Shown here piece after piece: positions 1-64,000 of a stretch of 64,000 bases of DNA. The DNA is taken from NCBI GenBank assembly GCA_039679675.1, contig JBDKUN010000059.1:127608-191607 (forward strand), in the 5' to 3' direction. Under the pieces are notes generated by a model. It worked only from the letters and a program-made list of their open reading frames with translations, was not told the origin of the DNA and did not search any database. The translations under genes and the position numbers were made by a program. The stretch comes from Armatimonadota bacterium. Lineage in GTDB: Bacteria; Armatimonadota; UBA5829; DTLH01. The stretch's first letter is position 1, and every line of letters starts with the position of its first letter.

Positions 1-368
1 ATTGTCCCATCATACAGCACAGGAAAAGTACTTATCGGACTATCTTTAGATGGAGATAATGTATCAGAGTCGGACTTTTCACGTCCATAGTGCAAATCCA
101 CTCTTCCCCTTACATCTACAACGAGCAAATCGCCGGGGCCAATAAGATAATCCGGGGATAAATAATAAGCTGAACGCGTGCTGTCATCAAGTGAAAGGGA
201 TTTCAAATCGGATGAGATGCTAATTCTATCGCCTGACAGGTCTACCGGGGCAACCACAGTCGGCTTGCTGGCAGTATCGCCGGAATCCGTCTTCTGAGAA
301 AGCGCAGCCGGAACTGCAACAATGGTTACAAGCAATAAGGCCAAGATATATGCTCTTCCCAAGCTCAA
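1..368 (-). CDS. Partial CDS (N-terminal part; the C-terminus runs off the window start): polysaccharide export protein, Poly_export/Wza-like
   Basis: Minus-strand translation from a TTG near 368 gives LSLGRAYILALLLVTIVAVPAALSQ (signal peptide) followed by ...YLSPDYLIGPGDLLVVDVRGRVDLHYGRE..., matching the Poly_export motif (Y-L-I-G-P-GD-L-L-V-V-V). A GAGGTG RBS lies just upstream (plus 372-377). No stop occurs before position 1. Confidence 0.4.
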   Translation of the reverse strand, partial: MSLGRAYILALLLVTIVAVPAALSQKTDSGDTASKPTVVAPVDLSGDRISISSDLKSLSLDDSTRSAYYLSPDYLIGPGDLLVVDVRGRVDLHYGREKSDSDTLSPSKDSPISTFPVLYDGT

Positions 369-597
369 TTTCACCTCAGATATCCCTTTTCACATTTTAA
401 CCCCGTAATATTACGGGCAACCATGGTGATCATAGTATATCAAGCCGGATAAACCAGGTCAAGCTTGACGATGAACCTGCCTGATGATATACTTTGCCTA
501 TTGCGGCGAGTGACGGAGACAGGTATAAAACTCTCCGTCATTTTAATTTATTCGCCATTACGGATCGGGCTTGGGCCCGCATTTGCAGGAGACGAAT

Positions 598-1089
598 TTG
601 ACGGAAGACGTTGACATCAAGCAGGTCGAAGAACTCGTAAAGCTGGTTGAAGAGCATAACCTTGCTGAACTGACCGTCGAAGAACACGGTACAACTATCA
701 CAGTGAAGGGCGTGGTTGAGCACCAGACTCATATCATGCAAATACCGCAGGGATCTGTCCCACATGAACTCGTATACCCGTTCGATGCTGTCGAGCATGA
801 GGAAGCATTCGAAGAGCATTCTACCGAAACGGTTGATTCATCGGACCTCATAACCATTGAATCTCCGATGGTCGGTGTATTTTACCGCGCACAGTCACCG
901 GATATCCCTCCCTTCGTCGAGATAGGCGATATTATCGAAATCGGCCAGACTATCGGACTGATTGAAGCTATGAAGGTCTTCAGTGAGATTCCGGCTGAAG
1001 TTGCGGGAGAAGTCGTTGATGTTCCCGTTGATAACGGAAAGCTGGTCCAGCAGGGACAACCTCTTATCGTCATTCGTCCCGTCCCTTAG
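598..1089 (+). CDS. accB: Biotin carboxyl carrier protein (BCCP; biotinyl/lipoyl domain)
   Basis: C-terminal biotinyl domain with an EAMK motif (GLIEAMKVFSEIPAEVAGEVV) and an acidic N-terminal region typical of AccB. The ORF track starts at TTG 571. TTG 598 is preferred because GGAG sits 5-6 nt upstream. Confidence 0.7.
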   Translation: MTEDVDIKQVEELVKLVEEHNLAELTVEEHGTTITVKGVVEHQTHIMQIPQGSVPHELVYPFDAVEHEEAFEEHSTETVDSSDLITIESPMVGVFYRAQSPDIPPFVEIGDIIEIGQTIGLIEAMKVFSEIPAEVAGEVVDVPVDNGKLVQQGQPLIVIRPVP

Positions 1090-1103
1090 GAGTTTTTAAT
1101 CAG

Positions 1104-2048
1104 ATGACAATCGTTCGATCAACCGATTTGCCGGGAGTCCAAAAGTTTATAACAGGAAAAGTCAGAGATGTATACGACTTGGGAGATTCGCTTCTTCTGG
1201 TAACATCGGACAGGCTTTCTGCTTTCGATGTCGTACTTCCAGACGGTATCCCCGATAAAGGCAAAGTCCTCACACAGCTCTCTCTTTTCTGGTTCGACAT
1301 GACTCGTGATATAGTAAATAATCATCTGATTACAGCAGATGCAGATGAGATTACCTCACGGCTGAAAAAATCTGGAATGTCGAATGCTGATGAATATCGC
1401 GAGACGCTCCGGGGCAGGTCTATGCTTGGCGTAAAAGCAAAATCCATCCCGATAGAATGCGTCGTCAGAGGCTATCTCGCAGGGTCTGCATGGAGTGGAT
1501 ACAAGAAACTCGTCGGTGAAGCCAAAGGCGCTGATTCCGTCACACTTCACGGCGTAACTCTTCCATCCAACCTTATCGAGTCCGACAGGCTTCCTGAGCC
1601 GGTTTTCACGCCATCGACGAAAGAGTCTAACGGTCATGATATAAATATCAGCGCCGCCCAGGCAAGAGATATAGTTGGAAAAGATATTGCAGACGAACTC
1701 GAACGACTGAGCCTGACAATCTATAAAAAAGCTTCCGATTACGCTCTTTCTAAGGGCATCATAATCTCCGACACCAAATTCGAGTTCGGCATACTTGACG
1801 GCAAGATCATCCTGATCGATGAAGCCCTTACCCCGGACTCTTCACGCTTCTGGGACGCCGCTGATTATGAGCCAGGAAGGTCTCAACTTTCGTTCGACAA
1901 GCAGTTTGTCCGCGATTACCTGGAAACTCTTGACTGGAACAAGACATATCCCGGCCCTGAACTGCCTGGGGAGATCATCGAGAAGACCAGCGCCAGATAT
2001 AGAGAAGCATATCGAAGAATAGTCGGCAAAGAATTGCCTGAGGGTTAG
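1104..2048 (+). CDS. purC: Phosphoribosylaminoimidazole-succinocarboxamide synthase (SAICAR synthetase)
   Basis: GKVRDVYDLGDSLLLVTSDRLSAFDVVL plus the whole-length pattern are classic PurC. An AGGAG RBS precedes the ATG. Confidence 0.9.
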   Translation: MTIVRSTDLPGVQKFITGKVRDVYDLGDSLLLVTSDRLSAFDVVLPDGIPDKGKVLTQLSLFWFDMTRDIVNNHLITADADEITSRLKKSGMSNADEYRETLRGRSMLGVKAKSIPIECVVRGYLAGSAWSGYKKLVGEAKGADSVTLHGVTLPSNLIESDRLPEPVFTPSTKESNGHDINISAAQARDIVGKDIADELERLSLTIYKKASDYALSKGIIISDTKFEFGILDGKIILIDEALTPDSSRFWDAADYEPGRSQLSFDKQFVRDYLETLDWNKTYPGPELPGEIIEKTSARYREAYRRIVGKELPEG

Positions 2049-2053
2049 AATTA

Positions 2054-2096
2054 AAAGCCCCCAGCTGGTTAAATTATCAGACTGGGGGCTTTTTTA
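2054..2096. terminator. Bidirectional rho-independent terminator between convergent purC and the glycoside hydrolase gene
   Basis: aaaaGCCCCCAGctggttaaattatcagaCTGGGGGCtttttt forms a GC-rich 9-10 bp stem flanked by an A-run on one side and a T-run on the other. Confidence 0.6.
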
Positions 2097-2100
2097 TCGT

Positions 2101-4395
2101 TTATTGAGCCATTTTCACCGGCAGAAACTCGTCCGGGTTTTTCTTTCCTGCGATACCACCGCCCCACACTGATTGCTTCAACCCGGAGCCAATATCATTC
2201 ACAAGGATCGAAACAGCAAACATCTTCTCACCAACGGGAACGAAAGGCGCAACCTCACTCCACGGAATAGCAATCTCATATACGGTTTTTTTATCGTTCG
2301 AAATAGAGCAGATTACTCTTGCGCTGCTGGCCCTCGGCTTTCCGAATAGCCTGCTAGCAGCTTGGTTAGTCCCATCTGTCGCAAATACAAACTCATGGTC
2401 ATCATCACGATACCCGCCCGACGGGGTCAGCGCACCATCCATTAATGGGTCTATTGCAACACGCACGGAGTCCCCTCTCCATATTTCCAACCCAGAATAG
2501 GGCTGCATATGGACCGGGTCATCCGTCTCTACGCCGATATAAAACGCTTTATCATCATAGGCAAACCGTGCAGTAGATTTGGGCTCCGTCCCGAATGGTA
2601 TGGAAGCAGACTTCCACTCTCCAAGACTACCGTCAACCTTTATTTGCTGCTTGTTAGCCACCGCGGGGGCAACAATATCGAAGGTTTTCACTGGCTTGCC
2701 ATCCATAAGCACCTTCGCCGGGTTCCTGCCGGTTTTGAGGCCGGGAGCTAAAGCTGTAGAAAATGTGAATGTCTCTAGTCCCAAAGGATCGATCTTCGTA
2801 TCGGCTGATGCAGGACTGATTCGCACGCCGTCAGGAAGATCAAAGGCAATGTGAGCCTCTATTTTCTCCTGGTTATGGTTTATGATGGATATACCAAATT
2901 GCGCTGTGCCCGGCATTACCAGGCTCGAAGGCATAACATTGGATTCAACAACCTTACTGGTTCCCATTTCGGTCCGATTGCTTATGCAGTAAGCGCCGCC
3001 CTTCCATTTAAATGAGAGTTTGCCTGTAAAGCACACCTGGCTTCCCGCCAGTTCATCAGGAATAGTTACCGTAAAGTCGTGTTTTATGCGTGTAGTCCCG
3101 TTCAAGACCGACGGAAGCGTACCGCCATCATCCTTAATGAGAACAGACGGATTGTCCGCCTGGAGCGCTATACTCGGCGCTTCGACCGGCTCATCCATCA
3201 CATTATAAACCTCTATGGTGAGTTTGTAGGGAATACCGGGCAGATATGTAAGAGCCGTTCCACTACCGCTTACGCTTCCCTCCATCTCTATCTTCAGGTT
3301 TGTGCCGAGAAGATCGAGTAGATCACCTTTAGGATTTCCATTGATGTCACACAGGCCGGAATTAAAGAGTGTCCGGTCTATATTTGTATCAGCAGGAAGG
3401 CGATAACCGTCGACGAGTATGTAATCTATCTTGCCGTCGCCATCCTCGTCTATCTTTTTTGCATGATCCTTATAGCTCGGCCCGATTTCATAATCACTCA
3501 TAGAATTGAAAAGAGCTCCGAGCACCCATGAAGGGTCGTAGTTTCCATCAGAAGTTGAAAGCTTTCTATAGCCATTCACGAGATAGTTTCGAAGGATATT
3601 CAACTCCCCATTCTGATCGGCGGCACCATCTACGGACTTCGGCCCCCACCCTTCTCCGACGAATATCTGTTTATCGCCATCGCCGTTTCTTTTCATTACC
3701 TGGTGGGCCGATATGATCTGATCGATATCTACACCGAGTTCAGGCTTATCTGTATACGGATGGATTTCCAGGACATCGAAGCAGCCTTTTATTCCGGCTC
3801 GGTAAAGTGCCTGCACATCTTCATCAGCTCCGCCGTAAAGATTGCCTCCGATCACCACATTACCTTTATTAACGGACTTGATTACCGGATATAGATGCGC
3901 GAGTGGCTCGACTACAAGCACCGGCCAATCAGTCCGGTTAAGTCTGTTGTACTCGCTGCCTGCTATGTGGAAATACTTTATTCCCAGCTCATTGCAATGC
4001 TTCGTAAGCTCACGAACGAACTTCTCGGCGACAACCCAATATCCATTCGGATCCTGTTGCTTGAGCTTTTCAGCCCATGGACAGGACAAATCGATGCTTA
4101 TGATCTTCGTCCGGCTGAACTCCATCATCTGATCTGAATCGAGAGCCGACCAGTCATAACTTGACCGAGGGTCCTGTTTCTCTATGTCACCCCATCTGCA
4201 GGTGATCTGAGCGCAAGTTGCATGGGAATTCTTATACACACTTACAATTGCCGTCCTTGAAGACGGACTGGCGACGTTTGATGCGACAATCCCGGCGCCT
4301 ACCATGCTCCGAACATCTACATGGTCTGTTCCGGCCATTACCGGGCCGGAAAAAAGAAGTGAGAGTGCAGTTGCTGCGGTAAGAAGAAAAGGCAC
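2101..4395 (-). CDS. Secreted putative glycoside hydrolase (TIM-barrel-like N-terminal region) with C-terminal CBM9-like carbohydrate-binding domain
   Basis: GTG start with a GGAGGGG RBS 6 nt upstream. N-terminal signal peptide MPFLLTAATALSLLFSGPVMAG. The C-terminal third (GEWKSASIPF...ARFAYDDKAFYIGVETDDP...IWRGDSVRVAIDP...YEIAIPWSEV) resembles CBM9/DOMON-type modules. The catalytic family is not assignable by eye. Confidence 0.55.
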   Translation of the reverse strand: MPFLLTAATALSLLFSGPVMAGTDHVDVRSMVGAGIVASNVASPSSRTAIVSVYKNSHATCAQITCRWGDIEKQDPRSSYDWSALDSDQMMEFSRTKIISIDLSCPWAEKLKQQDPNGYWVVAEKFVRELTKHCNELGIKYFHIAGSEYNRLNRTDWPVLVVEPLAHLYPVIKSVNKGNVVIGGNLYGGADEDVQALYRAGIKGCFDVLEIHPYTDKPELGVDIDQIISAHQVMKRNGDGDKQIFVGEGWGPKSVDGAADQNGELNILRNYLVNGYRKLSTSDGNYDPSWVLGALFNSMSDYEIGPSYKDHAKKIDEDGDGKIDYILVDGYRLPADTNIDRTLFNSGLCDINGNPKGDLLDLLGTNLKIEMEGSVSGSGTALTYLPGIPYKLTIEVYNVMDEPVEAPSIALQADNPSVLIKDDGGTLPSVLNGTTRIKHDFTVTIPDELAGSQVCFTGKLSFKWKGGAYCISNRTEMGTSKVVESNVMPSSLVMPGTAQFGISIINHNQEKIEAHIAFDLPDGVRISPASADTKIDPLGLETFTFSTALAPGLKTGRNPAKVLMDGKPVKTFDIVAPAVANKQQIKVDGSLGEWKSASIPFGTEPKSTARFAYDDKAFYIGVETDDPVHMQPYSGLEIWRGDSVRVAIDPLMDGALTPSGGYRDDDHEFVFATDGTNQAASRLFGKPRASSARVICSISNDKKTVYEIAIPWSEVAPFVPVGEKMFAVSILVNDIGSGLKQSVWGGGIAGKKNPDEFLPVKMAQ

Positions 4396-4586
4396 TGAAT
4401 ACCCCTCCTATATTTTTTATATCTTACTCAAAACGATCTGATCGGTTAATCTATAATAGCACCTGAAAGTAAATTCATAAAGCTGTTAGGACATTCTTAC
4501 ACATAATCGGTGATTTTTCCTTCCAACATGAGGGGTTTGTAATATGTAAGGAATGGCAGGAGCGTTTTCCACCCCTGCCGGGGAGA

Positions 4587-4796
4587 CTACAATTGCTGTC
4601 CACTTTTTTGCCCGGACTGTCCCATCCAGCCTGCAGAATGCTGGTTGTGGGTATACGTATTACAGTCGGCATGGTCCTGATGCAGGTTGACATGCACTGC
4701 ATCAGCGATACATTTTGTGTTTTCATTGTATGCACAATCACGCGCCGAACAAAGCACTACTTTGCCGGAATTTTCCGTTTCCATTGGCCTATCCAT
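4587..4796 (-). CDS. Small Cys-rich DUF1540-like protein
   Basis: VVLCSARDCAYNENTKCIADAVHVNLHQDHADC matches the DUF1540 pattern (C-x3-C...C-x-A-D-x-I). A strong AGGAGGTG RBS lies 6 nt upstream of the ATG. Confidence 0.45.
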   Translation of the reverse strand: MDRPMETENSGKVVLCSARDCAYNENTKCIADAVHVNLHQDHADCNTYTHNQHSAGWMGQSGQKSGQQL

Positions 4797-4945
4797 GACA
4801 TCTCACCTCCTGACCAGTCAACCGTTATATATCGCTAATCCAATCGATAGAGTCGTACCCTCGACCAATTATGATTAAACACAAGCAGTCTGACTGACGT
4901 GAACCCTAAATCCGAGATAGTTTCACAAAATTTACAATCTGTGTA

Positions 4946-4974
4946 TTTACAAACTATGCAGTAGCAGTTATAAT
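4946..4974 (+). promoter_or_regulatory. Sigma70-type promoter for the downstream cold-shock gene (TTTACA-17-TATAAT)
   Basis: TTTACA at 4946-4951, a 17-nt spacer, and TATAAT at 4969-4974. The predicted TSS near 4981 gives a roughly 125-nt 5' UTR, as is typical of csp genes. Confidence 0.5.
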
Positions 4975-5105
4975 CCAAAAGGCAGTTGTAACAAGCTGCC
5001 ATATTGTATCCGTTTAAGTGCAAGCATCTCTGTCGCATTTGGATGGCGTACTGGCATCGCCTTCGACCTTGCTTGAACTTGACGCAGCCGAAGGGGGGTT
5101 GGGGT

Positions 5106-5309
5106 TTGCTAACAGGAACCGTCAAATGGTTCAGCGACGCGAAAGGTTACGGATTCATCTCAACCAGTGATGGGAATGATGTGTTCGTTCACTACTCCGC
5201 GATAAACGGCGCTGGACGGAAAAGTCTTTTTGAGGGGCAACAAGTTGAATTCGAGGTAGCCGAAGGTCCTAAAGGCCCACAAGCTGCCAACGTTTCAATA
5301 GTGGAATAA
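5106..5309 (+). CDS. cspA: Cold-shock protein (CspA family, S1-like cold-shock domain)
   Basis: [62 protein letters not shown] carries the RNP1/RNP2 motifs (KGYGFI, VFVHY). The ORF track starts at TTG 5004, but the conserved domain begins at TTG 5106, which has an AAGGGGGG RBS 7 nt upstream. Confidence 0.85.
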
Positions 5310-5376
5310 TCGTTGATATTTACCCCATGAACCCCCGGCCGAATTCGGCGGGGGTTCTCCCTTGTACAGTGTTTTT

Positions 5377-6120
5377 TCAAATGCTGCGGGCAAGAGTCAG
5401 TACATGAACTTCTGCAGCTCCTGCACTTTTCAAAGCACGTGCGGCAGCATCCGAAGTGCTCCCTGTAGTATATACGTCATCGATCAAAAGGACTTTCATC
5501 CCACTTATTCTTCCTGCCAATCCCGGTTCTACTTCAAAAGCACCTTCAACGTTGCTGTGCCGATCTTCCCTTTTTAGATTTATCTGCGGACGTGTCGGGC
5601 GTGTTCTATTTAGAACATTCATCAACACCGGAAGCCCAAATGCCTTTCCAATCTCTTCTGCAAGTATTTCAGACTGGTTGAACCCACGATAACGTAAACG
5701 GGCCGGATGTATCGGAATAGGGATGATACATCCGACCCGTCTTAACTGATCTCTTTTCCCTCTTAAATAATCGACGACAAACGCCGCGAGTATCGGCCCG
5801 AGTACGCGTTGACCGGAGTATTTGAACCGATGGATAGCTTCTTTCAGTGTTCCATCATAAGCGGCAACGGACCGTGCGCTGTCAAATGCATATTCTACCC
5901 TATTACATTCAAGACACGGCTTTTCGTCTACCGGGTTTCCGCAATATGAGCAAACTGGAGGCTTTATCCAGGCAATACCGGCAAGGCAATCATCGCAAAA
6001 ATACTTTGGCTGCATTTCCCCGCATACGAGACACTTCGGTGGATAGATCAGGTCGAGTAATCCACCCCAAATATCCTTCAGAAGCTGGTTATTCGCTGAT
6101 AAGGTGCCGCTGCCTTTCAT
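5377..6120 (-). CDS. comF: ComF family protein (phosphoribosyltransferase-like with N-terminal Cys4 zinc ribbon)
   Basis: N-terminal CxxC...CxxC...C-x-C pairs and a C-terminal PRTase motif VLLIDDVYTTGSTSDAAARAL. Confidence 0.7.
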   Translation of the reverse strand: MKGSGTLSANNQLLKDIWGGLLDLIYPPKCLVCGEMQPKYFCDDCLAGIAWIKPPVCSYCGNPVDEKPCLECNRVEYAFDSARSVAAYDGTLKEAIHRFKYSGQRVLGPILAAFVVDYLRGKRDQLRRVGCIIPIPIHPARLRYRGFNQSEILAEEIGKAFGLPVLMNVLNRTRPTRPQINLKREDRHSNVEGAFEVEPGLAGRISGMKVLLIDDVYTTGSTSDAAARALKSAGAAEVHVLTLARSI

Positions 6121-6135
6121 GAGCCTCTAAAATTG

Positions 6136-6987
6136 CTATACCGGATCGATTATTGTCTTCTCGACACCCTCGGAATTGCCATATGCAACCGAGAACCCCA
6201 CTTTACTGGCTGCAGCGCCCCACTCGCCTGCTTTGTTAAGCGCCATCACGCAGGATATTTTGTCTCTCATCCGTGGATCGTCCGTAACAGCCCACAGCAT
6301 AGTGGAACGGCATGCCTCCATCGGGCTTGCGCCGTGGCGCATCTCCTCGACCACGCGGAAGCTCATAGCATAGCGCATAATATCCTCGCCCTGTCCCGTG
6401 GATGCCGCCGCACCTATTTCATTGTCACAGTACAGCCCGCCGCCGCAGAGAGGAGTATCCCCCACTCTACCCGGCAGCTTGTATCTTAGTCCGCTTGTAG
6501 ACGTACCCGTGCAGATATCGCCGTTGCTGTCGATGGCAATGACGCAGACCGTGTCATGAGACTCCTCCATGTATCCGGTCTCTTTCCATTGTATCCATTT
6601 TTTTCTGCTGGTTTCAGTAAGCATATTTCTGGGCTTGAAGCCGTTTTCTATAGCAAATTGTTTTGCGCCTTCTCCTGCCAGGAGACAGTGCGGTGTATTT
6701 TCCATCACCAATCTTGCGACAGAGATAGCTTCACCTATGTCTCTCAACGACGCTACGCCCCCTAATCGCCTGCCAGGTCCCCACATCATAGCTGCATCGA
6801 GTTCAACTATACCTTCCGAGTTTGGCGCTCCGCCGTAACCGACTGTTTCTACGCTTGTATCTTCCTCGATAATCCTTATGCCGTGCTCTACGGCATCCAT
6901 TCCATTTGCGCCTGCATGGAGATGTTTCATTGTCTCAGTGCATGCAGCTACTCCGAATCTCCATGTCGCTATTGCTACTGGTTTCAA
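6136..6987 (-). CDS. Ntn-hydrolase asparaginase family (isoaspartyl peptidase / L-asparaginase / glycosylasparaginase-like)
   Basis: HDTVCVIAIDSNGDICTGTSTSGL (autoprocessing Thr region) and the GGG...GAAASTGQGE glycine-rich loop are characteristic of plant-type asparaginase/aspartylglucosaminidase. Confidence 0.7.
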   Translation of the reverse strand: MKPVAIATWRFGVAACTETMKHLHAGANGMDAVEHGIRIIEEDTSVETVGYGGAPNSEGIVELDAAMMWGPGRRLGGVASLRDIGEAISVARLVMENTPHCLLAGEGAKQFAIENGFKPRNMLTETSRKKWIQWKETGYMEESHDTVCVIAIDSNGDICTGTSTSGLRYKLPGRVGDTPLCGGGLYCDNEIGAAASTGQGEDIMRYAMSFRVVEEMRHGASPMEACRSTMLWAVTDDPRMRDKISCVMALNKAGEWGAAASKVGFSVAYGNSEGVEKTIIDPV

Positions 6988-7534
6988 CTCATCTTCCTTT
7001 CAAAAACGACCTTCAATTACACATTCATATATGCAGACAGGCATATTCTCATATGCCTGTGCTTGCACATCTATTTTGCATCACGACGGGCACTCATGGC
7101 AAGTGTTCAGCGTTGATAAATGCAACGTCTTCCATGCTGCATCAGCTCATGTATTTTAATTTGCACTTAAATATTAACATATTGTCTGTTTTAAACTTGA
7201 CAGGCAGTTTGCAATGTGGCATATTACAGTTATAAGGAAGTATACGCTTCTGGTCTACGATTTTTTCGTCGCAACCACTAATTTATCTGTGTCATATCGC
7301 CATAATTATATAGATCATCCAGCTTACCTCGTGAAACAGCTGAGTGGCCTAATATTGATAACAACTCGATTTTATCTACCATCTATTCTTAAGGATGTAG
7401 TGGCCGGAAGGAATTGACTCTGGGGCTGACCGTAACCTAAAACCAGCTATAGCGGTTGGGAAGAGGCAGCCTCGGGGTGGATGGTATCAGATAAAAATAG
7501 AAAGAACAATATCCAAAGAGGAGGCGTAAGGAAA

Positions 7535-10500
7535 ATGCGTAGAAGCAGCTATGCAGCATCAGCGATTAAATCACCGCTGGTTGTATTAGCAATAGTGGCA
7601 CTGATCCTTTGTGCCGGTGTATCATATGCACAGCTTATTGGTACCCCGGTCTGGTCAGACTATCACTATTATGTCAACGTAGACGTAAATACCGGAAACT
7701 GTGCAAGAACAGCTACCCCGGTAGAGCTGAAGATTAACTTTACCAATTATTTAAATGGTACTACATTTGATCCGAACTCTGTAAGAGTTGCAGAGTTTGC
7801 AACCAAAAATGATAGAACCAGTTCACTGAATCCAGTAGAAATCTGGAGCCAGTTTGACCAGGAATCAGGATTCGATCCAGCTGCAAATGCGGTCGGCGAA
7901 GTAGTATGGATCCTTAGAGGGGATTACGGCCATACTAATACCACATTGGATGCATCAATAAACCCTTCAAATAAAACAAGATACTACAGGGTCTATTTCG
8001 ATAACACCAACAACACCAAAGATGCCACGACCTATCCCACAGACCTCAGTTATAATGTTGATCCGACAAACACTTCATTAGTCGATATTACAAACCATTT
8101 CTATACCGCAGGTATTTGGGCTGCGAAAGATTCCATATACAAGTTGTTGAATGCACAAAACGGTGCAAATCTGTGGACTAGCACCACAGATTCCTCAACT
8201 GGATGCGGTATGTATTGGTCAAATACCATGTTTAACGCCGCAAGCGGTGAAGCAGCCGCGCAGCAGTGGGCTAATGCAGTATCGCTTGCTACTAGTGCAT
8301 CCGCTAATAAAGCGATCAGGGTTACTTATAAATCCACCAAGACTGTCAATGTCAATAGCAGTCCATGCACTTTTGATACAGTCCGGAAGTTCTACTCCGG
8401 CGTTCCTTATTTCAAGGAAGATACAACCTTTACCGCTCCATCAAACTATAACCTGTGGCATAATCTGCAGCTTCGATGGAACGACAACGGCTCAAACAAA
8501 AGGACTCGAGTTATAGAAACAACAGAGCCCAGCCCCATCGATCCTTCCGTAAATATGCCTGCAGGAATGATCTATGACTATGCTACAGACATCACAAACG
8601 GCATCGGCGGCATAGGACAATTGTTTGCCGGTTACAGCATGCCGCAGACAATCGGAACTTATTCCAGTACAGATCTCCTGTATTCTGCATATTACAATTA
8701 CACATATGGCGGCTGCTGGAGAAATATAGGGCCGTATACACCGCTATATCTGAGCCATGCGACGATGGTCAACTCTGGAGCAGATGATGCATCTGCCAAA
8801 GCTGAAGTAGAAACAGCCCTTGTAGACTACAGCACTCCTGTCGAAGTAATGATAACAGGAAGCAGCACCAACTCCACAAGCTACGGCGCCATCAAAGGCA
8901 AAGTAACTGATGCCAGCAACGCAAACAGAACAGTTAACGGCGCTATGGTAAGACTGTGGGTGAATAACACCTACTTAGGTAAGACTTACACCTCAGCACG
9001 CGGTGAATATGCATTCTCCAATGTTCCTGCAGGAACAGCGAAGCTGAGCGTCAAGACTGATGGATACGAAACATTGGTAGTAAGCAACGTGGCAATCACA
9101 GCCGGAACAGTAACTACCGATAATATTTCTCTTCCGTCTATCATATTTGATACGACCAAGTCCACGAATCTCTGGGCTGCTTCAACAACCCATAAATGGC
9201 AACTTGTCCTTGATGCGGATGTAAAACAGATAAATGCAGATCCTTCAACCACGACTCAGGCTGAGATCAATGCATTTGCCGGTCCTACTACCGAAGCAGC
9301 TACTACTGACGTCTCTGTTCCAAACGCTGCAAGTGCAATGGGCTTCTTCCCTTATGGTTGGGATGATCTGCAGACAACAGATAAGGTATATGGCTGGTAC
9401 AGAACTACAGTCAATATTCCTTCAAGCTGGACAGCAGCGAAGACCCTTAGATTAAGAGACTTTGTGGTATCTGACTCATGTGAAGTCTACTTCAACGGCA
9501 ACTTAGTCGGAAAAGCAGGCGCTTTTGGCAGTGCTGATATAACCGGCACTCCTTTGAGCTTTGTTATTCCTGCCAGCTATGTCAATACCGGATCTGGTGC
9601 GACTAACGTGCTCGCAATCAAAGTATATGACAATACAAGCACCGGCGGAATCTATGCAGGCGGCCCTACCCTTGAGGTTGCTCCTGATGTGGCAAGTGTA
9701 ACAGTGAATGTCAAGGGGCCTCAGACTTTGGGCGGATCTGCACTTCCCATCCAGGGAGCGGCAGTAACGCTTGCAGGTATCGGTTCAGGTACTACTGACG
9801 TAGACGGCAATTGCACATTTGCATCAGTTCCGGGCGATACCTATACAGTGACAGTCAATCATCCCGATTACGGAACAACGACAGCTACCGCAGATGTCCC
9901 TGAGTCCGGGTCAACTACTGTTCCTGTCACTTACGATTCATTCCTCTGCACGGTAAAAGGTACGGTCACAAGGTATGGTACACCTCTTGCCTATGCCCGT
10001 GTAGTTGTTACCGACAGTGACGGCAATACCAATACTGCTGCTGCGGACGCAACCGGCGCTTATTCTATAAAAGGTAATAAGGTTGGAAGCAGCACGATCA
10101 CAGTCAACGCATTGAATGCTGTCCCAGTAACTAATCAGCCAATTCAGCTGCAGGCAATGACCGTAACGCTGGATAATATCGATCTGGCTTACGCCACACT
10201 TCCTGTATACGATGACTTCTCAGGAACTGATCTTGATACCAGCAAGTGGCAGCTCTACAACGTAGGCACACCTACTGATGGTAGTATTCCAGTAGATTCG
10301 ACATACTCACTTGCAGATGGTATATTGACGCTCACACCAGCACCTGGTCGCGGCGGTCTCTTGAGCAAGACTTCTATGATCCCTGCGAACGGCGTAGGTG
10401 CGTATGAAGTAGCATTCAATCAGAAAGCAACCGGAACAAACCAGGGCTTTGCCCTTTTGGATCCGACATTAGATGATCCTACCAATATCAAATATGTTTC

Positions 10501-12160
10501 ATACGGACATGGCGTCTGCCTTGAACAGCAGAACTGGTTCGTGAAGGCCTTCTTGAACAGCGCCACCAGCCCCAATGGCAACTGGGAAGTTGCAGTTGAC
10601 ACAACTAGTGGCGGCCTTGGATATCCTGCAAGGATCACGATTCTGAGGACTGCTAACTACTACGATGCATACTATAATGGTAAATGGGCATTGACATCTC
10701 AATTAGGTTCTAAGCCTTATGGAGATACCGGATTTGTCGGTAAAATGCCTGTAGACACAAATACTGGTAAGCCATATCTCTCAGATAACACATACATTTA
10801 TCTGAATGGTTACGTTAGCACCACTAATGGCTTAGGTTACACCAAGGGATATTTCGATGAGGTAAGAGCTGGTGATGCAGTTCCTATGCCCGCATCGACA
10901 ATATCAGATGTAAGAAATAGTGATGCCAGCAGTAATAAACTCTACATTAAGGGTGGAATAGTAACTGCCAGCTTTGATGATTGCTACTTCATTGAGAACT
11001 CTGACCGTTCTGCAGGTATCAAGGTTATCTCTACCTCCAAGCCTGCCGTAGGTAAGAGAGTAGAAGTAATAGGAAACGTAGTAAAGGATAATAGAGAAGT
11101 AGCTATCAATCAGCAAGATCTGACAGTTAGCACAGATGCAACAGTTCCTCCTACCGTAGCAATAACAGGCAAGGTAGCAGGAGAGCTGGACAAAGCCGGA
11201 GCAGCCGCACAGGGACTTTATGTAAAGGTTGCCGGCAGAGTCACTGGAGTTACCTATGACACCACTGACACAACTAAGGTCAATGGATACTTCCTTGATG
11301 ACGGCTCAGGCCTGGCAGGAGACAACACAAACAAGGGACTCTACGTAAAAGTAGATCCTGTCTGGGGAGTCTCAGGTGCCATCAATGGTACATTCAAGAC
11401 TGCAGAAGGGGTTCTGACTGTTACAACAGCGGGAGGAAACATTATTCCTTGCGTAAGAACTACAAAATCCGATGTAGCAGAGCCTGCAACATATACAGCC
11501 TATAATGACTGTGGATTTAGAATTGGTTTCTCCTCATCACCGGATGACACCAATGTGACACTCTACCACATAGGAACACCTAGTCCGACTGGTGCTCCAG
11601 CTTCACCAAAGTATGCTACAAGCGGATATCTTTTCGACTATGACACAGGCAATCAGCTTCCTATACTTGCAACGTTTACCTGCACCAGTGTTAGCGCTAC
11701 AACTTGGAATGATGGTAGCAATGCTTGCGGAGCTGATGCCGCTGCTGGCACGGATGCTTACAATGTCTTCTATGGCAAAGTTAACCTGCTTGGATTCGTT
11801 GCTGTAGCCTACCCGAATACAGTAACCATTACTTTCAGCGGGCTCAATCCTAATGGATTGTATGAGTTTGCAACCACAGGAAACAGAGGTGGTGCTGCTA
11901 CTGATGCCAACCGACCAACTAAGTACACGATCAGTGGTGCTCTAGCTTACACAAATACCGGTAGTATTACAGGGACAGGCGTTACATACGGTAACGACTG
12001 GATCACCTTCGACACAAGGAAGAATGTTACTCAAGGATACATCGCAAGATGGACAAATATCCAGCCTTCCGCTAATGGAACATTCTCCATAACCACGCAA
12101 TCAACTACTAATACTACTGTCTATCCGTTGAATGCATTCATGCTGAAGAAACTTCAGTAA
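7535..12160 (+). CDS. Giant secreted surface protein (about 1541 aa) with at least three CarboxypepD_reg-like beta-sandwich modules and a LamG/ConA-like module; Thr/Ser/Asn-rich
   Basis: The ORF track starts at 7481. The in-frame ATG at 7535 has a perfect AGGAGG RBS 8 nt upstream and opens a signal peptide MRRSSYAASAIKSPLVVLAIVALILCAGVSYAQ. Repeats such as GKVTDASNANRTVNGAMVRLWV...GEYAFSNVPAGTAKLSV, AAVTLAGIGSGTTDVDGNCTFASVPGDTYTVTV and RVVVTDSDGNTNTAAADATGAYSI are CarboxypepD_reg-like. The segment DDFSGTDLDTSKWQLYNVG... is LamG/GH16-like. No sortase or C-terminal sorting signal is seen. Confidence 0.65.
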   Translation: MRRSSYAASAIKSPLVVLAIVALILCAGVSYAQLIGTPVWSDYHYYVNVDVNTGNCARTATPVELKINFTNYLNGTTFDPNSVRVAEFATKNDRTSSLNPVEIWSQFDQESGFDPAANAVGEVVWILRGDYGHTNTTLDASINPSNKTRYYRVYFDNTNNTKDATTYPTDLSYNVDPTNTSLVDITNHFYTAGIWAAKDSIYKLLNAQNGANLWTSTTDSSTGCGMYWSNTMFNAASGEAAAQQWANAVSLATSASANKAIRVTYKSTKTVNVNSSPCTFDTVRKFYSGVPYFKEDTTFTAPSNYNLWHNLQLRWNDNGSNKRTRVIETTEPSPIDPSVNMPAGMIYDYATDITNGIGGIGQLFAGYSMPQTIGTYSSTDLLYSAYYNYTYGGCWRNIGPYTPLYLSHATMVNSGADDASAKAEVETALVDYSTPVEVMITGSSTNSTSYGAIKGKVTDASNANRTVNGAMVRLWVNNTYLGKTYTSARGEYAFSNVPAGTAKLSVKTDGYETLVVSNVAITAGTVTTDNISLPSIIFDTTKSTNLWAASTTHKWQLVLDADVKQINADPSTTTQAEINAFAGPTTEAATTDVSVPNAASAMGFFPYGWDDLQTTDKVYGWYRTTVNIPSSWTAAKTLRLRDFVVSDSCEVYFNGNLVGKAGAFGSADITGTPLSFVIPASYVNTGSGATNVLAIKVYDNTSTGGIYAGGPTLEVAPDVASVTVNVKGPQTLGGSALPIQGAAVTLAGIGSGTTDVDGNCTFASVPGDTYTVTVNHPDYGTTTATADVPESGSTTVPVTYDSFLCTVKGTVTRYGTPLAYARVVVTDSDGNTNTAAADATGAYSIKGNKVGSSTITVNALNAVPVTNQPIQLQAMTVTLDNIDLAYATLPVYDDFSGTDLDTSKWQLYNVGTPTDGSIPVDSTYSLADGILTLTPAPGRGGLLSKTSMIPANGVGAYEVAFNQKATGTNQGFALLDPTLDDPTNIKYVSYGHGVCLEQQNWFVKAFLNSATSPNGNWEVAVDTTSGGLGYPARITILRTANYYDAYYNGKWALTSQLGSKPYGDTGFVGKMPVDTNTGKPYLSDNTYIYLNGYVSTTNGLGYTKGYFDEVRAGDAVPMPASTISDVRNSDASSNKLYIKGGIVTASFDDCYFIENSDRSAGIKVISTSKPAVGKRVEVIGNVVKDNREVAINQQDLTVSTDATVPPTVAITGKVAGELDKAGAAAQGLYVKVAGRVTGVTYDTTDTTKVNGYFLDDGSGLAGDNTNKGLYVKVDPVWGVSGAINGTFKTAEGVLTVTTAGGNIIPCVRTTKSDVAEPATYTAYNDCGFRIGFSSSPDDTNVTLYHIGTPSPTGAPASPKYATSGYLFDYDTGNQLPILATFTCTSVSATTWNDGSNACGADAAAGTDAYNVFYGKVNLLGFVAVAYPNTVTITFSGLNPNGLYEFATTGNRGGAATDANRPTKYTISGALAYTNTGSITGTGVTYGNDWITFDTRKNVTQGYIARWTNIQPSANGTFSITTQSTTNTTVYPLNAFMLKKLQ

Positions 12161-12175
12161 TCGACTACTCAATAT

Positions 12176-12250
12176 GATGCTTTCTTAAGAAGCATCATCT
12201 GTTAGAGAAAAGGCCGTTCGGGATAAGTCCCGAGCGGCCTTTTCCGGTAT
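12176..12250 (+). terminator. Tandem hairpins downstream of the giant gene (likely intrinsic terminator)
   Basis: Perfect palindrome GATGCTTTCTTAAGAAGCATC at 12176-12196. A second hairpin aaaGGCCGTTCGGGataagtCCCGAGCGGCCtttt at 12209-12244 is followed by a short T tract. Confidence 0.45.
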
Positions 12251-12296
12251 GCTTGGGGTTTTTACTGGCTATTTGCCTGGTTAGGGGTTGAACCTT

Positions 12297-12821
12297 ATGC
12301 CGCGCAATGGTAGCATGGGTAAGATAAATACAAAGCTTTATGTGAGGCAAGATCAAATGGCAAAAGACAGGCGTCTGAACCTGGATCAGATAGACGACGA
12401 TAATAGCAGCCTAATCAATAAAGACCTGCTGAAGGACGTGATGGAAGCAACCGAGCACGCAAAACGCCAGAAAGCTGACGACAAGGCACGCGACCAGAAG
12501 CAACAGACCCAGGCCAAAGACCAGAAAACAATGATCGCCATAATTTCCGTGGCGACTATCATCATATTCGCTATAGCCTATTGGATGATCTTTATGAGAC
12601 AAGCGCCGCAGCAGGCCATCCAGGCGCCTCCACCATCCCACCAACAGGCAGCGCCAGTACAACAATCCGCGCCACCTCAAAACCAGCCGAATATGGGCAA
12701 CAGCCGGCCTATACCGAATGCGCCAAACAATAATGGCAAAGCGCCTATCGTATCCGACCCTGTCCGCCCTAACGCATCAGATACATATGGAGATCCTCAG
12801 GATACAGGCGGGGGACTGTAA
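12297..12821 (+). CDS. Hypothetical single-pass membrane protein with charged N-terminal region and Pro/Gln-rich C-terminal tail
   Basis: Lys/Asp/Gln-rich N-terminal 80 aa, one TM helix (MIAIISVATIIIFAIAYWMIF), then a PQ-rich low-complexity tail. The track starts at TTG 12288. ATG 12297 has an AGGGG RBS 8 nt upstream. No recognisable family. Confidence 0.35.
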   Translation: MPRNGSMGKINTKLYVRQDQMAKDRRLNLDQIDDDNSSLINKDLLKDVMEATEHAKRQKADDKARDQKQQTQAKDQKTMIAIISVATIIIFAIAYWMIFMRQAPQQAIQAPPPSHQQAAPVQQSAPPQNQPNMGNSRPIPNAPNNNGKAPIVSDPVRPNASDTYGDPQDTGGGL

Positions 12822-13721
12822 TCACCTGAATATTTGAAGCAGCGTGTAAAGCATCAATGTGATCTGAGTTGCATTGCCAATCGACATTTTTCGCTTCTGG
12901 TGCGTTTGCAATTGCGGTATAAATGCAACATCTCCACATTCGACTTTTGTCGCCTGCCTTATGCTCGCGCTGGATGCATCTACAATTCGTGTAGGCCGGT
13001 CTATCCCTTCAAGAGGTGATATTCTGACATTCTTCATGTTGGCTTTTGAGGTAATTCCGCCGGCAGCCTGTATCAGCGCTTCAAGATTATCGGATTTTCC
13101 TGTTATGAGGTTGTAAGTGCCGGGTTGATTGATCTCGCCTGTCACCGATGCCTGATATTCCGGGACTGTCACTATATCGTCTGGTTCCAGCGGAAGTGCA
13201 GATGACAGCTTATCGAGGTTAGCGCTGATCTTTTTACCGTTTCTGGTGACATATGTGGCTTCACGGGCACCTTTCTCGTCTTCTCCGCCCGCAAGCGTCA
13301 GCGCATCAGACGCCGTCATCCCACGATTCAGGTTGTACTCACCAGGAACCTTAACATGGCCTTCGACCCGTATACTTGCGGGCTTTATTATGATCGTATC
13401 ACCCGCTGAAAGCGTAATGGTCTCTTCACCGGACAGGATTGCCTGCAAATTGATGGCAGTCTTATCGTTTTTTGCACTCACAAGTACTGCGGATGTTTTT
13501 TCGTAGCTGTTCTGGAGTCCGCCTGCGAGTTCGATTGCATCTTTTGCCGTCATTCCGGCCTTGAAAGGATATTCACCAGGCTTGTTAACGGAACCCATGA
13601 CAGATATATGTGCTGATGACGGCTGCTGGGCTGATACAGGTATCGATAACATGGTCAGGAAGACCGCCAGCATAGCTGCTATAACAGTAAAAGATGATAT
13701 ATCACTGGAAATGCGTCTCAT
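12822..13721 (-). CDS. Secreted SLBB-domain protein (polysaccharide export / Wza-like periplasmic domains)
   Basis: Signal peptide followed by three repeats of the SLBB pattern (PGEYPFKAGMTAKDAIELAGG; PGEYNLNRGMTASDALTLAGG; PGTYNLITGKSDNLEALIQAAGG). Confidence 0.5.
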   Translation of the reverse strand: MRRISSDISSFTVIAAMLAVFLTMLSIPVSAQQPSSAHISVMGSVNKPGEYPFKAGMTAKDAIELAGGLQNSYEKTSAVLVSAKNDKTAINLQAILSGEETITLSAGDTIIIKPASIRVEGHVKVPGEYNLNRGMTASDALTLAGGEDEKGAREATYVTRNGKKISANLDKLSSALPLEPDDIVTVPEYQASVTGEINQPGTYNLITGKSDNLEALIQAAGGITSKANMKNVRISPLEGIDRPTRIVDASSASIRQATKVECGDVAFIPQLQTHQKRKMSIGNATQITLMLYTLLQIFR

Positions 13722-13841
13722 AGCTTCCTCCTATAGATTTCGGTATTACCGAAAATCTTCCGGGTCTGAAACTTATTCAGGCCAAATCGCACTGTTTCTT
13801 TATAGCACAACTTACCCTGCAATTGGAAGCAAACAGGCGTA

Positions 13842-15257
13842 TTATTCCACGCTTATCACCCGTATGAGACTCGTGTTTCCCGGAACTCCTACAGGCACTC
13901 CGGCTGTCACGACTACTGTGTCCCCCGGACGGACTACCCCGGCTTTTCTGGCAGACCTCACCGCGACATAGATAAGGTCGTCTGTACTGTCCGATGCAGG
14001 GACAGAGAGCGGCATAACGCCCCACGAAAGTGTCAACTGCCCAACTGCTTCAGGTCTCGATACGGCGGCCACGATCAGCGAAGAAGTCCTGTATTTGGAT
14101 ACAAGCCGTGCGGTAGTCCCTGTAGCGGTGCATGTAACGACTGCAGCTACTTTTAGGTCAGCAGCGAGCTCAGCGCTTGCCTGGCCTATCGCCTCAGTCA
14201 CACTCCTTGCAGGCATAGCGGTCCTCTCTCTCAGTTCCTCGGTATATGAGATCGACCGCTCTGCGCGCCTTGCGATTCTGGCCATCATTCTTACCGATTC
14301 TACCGGATAATCACCTGCTGCTGTTTCTCCTGAGAGCATTGTCGCATCTGTACCATCTAGAATCGCATTAGCGACATCCGATGCTTCGGCTCTTGTCGGC
14401 CTGGGGTTGGATATCATCGAGTCCAACATCTGTGTTGCAGTAATTACAGGTTTTCCTGCTGCATTACACTTCTTGATAATAGACTTTTGGATGATCGGCA
14501 CATCATAAATGGCGAGTTCTATGCCCAGATCGCCTCGCGCGACCATTATCCCATCAAACGCATCGATAATCTCATCAATTGCAGCTACTGCTTCAGGGCG
14601 CTCTATCTTCGCTATAAGCGGCCTTTTGATCCCTACACGGCTCATCACTTCATCCGCTGCTGCTCTATCATTCGGAGTCCTTACGAAAGATACAGCCACC
14701 CAGTCCACGCCATGCTTCAACCCGAACTCCAGGTCCGATATGTCCTTCTCAGTGAGTGCGGCTGCGCAAAGCCTGGTACCTGGAACGCTTACGCCTTTTC
14801 TCGAGCTAAGTTCCCCGCCTATCACCACTCTCGTGACTATGTCTGTATCAGTTTTTGAGATAACCCTGAACTGCAGCCTCGCGTCATCGACAAAGATCGT
14901 GCTGCCCTTCTTTACCTGCTCGACAAACTCCGGGTAAGGAAGCGTGACTTCTTTTTCGTTCCCTTCAACCTCGTGAGTTGTGAATACAAACTTCCGGCCT
15001 TCGACCATGTTAACGCTCTTAGCGGCAATCTTCCCCAGCCTGATCTTTGGGCCTGACAAATCCTGCAATATCCCCACAGGCTGGCCGAGCGATGCTGAAA
15101 GTGAGCGTATCATCTCTATACGTTCGGCATGCTCTTCCTGTGTCCCATGCGAGAAATTAAGCCGGGCGACGTTCATCCCGGCCTTTATCAGGTTTTTCAA
15201 GCACTCTTCAGAGGAGCACGCTGGTCCGATTGTGCAAACGATCTTTGTTTTTCTCAT
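13842..15257 (-). CDS. pyk: Pyruvate kinase
   Basis: MRKTKIVCTIGPA...NVARLNFSHG...MVARGDLGIE motifs across the full length. Confidence 0.9.
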   Translation of the reverse strand: MRKTKIVCTIGPACSSEECLKNLIKAGMNVARLNFSHGTQEEHAERIEMIRSLSASLGQPVGILQDLSGPKIRLGKIAAKSVNMVEGRKFVFTTHEVEGNEKEVTLPYPEFVEQVKKGSTIFVDDARLQFRVISKTDTDIVTRVVIGGELSSRKGVSVPGTRLCAAALTEKDISDLEFGLKHGVDWVAVSFVRTPNDRAAADEVMSRVGIKRPLIAKIERPEAVAAIDEIIDAFDGIMVARGDLGIELAIYDVPIIQKSIIKKCNAAGKPVITATQMLDSMISNPRPTRAEASDVANAILDGTDATMLSGETAAGDYPVESVRMMARIARRAERSISYTEELRERTAMPARSVTEAIGQASAELAADLKVAAVVTCTATGTTARLVSKYRTSSLIVAAVSRPEAVGQLTLSWGVMPLSVPASDSTDDLIYVAVRSARKAGVVRPGDTVVVTAGVPVGVPGNTSLIRVISVE

Positions 15258-15274
15258 GGATTTTTAGTCTTCCT

Positions 15275-15345
15275 AAAACGCGAAGGGAGCCACATGGCTC
15301 TTTTATTCACTCCATTGTGGCTCCCATACATTAATATAAGCTTAA
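15275..15345 (-). terminator. Hairpin cluster downstream of eno (putative terminator between eno and pyk)
   Basis: GGGAGCCACA...TGTGGCTCCC (10-bp stem) with an embedded GAGCCACATGGCTC palindrome. On the minus strand it is followed by TTCGCGTTTT. Confidence 0.35.
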
Positions 15346-15355
15346 TTCGGGCTTA

Positions 15356-16672
<1,317 letters not shown>

Positions 16673-16859
16673 TTAATAAAAAGTGCATCCCTGATTATGG
16701 ATACACTAAACTTTATCCTGCCCAAAAGTTATTCGATTATAACAGACGAGAGGGCTTAAAGTAAACCGCAGTTTAGAACAATAAAGATTAGTTCAACCAC
16801 TTTATTTATATGCTAATATATAGCAACTGAACTTATATAATCCACTTTGGAGCTTAAAT

Positions 16860-19202
16860 ATGCGCGTTATAATCAAAGAAGAACCCTTTATTGATCCCGC
16901 CAAACACTGGGCTCAAAGAGGCTATTGGCCTGCCAGGGTTATCTCTCATCCCGAAGTAACTACTGATAAATCATCCGTAATGGCATACCGCCGGTGCTTC
17001 AACCTGCCACAGAACACGAAATTGCGGATTCATGTTACTGCAGATGAGCGGTACGAACTGTTTCTCGACGGCAATCGAATAGGCCGCGGCCCGGAGCGCG
17101 GTGACAGAGATAACTGGTTCTACGAGACATACGATCTGGTTCTCTCTGCAGGAAAACACATGCTGGTTGCACGCACCTGGTGGCTAAGCCCTGACAGTCC
17201 AGCACCGTATGCACAAGTGATGGTCCAGCCGGGGTTCGTCCTTGCTGCAGAAGGAGTCGAACCGGATATTCTAAACACAGGTGTTGCCGAATGGAACACT
17301 AAGATCATCGGCGGATATTCAACTGTTTGCCCTGAAGGCGCAGCCTGGGGAGCCGGTGCAAAGGTACATATAAGAGGCAATGAGTTCGCCTGGGGGTTCG
17401 AAAATGGCGACGGTGACGGTTGGGTCTCTGCAAAAACAATATGCCGTGTAGCTGCAGCATCGTATGCAAACGAATATCCCCATATCTGGATGCTTCGCCC
17501 GGCGGTACTTCCACCGATGATGGAAGAACCCCGAAAAGTAGGAGTAGTGAGGCATATTCAGAAAGTCGATACCGAAGATACTTCCCATATCTGTGTTACA
17601 AGTGCCGACAACATTCCATCTGAAGCAGAAGACTGGAATAAACTTCTTAAGGGCGCAGGCACGGTTATTATTCCGAATAACACCATGCGCCGCGTTATAA
17701 TCGACCTGGAAAACTACTATACAGCCTATCCTGAGATTACCGTATCGGAAGGAAAAGGCTCAAAAATCAGGATACTCTGGGCTGAGGCGCTATACCTCGA
17801 CATAGACAATAGAAGTCTAGGAAAAGGGAACCGCAACGAGGTAGAAGGAAAATACTTCTTCGGAATGGGTGACACTTTCGAACCGGACGGAGGTAAATCC
17901 CGAAGGTTCGACACCCTCTGGTGGGAAGCCGGGCGCTACCTGGAGATTTTCATATCGACGGCTGATCAGCCGCTTGTAATCGAGGACTTTACGCTCCGCG
18001 AGACTCATTATCCTTACGATTTTAAGAGTAAATTTGACGCAAGTGACAACAGACTTGCCGAGGTTGTTCCAATTGCATTGAGAACCCTTGAAATGTGCTC
18101 TCACGAGACCTATATGGACTGTCCGTATTACGAACAGTTGATGTATGTGGGCGATACCAGACTTGAAGTGCTGACTTCGTATGCTACGACCCGCGATGAC
18201 CGCCTTCCAAAGAAAGCACTTTTGATGTTCGACCGCTCTCGAAGGTTATCCGGGCTTACGCAGTCCCGCTATCCGAGCAGGGTGACGCAGATAATCCCGC
18301 CGTTTTCGCTCTGGTGGGTCGGGATGGTCCACGATTTTGCGATGTGGAGAGACGACCCTGAGTTCGTCAAAAGCCTTATCCCCGGCATAAGGACTGTAAT
18401 TGACGCATTTATCGGTTATATCAACGCAGACGGGCTTGTAGAAGGCCCCAGAGGATGGAACTTCACGGACTGGGTGCCGAACTGGTGGGATGGTATCCCG
18501 CCGGACGGACACCTGGGAGTGAGCGGGATTCTCAACTGGCAGACCGCGCTGATACTCGGCCTTGCTGCGGAGTTGGAGAACACCTTCGGGGACCCGGAAA
18601 TCGCCCAGAGGAACCTTAGGATGCGGGACAGGATATCCGCAACATCCAAAGAGGTATTCTGGGACAATGACCGAGGTATATTCGCCGACGATCTTTCGAA
18701 GGAGCACTACAGCGAGCATTCTCAGTGCCTCGCACTCCTTGGGGGAACTGTAGATGGCTACAAACGCGACAGAATGATCGAGGGACTCCTGACTGACCCT
18801 AATCTGGAGCGGACGACCATCTATTTCAGCCATTATCTCTTCGAGACTTACCGGCTGATAGGAAGAATAGATAAACTCTTTGAGCGTATGGGCCTATGGT
18901 TCGATCTAAAGGGTCAAGGCTTCAAGACAACGCTTGAAAAACCGGAGCCGAGCCGCTCTGATTGCCACGCATGGGGCGCACATCCGGTATATCACTACTT
19001 CGCCTCAGTGCTTGGAATCCGGCCTGCATCGCCAGGGTTCAAGACGGTCAAAATAGAGCCGCAGCTAGGGCATCTGAGCTATGCGAAAGGCGAGATGGTG
19101 CATCCTAAAGGGATGATCAAGGTGGAAGTCGAGCAGAAAGACGGTAAGATTTCGAGCAATATAGCACTACCTGATGGGATCGAACTGGTATCAAATACTT
19201 AA
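16860..19202 (+). CDS. Putative six-hairpin glycoside hydrolase (GH78 alpha-L-rhamnosidase-like)
   Basis: METYMDCPYYEQLMYVGDTRLEVL resembles the GH78 catalytic-domain motif (DCP-x-RE-x-LGW-x-GD) and the overall length fits. There is a TATAAT at 16836-16841 and a GGAG RBS 7 nt before the ATG. The family call is tentative. Confidence 0.45.
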   Translation: MRVIIKEEPFIDPAKHWAQRGYWPARVISHPEVTTDKSSVMAYRRCFNLPQNTKLRIHVTADERYELFLDGNRIGRGPERGDRDNWFYETYDLVLSAGKHMLVARTWWLSPDSPAPYAQVMVQPGFVLAAEGVEPDILNTGVAEWNTKIIGGYSTVCPEGAAWGAGAKVHIRGNEFAWGFENGDGDGWVSAKTICRVAAASYANEYPHIWMLRPAVLPPMMEEPRKVGVVRHIQKVDTEDTSHICVTSADNIPSEAEDWNKLLKGAGTVIIPNNTMRRVIIDLENYYTAYPEITVSEGKGSKIRILWAEALYLDIDNRSLGKGNRNEVEGKYFFGMGDTFEPDGGKSRRFDTLWWEAGRYLEIFISTADQPLVIEDFTLRETHYPYDFKSKFDASDNRLAEVVPIALRTLEMCSHETYMDCPYYEQLMYVGDTRLEVLTSYATTRDDRLPKKALLMFDRSRRLSGLTQSRYPSRVTQIIPPFSLWWVGMVHDFAMWRDDPEFVKSLIPGIRTVIDAFIGYINADGLVEGPRGWNFTDWVPNWWDGIPPDGHLGVSGILNWQTALILGLAAELENTFGDPEIAQRNLRMRDRISATSKEVFWDNDRGIFADDLSKEHYSEHSQCLALLGGTVDGYKRDRMIEGLLTDPNLERTTIYFSHYLFETYRLIGRIDKLFERMGLWFDLKGQGFKTTLEKPEPSRSDCHAWGAHPVYHYFASVLGIRPASPGFKTVKIEPQLGHLSYAKGEMVHPKGMIKVEVEQKDGKISSNIALPDGIELVSNT

Positions 19203-19349
19203 GGCTGAAAAGTTGTCGAAAACTCGTGGGTATATGGGGCGAACTGCGATCCCGGAAGATACGAACAGATAGCAAGGGGCATGGATGCCCTGGAGAATGG
19301 GGACCGGGGGATCATGCCCCGGTCCATCAAGATCGCCGAAAGCTAATAG

Positions 19350-20327
19350 CTATCTCGGCACTTCGACTGCTGCGAGGATATTCGTGACTATCCTGTCGGC
19401 TGTAAGGCCTTCTATTTCTGCTTCCGGGCGAAGAATCAGCCTGTGGCGAAGAACTGCGGGCGCTAAGGACTTTATATCATCCGGTATCACGAAGTTCCTG
19501 CCTCTCATTGCAGCTAGAGATTTCCCTGCAAGAAGAAGTGTGATGGATGCGCGCGGGCTGGCTCCCAGAATCAAATTCCTGTCCTGCCTTGTCCGATATA
19601 CAATCTCCCCGATGTAGCGGATAATCGGCTCATCCACGACAACTTTGCTGATTTCCTCGCGGCAGGCGGCAAGATCTGCCTCGCTCACGACAGCGTGGAC
19701 ACCTGCATCTTCGATTTTTATCGGCCTGAACCCTGCATTGTAGTTCTGGAGGATTTTATGCTCTTCGGCTGAATCGGGGTAATCCACCAGAACCTTCATC
19801 ATAAACCTGTCGAGCTGAGCTTCGGGAAGCGGATAAGTTCCCTCATATTCTATAGGGTTTTGCGTTGCCAGCACCATAAAAAGCGGTGGAAGCGGATACG
19901 GCTCTCCGTCTATCGTCACTTTCCGCTCTTCCATTGCCTCCAGAAGCGCTGCCTGTGTCTTAGGCGGCGTCCTGTTGATCTCATCGGCAAGGAGAACGTT
20001 CGTAAACACCGGCCCGCGCCGCATCCTGAACTCTCCCTGTGTAGGGTCGTATACATTCGTCCCGATTACATCCGACGGCATCAGGTCCGGGGTGAACTGC
20101 ACCCGTTTGAAGTCTGCCGAGACAACATGCGAAAGGGTTCTGACGAGCAATGTCTTAGCTATCCCCGGAACACCCTCCAGAAGGACGTGGCCTTCCGCAA
20201 AAAGAGCAACTATCACCTGCTCGATTATGTCTTCCTGACCCACAACAACTTTCCGAAGCTCCTCGCGAATACTATCGGCGGTCGCTGCTACTTTATTATT
20301 TGCTTGTGTTTGATCGGGCAATTCCAA
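19350..20327 (-). CDS. moxR: MoxR-family AAA+ ATPase
   Basis: VVGQEDIIEQVIVALFAEGHVLLEGVPGIAKT (Walker A), LLADEINRTPPKTQAALLEAM (Walker B/sensor) and VLATQNP are diagnostic MoxR signatures. Confidence 0.85.
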   Translation of the reverse strand: MELPDQTQANNKVAATADSIREELRKVVVGQEDIIEQVIVALFAEGHVLLEGVPGIAKTLLVRTLSHVVSADFKRVQFTPDLMPSDVIGTNVYDPTQGEFRMRRGPVFTNVLLADEINRTPPKTQAALLEAMEERKVTIDGEPYPLPPLFMVLATQNPIEYEGTYPLPEAQLDRFMMKVLVDYPDSAEEHKILQNYNAGFRPIKIEDAGVHAVVSEADLAACREEISKVVVDEPIIRYIGEIVYRTRQDRNLILGASPRASITLLLAGKSLAAMRGRNFVIPDDIKSLAPAVLRHRLILRPEAEIEGLTADRIVTNILAAVEVPR

Positions 20328-21459
20328 GCTCCCTTCTTAACTCTTCAATTGATCTTATCAACAATATTGTTTCGCTGTCTGAGACTTCATAGCCCCCCAT
20401 GACGCGCTCGCATCGTTTTATAACCGATTCCAATTTAGATTTATCTACCGATGCAAACCTGAGCACTGCTTCCACGACTTCATTGGGGGGTTCGTGCTGC
20501 TTCACACCAAACTTCATCACAAGCTCTCGCCTGAACGAACTATAAATAGCGGCAAACGCATGCTGCCGCGCATTTGCCCTGTAATACAGTCCTGCCATAG
20601 CGCGGACAAGCTCCCAACCCCTCCGCTGCTCCTTTGCTTCCTTCAGCGGATGGATCTCCCCAAAACGCCGTCCGGCGCTTATCATCACAAGAAGCACGAC
20701 CAGAAGCAGGTTAAATAGCACAAGTTTACCGCCAATTCCAAGCATGGGCGGCATCTCTTCGTCACTCAACGGGTCAGACTTATACTCCGAGAAGAGCACA
20801 CGATCGTTCTTGCCCGCATTTTCGTATATCATATTGGTAGCCAAAACGATATTATCTGTCTTTTTTATGTTGGCGTTTGCGAAGATCATTGGATCACCGA
20901 CAAAGATGATCCTTCCCCTGCCGCTTGGATATTCCGCTGCTATTATAAAACCGTTATTTTCCAGAATAACAGACATTCCGCTTTTACGCCGTGCATACAT
21001 GGGAGTATAGTCTGTGAACACTGTCTTCACATTCGATGTATATCGCCCCGGTTTCGGATGCATTGTATAATAAGGCCGACTTCCGAAATACCTGTTGGCT
21101 TTTATCCCCAGAACATCCATCTGTTTTAGCGGCTTACTGAGCGAGATTATCAGGGTATTTCCTTTTTCGACCCACCTTCTGAGTGTATTTGCATCACGTT
21201 TGGAGAGCATATCCGGGTCCATCATCAGAAGTACCCGTGCGTCGTCTGGAATTTCGGCAAAAGACCTCTTATGCCTGCTCACTTTGAATTTCAGATCCTC
21301 CAGCAGAAGATAAAACGCCTTTGTGCCGTGGGGGCCGGTAGAATAACTGCTTGGCGAATCCATTTTGCCTGCTCTTTTCATCGCAGCCCAGCAGGAGAAT
21401 ATTCCTAGCAGAATTATAATCAGAATCAGCGTCCGGGCGTCACGTGAAAGCCTCATCAC
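20296..21459 (-). CDS. DUF4350-like membrane-anchored protein (MoxR-associated)
   Basis: N-terminal TM (LILIIILLGIFSCWAA) plus a roughly 350-aa domain. Placement between a DUF4129-like gene and moxR with overlapping junctions matches the canonical DUF4129-DUF4350-MoxR neighbourhood. The sequence-level family match was not verified. Confidence 0.4.
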   Translation of the reverse strand: MMRLSRDARTLILIIILLGIFSCWAAMKRAGKMDSPSSYSTGPHGTKAFYLLLEDLKFKVSRHKRSFAEIPDDARVLLMMDPDMLSKRDANTLRRWVEKGNTLIISLSKPLKQMDVLGIKANRYFGSRPYYTMHPKPGRYTSNVKTVFTDYTPMYARRKSGMSVILENNGFIIAAEYPSGRGRIIFVGDPMIFANANIKKTDNIVLATNMIYENAGKNDRVLFSEYKSDPLSDEEMPPMLGIGGKLVLFNLLLVVLLVMISAGRRFGEIHPLKEAKEQRRGWELVRAMAGLYYRANARQHAFAAIYSSFRRELVMKFGVKQHEPPNEVVEAVLRFASVDKSKLESVIKRCERVMGGYEVSDSETILLIRSIEELRRELGIARSNTSK

Positions 21460-22232
21460 TTCGCCTCCGCTGCTTCTACCGACTCATACGCGCGTATGAA
21501 TGACTGGTAGTCACCGTCACAGGCAGACTCATGCCCATACCATTTGCGGTCAAACACCATAGTTACCGGCTTCAGCGTATCGTGGACCTGATGGTATTTT
21601 CTGAGCATAGAAAGGTACTCCCAGTTGGTGCCGGTACGGTCGAACCGAATGAGGTCACGTTCATCCAACCGAAGCAGGATTGCAAGATAGACCAGTCTGA
21701 GTGCTGCGCGGTAATCTCCGCTCACTGCCATCTTCTGAGCTTCATCCAGCGCATTTCGGGGAATAGTGGGGCCTGAATATATGCTGTTATCTTCGTCTTT
21801 TTCTCTGACTTTAGCTGTACGCCTGATATTGATAACATTTGAGGTAATGAGAGCAAGAATACCGATCAGTAGAACTATAGCAATTACAGTGACAATTACC
21901 CCGAATCCATTAGGGACTCCTATCGGTCCTATTCCACTTCCAAATATCCCTCCTAATATCTTATCTATCGCCCTTCCGAACCATTTCAGAAATCTTTCCG
22001 AAAGTGAATAATCGGCACCCGCGAACTCACTCCGCGAGAGAATGGTGTTCAGTTTATCTTTTCGTACCTTTGGGGATGCCTGGACAATCGGGTCCTTTAC
22101 TCGTATGGCTTTTGAGGCAGCGCTGTGCTTAACCGGAGGCTGCACAGGCATAAGTAACTGCCTTGCAGCACCTACCGGCAATACTAAAACTGCCGTTAAA
22201 GCCAATATAGTGATTAGTAGCTTTTTGTTCAT
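21456..22232 (-). CDS. DUF4129-like protein (signal/TM, second TM, cytoplasmic C-terminal domain)
   Basis: C-terminal region ...DRTGTNWEYLSMLRK...FDRKWYGHE... has the T-x-x-EY and WYG pattern remembered for DUF4129. It is translationally coupled to its neighbours (4-nt overlaps). Confidence 0.45.
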   Translation of the reverse strand: MNKKLLITILALTAVLVLPVGAARQLLMPVQPPVKHSAASKAIRVKDPIVQASPKVRKDKLNTILSRSEFAGADYSLSERFLKWFGRAIDKILGGIFGSGIGPIGVPNGFGVIVTVIAIVLLIGILALITSNVINIRRTAKVREKDEDNSIYSGPTIPRNALDEAQKMAVSGDYRAALRLVYLAILLRLDERDLIRFDRTGTNWEYLSMLRKYHQVHDTLKPVTMVFDRKWYGHESACDGDYQSFIRAYESVEAAEAK

Positions 22233-23389
22233 TGCTGCGCGGGAGTATTTTGTTCAGGAGAAGCGGGACAGCCTGGTGTAGTGCATCCTCCGTGTTGGTT
22301 CCAACAGCTTCTATGCAGAACAGATTTGCACGAGGGGCACATCACCCCGTCTTCAAGAGAACGAATCGGATAGTGGCAATGGGCACATACAGGCTCCTGT
22401 GCAATTGCGGGCTGATATTGCACTTGGCCCACATTAGCTGGACTCGGCTTAGGCAGATCGGCTGCATTTCCGGTTCGTGATGCCAGATCGTATGCAAGCA
22501 TCTGAAGGTCGAACCCTTCCTTGCGGATTCTAATATCATAGTAGAGTAAAACAGTTACAATCGGAGATACAGGAGCCACAAGTACTCCAACAATGCCGCA
22601 AATCACCCCTGAAAACAGGCCCATTGCTGTTGTATTATCCCGACCTATGATCGGATAAGCTATGCCAAGGACTCCATATTGGACCATGCTTGAAATGATT
22701 GAGACTATAATGCCAGCGACAAAAGTATAACCCACTATTCTTCCAACATGTCTATCGGCTAAGCGCCAGCTTCTGATAATTGCTTCCTTTTTCGCAACTC
22801 CTTCTACAATAAGCGCCGTATAGCAAAGTGGCAATACTCTCAGTGAGAAACAAGTCACTGCAACAATGGCAGCGATTGTCAACGGTATTCCAATAATCAA
22901 ACCTACCGCTTTATACGTAAACATTAGAGCACAGCCAATTACCCCTATCACGACTAATCCTAAATATACAAGACCTATTAATAATATCGTTAGAAAAACA
23001 GAGCCCAGCCTTTGAAAAACATACTTATACGCATCGCCTATACTGGTAGATACATTCATGTAGCGTTGAGATATTGCATATGTAAATGCACATATGACGA
23101 TTGGGTATGCCAGCATGCAAAGAACATAAACACAGACAATTAAAATGCCTGTAGTTAGTCCTGCATTCGATAAAAACGGGGTAGCTCCTGGACTTGGATT
23201 GCCGCCATGCTGCATATTACCAAGAGTATTGGCGAAATTATTCGCTAGACCGGCGAGGAAGTTCAATGGGAAGAATACCAATGCTCCTATGCCAGCAAGA
23301 AGCGCGAAGTTGTTTTTGTACAGATCGAATGTCTCATCCAGAATATCGCCTAACCCCATCGGCCTAAACCGATTCTTCCGAATTGCCAA
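22229..23389 (-). CDS. Polytopic membrane protein (about 8 TM) with C-terminal prokaryotic-RING-like (Prok-RING_1-type) Cys/His zinc-binding domain
   Basis: Multiple hydrophobic helices throughout. The last 52 aa, CAHCHYPIRSLEDGVMCPSCKSVLHRSCWNQHGGCTTPGC, fit C-x2-C...C-P-x-C...H-R-x-C-W...GGC-x3-GC. It is the first gene of the MoxR operon. Confidence 0.5.
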   Translation of the reverse strand: MAIRKNRFRPMGLGDILDETFDLYKNNFALLAGIGALVFFPLNFLAGLANNFANTLGNMQHGGNPSPGATPFLSNAGLTTGILIVCVYVLCMLAYPIVICAFTYAISQRYMNVSTSIGDAYKYVFQRLGSVFLTILLIGLVYLGLVVIGVIGCALMFTYKAVGLIIGIPLTIAAIVAVTCFSLRVLPLCYTALIVEGVAKKEAIIRSWRLADRHVGRIVGYTFVAGIIVSIISSMVQYGVLGIAYPIIGRDNTTAMGLFSGVICGIVGVLVAPVSPIVTVLLYYDIRIRKEGFDLQMLAYDLASRTGNAADLPKPSPANVGQVQYQPAIAQEPVCAHCHYPIRSLEDGVMCPSCKSVLHRSCWNQHGGCTTPGCPASPEQNTPAQQ

Positions 23390-23441
23390 CTTAGTCCTCC
23401 GTATATCGGCGCCCGCACTGAACTGACGGCAAGGTCTGCCT

Positions 23442-23472
23442 GCATCAAATTATTAAGTATTAATTTGATGCG
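23442..23472. promoter_or_regulatory. Perfect AT-rich inverted repeat (11-bp arms, 8-nt spacer) about 53 nt upstream of the membrane/MoxR operon start
   Basis: GCATCAAATTA ttaagtat TAATTTGATGC. No flanking U-tract, so it is not a classic terminator. The position suits an operator. Confidence 0.3.
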
Positions 23473-23631
23473 GACAGCCATAACTCCTTCATTGTTTCAA
23501 GAATTTGGCATGGTATGTGGGAATGAGGTGATACCTGTCAATTATTGTCAGTTTATAGCAGAAACGACCGTATGAGCCGAGACGAAGCGCGGGGCTTCAT
23601 CGGTTCATTTCCGTTTTCCCGCGCATACGCT

Positions 23632-23847
23632 CTAGACTATGCCGACATTTACTGCCTGTGGGCCCTTCGATCCATCTACAAGCTCAAACTCAACACACTG
23701 CCCTTCACTTAGAGATTTATATCCATCCTTCCGTATTGCAGTGTAATGGACAAATACATCTCTATTTCCATCCACCTCAATGAAACCATATCCCTTGGCA
23801 TCATTGAACCATTTGACCTTCCCGGTCATCATACTGCTCGATTCCAT
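23632..23847 (-). CDS. cspA: Cold-shock protein (CspA family), second copy
   Basis: [38 protein letters not shown]...GPQAVNV. The N-terminus aligns with E. coli CspA MSGKMTGIVKWFN. Confidence 0.85.
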
Positions 23848-23900
23848 ACTCTATTGCTTCCTCCGTTACATGCCAAGCAAGCAGGCTTGTAATGTCACTT

Positions 23901-23929
23901 ATTGTAACATCAGTCAGCCCGCCTGTCAA
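23901..23929 (-). promoter_or_regulatory. Sigma70-type promoter for the second csp gene (TTGACA-17-TACAAT on minus strand)
   Basis: On the minus strand, TTGACA (plus 23924-23929), a 17-nt spacer, then TACAAT (plus 23901-23906). This leaves about 47 nt to the ATG, which is preceded by a GGAGG. Confidence 0.45.
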
Positions 23930-24202
23930 CCATATTTGGAAGAAATCTAGCGTTATTCGTTATAACATTAGGTGTTTTTCATATTCTGCTCGTATTTAAG
24001 AGTGGGACGTGAGCATAAGTGTTCAGATATAATCTTGTTTCTGTATATCTTCGGACATTAACTGAGGTATTCTGCGATTCTATCGTTGCTTCAACAATCT
24101 TGCCAAAGCGAGAATGCGTAACGCCAAGGTGGTAACTTATATCGGCATTTGTAGGACGTATTTATGTTGTTCTATTAAGCGAACGGAGGACGTTATGAGG
24201 TT

Positions 24203-25186
24203 CTATTCGTCTTTTGTATTAGCGAGAGCGCGTATTTCACCGCAGGTTACGGCGGCTACACCGACTTTTCTTACTGCAGCGCCGCCTGCCAGGTTGCCGA
24301 TCTTTGCCGCGGCCACCGGTGATGCTCCTGCCGCAAGGGCAAGACTGATTGCGCTGATTACAGTGTCCCCCGCGCCGGTGACATCATATACTTCTATAGG
24401 GACTGCAGGAAGCGTTGCGTCGAAGTCTTTGCTGAATATAGTAAGTCCAACAGAGCCGCGGGTTACTACCAGGCAATCAAGCGAAAGTTCCGATAACATG
24501 CTCCGCCCTGAGGCCTTGATAATCTCTTCGTCCTTAAATTTCAACCCGGCAACGGTTTCCGCCTCAGACTGGTTGAGTGCAACCAGCCTTGCACCCTGGA
24601 ACCCGCGAATATTGACCGGTTTTGCGTTTGCAGTGCATATCTTCCCCATTCCACTTGCAAGCGCGACAACTCTTGAGGCAACTTCCGGCTTCAGCACGCC
24701 TTTGTTATAATCAGAGAGCACCAGAACATCACAGTCTTTCAGTTTTTCGCGAATATTTTCCAGTATTTCCTCGATAACGGCTTCATCTACGGGATCCTGT
24801 GTCTCTCTATCGACCCTTACAACCTGCTGCCTGTGAGAAACCCATATCCGAGTCTTGCGCGTGGTCACGCGTGACTGGTCAACCACCAACCCGCTTGTGT
24901 CAACACCTGCATTAGAGAGTTTCTTCGCCAGCTCTTCTCCATACGGATCGTTACCGACCACGCCGACTACTGCCACGCTTCCGCCAAGTGCTCTGATGTT
25001 ATTTGCAACATTTGCAGCACCGCCGGGAAGCACTTCAGAGTCGCCATTTGCGTCTACCACGAGCACTGGCGCTTCAGGTGACACGCGGCTGGTTGTCCCC
25101 CAGATGTGCTCATCCACCATCAAATCACCGACGACAAGAGCCCTCAACTGGCCAAATCGTTCGAGAATGTGAGACAAGCTATCCAA
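24203..25186 (-). CDS. hldA: D-glycero-beta-D-manno-heptose-7-phosphate kinase (RfaE domain I / HldA-type PfkB kinase)
   Basis: ALVVGDLMVDEHIWGTTSRVSPEAPVLVV and the C-terminal DVTGAGDT motif. Only the kinase domain is present (327 aa). It is the last gene of the LPS cluster. Confidence 0.7.
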   Translation of the reverse strand: MDSLSHILERFGQLRALVVGDLMVDEHIWGTTSRVSPEAPVLVVDANGDSEVLPGGAANVANNIRALGGSVAVVGVVGNDPYGEELAKKLSNAGVDTSGLVVDQSRVTTRKTRIWVSHRQQVVRVDRETQDPVDEAVIEEILENIREKLKDCDVLVLSDYNKGVLKPEVASRVVALASGMGKICTANAKPVNIRGFQGARLVALNQSEAETVAGLKFKDEEIIKASGRSMLSELSLDCLVVTRGSVGLTIFSKDFDATLPAVPIEVYDVTGAGDTVISAISLALAAGASPVAAAKIGNLAGGAAVRKVGVAAVTCGEIRALANTKDE

Positions 25187-25190
25187 AGAC

Positions 25191-26147
25191 CTAACCCTCC
25201 TGTGACTCTATTACCGCAGCCGCGATTAGCGGCAGCATGATCTCATGATGCCCCACCAGCGATACCGACCTTCCTCCAAGCGCGCGTACCCGCCTAACAA
25301 TCTGTTCTTCTGATCGGTATTGGCGTATAAAGTCTAGGTTTACCGCAAATACTTTATCCATATTGCACCCGATGTTCGTTGCCATTGCAAATGACTTCAA
25401 TGCTACTTCGGGAAGTATTACGGCGGAGCCTACATTAAGGAGCACCCCACCCAACTGCATTAAATCTTCAATTTCGGCTGCGAATATCCTGAAGTCACGT
25501 AGCGAACAATCGCCTATGGCTGAACCATCGGCTCCCGGATGCATATGGACTATGTCCGTACCTATTCCGACATGCACCGTCACCGGAATTTCTGCTCTAC
25601 TTGCCGCAACAAGCAGACTTGAGCCTATACCCGGCGCATTTGACTTTATAAGCCTTTCGCCAAGAGATTCACCAAATCCCCGTTTCGATTCCAGACCGGC
25701 TACAGCCGCAGAGTTCACAAACTGAGCGGTCTCCATGCCCATGCCGAACTTGCCTTCCTTCAGGCCGGCCACTACATCCTCTGATGTACGGCCGTAGAGC
25801 GCCATTTCCGTGTCATGTATCGCGCCTGCGCCGTTCATGGCAAGCCCAGTGATGATCCCTCTGGCAATAAGGTCTGCTATAACCGGAGACAGCCCGCATT
25901 TGATGACATGAGCTCCGATTGAAAGGATAACCGGGCGCTTCTCGTGGGCCGCATCCGAGATGGCTGTTACTGCTGCTTTAATATCCCTGCCTGCCAGAAT
26001 ATCAGGAAAAGATGAAATAAGGTCGGTTATCTTACCGCCCGCTCGCCATGCAGACGCCGCACTTCCAATCTCGACCTTTCTATGCTGTTTTCCGACCTCA
26101 TGAGCCTTTATCCGGCTGCAATCAAATTCTCTAAACTTCGATGACAT
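25191..26147 (-). CDS. Deoxyhypusine synthase-like (DHS-like NAD-binding fold) protein of unknown role
   Basis: GRDIKAAVTAISDAAHEK...LSIGAHVIKCGLSPVIADLIARGIITGLAMNGAGAIHD aligns by eye with human DHPS GRAVQQVNAMIEKK...[38 protein letters not shown], including the shared IKC, and IPVTVHVGIGTDIVHMHP aligns with [21 protein letters not shown]. The assignment is by memory only. Confidence 0.4.
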   Translation of the reverse strand: MSSKFREFDCSRIKAHEVGKQHRKVEIGSAASAWRAGGKITDLISSFPDILAGRDIKAAVTAISDAAHEKRPVILSIGAHVIKCGLSPVIADLIARGIITGLAMNGAGAIHDTEMALYGRTSEDVVAGLKEGKFGMGMETAQFVNSAAVAGLESKRGFGESLGERLIKSNAPGIGSSLLVAASRAEIPVTVHVGIGTDIVHMHPGADGSAIGDCSLRDFRIFAAEIEDLMQLGGVLLNVGSAVILPEVALKSFAMATNIGCNMDKVFAVNLDFIRQYRSEEQIVRRVRALGGRSVSLVGHHEIMLPLIAAAVIESQEG

Positions 26148-26169
26148 CTTTATCTTTCCCTAGAAGCGG

Positions 26170-27132
26170 TCAGCTTTTCTGCCAACTACCGAACAACTTT
26201 ACATACAACCAACTTTCGCGCTTTGGCCTGCCCAATATATACCAGAGAGCAACCAACCCATTTACAACTACCTTTCGGCGGTAATGCTCAGCAAGACCGA
26301 GTGTCACTACAACACCCAACGCATTCAACAGGGCCTGTATCAGCGCATTAGTAAACTGACAGCACCCTACCATCAGCTCAGGGACGATACCGAAATGCTT
26401 ACGCATGTAATAACAACGGCCCCGATTTCGTTCAATATAGGATGCTATACGTTTACACCTTACCGAAACCCCAATAAAATGTATGATCTTCGCTTCAGGT
26501 ACATATTCCATCTGCCAACCGGCATCAGCGATCATCTTGGAGAGGTCCGGGTCTTCGCAATAGAAGAAATATGACTCGTCAAAACCGCCAGCCTCTTTAA
26601 ATGCTGCCTGTCTGACCATAATAGCTGCTGCGCAAAAATATGCAATTCCTGCAAGCTGCTCTTTCCGCTCCACCATACTGGCAATTTTATGTCTGACACT
26701 CTTCCTGGCGCTCGAAAAAAGCACCGTTTTGGGAGTCATCAGCAGTGCCACAACTTCCTGATCCTTGTCATCAGCGTCCACAATCCGAGGCGAAGCTATA
26801 CCTGCTTTTGGGTTAGATTCCAGAGCTGATGCAAGACGTTCAACTGCGTTTGGACATACCAGGGTATCGCTGTTTAGAATGAACAGAAACTCACCCTGTG
26901 CCTCTTTTGCGCCAAGATTATTCGCCCGCCCAAACCCAAGATTTTTACTGCACTTTATTACCTTGACCGATGGAAACCGCTCACAAATAGCCTCAGCAGA
27001 CCCATCGGATGATGCATTGTCTACAACGATTATCTCGTAAGGCCTTGGGGGAACCGTCTTCTCAAGAGATGCTATGCAATCAATTACATGCTGTTTTGTA
27101 TTATGATTGACTATGATAACGCTAATATCCAA
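26170..27132 (-). CDS. Glycosyltransferase family 2 (GT-A fold)
   Basis: MDISVIIVNHNTKQHV...EIIVVDNASSDGS...ILNSDTL is the canonical GT2 N-terminal DxD-type signature. Confidence 0.75.
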   Translation of the reverse strand: MDISVIIVNHNTKQHVIDCIASLEKTVPPRPYEIIVVDNASSDGSAEAICERFPSVKVIKCSKNLGFGRANNLGAKEAQGEFLFILNSDTLVCPNAVERLASALESNPKAGIASPRIVDADDKDQEVVALLMTPKTVLFSSARKSVRHKIASMVERKEQLAGIAYFCAAAIMVRQAAFKEAGGFDESYFFYCEDPDLSKMIADAGWQMEYVPEAKIIHFIGVSVRCKRIASYIERNRGRCYYMRKHFGIVPELMVGCCQFTNALIQALLNALGVVVTLGLAEHYRRKVVVNGLVALWYILGRPKRESWLYVKLFGSWQKS

Positions 27133-27149
27133 TTTATTTCTGCTAATAA

Positions 27150-27920
27150 CTACTGTCTATTCAATTTTTCTTTGCAGTTGTTGCTTTGTAATTCCCACAT
27201 AATGGAGTAATGCACCAACCTGAAAAAAACGGGCATTGCTGAAAATACCAACCCCGGCACTCCGTGCATAAACCCCCGCCACAGGATGTAACGCCTGAAA
27301 AAGAGGTTCGGAAGCTCTGCAAAGTGACGGAATCCTACACGTTTTCCCTTAGCGAAATCGTCTTCTGCGCAGGCTCTTGCATACCGAAGGTTCTTCTCAT
27401 ACCACTCTTTAAGCTCTGTTATATTATAATGTTCAAGATACCCCTTGACCCAGCCGCATTTGCCACCGTAAACAAGCTTTGCATGAGTCGAACGGTCGAT
27501 AAACTTCACTCTATCCCTGCGGAATAGCCTTATCTCAGGCTTGGGGTGCATAACCCCGTATTCAGCCGGTTTATCTCTGTAATAATTTCTTCTGAGCATC
27601 TTGTAAACATCATACTCAGGCTCAGTTTTCAGCAGAGACTGTATGTTCTTCGCAAGCTCAGGAGATACAGCCTCGTCTGCATCTATAAAGACCGTCCAGC
27701 GGTTCGAACACTTGTCTGCAGCAAGCTGCCTCTGCCTGTTGGAACCCGGCCACTCGTTATAGAAAAACTTATCTGTGTATTCCCGGCATATATCTTCGGT
27801 TTTGTCAGTGCTGCCGGAGTCGACAATAACTATCTCATCCGCCCATTTGACCGATTCCAGGCACTCACGTATGCAATTCTCTTCATTCTTCGTAATGATG
27901 ATAACTGAAAGCTTTTCTAT
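27150..27920 (-). CDS. Glycosyltransferase family 2 (LPS-core WaaE/KdtX-like), apparently initiating at a non-canonical ATA codon
   Basis: The ATG ORF (27150..27599) is only the C-terminal half. Extending the same frame upstream gives a stop-free EKLSVIIITKNEENCIRECLESVKWADEIVIVDSGSTDKTEDI..., the conserved GT2 N-terminus. There is no in-frame ATG, GTG or TTG before it. An ATA at 27920-27918 sits 7 nt after a GGAGG and overlaps the upstream gene's TAG (ATAG), and it gives a 256-aa product typical of this family. Confidence 0.55.
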   Translation of the reverse strand: MEKLSVIIITKNEENCIRECLESVKWADEIVIVDSGSTDKTEDICREYTDKFFYNEWPGSNRQRQLAADKCSNRWTVFIDADEAVSPELAKNIQSLLKTEPEYDVYKMLRRNYYRDKPAEYGVMHPKPEIRLFRRDRVKFIDRSTHAKLVYGGKCGWVKGYLEHYNITELKEWYEKNLRYARACAEDDFAKGKRVGFRHFAELPNLFFRRYILWRGFMHGVPGLVFSAMPVFFRLVHYSIMWELQSNNCKEKLNRQ

Positions 27921-29011
27921 TTCTCTTTCCTCCGCTGGGAGATGAGTTCAGATGCAGCATCGAATGCACGATCAACCGTAATAGCCTGAAGACATTTAAA
28001 ATCTCCGCATGTAGGCTTATGTCCGCACGGAGCACATGAAAGTTGCTCCCAGAGCACTTTCGACTTATCGCAGTACGGCCCGGTTATCCTCGGATCAGTC
28101 GGCCCAAAGATCGCAACCACCGGAGTTCCCACTGAAACCGCGAGATGCATCGGCCCTGTATCATTACTGACTACCGCATCGCATTTTTCGAGGACCGCCG
28201 CAAGCTGACCGATCTTCGTGCGCCCAGCAATATCAATCGGCGGGTTCTTTGCCTTCCGCATCACTTCATCTACTGTTTCGCGCTCGGATGCCGACCCTAC
28301 TATTAGCACATTTAGGCCATCTGAGGCAAGCCTGTCCGCCAATGCTGCATACCGGTCAGGGAACCACTGCTTCGCAGCAACACTCGATCCGGGACTGATA
28401 GCTACAGTCGGTCTGTCTTTCGTTATTCCGACGGATTCGAGCAGGTCTGCTGCAAATTCACGTTCCTCTTTCGATGTAAACATCTCCATTTTGGGGTTTC
28501 GGACATCCGCGCCGATCGTCCGCACAAGATCGAGATACCAATCCACCCTGTGGCAGCCGGGCCTGCGTGAAACTGGATGCGTCAGAAACCTTGTCAGCCC
28601 AGGCTCATCGAACCCGACTCTTGTGGTCGCACCGGCCCACTTTCCGAGCGCGGCCATTCTGACGGAACTGAAGGTAAAGAGCACGCTCGTATCGCACCCG
28701 CCGGCGCGCACCTTGGGAATCATCTTGATGATCGAAAGGGGCCCTCTTTTTCGCGTCAGAACCTCATCAACGCATGGATTATGATTGAGAAGGTCCTCCA
28801 TACCGGAAAGGACGACATTGCGAATGCGCGCATCAGGAAAATTTTCTTTCAGTGCCCTTATCGCCGGTGTAGTGAAGAGGATATCACCAATGTGGTTTAG
28901 GTTGAGCAGAAGCAGGCAGCCATGATTGTTATGCAAATCAGGCAACCTCTTTTCGTGTATTTGGTTGAAGCGCGTTCTGCAAAACATCGCGATATACGCG
29001 CAGATTGCCAT
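27917..29011 (-). CDS. waaF: ADP-heptose:LPS heptosyltransferase (GT9; WaaF/RfaF-like)
   Basis: LLLNLNHIGDILFTTPAIRAL (the GT9 N-terminal R-x-SS-x-GD region) and C-terminal VSNDTGPMHLAVSVGTPVVAIFGPT. The true start is probably a later ATG, GTG or TTG than 29011. Confidence 0.7.
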   Translation of the reverse strand: MAICAYIAMFCRTRFNQIHEKRLPDLHNNHGCLLLLNLNHIGDILFTTPAIRALKENFPDARIRNVVLSGMEDLLNHNPCVDEVLTRKRGPLSIIKMIPKVRAGGCDTSVLFTFSSVRMAALGKWAGATTRVGFDEPGLTRFLTHPVSRRPGCHRVDWYLDLVRTIGADVRNPKMEMFTSKEEREFAADLLESVGITKDRPTVAISPGSSVAAKQWFPDRYAALADRLASDGLNVLIVGSASERETVDEVMRKAKNPPIDIAGRTKIGQLAAVLEKCDAVVSNDTGPMHLAVSVGTPVVAIFGPTDPRITGPYCDKSKVLWEQLSCAPCGHKPTCGDFKCLQAITVDRAFDAASELISQRRKEK

Positions 29012-30077
29012 CGACCATCTGATCTACGCTGAATTCAGACTGTACTAACCGGCGGCCGTTTTCACCGAACCGTTTTCCCAGCTCTCTATCACGGAATAAC
29101 TTAAGCACTGATTGCTTAATCGCCTCTGTGTCTTCGGGCTGGATCAAAAACCCGGTTTCCCCATCTCTGACTATCTCAGGAATACCGCCGACAGCCGATG
29201 CAACTATCGGAACACCGGCATACGCAGCCTGCAGCAGCGATACACCAAGCCCTTCACGAAGAGCCGGATGCACTACTACATCCAGATTAGTAAGAATCCT
29301 GTTCATATCTTCTCTGAATCCCGCAAACTGCACTTCTTCCGATATTCCCAGTTCCTGCACCCGGCTTTCAAGTTGAGCTCTGAGCGGGCCTTTACCAAAT
29401 ATCAGAAACCGAGCATCGGGAAACTCCTTCAATATATCCGGTATGACTGAAAAGAAATACCTGTGGCCCTTGCGCTCAATAAGTTGAGCTATTACACCTG
29501 CTACTGGAGCATCCTGAGAAATACCGAATTCTGACTCAAACCACTTTCTATCCCTATCGCACTGAGGTTTTGCCGTTATGATAGCACTGTGGACTAGCTC
29601 AAGCCGTTCTTCATCGATACCACAGTCACTGAGCACTTTTTTTATCCCACCGGAGATAGCTATGATCTTGTCCGGGATCACATTATATTTGAGACGCCCA
29701 AGAGCTCCCAGGCTGATACGGTCATCGACTCGGCGGGACAATACCACTGCGGGGACTCGCGCCATCCTTGCAGCTACCCCGCCCAAAATCTCTGCGCCTC
29801 TCCGGCTGTGGAGATGCACTACATCAGGCTTTACCTTCCGCACCTCACTATAGACTCTCAACACAAGCGAGGGATCACAGTCGCACCATACACTTACGGG
29901 ATGAACGGGTATGCCCGACCGGCGAGCCTCAGTCTCGATAGCGCTTCCCTTCGCGCATACAAGATCGACACCATGCCCTCTCTCGGCCAAGCCGCGCATA
30001 AGATAGACGACCTGCAGAGCTCCGCCGTACATATGCCTGCCGAACTCGATATGCACTGTATTTATACGGCCTTTCAA
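28938..30077 (-). CDS. Glycosyltransferase family 4 (GT-B; WaaG/RfaG-like)
   Basis: GGALQVVYLMRGLAERGHGVDLV... and C-terminal EGLGVSLLQAAYAGVPIVASAVGGIPEIV (the E-x7-E GT4 motif). Confidence 0.7.
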   Translation of the reverse strand: MKGRINTVHIEFGRHMYGGALQVVYLMRGLAERGHGVDLVCAKGSAIETEARRSGIPVHPVSVWCDCDPSLVLRVYSEVRKVKPDVVHLHSRRGAEILGGVAARMARVPAVVLSRRVDDRISLGALGRLKYNVIPDKIIAISGGIKKVLSDCGIDEERLELVHSAIITAKPQCDRDRKWFESEFGISQDAPVAGVIAQLIERKGHRYFFSVIPDILKEFPDARFLIFGKGPLRAQLESRVQELGISEEVQFAGFREDMNRILTNLDVVVHPALREGLGVSLLQAAYAGVPIVASAVGGIPEIVRDGETGFLIQPEDTEAIKQSVLKLFRDRELGKRFGENGRRLVQSEFSVDQMVDGNLRVYRDVLQNALQPNTRKEVA

Positions 30078-31132
30078 CTCTCTGCTCCCTCAAAACTGTG
30101 CGGAAATATGGCTGACTGCGCCGCCGATAAAACTTCCTCCGGCGTTACATCCGTTATGCACTCAAAACGTTCGCATGTCGGCTTTTTAAAGCATGGTACA
30201 CAGTCCATATCTTTTCTGACAACTGCGAAATTATCCCGATTAATATGGTTCTGCCAGGCGGTTGTCGGACCGAATATTCCTATAGATTGCTTTCCGATTG
30301 CAACGCCGGTGTGAAGAAGCCCTGTGTCGACCGCAACTACCAGAGAGCAACTGTCCTGAACTGCCACAGCCTGTTTAAGCGTTGTGCAGCCTGCTATATT
30401 AATCGCAGGGGCCTCTATTTTTGCCAAGATCCTATCGATCATCTCGCGGTCTTTTTTCACGCCAAGGAATATACTCCTCATGCCCATCTCATTCCACAAA
30501 AGATCCGCAAGTTTCGACCATCCTTCTTCAGACCAATGCTTGTTAGCCCTTGTAGTCGCAGGACAAAGGGCTGCCGCCTTTTCTCCTACGTTCAATCCAG
30601 CTTCTATTAATATCTTCGATGCTGACTCTCGTTCCTCATCACTGATAACCACCCGCATATCCCCGTCCTGGTCATCAGGAATGATCCCAAGCGGTTCAAG
30701 AAGCCTCATATAGCAGGCCATACCGTGACGGCAACGGCGTTTCGGAGCAGTTTTTTCGCAAGCTACGGTCTCATTGTAGGCTACTCCGCTGAACTCTCTG
30801 CTGTCAGCATAACCTATCCGGCGTTTTGCTCCCGATGCCGCAGTTACGAGGGCGCTCCGCGCTAATCCCTGGAAATCAAGAGCCACATCAAACTGGCGTT
30901 TTCTCAACACTTGCGTGAGTTTCAGAAAAGATGCCGGGCCGCTCCTGTCAAAGTTAATCGTCTCATCCACATCCGGATTGCCCTCAAGGATTCCAGCCGA
31001 TTTAGACTCGACTACCCAGGTAATCCTGGCATCCGGTATACGCCGTCTGAGCATGCGTACAGCAGCCGTAGTCATAACTACGTCCCCTATCGCACTCAGT
31101 CTGACGATCAATATGGATAAGTTGTTTGACAT
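30074..31132 (-). CDS. waaC: ADP-heptose:LPS heptosyltransferase (GT9; WaaC/RfaC-like)
   Basis: MSNNLSILIVRLSAIGDVVMTTAAVRMLR and C-terminal VAVDTGLLHTGVAIGKQSIGIFGPT. ATGA overlap with the downstream GT4 gene. Confidence 0.7.
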   Translation of the reverse strand: MSNNLSILIVRLSAIGDVVMTTAAVRMLRRRIPDARITWVVESKSAGILEGNPDVDETINFDRSGPASFLKLTQVLRKRQFDVALDFQGLARSALVTAASGAKRRIGYADSREFSGVAYNETVACEKTAPKRRCRHGMACYMRLLEPLGIIPDDQDGDMRVVISDEERESASKILIEAGLNVGEKAAALCPATTRANKHWSEEGWSKLADLLWNEMGMRSIFLGVKKDREMIDRILAKIEAPAINIAGCTTLKQAVAVQDSCSLVVAVDTGLLHTGVAIGKQSIGIFGPTTAWQNHINRDNFAVVRKDMDCVPCFKKPTCERFECITDVTPEEVLSAAQSAIFPHSFEGAES

Positions 31133-31153
31133 AATAAGGATTCAACCGGTTAC

Positions 31154-31894
31154 TTAATCGAACTCTTTCTGCTCCACTCCCGTATTAACAGTGATATCCT
31201 TTGTTTCTGTTGTCGCTGCCAGTTTTCCTTCACTGTTGTATACCTCAGCCTTGCATGGAGTCCAAATCCCGTTTACCTTGATATGGTTGAAGTATAGCGT
31301 CTTCACCTTGAGCGAGTCATCTCCGAACATCCTGTCGCGCCTCAACAATTTATAATCCTTACCGTCAATCCAGATCAATTGATACTTGCTGCTCTTGGCT
31401 GTCTTCAGCTTCAGAACATAAGCAAGTGAACCGTCTTCGTTCTTTTCAGTCCGGACCAGGCTGATATTGTAAATATCCCAGATGACATCAGATACTACGC
31501 CCACATCCAGCGGGCTCATTCGTTTTTCCTGCTCTTTCGATATATCTTCACGTTTTTTGTATCTCATAGACGGGATTCTAATGTGCCGGACATTACCTGC
31601 GGTGATGAATTCAACCTTCATCATACCCAGCACACCGTTTATCTTGAGGCTATCGGGGGCCTTAAACACTACTTTGGCGCTTTTAAACTCATAAAGCTCC
31701 GCGAAGACTTTGCCCATTTTCTGAAGCTCTCGCTGGTTGGAATTGACAACGACCAGATTGCAGCTAAGATCTTTCAGTCCACCTGCAGCCTTATGGACAT
31801 GAGTCTTGAGACTTTCCAGCTCATCTGCTGCGAAAAGCGTGGATGATATTGTTATCAAAGCTATAATTACTGCGAATCCGAATAACTTTTTCAA
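31154..31894 (-). CDS. Secreted LolA-like / outer-membrane lipoprotein-sorting-like protein (hypothetical)
   Basis: Signal peptide MKKLFGFAVIIALITISSTLFAA. The mature part has an alternating beta-strand pattern and is embedded in the LPS cluster. The family is not confidently assigned. Confidence 0.3.
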   Translation of the reverse strand: MKKLFGFAVIIALITISSTLFAADELESLKTHVHKAAGGLKDLSCNLVVVNSNQRELQKMGKVFAELYEFKSAKVVFKAPDSLKINGVLGMMKVEFITAGNVRHIRIPSMRYKKREDISKEQEKRMSPLDVGVVSDVIWDIYNISLVRTEKNEDGSLAYVLKLKTAKSSKYQLIWIDGKDYKLLRRDRMFGDDSLKVKTLYFNHIKVNGIWTPCKAEVYNSEGKLAATTETKDITVNTGVEQKEFD

Positions 31895-32820
31895 CTACTT
31901 GTCTCCATCGATTCCTTGACTGCTTCCGATGCCCGTTTCCATCTGTCGTGGAGCCACAGCCACTGAGACGGGTCTTTTCTGATCTCATCTTCTATTGCCG
32001 TGGTTATTGCCTGCGTCAGCATGTGAATATCTTCTTTTTCATTACCTGTATGAGTTACAGTAATAGGCGGGTATATTCTTGCCCTAAACCGGCCTTCTTC
32101 ATCCCTGCGCGCAAACCCACAGACAACTGGAGCGCCTGTTCTAAGTGCAAATACGGCAGGGCCTGTTGCAGTAGCACAGGGTTTGCCGAAAAAGTCTACA
32201 AATATACCGGTGAACGTGTTCTGGTCCGGCAGTATTCCCAAAACCTCATTTCTCTTAAGCGACCTGACAGCCGGAAGTGCTGAGTTGTCCCTGTCCAGCA
32301 CGTGATATCCGGCTGTCTCACGCATTTTGTTGGCAATGCCGGTCATCGCCGGGTCGTCGCTATTGCGGGCTATCACGTTCACTTTATAGCCGGATAGAAC
32401 CAGTTTTCGGGCAAATATCTCCCAGTTGCCCAGATGAGCCGTTATAAGAATAACGCCATGTCCCTTGGCAAGAGCTTCATCCATATATTCTTTTCCATCA
32501 AGATCAATCCAGGCATCAAGTTCCTCAGGCGGCAGGTGCAGAATATGCAAGAACTCCAGCATGCCTTTTGCAAAGTGCCTGCAGGTGTTTCTGGCAGTTG
32601 CGCGGACCTTCTCACTGCTCCATTCTGGATATGCCGCTGTGAGATTTTTTATAGCTACCCGCCTGTATCTTCGGGACATAAGAAACATAAAGTCTCCAAG
32701 TCTCCTGCCCCACCGGCCTATATTCGATTTGTTCAACCTGCTCGAAAAGCGAAGGAAAACCCATGCAGCTATCCTTCCGCCCAGAAATTCCAGTCTTTTT
32801 CTCAGCTTTCGGCGCGTCAT
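31891..32820 (-). CDS. lpxL: Lipid A biosynthesis late acyltransferase (LpxL/HtrB/MsbB family)
   Basis: Length, the N-terminal basic/TM region and the ITAHLGNWE (H-x4-E-type) acyltransferase motif. Confidence 0.7.
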   Translation of the reverse strand: MTRRKLRKRLEFLGGRIAAWVFLRFSSRLNKSNIGRWGRRLGDFMFLMSRRYRRVAIKNLTAAYPEWSSEKVRATARNTCRHFAKGMLEFLHILHLPPEELDAWIDLDGKEYMDEALAKGHGVILITAHLGNWEIFARKLVLSGYKVNVIARNSDDPAMTGIANKMRETAGYHVLDRDNSALPAVRSLKRNEVLGILPDQNTFTGIFVDFFGKPCATATGPAVFALRTGAPVVCGFARRDEEGRFRARIYPPITVTHTGNEKEDIHMLTQAITTAIEDEIRKDPSQWLWLHDRWKRASEAVKESMETSS

Positions 32821-35210
32821 AAACCAATCACCCTATCCAAAAGCCGATCCATGTTATCTATCATAAGTTCAATGTCCAACACATACATGTTCTCTAGACG
32901 CAGTTTTACGGCATCTTTTGCCGTTGTGACTATAGCTTGTGCACCACTTGACTCAAATGCCCGCTGAACAGCATTCACCCTCTCTTGAGAATACGAACAG
33001 TGGTCTCCAAAGCTTATTCTTTCCTTTATATCCGCGCCGCACTCTCTGAGTAGTATATCGAATGATTCAGGGCTTGCAATGCCGGATACCGCCACTATCG
33101 CCATTCCCTGAAGCCTAGATGTATCAAGTCGCTCGCCCGTTTCACAGTCGATCAAAGCGCTCGGAACTTTACCTGCGGTAAATATTTCCGCATCAGGCGC
33201 ACGATAAGCCAACTCAGCCTTAAGACCGGCTGCGCGGTCGGAATCAACCAGTTCTTTACCAGTGATCATGACCGCGTCGGCTCGTTTAATCCCGCTTACG
33301 GGTTCCCGAAGATCCCCAGCAGGCAATAACATGTTCATTCCATACGGTTTGTCCGCTCGCACAAGTATTATTTCGACATCTCGGTGAAGCTGCCAATACT
33401 GCATTCCGTCATCGAGCACTATCACATCCGGGCTGAACCTTTCCATCAGAATCAGCCCCATTTTGCGCCTGTCTTTTCCGATTGCTACAGGCACTCCGGG
33501 GAGCGCATTAGCAAGAAGCGCCGGTTCATCCCCGCATTCATGTGCATCCAGATACCGTGTAATGCCGTCCGACACTACAGCACCAACCTTACACAGACTT
33601 CCACCATGCCCCCGGCTGAGTATTGCGGGTTTCAGTCCACGGCGCAATAAACCTTCACATATTGACCGTACCGCAGGGGATTTCCCTGTTCCTCCGAACG
33701 TCAGGTTCCCAACGCTCACGACACGGCAGGGGAGTTTATATCGCAGCCTTAGTCCAGTTTTATAGGGCAATAAATACACCCACAGTCCAAGCCCATAGAG
33801 CCAGGAAAAGGGCAAAAGCAGGATACTGGGGGATAGCAAGTGTTCAGATACTCCGCGATCCTTCTGTTCTCTGTTCCCTGCTCCCTGTTTACTCGCCTCT
33901 ACTATCTTCTCCGCATATCTCCTTGACGCGCCCCTGTTTGCATTCATCATCTCAAGAGCATATTTTCGTATATCATCCAGTGCAGGACCGTGTGTTTGCA
34001 GATTTGTTATGTGTTTCGCAAGCTCTTCTTTATCCTTGACTTCAAAACCAACTCCAGCATCCACAGCCTGTCTGACCAGATCGCGCGCTTTAAAAGTGTA
34101 AGGACCGAAAAGGACAGGTTTTCCCTGCGCTATCGGCTGGAGGATATTGTGGCCACCTTTCGGGATCAGGCTTCCCCCGACGAACGCCGCGTAACCAACC
34201 GCATAGACAGTGGCAAGCTCACCGAAGGTATCAAGGATGATAATATCCTCTTTTCCTGATATGTTCTCAGACTGGCTTCTTCTGCCACAGGACAGACCGC
34301 GAGCACTCGCCATTTCGACTATTTCATCGGCGCGTTCTATCTGCCTTGGTGCCAATATCATTCTGAGATCGGGAACAGACTGCCGCGCTAGCTTAAATGC
34401 ATCCAAAACCGGCTCATCTTCGCCTGGATTAATGCTTCCTGCTACAAACACACTCTGGCCTTTTATTAATCCGAAGCGCTTTCTTATTTCATCGATCTCC
34501 GGTTTAGTAAGCGGGTCGGACTCCTGATCAAACTTACAGTTACCGATGACCTCTACACGCTTTTCTGAAGCTCCAAGCCCGATTATCCGCTCGGCATCGG
34601 TATCTGTCTGCATGAGCATCGTCTGAACGTTGGAAAGAGCCCACTTATAGAACGGCTTTATCTTTCTACCATTCTTTACGGTGCGGTCGGAGACAATCCC
34701 ATTTACTATCAGCGTTCGGACACCGATTCTTCTTGCAAATTCGAGGAAATTCGGCCAAATCTCGCTTTCCATGCTTACAAAGACATCAGGATCGACTACA
34801 TCCAGCGACTTTATCACGGAAAATGCAGTATCCAGCGGAAAATATATGATATGATCCGCCTCAGGAAGAGATTTCCGGGCCATTTCCTGGCCTGTAATGG
34901 TCGTGGTGGAAACTATAATTTCCGCATCAGGGCAAATAGCTTTTATCTCGCGGAGTATCGGTGCGCTTGCGACTACTTCGCCGACAGATACAGCTTGAAT
35001 CCAGATACGCGGCCGTGTTTTTGATCTTCTGTGGACACTTTCGGGGAAAATACCCAGCTGCTGCCGCCATGCATTGCGGGATTTCCCTGACCCCAAGACT
35101 CTCCAGATGTAATATACGGCTAGAACCGGACTGAGCAGAAGGAGCAGGAGATTATAAACAATCGGCATCCTGCTTTCCCTTTCCAAACAGTTCCTCAGCG
35201 GCTCTTTCAT
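32817..35210 (-). CDS. waaA-lpxK: Fusion protein: Kdo transferase (WaaA/KdtA, N-terminal about 440 aa) + tetraacyldisaccharide 4'-kinase (LpxK, C-terminal about 350 aa)
   Basis: The N-terminal half has IWIQAVSVGEVVASAPILREI...IIVSTTTITGQEMA and ...GGHNILQPIAQGKPVLFGP (KdtA). The C-terminal half has VVSVGNLTFGGTGKSPAVRSI...ILSRGHGG (LpxK P-loop) and ...FGDHCSYSQERV...IVTTAKDAVKL (LpxK C-terminus). It is one continuous 797-aa ORF. The likely start is the MPIVYNLLL Met near 35168. Confidence 0.8.
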   Translation of the reverse strand: MKEPLRNCLERESRMPIVYNLLLLLLSPVLAVYYIWRVLGSGKSRNAWRQQLGIFPESVHRRSKTRPRIWIQAVSVGEVVASAPILREIKAICPDAEIIVSTTTITGQEMARKSLPEADHIIYFPLDTAFSVIKSLDVVDPDVFVSMESEIWPNFLEFARRIGVRTLIVNGIVSDRTVKNGRKIKPFYKWALSNVQTMLMQTDTDAERIIGLGASEKRVEVIGNCKFDQESDPLTKPEIDEIRKRFGLIKGQSVFVAGSINPGEDEPVLDAFKLARQSVPDLRMILAPRQIERADEIVEMASARGLSCGRRSQSENISGKEDIIILDTFGELATVYAVGYAAFVGGSLIPKGGHNILQPIAQGKPVLFGPYTFKARDLVRQAVDAGVGFEVKDKEELAKHITNLQTHGPALDDIRKYALEMMNANRGASRRYAEKIVEASKQGAGNREQKDRGVSEHLLSPSILLLPFSWLYGLGLWVYLLPYKTGLRLRYKLPCRVVSVGNLTFGGTGKSPAVRSICEGLLRRGLKPAILSRGHGGSLCKVGAVVSDGITRYLDAHECGDEPALLANALPGVPVAIGKDRRKMGLILMERFSPDVIVLDDGMQYWQLHRDVEIILVRADKPYGMNMLLPAGDLREPVSGIKRADAVMITGKELVDSDRAAGLKAELAYRAPDAEIFTAGKVPSALIDCETGERLDTSRLQGMAIVAVSGIASPESFDILLRECGADIKERISFGDHCSYSQERVNAVQRAFESSGAQAIVTTAKDAVKLRLENMYVLDIELMIDNMDRLLDRVIGL

Positions 35211-35847
35211 CCGCCGCGCTTATAGCTTTTCCTATCATTTCAGACCACTTAGTCCGGTCTTCATCCGTCTCACATTTCCCGACATGTATCGGATCACCGA
35301 ATACGATACATGCCTTTGAAAACGGCTTTGGAACCTCGTGTTTATCCCATGAGTTGAACTGCCACACTCGTGAGCAAGCAATACCTACTGGCAAAATGCT
35401 GCAACCTGACCGTTCAGCCATCAGGACTATTCCAGGCTGCACCACCTTTGCCGGACCACGTGGCCCGTCCGGTGTAATAGTTATAATTCCGTCGTCTTTT
35501 ATGCGCTTCACTGATTCGAGCAGCGCTTTTGCGCCGTGTGCACGGCTGGAACCATGGACTATCCTATATCCGCGAGATTGAAGAAGCCTTGACTGCAGCT
35601 CACCGTCTTTTGACACCGAAACAATCGCCCAAAACCCCATATGACGGCAAAAGTATATCGGGAGTATAGTCGTTCCATGCCATGTAGCTATTACGCCACC
35701 ATGTCCTGAACTGCGCATATCTTCAAGCCGGTCTATTCCTACCGGCTTGATTCTCACAGTGCAGGCGATACCGGTGGAAACAAGCCACAAAAGCCGCCAG
35801 ATTATCTCAGTTCTGAGTTTTTTCCAGATGTCCTTCACTGGAAGCAA
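35152..35847 (-). CDS. DUF374 domain protein (lipid A/Kdo-associated lysophospholipid acyltransferase-like)
   Basis: Sits between msbA and waaA, where DUF374 genes typically occur. Contains ATWHGT and ITPDGPRGP motifs. Confidence 0.5.
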   Translation of the reverse strand: MLPVKDIWKKLRTEIIWRLLWLVSTGIACTVRIKPVGIDRLEDMRSSGHGGVIATWHGTTILPIYFCRHMGFWAIVSVSKDGELQSRLLQSRGYRIVHGSSRAHGAKALLESVKRIKDDGIITITPDGPRGPAKVVQPGIVLMAERSGCSILPVGIACSRVWQFNSWDKHEVPKPFSKACIVFGDPIHVGKCETDEDRTKWSEMIGKAISAADERAAEELFGKGKQDADCL

Positions 35848-37576
35848 CTACCTCTTCTTTTTTTAAATCGAACTGTGTGTGATACAACCTAGCAAAAGCG
35901 CCTTCATGCTGCATCAGTTCATCAAAACTTCCCTGCTCGACTATTCTGCCGTCTCCAAGGACGATAATCAGATCAGCCTGCTTTATGGTAGACAACCTGT
36001 GTGCTATTACAAGCGTCGTTCTCCCTACCATGAGCTTATCCAGCGCTTCCTGCACCAGTCGCTCGGAAGTGGCATCGAGAGAACTCGTGGCCTCATCGAG
36101 GATCAATATGCGTGGGTCTTTCAGAATCGCTCTTGCGATGGCAATCCGTTGTCTTTCACCACCCGAAAGCCTTGCGCCCCGTTCGCCGATCACCGTCTTA
36201 TAGCCGTCTTCGAACTGGCTGACAAACATATGAGCATTTGCAGCGCGAGCAGCCTGTTCAACTTCCTCGTCCGTAGCATCCGGCCTTCCGTAAGCGATGT
36301 TGTCCCTTATTGTCCCGCTGAACAGTATCGTTTCTTGCGGAACTATACCTATGTGCTTCCTAAGCGACTCCAAAGTCACACAACGAATATCATGGTCATC
36401 GACCAATACCGCACCGCCTGAAACCTCGTAGAACCTTGGTACTAGATTCGCAACAGTAGACTTTCCGGCGCCGCTCGGCCCTACAACGGCGACCGCTTTG
36501 CCCGGTTCCATCGTGAAAGAAATGTTTTTCAGAACCTGTTCGCCGGTCTGATAAGAGAATGAGACATTTTTGAACGCGACGTGGCCGGTTATTTCGCCAA
36601 GGTCAACAGCATCAGGAGAATCAGCAATGTCCGGTTCTTCATCAAGAACCTCGAAAATGCGATCAATACCGGCCATTGTCTGATGGTATGTAACATTCAA
36701 TCGCCCGATCTTCTTTGCGGAACTGGCGACATAAAACGCTATGCCTCCGAACTCGACTATTGAACCGTATGGAATCTGGTGCGACGTTACCAGATAGCCA
36801 CCGAGCAGCATTATCGCTACTACAACGATTGTGCCAAAGAACTCTGTTATCGGAGTAACTAATGCGCTTCTCCGAGCGCTCTTTAGGGCAGCCTTCAGGC
36901 TGGCCAAGTTCTGCTCAAAAAATCGCTGTATTTCATTTTTCTCCATGCCAAACGATTTGACTACTCTGATCCCAACAATTGTCTCCTCGAGGACAGCAAT
37001 CACATCGGCCAGCTTCAATTGAAGGTTTATCGTCAGTTTCCGCATTTTGCGTGTAATTCTACTGATCAAAACGCCCATACCCGGCACAAAAAGTATAAAT
37101 ATACCTGCCAGGACCCAATTGATCATAAACATCCTGGCAATTCCACCGATAACAGTCAGAGGAGCATTGATGACATCCGTAATAGCACCGGAACCATTTT
37201 GTATGAGGCCTACATCATTGGTCATCCGCGACATCAGGTGCCCAACCTTATTCCGCTCGAAAAAGCTCAAGGTCATTGAATGCAGGTGAGCATATATGCG
37301 GTTTCTGATATCTGTAGCAATACGATTTGTTGCAGATGCAATTAGGTAGGATTGCCCATAATTCGCCACACCCTTCGGCAACTGTACAATGACAAACGCC
37401 AAGGCAATCATTTTGATCATGTTCCAGTTGTCCAGCTTGACTGCATTGAGGAATTTGCCGGCCAGAAACGGCGTCAGTAGATCACCACAAGTAACAACTC
37501 CGCCTAATATTGATCCTAAGATAAACTGCCACTTATACGCTAATATGTATTGGACGAGTTTTTTACGATTATCCAA
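35807..37576 (-). CDS. msbA: Lipid A export ABC transporter, permease/ATPase fusion
   Basis: Six-TM N-terminal half. C-terminal NBD with GPSGAGKST (Walker A), LSGGERQRIAIARAIL (signature) and ILILDEATSSLD (Walker B). Located within the lpx/waa cluster. Confidence 0.8.
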   Translation of the reverse strand: MDNRKKLVQYILAYKWQFILGSILGGVVTCGDLLTPFLAGKFLNAVKLDNWNMIKMIALAFVIVQLPKGVANYGQSYLIASATNRIATDIRNRIYAHLHSMTLSFFERNKVGHLMSRMTNDVGLIQNGSGAITDVINAPLTVIGGIARMFMINWVLAGIFILFVPGMGVLISRITRKMRKLTINLQLKLADVIAVLEETIVGIRVVKSFGMEKNEIQRFFEQNLASLKAALKSARRSALVTPITEFFGTIVVVAIMLLGGYLVTSHQIPYGSIVEFGGIAFYVASSAKKIGRLNVTYHQTMAGIDRIFEVLDEEPDIADSPDAVDLGEITGHVAFKNVSFSYQTGEQVLKNISFTMEPGKAVAVVGPSGAGKSTVANLVPRFYEVSGGAVLVDDHDIRCVTLESLRKHIGIVPQETILFSGTIRDNIAYGRPDATDEEVEQAARAANAHMFVSQFEDGYKTVIGERGARLSGGERQRIAIARAILKDPRILILDEATSSLDATSERLVQEALDKLMVGRTTLVIAHRLSTIKQADLIIVLGDGRIVEQGSFDELMQHEGAFARLYHTQFDLKKEEVVASSEGHLEKTQN

Positions 37577-37735
37577 AGTTGTTTCCTAACTGCTTAAAGA
37601 GTTTCGGGTAATGATTGTAACAATCCTACGGACACATAACCAGTCAATGATAATGCTGCATCTGTTGTTTTTCGCTTACACCCGAAACTCTCCCGGAAGG
37701 AGTTTTGGCTGAAACGATATCTACTACTCGCTACA

Positions 37736-38248
37736 TCAGCTACCAAAACTCTGTAGCACCATTTTTATGGCGAAAGCAATCACTATGACTACTGTTCCCA
37801 TAATCGTTTTGACTTCTTTGTTCAGCTTGGCCTGCTTGAATGAGAACTTGTGGGTATCTGAAGTGATCCTGGCAGATAGACTGGGTATTATTCTCGGCAC
37901 TCTTTTGCAGTACACTTTGAAATCATCCCCAAACTGCTCGATCAGGAACCGTTCTTCCCATATCACAGCTGCGCCATGGAATGCAAAGAAAAGCGGTATC
38001 ACGATAGCCCAGACCAGCCATCCGCCGGTCATTGTAGAGTAGCCGCACGTTATGAAAAAGCTGCCGATGTAAAGCGGATTTCTGACATGGGCGAAAGGGC
38101 CTGAAACCGTCAGCACTTCTGATTTAACAAGATGTCCTGCTGACCATACTCTGATTGCCTCGCCAAATACAACCAAAACAAACCCTGCAAGTAAAGTCGA
38201 AAGCACGGGTTTTCCGAATACGAACATTATTATGGGCGCAACTAACAA
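37736..38248 (-). CDS. Isoprenylcysteine carboxyl methyltransferase (ICMT)/phospholipid methyltransferase-family membrane protein
   Basis: The SGPFAHVRNPLYIGSFF motif (ICMT/PEMT family) plus multiple TM helices. The ORF-track N-terminal about 80 aa overlap lpxB in another frame and are discarded. The likely start is TTG near 38248 or ATG 38227, just after the lpxB stop. Confidence 0.5.
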   Translation of the reverse strand: MLVAPIIMFVFGKPVLSTLLAGFVLVVFGEAIRVWSAGHLVKSEVLTVSGPFAHVRNPLYIGSFFITCGYSTMTGGWLVWAIVIPLFFAFHGAAVIWEERFLIEQFGDDFKVYCKRVPRIIPSLSARITSDTHKFSFKQAKLNKEVKTIMGTVVIVIAFAIKMVLQSFGS

Positions 38249-38280
38249 GAAGAAAGTCCTGCGTCTGAAAAGAAAGAAGC

Positions 38281-39504
38281 TCAGGCTCTTGGCTGCAGGC
38301 CCGCCGCCGCCAATACCACTTTCGCGGCTCTGCCTGTCCCTCCAGGTGCGCCAAGTACCTCCCGCGCGGACTGGAGTGCCACCCTCATTCTCTGAAGCTC
38401 CACCGGTTCCTTCAGATACTTTACAGCAAGCTCCGCTATCTTCTCGGGTGACGCCTGGTCCCCTAGTAATTCCGGACATATTTCCCTCCCAGCAACAATG
38501 TTGGGCATCCCAATAAATTGCTCAAGTATACTTTTTCGAAAAAGATATTCCAATTTCATAAGTGAGGAACCACGGTAAACGATGATCATCGGGGTTGTCA
38601 GTATCATCGCCTCAAGAGTCGCGGTCCCCGAACAACTGATTAAAAGGTCTGAATTGGCCATCACATCGTATGTTCGGCCTCGTGAAACATAAATATTCTC
38701 TGTAATTAAATCTGCACCGGCTTCGAAATCATTCAGTATCTGATTTATCTTTCGAGTGGCTTTATCGGACCCGGCAGCGATTATAAAGCAGCACTTGTAA
38801 GGAACTTCATCTTCAATAATCGACGCGGCTTCCAGCATTGCGGGCAGTATGTTGTCGATTTCATGCGTTCTACTCCCAGGCAATATCCCAACTATCCGCG
38901 CACCTTTGGGTATCTCATATTTTGGATCAAGAACATCGATCAACTGATCTACATCCATCGAAGGCACTACCTGGTCCAAAAGTGGATGTCCTAAAAAAAG
39001 AGCATCCGCACCCACTTTGGTCAGTATTTCAGCAGACCACGGGAACGGTGTAATAATCCTGTCCGATGCTGCCAGAAGACTGGAATTTTTACCGGGCCGT
39101 TTTCGCCATGAACCGGGCGGAAAATAGTAAACTGTAGGAATCCCCTGTTCTCTTACGAACCTGCCGAGTTTTACGTTAAAAGCGCCGAAATCTATCGGCA
39201 CGAATACATCAGGTTGCCGTTTGCAGAACTCTTTCTTTAGTCTTGCCAGTTCGCATAGGAGCCTTGGGACCATTTTCAGCGATTCTACTATCCCTATTGC
39301 GCCAACACTCGAAAAGTCCGAGACTAGTTCGACACCAGCGGCACGCATCTTTGGTCCGCCTGCTCCCCAGATAGTAATATCCGGGCAAAGCTTCCGAAGT
39401 TCAACGGCTAAAGCACTGCCGCTCGCATCTCCGGAGGCTTCACCGGCTACTATTGCTATCGATGGTGTAGTGACCTTAGCCACGGTGCTCTGTTTGCCTG
39501 CCAT
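38281..39504 (-). CDS. lpxB: Lipid-A-disaccharide synthase
   Basis: IAIVAGEASGDASGSALAVELRK (N-terminal GT19 motif) and overall length. Confidence 0.85.
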   Translation of the reverse strand: MAGKQSTVAKVTTPSIAIVAGEASGDASGSALAVELRKLCPDITIWGAGGPKMRAAGVELVSDFSSVGAIGIVESLKMVPRLLCELARLKKEFCKRQPDVFVPIDFGAFNVKLGRFVREQGIPTVYYFPPGSWRKRPGKNSSLLAASDRIITPFPWSAEILTKVGADALFLGHPLLDQVVPSMDVDQLIDVLDPKYEIPKGARIVGILPGSRTHEIDNILPAMLEAASIIEDEVPYKCCFIIAAGSDKATRKINQILNDFEAGADLITENIYVSRGRTYDVMANSDLLISCSGTATLEAMILTTPMIIVYRGSSLMKLEYLFRKSILEQFIGMPNIVAGREICPELLGDQASPEKIAELAVKYLKEPVELQRMRVALQSAREVLGAPGGTGRAAKVVLAAAGLQPRA

Positions 39505-40300
39505 TATGGCCGCACTTTATTTGCTTGACGAAGTTAAGGAGATACTGCAACTCTTCGCAGGGCTCCACTTCGGCCTCAATCCTCTCCACCGCTTGGGTTA
39601 TATTGAGCGATGATCTGTAAAGCAGCTTGTAGCTCTGCCTTAACGACGCACGCGATCTTGGTGCTACGCCGTTCCTACGCAGTCCGATCACATTGAGATC
39701 GTAGACTTTGATAGGCCTTCCATCCGCCAGCATAAACGGCGGAACATCCTGCACTACTTTTGACATTCCACCGACCATGGCAAGTTTCCCTATGCGCACA
39801 TTCTGATGTACGCCAGCCATACCGCTCAAGATCACCTTATCTTCGACCTGGACATGACCGCTGATTCCTGCCATATTCGCCATTGTGATGTTGTTGGCAA
39901 GTTTGCAGTTATGAGCAACATGACAGTATGCCATCAGCATATTGTTGTTACCTATAATCGTGCTGGTTCCTTCTCCGCTTGCGCGGTGGATCGTGCAGAA
40001 TTCCCTTATGATATTTTCATCGCCGATTGTTAGAAAACTTTTTTCTCCGTGGAACTTATAGTCCTGAGGTGCGCCACCAAGCACTGCACTTACACCGATA
40101 TGGCAATTTCGGCCAATCGTCGTATTGCACTCTATCACGGCATGGTGCTCAATCCTGGTCCCATCGCCTATTTTCACGTCAGGACCGATGACGCAGTATG
40201 ATCCAATTACGACACCCTCACCGATCTCCGCTGATGGATCGATTATCGCTGTTGGATGTATCCCGGTCGCAACTTCCGGATTCATCATTCCATTCCTCAC
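39476..40300 (-). CDS. lpxA: Acyl-ACP--UDP-N-acetylglucosamine O-acyltransferase
   Basis: IHPTAIIDPSAEIGEGVVIGSYCVIG hexapeptide repeats and the LpxA C-terminal helical domain. Confidence 0.85.
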   Translation of the reverse strand: MRNGMMNPEVATGIHPTAIIDPSAEIGEGVVIGSYCVIGPDVKIGDGTRIEHHAVIECNTTIGRNCHIGVSAVLGGAPQDYKFHGEKSFLTIGDENIIREFCTIHRASGEGTSTIIGNNNMLMAYCHVAHNCKLANNITMANMAGISGHVQVEDKVILSGMAGVHQNVRIGKLAMVGGMSKVVQDVPPFMLADGRPIKVYDLNVIGLRRNGVAPRSRASLRQSYKLLYRSSLNITQAVERIEAEVEPCEELQYLLNFVKQIKCGHNGRQTEHRG

Positions 40301-40830
40301 TCATGCACACTGCCGACTGCATTGTCGACCTGTTGTTTATTCTTTTTTCTTTCAACAAGAGCGAAGATAAACTCACCTTCAGCTACGACTTCATTGTCGA
40401 CGCTGGAAACTGCTTTAACTCTTCCGATGGTTCCACGAGTCTTGAGTAGTTCTACTTCGGTGATAAGAGTATCTCCAGGCAAAACCGGCTTTCGGAACCG
40501 CATATTATCCACACCACCAAGGTATGCGAGCTTGCCGACATTTCCGGTAAGTGATAAAAGGAGGACTCCCCCAACCTGTGCCATAGCCTCTATTACCAGT
40601 ACACCAGGCATAACAGCATGTCCTGGAAAATGTCCCTGGAAGAACTCCTCGTTAATAGTTACATTTTTTAATCCGACAATCTTCTTGGTGCCTTCGACTT
40701 TCAAAATCTTGTCAACTAAAAGAAACGGATATCTGTGTGGCAGAATACCTCTGATTTCCTCGATCTCGATCAACGCTCTCGCCCCCTGTTTACTATCTTT
40801 ACGCCGCTTGTTTGCTCTCTCCACCGGCAA
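40297..40830 (-). CDS. fabZ: 3-hydroxyacyl-ACP dehydratase
   Basis: ILPHRYPFLLVDKI...GHFPGHAVMPGVLVIEAMAQ motif. Confidence 0.85.
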   Translation of the reverse strand: MPVERANKRRKDSKQGARALIEIEEIRGILPHRYPFLLVDKILKVEGTKKIVGLKNVTINEEFFQGHFPGHAVMPGVLVIEAMAQVGGVLLLSLTGNVGKLAYLGGVDNMRFRKPVLPGDTLITEVELLKTRGTIGRVKAVSSVDNEVVAEGEFIFALVERKKNKQQVDNAVGSVHE

Positions 40831-41653
40831 AGTGCCTCATCAGCTCTTGCGCAAACACGACATTTAAAGCATGTCCGGATTTCACTGCTAGAATTTCGGC
40901 ATTCATCCGCCCGCCAATCAGTGCCAGATCACCGATTATGTCCAATATCTTATGCCTGGACAACTCATCTTTAAATCGCAAATCCGATGAATATCTGTCC
41001 TGCCATATCACTATTGCATTATCTATACTGCCGCCGCGGGCAAGATGCTGTGACAGAAGAGCTGCTATCTCTTCATACATCACAAATGTCCGCGCAGGAG
41101 CTATTTCTTTCGTAAATCCTTCCTCGCTGAGCTCGAATGTTGAAGTTTGCAGCCCTATCATAGGATGATCGTATTTGAGCACATAAGTAATCTTCATACG
41201 GTCCGACGGTACTGCCAGAATGAAGCTGTCATTTCGGCTCGCATAGACGGGCTCAGTCAATTTGAAGATATTTCGCGGTTTATGAAGAGTAACGGTACCA
41301 GCAGAGAGGATAGCCTCGACATACGGCATAGAGCTGCCGTCCAGAGCAGGCATCTCGGGGCCAAGGACTTCGACAAGGCTGTTGTCTACGCCCAGGCCGT
41401 TAAGTGCGGCCATAAGGTGCTCTATTGTCCGATATTTCGTCCCATTATACCCAAGAGTCGTGCCTCTAGCCGTCTCAACAACATTCGTTGCAAGTCCTGC
41501 GACCTGTTCTCCGTTCCCGATAAATACAATACCTGTGTCTTCTTCAGCCGGATGCAGAATTACCTCGCACCTGTCTCCGCTGTGGAGGCCGGTACCGCGT
41601 ATATTCACCTTCTTGCTAAGTGTCCGCTGTAGATTACTTTGCTTACGACTCAA
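40799..41653 (-). CDS. lpxC: UDP-3-O-acyl-N-acetylglucosamine deacetylase
   Basis: [27 protein letters not shown] and conserved His/Asp zinc-site residues throughout. Confidence 0.85.
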
Positions 41654-42702
41654 ATATCTTCACCGCCCAACTGAGCTAACCGTCGAGTCAACTGCTCGAC
41701 TTCTTTCTTCAGCATTTCAACAGTCTTTTGTAATTCCGGCAGCCTTAACTGCGCTGCCTGCGCCCTTAATGCATCTTTATGGGGCCTGGCCGGATATCCC
41801 GAATACATACCACCCGGCTGCAGATCACCGAAAACACCGGCTTGACCAGCAACTGCAGCACCATCGCCTATCTTAACGTGGTTCTTTACTCCAGCTTGCC
41901 CAGCAAGCGTTGCTCCGTTTCCTATCTCAACGCTACCTGCTATTCCGACCTGCGCAACAATAACGGAGGACTTACCGATCTTTACGTTATGCGCGATCTG
42001 CACAAGGTTGTCGATCTTGGTTCCCCGTCCGATTCTTGTCGATCCTGTTTTTGCGCGGTCTATGGTAGTGCATGAGCCTATTTCTACGTCATCTTCGATA
42101 ACGACGTTACCGATCTGCGGGACCTTGCTCAATCCACCGTCTACGGGAATATAACCGAACCCGTCACTACCTATCACAGTACCTGCATGCACGATAACAT
42201 TCGACCCCAGCACACAGCCAGGGTATATCGTAACATTCGGGTGTATTATGCAGCCGGCTCCGATACTAACACCATCTCCCAGGAATACAAGCGGCTGGAT
42301 GACCGTACCATCGCCTATAGATACATCATCACCGATGAAAGACCCGTACCCGACAGATACGCCTTCGCCTACAGTGGCCCGATCCCCTACCCTGCAGCTT
42401 GGATCAATCCCGGCTTTTGGTGCAGTGCTGACCGGTTCGAATGCTTTGAGAATCTCGACAAAAGCTTTTCGAGGATTATTTACATGGATAACAGATTTCC
42501 CCTCACAGGTCCCGCTTTCAGCCAGAATAGCCGAAGCGCTGCACCTGATCGCAGAATCAAAGTATCTTCCGTTCTCCGCGAGAACGATATCACCCTGTAC
42601 CGCATCTGTTATACTCGCAGCACCTGTAATCGGTATATCATCCGGTCCTTCGACCGATCCGCCGACTATCTCTGCAAGCTCATGAACTCTAATGCCTGTC
42701 AT
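41650..42702 (-). CDS. lpxD: UDP-3-O-acylglucosamine N-acyltransferase
   Basis: N-terminal domain plus a long run of left-handed beta-helix hexapeptide repeats. Located directly upstream of lpxC/fabZ/lpxA. Confidence 0.85.
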
Positions 42703-43819
42703 CCTTTTTCACCCGGCTCGGAAGATACGGGAGTCTCTCCCGAAACCAGTCGGTCCTATCCTCTACCTCTCCAGTATTTTTGAACACCACATTCATGCCG
42801 TTCTGCCGTGCAATTCTCCGCACAACGGTTTCAAGCTCAGAATGGATTCTACAGCGAAGCGATTTCTCCAGAGCGCTCGCTTCATCACCGCCCTTAATAG
42901 CGGAATATTTCAATACAAGCTCCGCCGGAGCACAGCTCACTACTGCATTTTCTCTGCCATATTCAGTAGAGCACGAACCAATCAACTGCATTCTAGCATC
43001 GTTGAAGTTGTTTTTCACCAACTCATATCTGAACCGTTCGCGCTTTTTCCTAATTAAATCGTTTATCCTCCGCGTTTCGTCATCGCGGATAGATTCCAGT
43101 TCATTTTCAGCTGATTTCCGGCGTTCTTCTCCTACTTTTAATGACTTCGCAGCCATCCTAGAAACAAGATCATTCTCATTCTGAGTCAGCTTTGCCTTTA
43201 TACTGTCAAACTCACTCTCTCTTGAAGCAATAGACTGTTTTACTGCATCAGAAGAAAGGCCCTCTACTGAAAGCTGCGCTTTCAATGCGTACAACTTTAT
43301 TGCTGTATCTACACGCTCATATTGCTGTTCTTCATTCAGGGCGCGCAGGTCAACCGCAAGCTTCTGCTCGGATTTTCGTCTTTCTTCAGCCTCGGCGGCA
43401 CTTGCCTGAGCTTCAAGATCCTGCCGCCGCTCGTTCAGCCTCTTTTCAAGAGCATTTTCTAGCTGTAAACGTATTAACTGCATCTCCTGCTGAGACCTTT
43501 TTTCAAGCCTCGACTGCAGAGATGCCCTCGACTCCGATAACACAGCCGGTTCCCGGAACTCGAAATCCATGCCGCGAGATAGAGATGCGTTGCCGTTTTT
43601 GAACCGGACACTCCGCTCATTACGCAACATCATCTCTCGGACCAGAACTAACTGTTTCCACGCAGGATGGCTTGATACTAACTCATCCAGGTTGCAATAA
43701 ACCTGTTTTTTTGCGACTTCAGGCGCTCTCTGACTTTCAATATACCAGCCGAAGCCAGCAATAGTCAGAGCGATTATGCAAACAACACCCAGTGATCCAT
43801 ACAGAACTCGTAGATTCAC
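42689..43819 (-). CDS. Hypothetical membrane-anchored coiled-coil protein (possible second OmpH/Skp-like periplasmic protein)
   Basis: N-terminal TM ([16 protein letters not shown]), then about 250 aa of strongly heptad-like charged sequence, then a small C-terminal globular region. It occupies the slot between skp and lpxD where OmpH-family genes occur. Confidence 0.35.
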
Positions 43820-43835
43820 GGGTAACCTGTCCAGT

Positions 43836-44477
43836 CTAGTTCTTTTTGCCGTTTAGCTTGTCAATCACCGGCTGTGTCAGATCGACACCACCATAGTAAA
43901 CAGCTACTTTATCTATGACAACGTCTATTTTCTTCTGCTTCGCGACTTCCTCAATGACTTTCATAATATCGTTGCGGAGATCAGTGAACACGCTGTCTCT
44001 CTTTGCTGTGAAATCTGTTTCTGCCGACTGGCTCATTTTTTTGCAATTATCTTCAGATTTGGACGCCATATCCATCAGTTCCTTCTGCCGGGCTTTTTCC
44101 TGGTCAGTAGGTTCTGTTTTAGCCTGGAGAGATTTAAGTTCGGCATCAAGGGTCTTCTCTTTATCCTGAAGTTCCTTTATCCGTGCTTTTTCGCTCTCAG
44201 TCGGGTTTTGCTTGATGACGAGCGCTAAAAGCTCCTTTGAATCGTTATCATCCAGCATCTTGTTCGCATCAAGGGTCTTCAACTGCAGATCAAGCTGCTT
44301 GGCAAATGCTTCGAGATCTGCTTTTGCCTTTTCAGTCTTCGTATACTTCTCGAAAACCGTTGCAGCATCCACATATCCCAGGGATGCAGAAGTATCTGCT
44401 GCCTTTGCAGGCGTAAAAGACAACGCTACCATTGCTAATACAGCGGCGATTACCAGTTCGAATGATCGTTTTACCAT
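43836..44477 (-). CDS. skp: OmpH/Skp-family periplasmic chaperone
   Basis: Signal peptide, a coiled-coil-rich Lys/Glu body, and a C-terminal ...IDVVIDKVAVYYGGVDLTQPVIDKLN typical of Skp. Located immediately downstream of bamA. Confidence 0.6.
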   Translation of the reverse strand: MVKRSFELVIAAVLAMVALSFTPAKAADTSASLGYVDAATVFEKYTKTEKAKADLEAFAKQLDLQLKTLDANKMLDDNDSKELLALVIKQNPTESEKARIKELQDKEKTLDAELKSLQAKTEPTDQEKARQKELMDMASKSEDNCKKMSQSAETDFTAKRDSVFTDLRNDIMKVIEEVAKQKKIDVVIDKVAVYYGGVDLTQPVIDKLNGKKN

Positions 44478-44758
44478 TTCTGGTTGATTCCCCTTTTAAA
44501 TAATCAATGACGGAGGACGACCGATGCCTTTCGCGCTCGATTACCGCCTCCGCCGTCTGCATTATAACAGAAACGGCAGGGCTGGGACAAGCGCAGTTGG
44601 GTCGACCGCGTCTCCGTCTATAGATAGACGAGTCATCAAGACAAGCATTGCCGGGATGGAATCAGGTTTGAGGATTTGTGATACAGAATTTGAAAAGGCC
44701 CTGAATTTGTAGATCAGGGCCTTGTGAATATCTCAGTCAATGTTAAGTAAGTATAAGA

Positions 44759-46645
44759 TTAGAACGCCTGGCCTATACTGAAATGGGTCCTGGCTCCGTC
44801 GCTTCCTATTCCGTAATCGAAACGAAGGTTTCCTATAGGTGTATTTACTCGAAGACCTATGCCTGTTCCGATACTCGGGCTGAACCCTGAGTGCTGGTCA
44901 AGATCATCGGATATACTGTATGTTCTTGGAGCACCCCAGGCATCCCCATAATCCAAGAACAAAACGCCGGTCAACCCCTGGGATACCGGATGGCGGTATT
45001 CAATGCTCAAAACAGCCATCTTATCACCCCAGAATCTGTCTTCCCTGTAACCCCTAAGGCTTTCAGCACCTCCGACAAAGAATTGCTCGAAGAACGGAAG
45101 GTCTCCGTTCGATACGCCGGCAAGCAGCCTCGCTGCGAGGGTAACTCGTTTGTCAGTCGGGGCTTCTTTACGGCCGCCCTTGCTCCAGTAATGTCTGATA
45201 TCGATCTGCAGTTTCTGGAACGGCCCTTTGATATTCGCTTCATTTACAACCAAGCCGTTTTCGTTTGCAGGCGGAACATTCAGATCCTTCGCAGTATACT
45301 GCTCAACCACATCCGCATTACCGGCTTCAAACGACACGGACCTATACCAACCTACTGCCGGGTCACTATCAAAATCCCTTGTATTATTAACAATTCTGCT
45401 CGTTGCACTGTGCACGGGGCCACTCTGTGCGACAAACCTGTTCACATCACTCGGCTGCAAACTGCTTATATTAAGGGTTGTAGTGTCTACAGTTTCCGTC
45501 CTTAGTGTAATATAACCTCTTGTATAATCACTGATAGGCCTGCTCAAACCAAGGGTGCCACCCTTACGCCGTTCATCATATGTCTGGCCGTCTACATCGC
45601 CGTCATTTCCGAAAAGCGCGGATGAAAACCTGTAAAGCAGCTTGTCGAACACGTTCACTGAAAGCGAAGTATGATATTTGTCGATCCACGGTTCGTGGAA
45701 CCCGACCTCGTAACTGTTCGAGCCGCCAATCCCGTCACTTGTGCCGGTCTCCCACAGAAGTGTCAGGCCCTGTCCAAGCCCACGGAAGTTGGTTTCCGTC
45801 ATTTCAGCCCGTCCTACTAACCTGCTTCGTGAGTTGTAACCTACACCAACCGATACATTTCCGGTCTTCTTTTCAGTCACCGGTATCGCAACACCGATTT
45901 TGCCTATTGAAGAACCTGGTTCTATCTTTGGGGCCTGCACATCCTCTAAAATGTCCAGATTCCAGATTCGAGCGATGTCGTCTCGAAGAGTCTTCATATT
46001 AAAGTAATCACCCGGCTTCTCTTTCATTTCGCGGGTGAACACTTCTATCCTGGTTTTCTTGTTTCCGACTATATCTATCTTCTCGACCGTGCTCACAAGT
46101 ATTGCGATTGTCAATGTCCCGGTCTTCGGATCTATACCACTATCTTCCGTAACGTGCGCAACATATCCCAGGTCGCGATAGTAGTCCTGAATAGCTGATA
46201 TATCTATATCGACAGTGTTTGTGTTCAACACCTGGTTCGGCTTCGTCCTCATGATGTTGAGGATTGTATCTTTCCCAACCGGTTCCGAACCGACTATGTT
46301 TATCTCTTTGACCAATGGGTTTTCCACAACATCAAAGATCACCCTTACTCCCTCAGGAGTGTCCTCTGTCCGTACAGGGACCGCGCTGAAGTAACCAAGC
46401 GCGCTTATAGCCTCACGATCCTTCTCTACAGCCTCCTTTGTGTATGTCGCGCCCGGAGCCAGTTTGATAACGTTTTCAACCGTTTCCTTGTTGATATTCC
46501 GGTTACCTGTGATGACTATCTGAGTCACCTTAGCCCCTTCCTGCGCAAAGGCGGAAAGGCTCAGAGAGAAGATCAGTGCCGTGGTCACTGCCAGAACCAG
46601 TACCAGGGCCGATTTCCGTCCGATTTGAGATTTACTGCATAACAT
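44759..46645 (-). CDS. bamA: Outer membrane protein assembly factor BamA (Omp85 family), short form with about 3 POTRA domains
   Basis: Signal peptide, then POTRA repeats (ITGNRNINKETVENVIKLAPGATYTKEAVEKDREAISALGYF...), then a C-terminal beta-barrel ending in ...IGQAF (terminal aromatic). Only 628 aa. Confidence 0.8.
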   Translation of the reverse strand: MLCSKSQIGRKSALVLVLAVTTALIFSLSLSAFAQEGAKVTQIVITGNRNINKETVENVIKLAPGATYTKEAVEKDREAISALGYFSAVPVRTEDTPEGVRVIFDVVENPLVKEINIVGSEPVGKDTILNIMRTKPNQVLNTNTVDIDISAIQDYYRDLGYVAHVTEDSGIDPKTGTLTIAILVSTVEKIDIVGNKKTRIEVFTREMKEKPGDYFNMKTLRDDIARIWNLDILEDVQAPKIEPGSSIGKIGVAIPVTEKKTGNVSVGVGYNSRSRLVGRAEMTETNFRGLGQGLTLLWETGTSDGIGGSNSYEVGFHEPWIDKYHTSLSVNVFDKLLYRFSSALFGNDGDVDGQTYDERRKGGTLGLSRPISDYTRGYITLRTETVDTTTLNISSLQPSDVNRFVAQSGPVHSATSRIVNNTRDFDSDPAVGWYRSVSFEAGNADVVEQYTAKDLNVPPANENGLVVNEANIKGPFQKLQIDIRHYWSKGGRKEAPTDKRVTLAARLLAGVSNGDLPFFEQFFVGGAESLRGYREDRFWGDKMAVLSIEYRHPVSQGLTGVLFLDYGDAWGAPRTYSISDDLDQHSGFSPSIGTGIGLRVNTPIGNLRFDYGIGSDGARTHFSIGQAF

Positions 46646-46764
46646 TGGTCAACGCACCTCCAGCGTATTATCCATCATATCCTGAACCATAACAAAAAGA
46701 AACCTATTTTTGCAGACGTTCGCATCGAATAGATATAGCCAACTGATCAGCCATAAGTTCACAA

Positions 46765-49700
46765 TCAGAATCTCCGGTTGTACGACATTTCCAGCACACC
46801 CAGGCGGCGGGAGTCAGTTACGTATGAAAATTCCAGCCAGTCACGAATCCTGTAACTCAGAGTCAACGAATACGTCGCTCCGGTTATCGTCTGAGCGCCG
46901 GTCACAATCCTCCAGTATGAAAGATAGAAATTATCGAACAATTCCCTCGATAAAAATACGGCAAGTGGCTGCTCAAAACCGTATTCAATAGAAAAATCTT
47001 CAAGACCAAGAGCTTCTATGAACGTTGTTTCCAACGGGTCGAACAGGCGGGGAGATACCGCCACGCTGAACAACTCTCTAAGCTGGTCTCTTAACTCGGT
47101 CTCTCCCGTTCCGAAAATGTCTTCAAAGTGGCCCAGCGCTGCCAATATCTGCGTTCTGGTCAATCCTGCCGGATCACTCTTGAGTGAGATATTTTCAGGC
47201 TCAAGCTTGTCCAGTGGGCCTGAAACATCAAGGGTAATCTTATATCGCTGCTGTGTTCCCAGCCCTGAGGTCGCTGTAATGGTTGTCTGAGCATGCAGAT
47301 CAACAGTCACGCCTGCTGTCTGTCTGCCAGGAGTCCAATTGACATTGATATTTCCGCGTGTAATCCTCATTCTCGTTGTCGGGAATCGCAGAGTCCCGCT
47401 ATCAATACGTATTCCTGCTGTTATGAGCGGCTTCTCCAAAGAACCCGCGACCTGCCCGCTTCCGCGTAAAAGCGCGATAATACTTGGGTTTCTGAACCAG
47501 ACATTATCTCCTATGTTAAACCCGATATTAAACTTCGGATTTATAACATACCTGGCAATCCCTGTTGGGCTGACTGCTGGAACGCGGGATAGGATAACCG
47601 ATGCATCGCTTAATGCAACCTGTCCTGAAATCAGAGGCTCCGTAACGGATCCTGAAACAGCAAGCCCGTTTACCGTTGAGAATGTGCTTGTCACGCGCTC
47701 CTGATAACCCAGCAGGTTCTGCTCAACAAGTTTCAGATTGTTGAGGTTCAGAACCAGGTTTATAGCTCCTCGCTGACTGCCGGAAGCGGGCTTGAATAAA
47801 TTATGCAGCGATATTGTACCGCCTGGAACCGCATCGAATGTCCCGCCGCCGCTCGATCCGCCAGACAGTGTCTCCACTCGGACCAAATCCTGATCGAATA
47901 CAAGATTTGCCTGTATATTTGTAAACTCCGTCTGAAAATTCCTGACGTTGATGTTGCCGTCCTTAATAACCATCTGCCCGCCAAGATTTGGATTACTTAT
48001 TGAACCAGTGAGGTCCAGCGTCGCAGAAATAAGCCCAGGGTTCTTTGTGTCAGCAGTGACAGCATCCGATAACAGGGTAAGCACTTCTAGCGTCTGCTCT
48101 TCCAGTGCCGCGTGGAACGCAATCGGCTGGTCTGTAGGTATGGTGAATGTCTGCCAGTTCCAGGGAAGTGTTCCGAAGAATGCCGCGGATTGCGAGTCCC
48201 TCGTCACAAGTGCCCGGCTGATTTCAATAGTATTGCGCCCGATAGTTATCTGGCTGGCACGAAGCCTGTCAAATGAAATACCGGAGATTACCGGGTTTAC
48301 GACTTCAGCTGATGCCGTAACGAGCGGTGCATCAATAGGCCCTTTCACTGTTGCACGGACAGTAGCTGTGCCGCTGATGTGCGTCGGCCCGGCAGCGGGA
48401 GTAAGTGCATCCAAGTCCACGTTGTAAGCATCTATTTCAAGATCAGTCTGTCCGTTGGCGATCAAAGTACCTTGTGCTGATACGCTCAGAGCCTCAGCTG
48501 TAGCTTCGAACGACTCCAGTATGAGCTCGCCCCGGCGCGAAACCGCAGAAAGATCGATTCGAGCGTTTTTAATCTCCGAAATGTCAACATCCTGAGCTGT
48601 AAGGCTGAACTTGGCTTCCGGCTCATCTATCGGCCCTGATGCGGAAAATGATGCTGAAAGAATTCCTGTATCTGGACGCCTTAACTTCGCGAGAAGCGAT
48701 CTCAATCCCTCGCCTCCGGGCTGACCGATATATGGACTCTCCGACACAGCCGTGTAGATAACGGGATATGAGAAGTTTTTCAATACGCCGCCATCTATCT
48801 GCACTGTTCTTTTTTCAGTATCCAATGACGCGCGCTCTACAGAAAGGACACCGCTCGCCGACTGAAGGTTAACATCCGCGATAACAAGTGATTTTCCACT
48901 CCATTTGACCTCAGATGCGAACCTGTCGAATTTCACTGTGTTGATTACAGGATTATTTGAGACAACAGTTGCCTCCACCCTTGGATTACCTACCGTACCG
49001 GCTATACGGCCTTTTGCGTCCACTGTCCCAGAGAGAAGCGCATACGGTTTTGTGTACTGGCTCAATTGAACAAGGGCGATGTTGTTTGCAATAAAGTTGA
49101 AGGAGATATTGCCTTTAGCGTCTATCACTCCATCAGCGCTGAATACCGCGTTATCGCTTTGAGCCAGAAGACCGGTTAACCGAAGCTGCTTGTCGGAATA
49201 AGAAAATCCTGCGCGAGCCTGTGTGACCGGATACCCGGCGAATGAACCATCCGACAGTCTCAATGTCCCCGCTGCTGTTATGTTCGGAGCAGTGCCTCGT
49301 ATTACTACGCTCCCTGTAACACTGCCGGTAATATCTGCTTTAACCTGCAGTAGTGAGAGTATTCGCTCAGCCGGAGCTTCTGAGACATCGATATTGAAAT
49401 TAATGGTCGGTGAGGGTGTGCCTATTCCGCCTATTTTACCGTGGAGCGCTACTTCAGCAGGTAAAACACGGATAACCGCATCTTCCAGGGTAATACCGGA
49501 CGATGTTGCTACGAGTCGGCCTCTTGCATAATCAAACGCAAAACGCTGGAAGCGGCCGTTGAACACTTCCGCTCTTCCCGTTACTACCGGATTACTGAAA
49601 GGCCCTTTAACACTGCCGTTAAAATCAACTATTCCTTTATAACCCGTCAGACCGAAAGGTTTCTGCAAGATACTCAGGTCTACTCCCACGGCAGACACGC

Positions 49701-51327
49701 GTAGATCCATCTTCGCCGGAGTTATCTCTCCTGATGCCCTTATGACCCCGCTTGCAACGGAACCCGCCATGCTCTTTATACTTACATGGCTGTCCCTGAT
49801 CGTCAGCTGTGCTACGGCATCCCTATATGCAACATTGTCCAGGGTTCCACGTGAAACTTGAACATTAGCACCAAGTACCGGACTTGATGATAGCCCGATC
49901 ACAGTAAAATGCCCCGTTGCGGTACCTCTCAGCCCGGATTTTCGCAATTGAGGTATCCGGCTGAGCTCCACACCGGCACCTGTACCGGAAAGCGCCAATC
50001 TTGCGGCTCCATTAATGATCGTAACAGAGCCGGACGCTGTTATTCTTCCATTCAGCGCCCGCGCGGACGCGCTTTGCACAAGTATTGATCTCTCTGCATA
50101 AGTGGCTCTAATGTTAATACCTGCCGCATGGTAGCCGTTGAATCCTACCGATGGGATTTTGCCTCTTACAGCTATGACGATATGTTTGCTGGGCCCGATA
50201 ATATCGAGAGAAAGCGGGCCATGGCCTGAAATCATGATTCTGTTCAGATTGGCTGGGGATTTAAAATCTTCGATAACCCTGGAATAATCGAAGCTGCCGG
50301 ATGTAATGCGTAAATCGAACCGGGGATTCGCAAACCCTGCCATTGTGCCGTTCATGCGCATCTGAGAACCCGTAATAGAGCCTGCAAGATTGAAATCCAG
50401 TGTCTGATTTACCAGCCTTATCCTGCCTTTGATGCTAGTAGCAGGTTTTCTCAGACCTGAAACAACCGCCTGAGCGTTCCTGATATCCGCTGATCCCGCA
50501 TAACTCCAGATTCTTCTGCCCTTTACCAACCGTCCGGTCACGCTCAACCGTGCATCGCCGCGCCCGCTTCGGACTCTAACCGCTCCCTGCTTTATGAAAT
50601 AGTCCATCCAGTAGGAAGCCGCCGCATTTTCGGCTGTTATATCCGTTGCTACCACGCCTGCAGTGTTGTCAATGGAGCCAGATATTCTGACTATATTAAA
50701 GAGCTTCATACCCGGCCCTTTAGCAGAGAGGTTATATTCATAAAAAGGAGCATTTGACGCATCGAACGTCCCATTGATATTGACAGCTTTTGTAACTGCC
50801 GGTTTCGGGCCCGGTGTACGCGCCAGCCAGTCTCTGAACACGAGTGTGCCGTCCGTAATATCGACTACACCAATGAATGGAGGGCGGCGAGGGCCAGGCT
50901 TTCTTTTAAAGAGATCGCTGATATTGAGGCGTCCGTTTCTGAAGCGCTCCAGCAGAATAGTTGGGGAAATGAGTTTGATAGAATCCACGCTTTGTATGGC
51001 CGGGACTCGTCTGAACACAATGTCTCTCAGGCGGAAGTTGACGATAACCTGCTTGGTTTCGAGCAGCGTGCCTTTTTTGAATGATTCACCATTAGCGATT
51101 CGCAGGCCGTGTATGGTAGCAGTGCCTTTTAATGGAGATACGTCCACTTTGCCAACTTCGACTGCGCGGTTTGTCTGCTGCTCTATCTGTTCGACGAGTA
51201 TTACATCTATATGCCGGATCGTATACCTGACCTGGTTTATTATGTAGAACACAGCGGCGGCGAGAAACACCGTGAGCGGGATCACGATAAGCAAAAAGAT
51301 TGTCAGGCGCCGCCGTCTTGAATTCAT
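46765..51327 (-). CDS. tamB: TamB/AsmA-family translocation and assembly module protein (DUF490 C-terminus)
   Basis: 1520 aa, N-terminal signal-anchor (RLTIFLLIVIPLTVFLAAAVFYI), and a long beta-rich periplasmic body. Located immediately upstream of bamA in the same orientation. Confidence 0.7.
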   Translation of the reverse strand: MNSRRRRLTIFLLIVIPLTVFLAAAVFYIINQVRYTIRHIDVILVEQIEQQTNRAVEVGKVDVSPLKGTATIHGLRIANGESFKKGTLLETKQVIVNFRLRDIVFRRVPAIQSVDSIKLISPTILLERFRNGRLNISDLFKRKPGPRRPPFIGVVDITDGTLVFRDWLARTPGPKPAVTKAVNINGTFDASNAPFYEYNLSAKGPGMKLFNIVRISGSIDNTAGVVATDITAENAAASYWMDYFIKQGAVRVRSGRGDARLSVTGRLVKGRRIWSYAGSADIRNAQAVVSGLRKPATSIKGRIRLVNQTLDFNLAGSITGSQMRMNGTMAGFANPRFDLRITSGSFDYSRVIEDFKSPANLNRIMISGHGPLSLDIIGPSKHIVIAVRGKIPSVGFNGYHAAGINIRATYAERSILVQSASARALNGRITASGSVTIINGAARLALSGTGAGVELSRIPQLRKSGLRGTATGHFTVIGLSSSPVLGANVQVSRGTLDNVAYRDAVAQLTIRDSHVSIKSMAGSVASGVIRASGEITPAKMDLRVSAVGVDLSILQKPFGLTGYKGIVDFNGSVKGPFSNPVVTGRAEVFNGRFQRFAFDYARGRLVATSSGITLEDAVIRVLPAEVALHGKIGGIGTPSPTINFNIDVSEAPAERILSLLQVKADITGSVTGSVVIRGTAPNITAAGTLRLSDGSFAGYPVTQARAGFSYSDKQLRLTGLLAQSDNAVFSADGVIDAKGNISFNFIANNIALVQLSQYTKPYALLSGTVDAKGRIAGTVGNPRVEATVVSNNPVINTVKFDRFASEVKWSGKSLVIADVNLQSASGVLSVERASLDTEKRTVQIDGGVLKNFSYPVIYTAVSESPYIGQPGGEGLRSLLAKLRRPDTGILSASFSASGPIDEPEAKFSLTAQDVDISEIKNARIDLSAVSRRGELILESFEATAEALSVSAQGTLIANGQTDLEIDAYNVDLDALTPAAGPTHISGTATVRATVKGPIDAPLVTASAEVVNPVISGISFDRLRASQITIGRNTIEISRALVTRDSQSAAFFGTLPWNWQTFTIPTDQPIAFHAALEEQTLEVLTLLSDAVTADTKNPGLISATLDLTGSISNPNLGGQMVIKDGNINVRNFQTEFTNIQANLVFDQDLVRVETLSGGSSGGGTFDAVPGGTISLHNLFKPASGSQRGAINLVLNLNNLKLVEQNLLGYQERVTSTFSTVNGLAVSGSVTEPLISGQVALSDASVILSRVPAVSPTGIARYVINPKFNIGFNIGDNVWFRNPSIIALLRGSGQVAGSLEKPLITAGIRIDSGTLRFPTTRMRITRGNINVNWTPGRQTAGVTVDLHAQTTITATSGLGTQQRYKITLDVSGPLDKLEPENISLKSDPAGLTRTQILAALGHFEDIFGTGETELRDQLRELFSVAVSPRLFDPLETTFIEALGLEDFSIEYGFEQPLAVFLSRELFDNFYLSYWRIVTGAQTITGATYSLTLSYRIRDWLEFSYVTDSRRLGVLEMSYNRRF

Positions 51328-51336
51328 TGCAGGTTA

Positions 51337-52053
51337 TTATCCTAACCCATCCTTGAGGTTCAGAAAATTTGTAAAATGAGCCACAATCCGTTCTTTCACT
51401 GTTTTCATATCCGGCGCGGGCTCAAGAAGCCGTTTGAGCGAGGTAATCTGCTCGGATTGAAGCCCACACGGATTGATAAAACCGAAGTGACTCAGGTTCG
51501 GATCGACGTTGAATGCGAAACCGTGATAGGTTACGCCTCCACGAATTGCGATTCCTATGGAACATACCTTCTTGCCGCATGTCCAAACCCCTGCAAGGCC
51601 ATTGTTGCATCCTTCCAGACCGAAATCGGCAAGTGTCGAGATGATTATACTTTCTATAAGACGCAGAAAGCTGTGTACATCGCTCTTTATAAGGCGAAGA
51701 TCGATTATAAGATAGCCGGTAAGCTGCCCTGGGCCGTGATATGTAACGTCTCCGCCTCGGTCTGTCTTTACTATTTCTATCCCATTTTTCTTGAGTATAC
51801 TCTCAGAAACCAGAAGATTTTCAGCATGGGTGCTGACTCCGAGGGTCATCACGGGATAATGCTCCAGGAGCACCAACGCGCCGCCGATTTTTTTGGCTTT
51901 GACATCCGCATGAAGCGACAACTGCAGATCAAGCGCATCTCTGTATCTCATCAGTCCTGCATCTATGACTTTAAACTGGGAATTTCCGGCATCTGACTGG
52001 CGGATATAAGATCTTTCCAAAAACTTGTTCAAGTGGGTTTTCTCCGAGCGCAA
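51337..52053 (-). CDS. lipB: Octanoyltransferase (lipoyl(octanoyl) transferase)
   Basis: KTDRGGDVTYHGPGQLTGYLIIDL is the LipB signature. Conserved catalytic Cys region present. Confidence 0.8.
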   Translation of the reverse strand: MRSEKTHLNKFLERSYIRQSDAGNSQFKVIDAGLMRYRDALDLQLSLHADVKAKKIGGALVLLEHYPVMTLGVSTHAENLLVSESILKKNGIEIVKTDRGGDVTYHGPGQLTGYLIIDLRLIKSDVHSFLRLIESIIISTLADFGLEGCNNGLAGVWTCGKKVCSIGIAIRGGVTYHGFAFNVDPNLSHFGFINPCGLQSEQITSLKRLLEPAPDMKTVKERIVAHFTNFLNLKDGLG

Positions 52054-52192
52054 TCATTATCGCATTAATAACGACCTACCTAGTATACCCAGCAGTATGA
52101 GGCTGGTCAACCAAACAGGCGATTTTGGGCAGTCTCTCGTTTGACACAATAAGGCATTTTGGCTAATATCATGTGGAGGAGCAATAAATAAA

Positions 52193-53446
52193 ATGACCAG
52201 GTTCAGTGCGCCGCGGGGAACGCAGGATGTCTTACCGTCTGCAACCCCGCGTTGGCAGTTTATTGAGAATAAATTCAGAGAAATATGCAGGCTTTTCGAC
52301 TTCAGGGAGATACGGACTCCGACATTCGAAGAGACTGAACTTTTCACACGCCACACGGGCAAGACTACGGACATCGTCACGAAGCAGATGTATACCTTCA
52401 CCGATCAGGGAGGTCGAAGCCTGACACTTAAACCGGAAGGTACGCCTCCCACAGTAAGGGCTTATCTCGAACACAACCTCGGTGCAGAGCTTCCCGTATC
52501 TAAACTTTATTATTTCAGCCGGATTTTCCGCTACGAGCGGCCTCAGTCCGGGCGTTATAGAGAGCACAACCAGATGGGACTTGAAATGATCGGCGCTTCC
52601 GACCCATCAGCGGATGTTGAAGTCATCTCTCTTGCTTGGAAGTTCTTCAAAGACCTCGGAATAACCGGCGTGGAGCTGCGGCTGAACTCTATCGGCGGCC
52701 CTGAAGACCGCCCGACTTACAGAGAGGCGCTCCGCAAGTTCGCAGCCCCTTTCGTTCATGAGCTTTGCCCGACATGCCAGGTGAGATATGAGCAAAACCC
52801 GCTAAGAATGCTTGACTGCAAGGATGAACATTGTAAGGAACTCCTCGCCGATGCTCCTGCGATTGTAGATATTATCTGCGATGACTGCAAGGCACACTTC
52901 GAGACGGTAAAGAGCTATCTGAAGGCGCTGGATATCCCGTACGTACTCGACCCGCACCTTGTTCGAGGATTGGATTACTACACGAGGACGATTTTCGAGT
53001 TTCAGACTCCTCACCTCGGCGCGCAGAACACTATCTGCGGCGGCGGGCGGTACGATATGATGATAGAGGAAATGGGCGGCTCCCCCACTCCATCGCTCGG
53101 CTTCGGGCTAGGAATGGAAAGGCTCCTCCTTACCCTCGAAAAGCTCGGAATCGAGCTTGAGGTAGATACAAGACCGGGTATTTTCCTCGCTGTTATGGGA
53201 AGCGAAGCGCGTGAAGCGGCAATCAGGCTTATTTACGACCTGAGAGATAATGGTATATCGGCTGAAACCGATTTCACCGGAAGGAGCCTCAAGTCGCAGA
53301 TGAAACTTGCTGACAAACTTGGCGCGAAGTTCGTATTGATAATCGGTGAAGATGAGATCAAAAAGGGCGTAGTATCCTTGAGAGACATGCTCGCTAAAGA
53401 GCAGCGGGAAGTCCCTATCGATAAAGTTGTGGAGGCAGTATGCTAA
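52193..53446 (+). CDS. hisS: Histidyl-tRNA synthetase
   Basis: GTQDVLP...RYERPQ.GRYREH class-II aaRS motifs plus the C-terminal anticodon-binding domain. A GAGGAG RBS precedes the ATG. Confidence 0.9.
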   Translation: MTRFSAPRGTQDVLPSATPRWQFIENKFREICRLFDFREIRTPTFEETELFTRHTGKTTDIVTKQMYTFTDQGGRSLTLKPEGTPPTVRAYLEHNLGAELPVSKLYYFSRIFRYERPQSGRYREHNQMGLEMIGASDPSADVEVISLAWKFFKDLGITGVELRLNSIGGPEDRPTYREALRKFAAPFVHELCPTCQVRYEQNPLRMLDCKDEHCKELLADAPAIVDIICDDCKAHFETVKSYLKALDIPYVLDPHLVRGLDYYTRTIFEFQTPHLGAQNTICGGGRYDMMIEEMGGSPTPSLGFGLGMERLLLTLEKLGIELEVDTRPGIFLAVMGSEAREAAIRLIYDLRDNGISAETDFTGRSLKSQMKLADKLGAKFVLIIGEDEIKKGVVSLRDMLAKEQREVPIDKVVEAVC

Positions 53447-55215
53447 AAAGAACGGTGTGGTGCGGTGAAGTTACAGCCGATCAGACAGGCCAGGAAGTGC
53501 GGCTTAACGGCTGGGTACAGCGAATTCGTGACCATGGAGGACTGATATTCATCGACCTCCGCGACAGGACAGGAATCATCCAGACGGTCATCGACCCCGT
53601 AAAGACTCCTGATGCATTTAAAGTCGCAGAAGGCGTGCGCGGCGAATATGTTCTGGAAATCACCGGTAAAGTAAGGCCCAGGCCGGAAGGGACTGAGAAC
53701 CCGCACTTGAAGACAGGCGAAGTCGAGGTGGAAGTAACCGCTATCGAGGTGCTAAACGTCGCCAAGACGCCGCCGTTCCCTATTTCCGACCAGATCGACG
53801 TGGACGAGATGATCAGACTGAAGTACCGTTATCTCGACCTGCGCCGTTCCAGTATGCAGCACAAGATATTCCTCCGCCACAAGATCGTAAAGCTCATCAG
53901 GGACTTCATGGACGAGCACGAGTTTATCGAAGTCGAGACACCTGTTCTCATCAAGAGCACACCTGAGGGTGCACGTGACTATCTCGTACCTGCAAGGCTC
54001 TATCCGGGTTCGTTCTACGCGCTTCCGCAGTCTCCACAGCAGCTCAAACAGCTTCTGATGGTTGCAGGGTTCGAGCGCTACTTCCAGATAGCCAGATGTT
54101 TCAGGGATGAGGACCCAAGGGCAGACCGCCAGCCTGAGTTCACACAGCTCGACCTTGAGATGAGTTTCATCAAGCAGGAAGATGTTTTCGAGCTTATGGA
54201 CGATCTTTATTCTCAGATGGTCGAAAAGCTCTCTGATAAGAAGCTCAAGTTCCCTATTCCGTTCCCTAGATATTCTTATAACGAAGTAATGGAGCGCTAC
54301 GGCTCGGATAAACCAGACCTCAGGTTCGGGATGGAGCTTTATAACCTTACGGATATTGCTGCTACAACCGATTTTCAAGTATTCAAGAGCACTGCAGAGT
54401 CCGGCGGACAGGTCAAAGGCATTACTCTCCCCGGCTGCGCCGGCTACAGCCGAAAAGAGATAGATGAGCTTACCCAGTTTGCAAAGACATTCGGCGCAAA
54501 GGGTCTTGTTACGATTGCGGTCCTTGAAGACGGCGTCAAATCATCTATTGCCAAGTTCCTGACGGATGAGCAGATGGATGCTATCATCGAGCGGGCACAG
54601 GCAAAGACCGGCGATCTCTTGGCAATCGTTGCCGACAAGCCTGATGTTGTCGCTGCTGCACTCGGACGGTTGAGGGCTGAGATGGGCAAGCGGCTCGGAC
54701 TTGCCAGCAAGGACGAAATGGCGTTCTGCTGGGTAGTAGACTTCCCGCTGGTCGAGTGGGACGAGGATGGGAAACGCTGGGATGCTATGCACCATCCGTT
54801 CACATCGCCGCATGAGGACGATATGCAGTATCTCGACACCGACCCGGCGAGAGTCCGGGCGTGGTGTTATGATTTGGTCTGCAACGGTTTCGAGCTCGGT
54901 TCAGGCAGCATAAGAATACACAGACGGGATGTTCAGACGAAGGTCTTCGAGCTTATGAACTACAGCGAAGAGGCTGCACAGGAGAGATTTGGGCATATGC
55001 TGGAAGCTTTCGAATACGGCGCGCCGCCGCACGGGGGGTTCGCGTCGGGAATCGACCGGACAGTGACGCTATTCACGGACGACGATAGCATCCGGGAGGT
55101 AATCGCCTTCCCGAAGACATCTACTGGAATCGATCCAATGACCGCTGCCCCAGCGCCTGTTGACGATGCACAGCTTGAAGAACTGCATATACAGGTTGTT
55201 GAAGAAGAGGAATAG
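53440..55215 (+). CDS. aspS: Aspartyl-tRNA synthetase
   Basis: N-terminal OB-fold (GWVQRIRDHGGLIFIDLRDRTG), FRDEDPRADRQPEFTQLD (motif 2), GAPPHGGFASGIDR (motif 3). Overlaps the hisS stop by 7 nt. Confidence 0.9.
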   Translation: MLKRTVWCGEVTADQTGQEVRLNGWVQRIRDHGGLIFIDLRDRTGIIQTVIDPVKTPDAFKVAEGVRGEYVLEITGKVRPRPEGTENPHLKTGEVEVEVTAIEVLNVAKTPPFPISDQIDVDEMIRLKYRYLDLRRSSMQHKIFLRHKIVKLIRDFMDEHEFIEVETPVLIKSTPEGARDYLVPARLYPGSFYALPQSPQQLKQLLMVAGFERYFQIARCFRDEDPRADRQPEFTQLDLEMSFIKQEDVFELMDDLYSQMVEKLSDKKLKFPIPFPRYSYNEVMERYGSDKPDLRFGMELYNLTDIAATTDFQVFKSTAESGGQVKGITLPGCAGYSRKEIDELTQFAKTFGAKGLVTIAVLEDGVKSSIAKFLTDEQMDAIIERAQAKTGDLLAIVADKPDVVAAALGRLRAEMGKRLGLASKDEMAFCWVVDFPLVEWDEDGKRWDAMHHPFTSPHEDDMQYLDTDPARVRAWCYDLVCNGFELGSGSIRIHRRDVQTKVFELMNYSEEAAQERFGHMLEAFEYGAPPHGGFASGIDRTVTLFTDDDSIREVIAFPKTSTGIDPMTAAPAPVDDAQLEELHIQVVEEEE

Positions 55216-55236
55216 TTAGCAAATCTAAAAAAATAG

Positions 55237-55270
55237 AGAAGGCCGGGGCAAATCCTGGCCTTCTTTTTTA
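55237..55270 (+). terminator. Rho-independent terminator after aspS (also serves the convergent AI-2E transporter gene)
   Basis: agaaGGCCGGGGcaaatCCTGGCCttcttttttat: a GC-rich stem followed by a T-run. Confidence 0.7.
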
Positions 55271-55276
55271 TGGGAT

Positions 55277-56440
55277 TTACTTCTGTTTTTTCACCCGATC
55301 CTTTATTCTGGCAAAGAGTGACGGCTTTTTCGGCTTTTCTTCCTCCTTCGGGCCTCTCAGTGGCGGATAGAACTCCAAAACAAGTATCTGGATGCTCGCC
55401 GCGACCGGAACGGAGATTATCATGCCGACAAACCCGAACATTCTCGCACCGATCAGAAGAGAAATTATCGAAAGTGCAGGATGAAGTCCTACAGCTTTGC
55501 CGACGATCTTGGGAGTAACGGCGTTATCGAAAGCCTGGTTCATAACAAGAATGGCAAGAGCAGCCCATATGCCCATCATAGGGTTCCCGCTTGCTACCAT
55601 CGCAACGGTACCGGCCAAAATCACAGTGCTTATCGTGCCTATGTATGGAACGAGCGACAAAACACCCGCTGCAGCTCCTAAAATCACAGCATACGGCACA
55701 CCCAAAATCCGAATAACAACGCCACAGGCTATGCCGTACAGGACTGCTACAGTTAAAAGCCCCCGGATGTAAGCTCCAAACACACGGCCCACAGAGTTTG
55801 CAAGTGAAGCTGTCCGTTCCCTATGCCGCTCCGGCGCAAGAAGCAGCGCCTTTGCCTTGATCTTGTCGATGTCTATCAGAAGGAAAATCGTGACGATAGG
55901 GATAATCACCAGCCATACGATGCTGGATAACAGTCCTCCGAGCCACGTCCCGACTCGCGAAAATGATGCAGCAGCAATATTTTCGATCTGGCTTCCATAA
56001 CGGGTTGAAATATCTTCCATAGAGGTCGGCAGATGGACGCGCTCAAGCAGGCTGCGATGATTTGACATGAACCCATTAATATAAGTTCCGGCCTCGCGTG
56101 TATATGTCGGCGCATTTTTCGCCAGTTCTTTCGCCTGATCGATCAGTGCAGGTATCAGAAAAACTGCTGATATAACGATTACGGCTACGAAAGCAAGCGC
56201 TACAATCCCTACGGCTGCGCCGCGGGATATACCTCGCCGCTGTATCCGGTCGATAGTGGAATCAAGAAGAAGTGCCAGCGCAAATGCGAAAGAAAGAGGC
56301 AGCAGTACATCGAGGACAGGCTTGATGACCGGCAGATATAGTATTTGAATGATGTGAAGCGCTGCTGCGACTGCCAGAAGCACGGCAGCCCATGAAGTAA
56401 TACGAAGCCAACTGCGTGTAGTCATAGTGTGAGATACCAA
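55277..56440 (-). CDS. AI-2E family transporter (PerM/YhhT-like, UPF0118)
   Basis: Eight hydrophobic helices across 387 aa and a conserved glycine-rich region typical of the family. Confidence 0.65.
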   Translation of the reverse strand: MVSHTMTTRSWLRITSWAAVLLAVAAALHIIQILYLPVIKPVLDVLLPLSFAFALALLLDSTIDRIQRRGISRGAAVGIVALAFVAVIVISAVFLIPALIDQAKELAKNAPTYTREAGTYINGFMSNHRSLLERVHLPTSMEDISTRYGSQIENIAAASFSRVGTWLGGLLSSIVWLVIIPIVTIFLLIDIDKIKAKALLLAPERHRERTASLANSVGRVFGAYIRGLLTVAVLYGIACGVVIRILGVPYAVILGAAAGVLSLVPYIGTISTVILAGTVAMVASGNPMMGIWAALAILVMNQAFDNAVTPKIVGKAVGLHPALSIISLLIGARMFGFVGMIISVPVAASIQILVLEFYPPLRGPKEEEKPKKPSLFARIKDRVKKQK

Positions 56441-56492
56441 TTAATGGCGGAGGGCATTTATGTACCCTCCGCCCTATTGTGAATGCGGTCTT

Positions 56493-57281
56493 TTATTCGC
56501 TTAACAGGTCTTTCAACCGTTTCAGTGCTTTTTGCTGAAGTCTGGAAACATGCATCTGAGAGATGTTCAGCCTCCGCGCGACCTCAGTCTGAGACATATC
56601 CTTAAAGAAGCGATAGTAAATAATCGCCTTTTCTCTTGGTTCAAGGCATTCCATCGCCTGTTTCAAGTCACCGTAAGTATCTATATTCTGCAGCGACCCA
56701 TCCATCCCGCCGACGAACTCTGCGAGAGTGAGCGGTGCGGATTCTCCCTCATGAGACAGCTTGCTGTCCAGAGAAACTGTGTCATAGGCGTTTCCCAGCT
56801 CTATTGCTTCGAGCGTCTCTTCTTCCGTCGCTCCTACTTCTTTGGCAATGTCCTGGATGGTGGGTGGGCGGCCGAGTGATTGACTCAGCCTCTCCGCGGC
56901 CTTATTTGCAGCAAGGTTCAACTCCTGCAGGCGGCGGGGCACTTTCAAACTCCATGCTTTGTCGCGGAAATGGCGTCTGATTTCACCTACAATTGTTGGG
57001 GTCGCATAAGTCGAGAACTTGGTTCCCCGTTCAGGATCGAACCTGTCAATCGCGTTTATAAGCCCGATGACACCGACCTGAACGAGGTCTTCAAGCGCCT
57101 CGCCCCTGTTCGCAAACTTGCCCGCCAAAAAGCGCACCAGGTTCTGGTGCATTATGACAAGCTGATCGCGAATTTCAGGGTCTCGCGTCCTGGTATAACG
57201 ACGAAACAATTGCTCAGTTTCTTCGTCTGTCCATTCCGCAACGCTACCCTTTCTTCGCGTTGCCATAGCATTAACCCGCAT
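56493..57281 (-). CDS. sigB: Alternative sigma factor, SigB/SigF-like (sigma-70 family group 3)
   Basis: DLVQVGVIGLINAIDRFDPERGTKFSTYATPTIVGEIRRHFRD (region 2) and a region-4 HTH (MSQTEVARRLNISQMHVSRLQQKAL). Encoded directly after the anti-sigma and antagonist genes. Confidence 0.75.
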   Translation of the reverse strand: MRVNAMATRRKGSVAEWTDEETEQLFRRYTRTRDPEIRDQLVIMHQNLVRFLAGKFANRGEALEDLVQVGVIGLINAIDRFDPERGTKFSTYATPTIVGEIRRHFRDKAWSLKVPRRLQELNLAANKAAERLSQSLGRPPTIQDIAKEVGATEEETLEAIELGNAYDTVSLDSKLSHEGESAPLTLAEFVGGMDGSLQNIDTYGDLKQAMECLEPREKAIIYYRFFKDMSQTEVARRLNISQMHVSRLQQKALKRLKDLLSE

Positions 57282-57822
57282 ACTTTACCATCTTGACATG
57301 TGTTCCGCCGTTAAGCGGTGTCACAGTAACCTCGTCAACGAGCAGCGTTATAAGAAGCGCGCCAAGACTTTCAGGTTCGTTTTCGTTATCCTGATCATCA
57401 GACACTTCCCGCCGCTCACCTGAACTGTCGATGATATCCACTGTCAGCTTCGTATCAGCGATACTGCTTCTGACAACGATATCAGTATCTGCCCGATTAT
57501 TCTTTGTGGCCCACTCAACCGATGTCGTGCAGGCCTCACCGACAGCAAGCCTGACATCTTCCACCTGGTCGTATGAGAATTTCATTCTGCTTGCAACGCC
57601 AAGTAATGCCAGTCTTGCGACGCCGACATATTCAGGTCTGCAAGGTATCCTTAGCTCGACAACAGCGGGCTCACTTTGAGCTTCCACCGAACCACGCTCC
57701 CTTCTCTCGTACTGCAAACCGCCGGGACGCAATGCCCCCGCCGGATATGCCGATCCTCTGTATTGATCACGGAACCAATTGGATAGCAATTTTTGCTTCA
57801 TCTGCGCTATTGTAGATATCAA
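57271..57822 (-). CDS. rsbW: Anti-sigma factor serine kinase (RsbW/SpoIIAB family, HATPase_c)
   Basis: VELRIPCRPEYVGVARLALLGVASRM aligns with the RsbW N-terminus, and the C-terminal GG.H.....Y G-box is present. The true start is probably internal (GTG near 57687). Confidence 0.7.
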   Translation of the reverse strand: MISTIAQMKQKLLSNWFRDQYRGSAYPAGALRPGGLQYERRERGSVEAQSEPAVVELRIPCRPEYVGVARLALLGVASRMKFSYDQVEDVRLAVGEACTTSVEWATKNNRADTDIVVRSSIADTKLTVDIIDSSGERREVSDDQDNENEPESLGALLITLLVDEVTVTPLNGGTHVKMVKYAG

Positions 57823-58120
57823 AAATCTTGTCCAGTCCGGTTATCTCAAAAACCCGGCGGATTCTTGGGTTCGGACATATCAGCGACAAGTTGCCGTCAC
57901 GTTCCCTCATCCGTTTGAGGCCCCCGATCAGCACGCCGAGCGCAGTGCTGTCGAAATACTCGACTTCAGTAAGATCAATGAGAATCTGATTTGCGCCTGC
58001 TTCAAGCATTCCGATCATCTGCTGCTTGAGCTGCGGCGCGGTATAAACATCGACTTCACCGGTCAGTTTTATAACCGGCACACCACTTTCCATATTGTAT
58101 GTGTCTATACTGAAATTCAC
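57767..58120 (-). CDS. rsbV: Anti-sigma factor antagonist (STAS domain; RsbV/SpoIIAA family)
   Basis: VIKLTGEVDVYTAPQLKQQM...ILIDLTEVEYFDSTALGVLIGG with the conserved phosphorylatable Ser in the DST motif. The true start is likely GTG near 58120 or ATG 58093, not 58156. Confidence 0.7.
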   Translation of the reverse strand: MNFSIDTYNMESGVPVIKLTGEVDVYTAPQLKQQMIGMLEAGANQILIDLTEVEYFDSTALGVLIGGLKRMRERDGNLSLICPNPRIRRVFEITGLDKIFDIYNSADEAKIAIQLVP

Positions 58121-58251
58121 TTTGATATCACTCCATTCTGCCCAAAAATGGACCACAGCACGGTAGTGAATCCTACTCTAATCATTCCCCTGAAAGCCTA
58201 CGTATATCCCAAATGCAAACGTTCCATTTGGCGGAGTTTTCAGACTTTATT

Positions 58252-58518
58252 TTAAGCCTCTCCTGACTCTTCTTCGGCTCGTCTTTTATTTATAGTCTCC
58301 TGAACCTTGGCCTTTGCGGATTCGACCATCTCTGCGCTCTTTCTGCGAAAGTCTTCAGTCGATTTCGATAGTTCATGCATTGCGCTTTTGATGTCTTCGC
58401 GAGTCTCGGTACCTGATTTTGGAGCAAACAGCAGCGCTACTCCCGCGCCGATTATTGCACCTATGCCAATTCCTGCCAGAAAGTTCAGAGCAACGCCCTT
58501 TTCCTCATTATTACTCAT
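58252..58518 (-). CDS. YtxH-like general stress protein (DUF883/YtxH family)
   Basis: GVALNFLAGIGIGAIIGAGVALLFAPKSGTETREDI is the YtxH N-terminal helix motif, followed by a Lys/Glu-rich coiled tail. Confidence 0.5.
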   Translation of the reverse strand: MSNNEEKGVALNFLAGIGIGAIIGAGVALLFAPKSGTETREDIKSAMHELSKSTEDFRRKSAEMVESAKAKVQETINKRRAEEESGEA

Positions 58519-58524
58519 TTATCC

Positions 58525-58944
58525 CTAATCCTCCTTTGTTTTGCCTGCGAATGAATGAAATACCCGCAGAGCCTCCTTGATTCCGGCCAGTACACCGGCG
58601 GCTGTGGAATGTGTACCTTTGACCACCTTTATAGCGGCGTCTGCGACAGTTGCGCCCCTAAGAAGCCTGTCCATCGATGACAGAATATCATCCACCCTGT
58701 AAAGCTCCTCAGTGGTCCTGTCTGCCAGCCTGTCTACTGACCTCAGCGTACTCTGGGCTGCCCGCAGCGTATCGTTCGCTGTCTGAATTGTTGACGGCAG
58801 CTCATCACGAACACTATTTATCGAATCTTCCGCTGCATCCGCAGCTCTGCTGATCCTTTTCGCGATCAGAATTCCTGCTATGACCATAACCAGCAGGACC
58901 AGGCTGTTTATTACTACAGCGGCAACTAACAAACCTTGCAGCAC
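58525..58944 (-). CDS. DUF948-like membrane protein (general-stress associated)
   Basis: Single N-terminal TM then a helical domain. Commonly paired with YtxH genes. Confidence 0.4.
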   Translation of the reverse strand: MLQGLLVAAVVINSLVLLVMVIAGILIAKRISRAADAAEDSINSVRDELPSTIQTANDTLRAAQSTLRSVDRLADRTTEELYRVDDILSSMDRLLRGATVADAAIKVVKGTHSTAAGVLAGIKEALRVFHSFAGKTKED

Positions 58945-59061
58945 TTGCCAATGCCTCCAAATGAAAGAAGAAAACAGAATTTAGATGAATTAGCGAAGAT
59001 TTCTGCTTCAGACTGCCGAAGCATATCTGCACTATTCTCCATAAATCTTTTCTTTCGCCCT

Positions 59062-60213
59062 TTATTCCCTGTTTCCTATCTCTTCTTTCGTGTTTTCTCC
59101 CTTGCGTGCGTTCGTGAGAGAAATTATCTCCCCGGCTTCCCGTTCGTCGGCGATTGTCCCGCCTCCGACCACGATCTCACCCTGATACATCACGACAGCC
59201 TGCCCCGGAGTTACCGCTCTTTGCGGTTGCTCGAATACAACTTCGGCCATATTTTTGAACAGCCCGCGAACGACTGCCGGCGAATCTTTCGTATTATATC
59301 TGATCTTTGCGGTAACGGCAAGGGTAGCAGGCAGACTCTCAATCGAGATCAGATTCAGATCTTTTGCTATAAGTGTTCCAGCAAACAGGTCCTCGTTCGC
59401 CCCGACTACGACTGTATTCGTATTACTGTCCACCCTCACTACGTATCTTGGTTCGTGCGAACTGATACCAAGCCGCTTACGCTGCCCGACAGTATAAAAA
59501 GCTATACCCTGGTGCTGGCCAAGCACTTTGCCGTCCATATCGACAACGGGACCCGGCTGTACCAACTCAGGAGCAACGGTTCTCAGGAAAGCCGGATAGT
59601 CCCTACCCGGCACAAAGCAAATCTCCTGACTGTCGGGCTTGTCGGCCACTCTCAGTCCGAGTTCTGCCGCATACTTTCGCGTATCGGCTTTCTTCATCCC
59701 GCCAAGCGGAAATAAAACCCTCTCCAATTGCGGCTGCGTAAGCGCGTAAAGTGCGTAAGCCTGGTCCTTCGACCTGTCCTTACCGCGCAAAAGCAGCCAC
59801 CTGCCGAGTTCTTCGTCATATCTGACTCCGGCATAATGCCCGGTTGCTATCCTGTCCGCCCCGACCGATTTTGCCCAATCAATCAGCACATCAAATTTAA
59901 GAAACCTGTTGCACCTTATGCATGGGTTCGGGGTATGGCCCCGCTTGTATTCCTCTATGAAATTATTTATAACGAATTTATCGAACTGTTCCTGCATCGG
60001 AATGACGTAATGGCTGATCCCGAGCTTGGCAGCGACTCTTCTCGCATCTTCAACTGACTCCGGCGTGCAGCATGCGCCTGTAGACCGTTCCAAATTCCCT
60101 TTAAGCAGGCACATCGTGACACCGATTACTTCATAACCCTGCTCGACAAGGAGTGCCGCGGCAACGGAGCTATCGACTCCGCCGCTCATGGCTATTGCTA
60201 CTCGATTGTTCAT
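59062..60213 (-). CDS. mnmA: tRNA-specific 2-thiouridylase
   Basis: VAIAMSGGVDSSVAA (PP-loop SGGxDS) and the conserved C-x2-C catalytic cysteines. Confidence 0.9.
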   Translation of the reverse strand: MNNRVAIAMSGGVDSSVAAALLVEQGYEVIGVTMCLLKGNLERSTGACCTPESVEDARRVAAKLGISHYVIPMQEQFDKFVINNFIEEYKRGHTPNPCIRCNRFLKFDVLIDWAKSVGADRIATGHYAGVRYDEELGRWLLLRGKDRSKDQAYALYALTQPQLERVLFPLGGMKKADTRKYAAELGLRVADKPDSQEICFVPGRDYPAFLRTVAPELVQPGPVVDMDGKVLGQHQGIAFYTVGQRKRLGISSHEPRYVVRVDSNTNTVVVGANEDLFAGTLIAKDLNLISIESLPATLAVTAKIRYNTKDSPAVVRGLFKNMAEVVFEQPQRAVTPGQAVVMYQGEIVVGGGTIADEREAGEIISLTNARKGENTKEEIGNRE

Positions 60214-61589
60214 TGCCCCTCGACTTCCTCTGTTCCCTTTCTTATTGCTTCAAGCCGCTTTTTGAACTTTGCCTCATGGCCTCTTTCCGTCGGTTCATAA
60301 TACCTGCCGCTTTTAGCATCGTCAGGAACGTACTCCTGAGGAGCGTATCCGCCTGGGAAATCGTGAGGATACTTGTAGCCCTTGCCATGCCCCAATTTTT
60401 TCGCCCCCGGATAGTTCGCATCCCGTAAATGTATCGGAACCGGAGCCGGACGCATATCAACAACATCCGTCATAGCCCGGTTGATCCCCATATAGCTTGC
60501 GTTGCTCTTCGGCGCGCAGGCCAGATAAATCGCAGCCTGTGCCAGCGGTATCTTCGCTTCCGGCATACCGACATACTCAACCGCCTGAGCCGCCGCAGTA
60601 GCAACTACAAGTGCCATCGGGTCTGCGTTACCTATGTCTTCCGCGGATTGGATGACTATCCTCCTGGCGATAAACCTCGGATCTTCGCCCGCATGCAGCA
60701 TCCGTGCAAGCCAGTAAAGGGCCGCGTCCGGGTCGGAGCCTCTCATCGATTTTATAAATGCAGAGATCGTATCATAATGGTTATCCCCATTTTTGTCGTA
60801 GTTCAACACTCTCTGCTGTATAGCTTCCTCAGCAATTTGCAAAGTTACCCGCCGCGTGCCGGCTTCACCCGGAGTCGTCGTCATAACTGCAAGTTCAAGC
60901 GCGTTCAGCGCGTTCCTGGCATCTCCGGCAGCCACATTTACGATATGATCCAGCGCATCCTGATCAATCTCTACTTTCAGACTGCCAAGCCCTCTTTCGG
61001 TGTCCGAAACGGCAGTTGATATGATCTTTTTGATGTGGTCATCCTTAAGCTGTTCGAATTTAAATATGCGTGAACGCGATATGAGCGGTGAATTGACCTC
61101 AAAGTAAGGGTTTTCCGTAGTCGCGCCTATCAGGACTATTGTGCCGCTTTCCACATGCGGCAAAAACGCGTCCTGCTGCGCTTTGTTGAAGCGATGTATC
61201 TCATCGACGAATAAAATCGTTTTCTGCCCGTAGGCTTTGCGGCGTTCTTCGGCTTTTGCTACGGCTTTCCTAACGTCCGCGATCCCGGATATGACCGCGC
61301 TGAAGTTTTCGAACACCGACTGGCTCGTATTTGCAATGATGCCCGCCAGTGTGCTCTTTCCGCAGCCTGGAGGCCCCCAAAATATAACCGAAGTAAGCTC
61401 GTCACGCTCTATGGCACGCCTGAGCAGTTTGTCCGGGCCGAGTATATGCTCCTGCCCCAGGAATTCATTCAGAGTCCTCGGACGCATCCTTGCTGCAAGC
61501 GGCGCACCTGAATCAATCTTGTCTGCCTGATCATCAAATAACGGCATTTTTGCACTGCTTTCCATAAACAACGGGAAAGCGTACCACAA
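60210..61589 (-). CDS. rarA: Replication-associated recombination protein A (AAA+ ATPase)
   Basis: [13 protein letters not shown] Walker [13 protein letters not shown] Walker B, and the C-terminal MgsA domain. Confidence 0.85.
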
Positions 61590-61619
61590 TTCCGGTAAAA
61601 CATCAAGCAGATCTCTTTT

Positions 61620-62459
61620 TCACTTTCTGCTCCGCAGTGTGAAGACAGTCACTTCGGGCCTGCATAGGAACCGGACCGGTACGACAGCCATACCGATTCC
61701 TCTGTTCACATACATTTGAGCGTTGCCTTCCCGGTACCATCCGCTGATGTAGGGCGAACCTCTAAGCCCAGGAAGCTTGTTTCTGGGGATAAACGGGATA
61801 GTGTACTGCCCGCCATGAGTATGGCCTGTCAGTGCAAGGCAGTTTTTATCTCTGAAGAGAGGCATGGCAAGCGGCGAATGAGAGAGAAGTATCTGACCTG
61901 CATTTTCGTCAACGCCGGACCATGCGCGATTAACATCGGGATGTCCCGTCCAGACGTCATCAATTCCAATAACATATAATCCGGGTGCTATACGGTGGTT
62001 TTTATTGGTCAGAACATGAATCCCTTTTGATTCGAGCGCGCGAGTCACCTTATCAGCCCCGTACCAGCAATCATGGTTGCCCATCACTGCATATACGCCC
62101 TTAGGTGCTTTCAGTTTTGACAGCATCTCCGCACAAGGCTTCGCGTTTTCGATACCTTTGTTGATAAAATCTCCGGTTATGACGACTATATCGGGAGATT
62201 CTCTGTTGGCCAGCTTTACAGCTTTCTTAATGATGGAGTCGGGTGTTTTGTGGTTTCTATGTGTATCACTGAGCTGCACCACTTTGAGCCCATCGAGCGA
62301 ACTCGGCAACCCGTTAAGCTGCACATCATACCGTGTCACCTGTATCCAGCGCGGCTCTATCTTCCTTGCATAAACATGAAGGACAGCCGCAAGTATCAGC
62401 AGGGCAATTACTACCCGCCCTCTCGTGATGAATCGCCCTTTTCGCCTGTTTAATAGCAA
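61620..62459 (-). CDS. Membrane-anchored calcineurin-like metallophosphoesterase
   Basis: N-terminal TM (VVIALLILAAVLHVYA), then DTH...GDFINKG...GNHD...GHTHGGQ metallophosphatase motifs. Confidence 0.7.
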   Translation of the reverse strand: MLLNRRKGRFITRGRVVIALLILAAVLHVYARKIEPRWIQVTRYDVQLNGLPSSLDGLKVVQLSDTHRNHKTPDSIIKKAVKLANRESPDIVVITGDFINKGIENAKPCAEMLSKLKAPKGVYAVMGNHDCWYGADKVTRALESKGIHVLTNKNHRIAPGLYVIGIDDVWTGHPDVNRAWSGVDENAGQILLSHSPLAMPLFRDKNCLALTGHTHGGQYTIPFIPRNKLPGLRGSPYISGWYREGNAQMYVNRGIGMAVVPVRFLCRPEVTVFTLRSRK

Positions 62460-62661
62460 TGTCCGGTTCTCCTCAGATGTTGTGTACGATTATATCAGGA
62501 ATAGCTTGCCGATAGCTATTTCCCCTGTAAAGATTTACAGGTGCCCCGCCGATAATTACAAACAGCTAAGCCCGGCAATATTACCGGCTTCGGAACTCGC
62601 GTCATTGACACGAATTTTCAGTCCGTCTAGTAAAGGCGGTACTGTAAGGAGGCGCATATCA

Positions 62662-63753
62662 TTGCAAGCAGTGATTCTGGCAGGAGGTAACGGTACACGG
62701 TTGCATCCGCTCACCATGAGTGCACCCAAACCGCTGCTTCCACTATTCAGCAAGCCCGTCATGGAGCACTCTATTGACCTATTGTGCAGGCATGGGATTC
62801 AAGACATCATTGTTGCGCTCTCCGCAGAATCCCAGGAGATCGCAGAACACTTCGGCGATGGCTCCAAATGGGGTGTAAATATCCGTTATTCCCTTGAGGA
62901 TGAACCAAAAGGCACAGCAGGTGCAGTCAAGCTCGTTCAGCCTTACATAGATGATACATTCATTGTCGTTTCCGGAGATGCCGTCACAGATTTCGATCTT
63001 ACAGCGGCGCTCGATTTCCATAAACGCAAGTCAGCCATTGCAACAATGCTTCTTCATCAAGTGGAAGACCCTACCGACTTCGGTATCGTCCAGCATGAGC
63101 CTGACGGCAGGATTACCAGGTTCCTCGAAAAGCCGAGGTCCAGTGAAGTTTTTTCTTCCACTATCAATGCAGGAATTTATATACTTGAGCCTGAAGCATT
63201 GAGCTGCATTCCATACTTTACGGTATATGATTTTGCGCGCGACCTGTTCCCCAGGATGCTCCGCAATATGGAGCCCGTTTATGGCTGCCATCTTCCGGGT
63301 TACTGGTGTGACGTCGGTAACCTTAACCAGTACAGAAACGCCCACTTCGATGCATTGACGGGCAAAGCGCAACTGGATATAACAGGTTCCGAAGTAGAAC
63401 CCGGTGTCTGGATCGGCGAAGATGCAGAGGTGCATCAGACCGCTGAGCTGGTGGGACCGCTTTTCCTCGGCACAGGCGCTGAAGTAAGGAAAAACGCGAC
63501 GCTGAAACCGTTCGCCGTAATCGGTGAAAACAGCCTCGTGGACGAGGCAGCAAGTGTCGCAAGAAGCATAGTGGGAAGCGGCGCGCTGATCGGCAAAGGA
63601 ACGAGGATTACCGACTGCGTTATCGGCTGCGGTCTAAAGGTAAATGAATTGCAGAGGATGACAAATAGAGTTGTTCATGAGGATTCCCAGATAGCAATAC
63701 TTGGCGCCGAACCGATCAATCAGCCGTTAGACTTGAAAATCCCGGCATATTAA
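62662..63753 (+). CDS. NDP-sugar pyrophosphorylase (mannose-1-phosphate guanylyltransferase-like nucleotidyltransferase + C-terminal left-handed beta-helix)
   Basis: AVILAGGNGTRLHPLTMSAPKPLLP (G-x-G-T-R-L) plus C-terminal hexapeptide repeats. The ORF-track start (62425) overlaps the convergent phosphoesterase. TTG 62662 is preferred because AAGGAGG lies 8 nt upstream. Confidence 0.7.
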   Translation: MQAVILAGGNGTRLHPLTMSAPKPLLPLFSKPVMEHSIDLLCRHGIQDIIVALSAESQEIAEHFGDGSKWGVNIRYSLEDEPKGTAGAVKLVQPYIDDTFIVVSGDAVTDFDLTAALDFHKRKSAIATMLLHQVEDPTDFGIVQHEPDGRITRFLEKPRSSEVFSSTINAGIYILEPEALSCIPYFTVYDFARDLFPRMLRNMEPVYGCHLPGYWCDVGNLNQYRNAHFDALTGKAQLDITGSEVEPGVWIGEDAEVHQTAELVGPLFLGTGAEVRKNATLKPFAVIGENSLVDEAASVARSIVGSGALIGKGTRITDCVIGCGLKVNELQRMTNRVVHEDSQIAILGAEPINQPLDLKIPAY

Positions 63754-63807
63754 CAGATATACTCCCAGGGCCCGATCGTCTCCCTCCCCCTTCGACCGGG
63801 CCTTCCT

Positions 63808-64000
63808 TTTACATTACTAAAACTTCATTCCCAGCTTTGCTGTTGCTTTGCATTCCCCATCCGGTAAAAGTGAGTCCTGTGTAGAATGCATCAGCTCACC
63901 GGTTATGGACAGATTGAAACGTGAACCAAGATCGTGCGTGTAACCTATCGAGTAGGTCTTCGTCAATTGGTCCAGGTCAGCGATAGCTTCAGAGAACTTG
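63808..64000 (-). CDS. Partial CDS (C-terminal part; the N-terminus lies beyond the window end): putative outer-membrane beta-barrel protein ending in a C-terminal Phe
   Basis: Stop-free minus-strand frame ...IGYTHDLGSRFNLSITGELMHSTQDSLLPDGECKATAKLGMKF* with an alternating hydrophobic pattern and a terminal F typical of OMP C-termini. No family assignment. Confidence 0.3.

Follow-up and report, generated by a model that had tools for sequence, protein, structure and literature searches.

The 64,000-nucleotide stretch of DNA from an uncultured Armatimonadota bacterium analyzed here (the window) carries on its minus strand a gene that probably encodes a genuine bifunctional enzyme of lipid A biosynthesis, in which a complete Kdo transferase, WaaA (aa 17-440), is followed after a linker of about 20 residues by a complete lipid A 4'-kinase, LpxK (aa 462-793). 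Judged from sequence comparison, this gene is likely, at a probability of roughly 0.8, to have arisen in place from the translationally coupled neighbors waaA and lpxK in one Armatimonadota-like lineage. An earlier note on this DNA had described a continuous frame of 797 residues without giving its strand; the ORF, at 32817..35210 of the minus strand, where all features described below also lie, has no internal stop and does encode, as claimed there, two consecutive enzymes of the Raetz pathway, a full Kdo transferase and then a full 4'-kinase. The longest ORF reaches upstream to an ATG at 35210 (797 aa). The real start is probably M15, the ATG at 35168, which gives a fused coding sequence at 32817..35168 of 783 aa plus stop: almost all aligned homologs start at this position, a 783-residue protein of 100 % identity (P0001) begins at the equivalent of M15, and a purine-rich SD-like stretch precedes it. 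The short 746-aa call of P0002 resembled an N-terminal disruption, an interpretation that was rejected, the short call being a matter of start-codon choice only.

The fused gene lies within an LPS operon, preceded by msbA/DUF374 and followed by lpxL. An MsbA-like lipid A flippase gene (35807..37576; TIGR02203, E 2e-155) belongs to the same operon, the immediate upstream neighbor is the gene of a DUF374 protein (35152..35847, recognized with Pfam), whose stop overlaps the M15 start by 17 nt, and downstream the ATG of a gene for an LpxL-type late acyltransferase (31891..32820) overlaps the stop of the fused gene by 4 nt (32817-32820). LpxL-type late acyltransferases catalyze the next step of the pathway. 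Sister lineages have DUF374 and WaaA in one chain, with DUF374 at the N-terminal end.

How well are the two enzymes preserved within the single polypeptide? The LpxK (tetraacyldisaccharide-1-phosphate 4'-kinase) module occupies aa 462-797 (32820..33827). The Pfam model LpxK (PF02606) matches aa 462-793 with E 3e-82 and 276.8 bits against a cutoff of 27, covering 324 of its 328 positions, and the equivalog model TIGR00682 (lpxK) scores 221.8 bits against a cutoff of 91.95. Moreover, this half aligns end to end with the Aquifex enzyme (PDB 4EHW/4EHX, E 1e-40), and its predicted structure has the two-domain Rossmann-like fold, with a Foldseek TM-score of 0.88 to 4EHY. Both motifs that had been read from the sequence earlier are present, the P-loop or Walker A GNLTFGGTGKSP at aa 501-512 (33675..33710) and the C-terminal VTTAKDAVKL at aa 761-770 (32901..32930), which according to the Aquifex alignment includes the equivalent of K280. 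Residue roles for both enzymes were taken from the literature (PMC6286764). Equivalents of Aquifex K51, T52 (here S), R72, D99, E100, R119, D138, D139, H261 and K280 are conserved, among them K510/S511, D561/E562 (D99/E100), D600/D601 (D138/D139), H737 (H261) and K765 (K280). In 82 fused proteins the mapped catalytic residues are invariant except for S511, which is S or T, and so are G501, N502, T504, G506, G507, T508, G509, K510 and P512 of the P-loop; T763, K765 and D766 of the C-terminal motif are likewise invariant in fused proteins. The leading helix of LpxK is known to be amphipathic, interfacial and needed for activity, and the lipid site faces the same side (PMC6286764). In the fused protein this formerly N-terminal amphipathic and hydrophobic helix has become internal (aa 458-484, 33759..33839), as indicated by a hydrophobic peak at aa 458-481, alignment with residues 2-30 of Aquifex LpxK and an AF2-predicted helix with pLDDT 79-88.

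The WaaA module (GT30, GT-B fold) covers aa 15-440 (33891..35168). The KdtA signature that had been noticed in the N-terminal half is confirmed by the Pfam model Glycos_transf_N (PF04413; aa 47-229, E 6e-54, 182.7 bits against a cutoff of 23.9, 178 of 179 positions) and by the NCBIfam WaaA models (PRK05749 sub-models), which span aa 17-440 with E 4e-99, so that in the HMM check proposed earlier the KdtA and the LpxK half both pass their Pfam cutoffs. The NCBIfam WaaA equivalog models all stay under their strict cutoffs (best 331.9 bits against 438); the module is a member of the WaaA family but is not assigned to a precise equivalog. It aligns end to end with Aquifex WaaA (PDB 2XCI, E 8e-38), and the predicted fold reaches Foldseek TM-scores of 0.79 to 2XCI and of 0.87 to 4BFC for the C-terminal domain. 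Mapping through the Aquifex alignment and the invariant columns of the fused-protein alignments revealed conserved equivalents of S28, G30, E31, E98, E100, W102, K162, R212 and N273, with G30/E31 corresponding to G77/E78, E98 to E148, K162 to K226, R212 to R289 and N273 to N355. The mapped residues are invariant or nearly so in the fused alignments except E148, which is D in P0005 and P0008, and N355, which is S in P0005, P0008 and P0009. An N-terminal hydrophobic membrane anchor is predicted at aa 17-39 (35094..35162), with a Kyte-Doolittle peak of 1.5-2.1 over aa 14-41 and an AF2 helix at residues 2-27 counted from M15. The whole fused protein contains only two hydrophobic segments.

How might the fusion have come about? 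The window's own species is not among the GTDB matches listed, in which the best identity is 61 %. In the closest relatives among these matches, L002 (61 %) and L006 (52 %), waaA and lpxK are separate with overlapping stop and start codons, the ATG of lpxK in L002 overlapping the end of waaA, and at four listed loci only an in-frame stop codon lies between the two genes. The stop/start overlap of the coupled genes was probably lost by a small frame-changing mutation; since waaA and lpxK abut, such a fusion would form easily, and it would be tolerated because the N-terminal helix of LpxK lies on the membrane surface and not across it. The trees of the two halves are congruent, and in both the window groups with L002 and L006. 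Following up the phyletic distribution, as had been proposed, fused forms were found in at least six unrelated clades of the half-trees, among them Selenomonadaceae, Acidaminococcaceae, Acidobacteriota, a Nitrospira-like MAG, a Binatia-labelled MAG and CSSED10-310. As both halves group with unfused Armatimonadota-type genes and not with the fusions of Negativicutes or Acidobacteriota, the trees indicate that the architecture is convergent and not shared by common descent with the other fused proteins. The fused form accounts for 91 of the 131 homologous proteins collected and, among the 150 top-ranking representatives of 50 %-identity clusters, for about 65-85. Among the GTDB matches listed, the best 80 of at least 600 pattern matches and as such no estimate of prevalence, 15 species loci have the fused gene and 44 of the 59 loci with both genes have them separate.

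The product would be a protein of about 88 kDa in which an N-terminal membrane anchor and a GT-B Kdo transferase are followed by some 20 flexible linker residues, the interfacial helix and the P-loop 4'-kinase, with both catalytic domains presumably on the cytoplasmic side of the inner membrane. Using ATP, the LpxK module would convert tetraacyldisaccharide-1-phosphate to lipid IVA, and the tethered WaaA module would then add Kdo from CMP-Kdo to the same lipid, which would not have to leave the inner leaflet. The likely benefit would be a fixed 1:1 stoichiometry and two-dimensional proximity and not a sealed channel; any kinetic gain is conjectural, and the fusion may be nearly neutral.

The earlier note had taken the fusion to imply substrate channeling, that is, in its strict form, that a fixed domain interface passes lipid IVA from the active site of the kinase to that of the Kdo transferase. 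The two enzymes catalyze consecutive steps, their fusion recurs in at least six clades and both lipid-binding faces are thought to face the membrane, all of which would agree with such a transfer. However, AF2, supplied with the naturally paired alignment of the 82 fused sequences, predicts the domains confidently (mean pLDDT 86) but gives a linker pLDDT below 50 and a pTM of 0.55, hence no confident inter-domain geometry; the linker differs in length by more than 20 residues between clades; and the genes are separate in most bacteria, as in the majority of the listed loci given above. WaaA furthermore fuses with other neighbors as well, which suggests opportunistic fusion of adjacent genes. 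True channeling through a fixed interface is thus improbable, and the model favors two tethered enzymes co-localized at the membrane surface over a structural channel; the linker, short, poorly conserved and predicted to be disordered, speaks for tethering as well. A more far-reaching and doubtful idea is that the recurrent, independently acquired and lasting fusion reflects a physical WaaA-LpxK metabolon at the membrane surface that unfused WaaA and LpxK form as well. In that case lipid IVA would normally pass straight from the kinase to the Kdo transferase and would not equilibrate with the bulk membrane; the fusions would then supply a paired alignment in which to look for the interface, and also a ready construct for channeling tests.

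Could the fused frame nevertheless yield two proteins, through internal initiation near the linker or proteolytic cleavage within it? The linker KQGAGNREQKDRGVSEHLLSP (aa 441-461, 33828..33890) marks the former junction of waaA stop and lpxK start, recognizable from the stop-free frame and the AF2 prediction and in agreement with the position near 33875 suggested before. Its predicted disorder would suit cleavage, and an in-frame TTG (L458) located 11 nt downstream of a GGAG is a potential separate start for LpxK. This GGAG-TTG arrangement is confined to the window and a close relative; it is absent from the fused relatives of 72 % identity, in which the linker sequence is not conserved either, and a conserved internal start of LpxK was therefore rejected. 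In general, length and sequence of the linker vary among fusions, and within close fused relatives it evolves with a dN/dS of 0.28-0.39 and in-frame indels only. An Rfam scan of the whole window found no RNA element, and none at the junction. Moreover, the fused frame is maintained across whole families, for example Selenomonadaceae and Acidaminococcaceae, and if the cell required separate products, one would expect a stop codon to have reappeared. Production of two proteins is for these reasons unlikely, and a single bifunctional polypeptide remains the preferred reading.

It could also be argued that one half is a degenerate, non-catalytic scaffold or regulator and that another gene of the genome supplies the actual enzyme, as two residues depart from Aquifex. 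In WaaA, the CMP-ribose ligand E276 is replaced by Q358 (GGHNILQP), and in LpxK, of the ligands of the lipid 1-phosphate, R72 and R119 are kept as R533 and R581 but H143 is Y605. Both substitutions are common to standalone enzymes of the same lineage: Q stands at the E276 position in 32 of the 32 standalone relatives that carry the motif, and standalone Armatimonadota LpxKs have Y at the H143 position as well, so that the change in WaaA is a lineage trait and the change in LpxK probably another, and not signs of decay. Nor is E276 to Q an argument against WaaA family membership, as Q can still form hydrogen bonds, and an H143A exchange in LpxK raised the KM only 7-fold (PMC6286764). All other catalytic residues are conserved, and dN/dS is low, 0.06-0.19 in the WaaA half and 0.09-0.15 in the LpxK half, which argues for purifying selection on both. 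The genome is seen through 64 kb, and a standalone copy might reside elsewhere in it; the window itself contains no standalone lpxK or waaA paralog. Degeneration of one half is very unlikely in the light of these data. An assembly or sequencing artefact, that is a 1-2 nt error at the stop/start overlap merging two genes, which a single indel would achieve in the closest GTDB relatives listed, where the separate genes share about 20 nt read in different frames, is effectively refuted, because the same open frame and gene order recur in four separate metagenome samples and assemblers at 100, 88, 72 and 72 % identity, with linker variation limited to substitutions and in-frame indels, so that the frameshift-free junction holds in the independent assemblies for which it was to be checked, and because the architecture occurs in dozens of other lineages. 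WaaA precedes LpxK within a single stop-free ORF in the window and in L001, L082, L083 and L084.

A description of a fused WaaA-LpxK protein was not found in the full-text literature accessible without subscription; Opiyo 2010 (PMC3087551), the Halothermothrix genome paper and Antunes 2016 deal with the adjacency of waaA and lpxK only and report no such protein. The earlier note had left it undecided whether the architecture had been described; in public databases it is abundant and by no means rare. Neat as it is, the fusion in the window represents an ordinary Rosetta-stone case in which genes next to each other in an operon have been joined. In Gram-negative bacteria, WaaA and LpxK are both essential, and both are antibiotic targets. 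A natural fusion is an independent, genetic line of evidence that the two enzymes work from the same side of the inner membrane, the cytoplasmic one; the leading helix of LpxK cannot span the membrane, as the ATP-dependent kinase would then lie in the periplasm, and a non-spanning helix accords with the crystallographic view. In addition, annotation pipelines name fusions of about 800 residues as kinase only, for example WP_026761640.1 of Selenomonas artemidis ('tetraacyldisaccharide 4'-kinase' in RefSeq/UniRef), so that a reconstruction of the pathway can mistakenly count WaaA as absent, a risk that concerns Selenomonadaceae, Acidaminococcaceae, some Acidobacteriota and the present Armatimonadota lineage. 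The fusion also represents a single-polypeptide reagent for structural and kinetic work on two consecutive interfacial enzymes.

Among known systems, the WaaA-LpxK fusions of Negativicutes (Selenomonas artemidis WP_026761640.1, 841 aa; Phascolarctobacterium; Mitsuokella) come closest, having the same order of WaaA and LpxK, the same invariant catalytic motifs and a place immediately behind msbA in an LPS operon; the 14.5 kb of the Selenomonas LPS cluster that were examined contain no waaA or lpxK besides the fused gene. However, they share only 34-36 % identity with the window protein, their linker is about 20-30 residues longer, they have E at Aquifex position 276 of WaaA and H at position 143 of LpxK where the window protein has Q and Y, and their origin is independent. 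With standalone Aquifex aeolicus WaaA (KdtA; 2XCI/2XCU) the window protein shares the GT-B fold, the SxGE, ExExWP, GNxKF, PR and GGHN motifs and the N-terminal anchor, but its C-terminus runs on into LpxK and the ribose-binding E276 is Q. With standalone Aquifex aeolicus LpxK (4EHW/4EHX/4EHY/4LKV) it shares the P-loop, the GDEP base pair, the Walker B DD, the catalytic histidine of the DH motif and the leading amphipathic helix, which is internal instead of N-terminal, and the 1-phosphate ligand H143 is Y. The waaA-lpxK cluster of Opiyo et al., 2010, who read the adjacency as functional association and reported an lpxC-fabZ fusion (PMC3087551), comprises the same two genes in the same order, yet as neighbors and not as a single polypeptide. 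The DUF374-WaaA, WaaA-WaaA and WaaA-GT9 fusions (P0006, P0024, P0194, P0216, P0181, P0201) are likewise fusions of neighboring genes in operon order, but with a partner other than LpxK, and in the window DUF374 is a separate, overlapping gene.

The fused gene for Kdo transferase (WaaA) and lipid A 4'-kinase (LpxK), at 32817..35210 on the minus strand, is a single ORF of 797 aa without internal stop. The frame is open throughout and both domains are detected, as the earlier note had claimed, and the two motifs that it quoted, GNLTFGGTGKSP and VTTAKDAVKL, are found at aa 501-512 and 761-770 of this frame. Profile searches bear out both halves: in Pfam, Glycos_transf_N (the N-domain of Kdo transferase) matches aa 47-229 (E 6e-54) and LpxK matches aa 462-793 (E 3e-82, 324 of 328 profile positions covered), in NCBIfam the WaaA models span aa 17-440 (E 4e-99), and TIGR00682 (lpxK) scores 222 bits versus a cutoff of 92. 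At the sequence level, the WaaA half aligns with Aquifex aeolicus WaaA (2XCI) over aa 65-405 (E 8e-38) and the LpxK half with A. aeolicus 4EHW/4EHX over aa 457-791 (E 1e-40). Moreover, an AlphaFold2 model superimposes on 4EHY with a TM of 0.88 and on 2XCI with 0.79; none of the solved chains matched by the model spans both halves. The true start is likely M15 (ATG at 35168, giving 783 aa), the position at which nearly all homologues begin; upstream of its ATG the sequence is rich in purines, and the start overlaps by 17 nt with the end of the preceding DUF374 gene.

An assembly artefact is ruled out by a frame and gene order common to four separate samples, Logan SRR15035648 (100 % identity), Logan SRR15035646 (88 %), JGI 3300021045 (72 %) and Logan SRR27370452 (72 %), all of which have the order …LpxA-LpxB-PEMT-like-MsbA-DUF374-WaaA·LpxK-LpxL-LolA-like-GT9-GT4-GT9. 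The junction is open in every one of them, and indels in the linker are in-frame. The N-terminal shortening of one gene call was dismissed as a matter of start-codon choice. Between the sample copies, dN/dS (Nei-Gojobori) lies at 0.06-0.19 in the WaaA half and at 0.09-0.15 in the LpxK half; it is 0.28-0.39 in the 21-residue linker, which differs by substitutions and in-frame indels only. These values for the halves, together with the in-frame linker changes, indicate that both halves have been preserved as coding sequence in the joined state.

Are both halves still equipped for catalysis? Residues were mapped through alignments to the Aquifex enzymes, with roles taken from a review (PMC6286764). 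In the LpxK half K51/T52 (K510/S511 in the fused protein), R72 (R533), D99/E100 (D561/E562), R119 (R581), D138/D139 (D600/D601), H261 (H737) and K280 (K765) are kept, as are S28/G30/E31 (S75/G77/E78), E98/E100/W102 (E148/E150/W152), K162 (K226), R212 (R289) and N273 (N355) in the WaaA half, and most of the mapped positions are invariant in 82 fused proteins. Two positions deviate, WaaA E276, which is Q358, and LpxK H143, which is Y605. Glutamine occupies the former in 32 of 32 standalone WaaA relatives with the motif, and tyrosine is also found at the latter in standalone Armatimonadota LpxKs; on these alignments Q358 and Y605 are judged to be lineage traits. Decay caused by the fusion is not indicated by either residue, since standalone relatives carry both.

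The architecture is abundant in public databases. Of the 120 best matches of a word-indexed search, most combined PF04413 and PF02606 in 783-842 aa, and 91 of 131 proteins had at least 700 aa and both motifs. When 1.84 billion representatives (50 % identity) were searched exhaustively, about 65 of the best 150 had 720-870 aa and one match across both halves; about 20 more of these 150 are probably fused, four of them confirmed by Pfam. One such protein, WP_026761640.1 of Selenomonas artemidis (841 aa), is named solely 'tetraacyldisaccharide 4'-kinase' in RefSeq and UniRef and is identical on 24 or more contigs. It lies in the cluster LpxC-FabZ-LpxA-LpxI-LpxB-MsbA-WaaA·LpxK-KdsB-KdsA-KdsD-KdsC-LpxL-LptC-LptA-LptB, and within the 14.5 kb of this region that were covered the fused gene is the only waaA or lpxK. 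The literature searched, which covers subscription journals incompletely, nowhere describes WaaA and LpxK fused in one protein. In every such fusion seen WaaA precedes LpxK, the same as the gene order. Other partners of WaaA are an N-terminal DUF374, a second WaaA and a GT9 heptosyltransferase. The latter two are seen in the proteins P0181 and P0201, a tandem WaaA-WaaA (866 aa) and a WaaA-GT9 heptosyltransferase (863 aa); the heptosyltransferase would act one step after Kdo addition.

The waaA-lpxK pair was already known as a frequent gene cluster (Opiyo et al. 2010, PMC3087551). A GTDB scan with one genome per species gave at least 600 pattern matches, and the best 80 loci were each checked for a stop-free frame common to waaA and lpxK. 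A true single ORF was present in 15 of these 80 and separate adjacent waaA→lpxK genes in 44, counts that describe the loci listed and are not estimates of prevalence. Among the matches listed, the fused loci are labelled Selenomonas, Selenomonadaceae, Mitsuokella, Phascolarctobacterium (three loci), Acidaminococcaceae, Bryobacterales, Terriglobia, Binatia, Nevskia and CSSED10-310, in addition to three doubtfully labelled MAGs. In the separate pairs listed, the genes usually lie in different frames and share from a few to a few dozen bases. Four of the 44 share one frame with a stop codon alone between the genes (L008, L009, L014 and L064, from a Nitrospira MAG, two 'delta proteobacterium' MAGs and the complete genome of Sporomusa rhizae), and there a single substitution or stop-codon readthrough would yield a fused protein. 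The closest relatives of the window protein among the GTDB matches listed are unfused, namely L002 (61 % identity), in which the lpxK ATG overlaps the final waaA codons, and the Armatimonadota MAG L006 (52 %). Neighbour-joining trees of the WaaA and LpxK halves are congruent and follow taxonomy, the window joining L002 and then L006 in both. Unfused nearest relatives and congruent half-trees thus point to a recent fusion that took place in situ within the lineage of the window. The phyletic distribution, which the earlier note had proposed to search, places fused forms in at least six distinct clades, all of which also have unfused sisters; judged by these trees, the fusion arose repeatedly in other lineages, and the window protein is an independently arisen addition to an existing architecture. 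At five loci the GTDB MAG label departs from the place in the trees: L007 (labelled Acidimicrobiia) falls with Nitrospira, L016 (Segatella copri) with Phascolarctobacterium, L056 (Enterobacteriaceae) with a 'delta proteobacterium' MAG, L058 (Saccharimonadales) with Acidobacteriota and L076 (Patescibacteria) with Sporomusa, which suggests mis-binned contigs.

How could the joined enzymes work at the membrane? Just two segments of the protein are hydrophobic: the anchor of WaaA, at aa 14-41, and what was once the N-terminus of LpxK, at aa 458-481. If the second segment spanned the membrane, the ATP-dependent kinase would be placed in the periplasm. In published structures the N-terminal helix of LpxK is amphipathic and interfacial (PMC6286764), and with an interfacial rather than a crossing helix the fusion is topologically acceptable; it thereby independently supports the interfacial picture of this helix. 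The earlier note had taken the fusion to imply substrate channelling. That consecutive enzymes are joined holds, but channelling does not follow: AlphaFold2, for which the 82 fused proteins served as a naturally paired alignment, gave a mean pLDDT of 86 with a pTM of only 0.55, residues 431-445 (counted from M15) have a pLDDT below 50, and clades differ in linker length by over 20 residues, all of which favours a tether. In our reading, the protein would consist of two interfacial enzymes, each complete, linked by a flexible tether. Lipid IVA would be formed by the LpxK half in the inner leaflet, and Kdo would be added close by through the WaaA half tethered to it; the gain would be equal dosage and proximity rather than a channel built into the structure. 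The fusion may also be nearly neutral.

The fused gene belongs to a contiguous outer-membrane and LPS biogenesis supercluster (27917-51327, like all its genes named here on the minus strand), in the order TamB (46765-51327), BamA (44759-46645), Skp/OmpH (43836-44477), an unannotated 376-aa ORF (42689-43819), LpxD, LpxC, FabZ (40297-40830), LpxA, LpxB, a small PEMT-family membrane methyltransferase (37736-38479), MsbA, DUF374 (35152-35847), directly upstream of WaaA·LpxK, then LpxL, a 246-aa LolA-like/TP_0789-like protein (31154-31894), GT9, GT4 and GT9. The 64-kb window contains no second waaA or lpxK, and an Rfam scan at gathering thresholds detected no RNA family anywhere in it. Over nearly all of the window GC skew is negative, which fits the predominance of minus-strand genes. 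The 376-aa ORF has no Pfam or NCBIfam match and no significant PDB sequence match (best E 0.034). Since the supercluster also shows no homologue of LpxH, LpxI or LpxG, this ORF is a candidate for the UDP-2,3-diacylglucosamine hydrolase step, or for another envelope function. The PEMT-family protein, kept between LpxB and MsbA in the fused relatives L083 and L084, has as best NCBIfam match, a weak one, Leptospira LmtA (E 1e-12, 48 bits, far under the cutoff of 325), a lipid A 1-phosphate O-methyltransferase, and may be a lipid A-modifying enzyme. DUF374 is fused to the N-terminus of WaaA in proteins of about 650-720 aa from related Armatimonadota-type lineages (P0006, P0024, P0051, P0194, P0216); these fusions and the overlap with the fused gene make it probably a further protein of the lipid A/Kdo pathway. 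The position of the LolA-like protein is kept in all fused relatives. As a whole, the supercluster resembles the single-locus outer-membrane clusters of diderm Firmicutes (PMC5007114).
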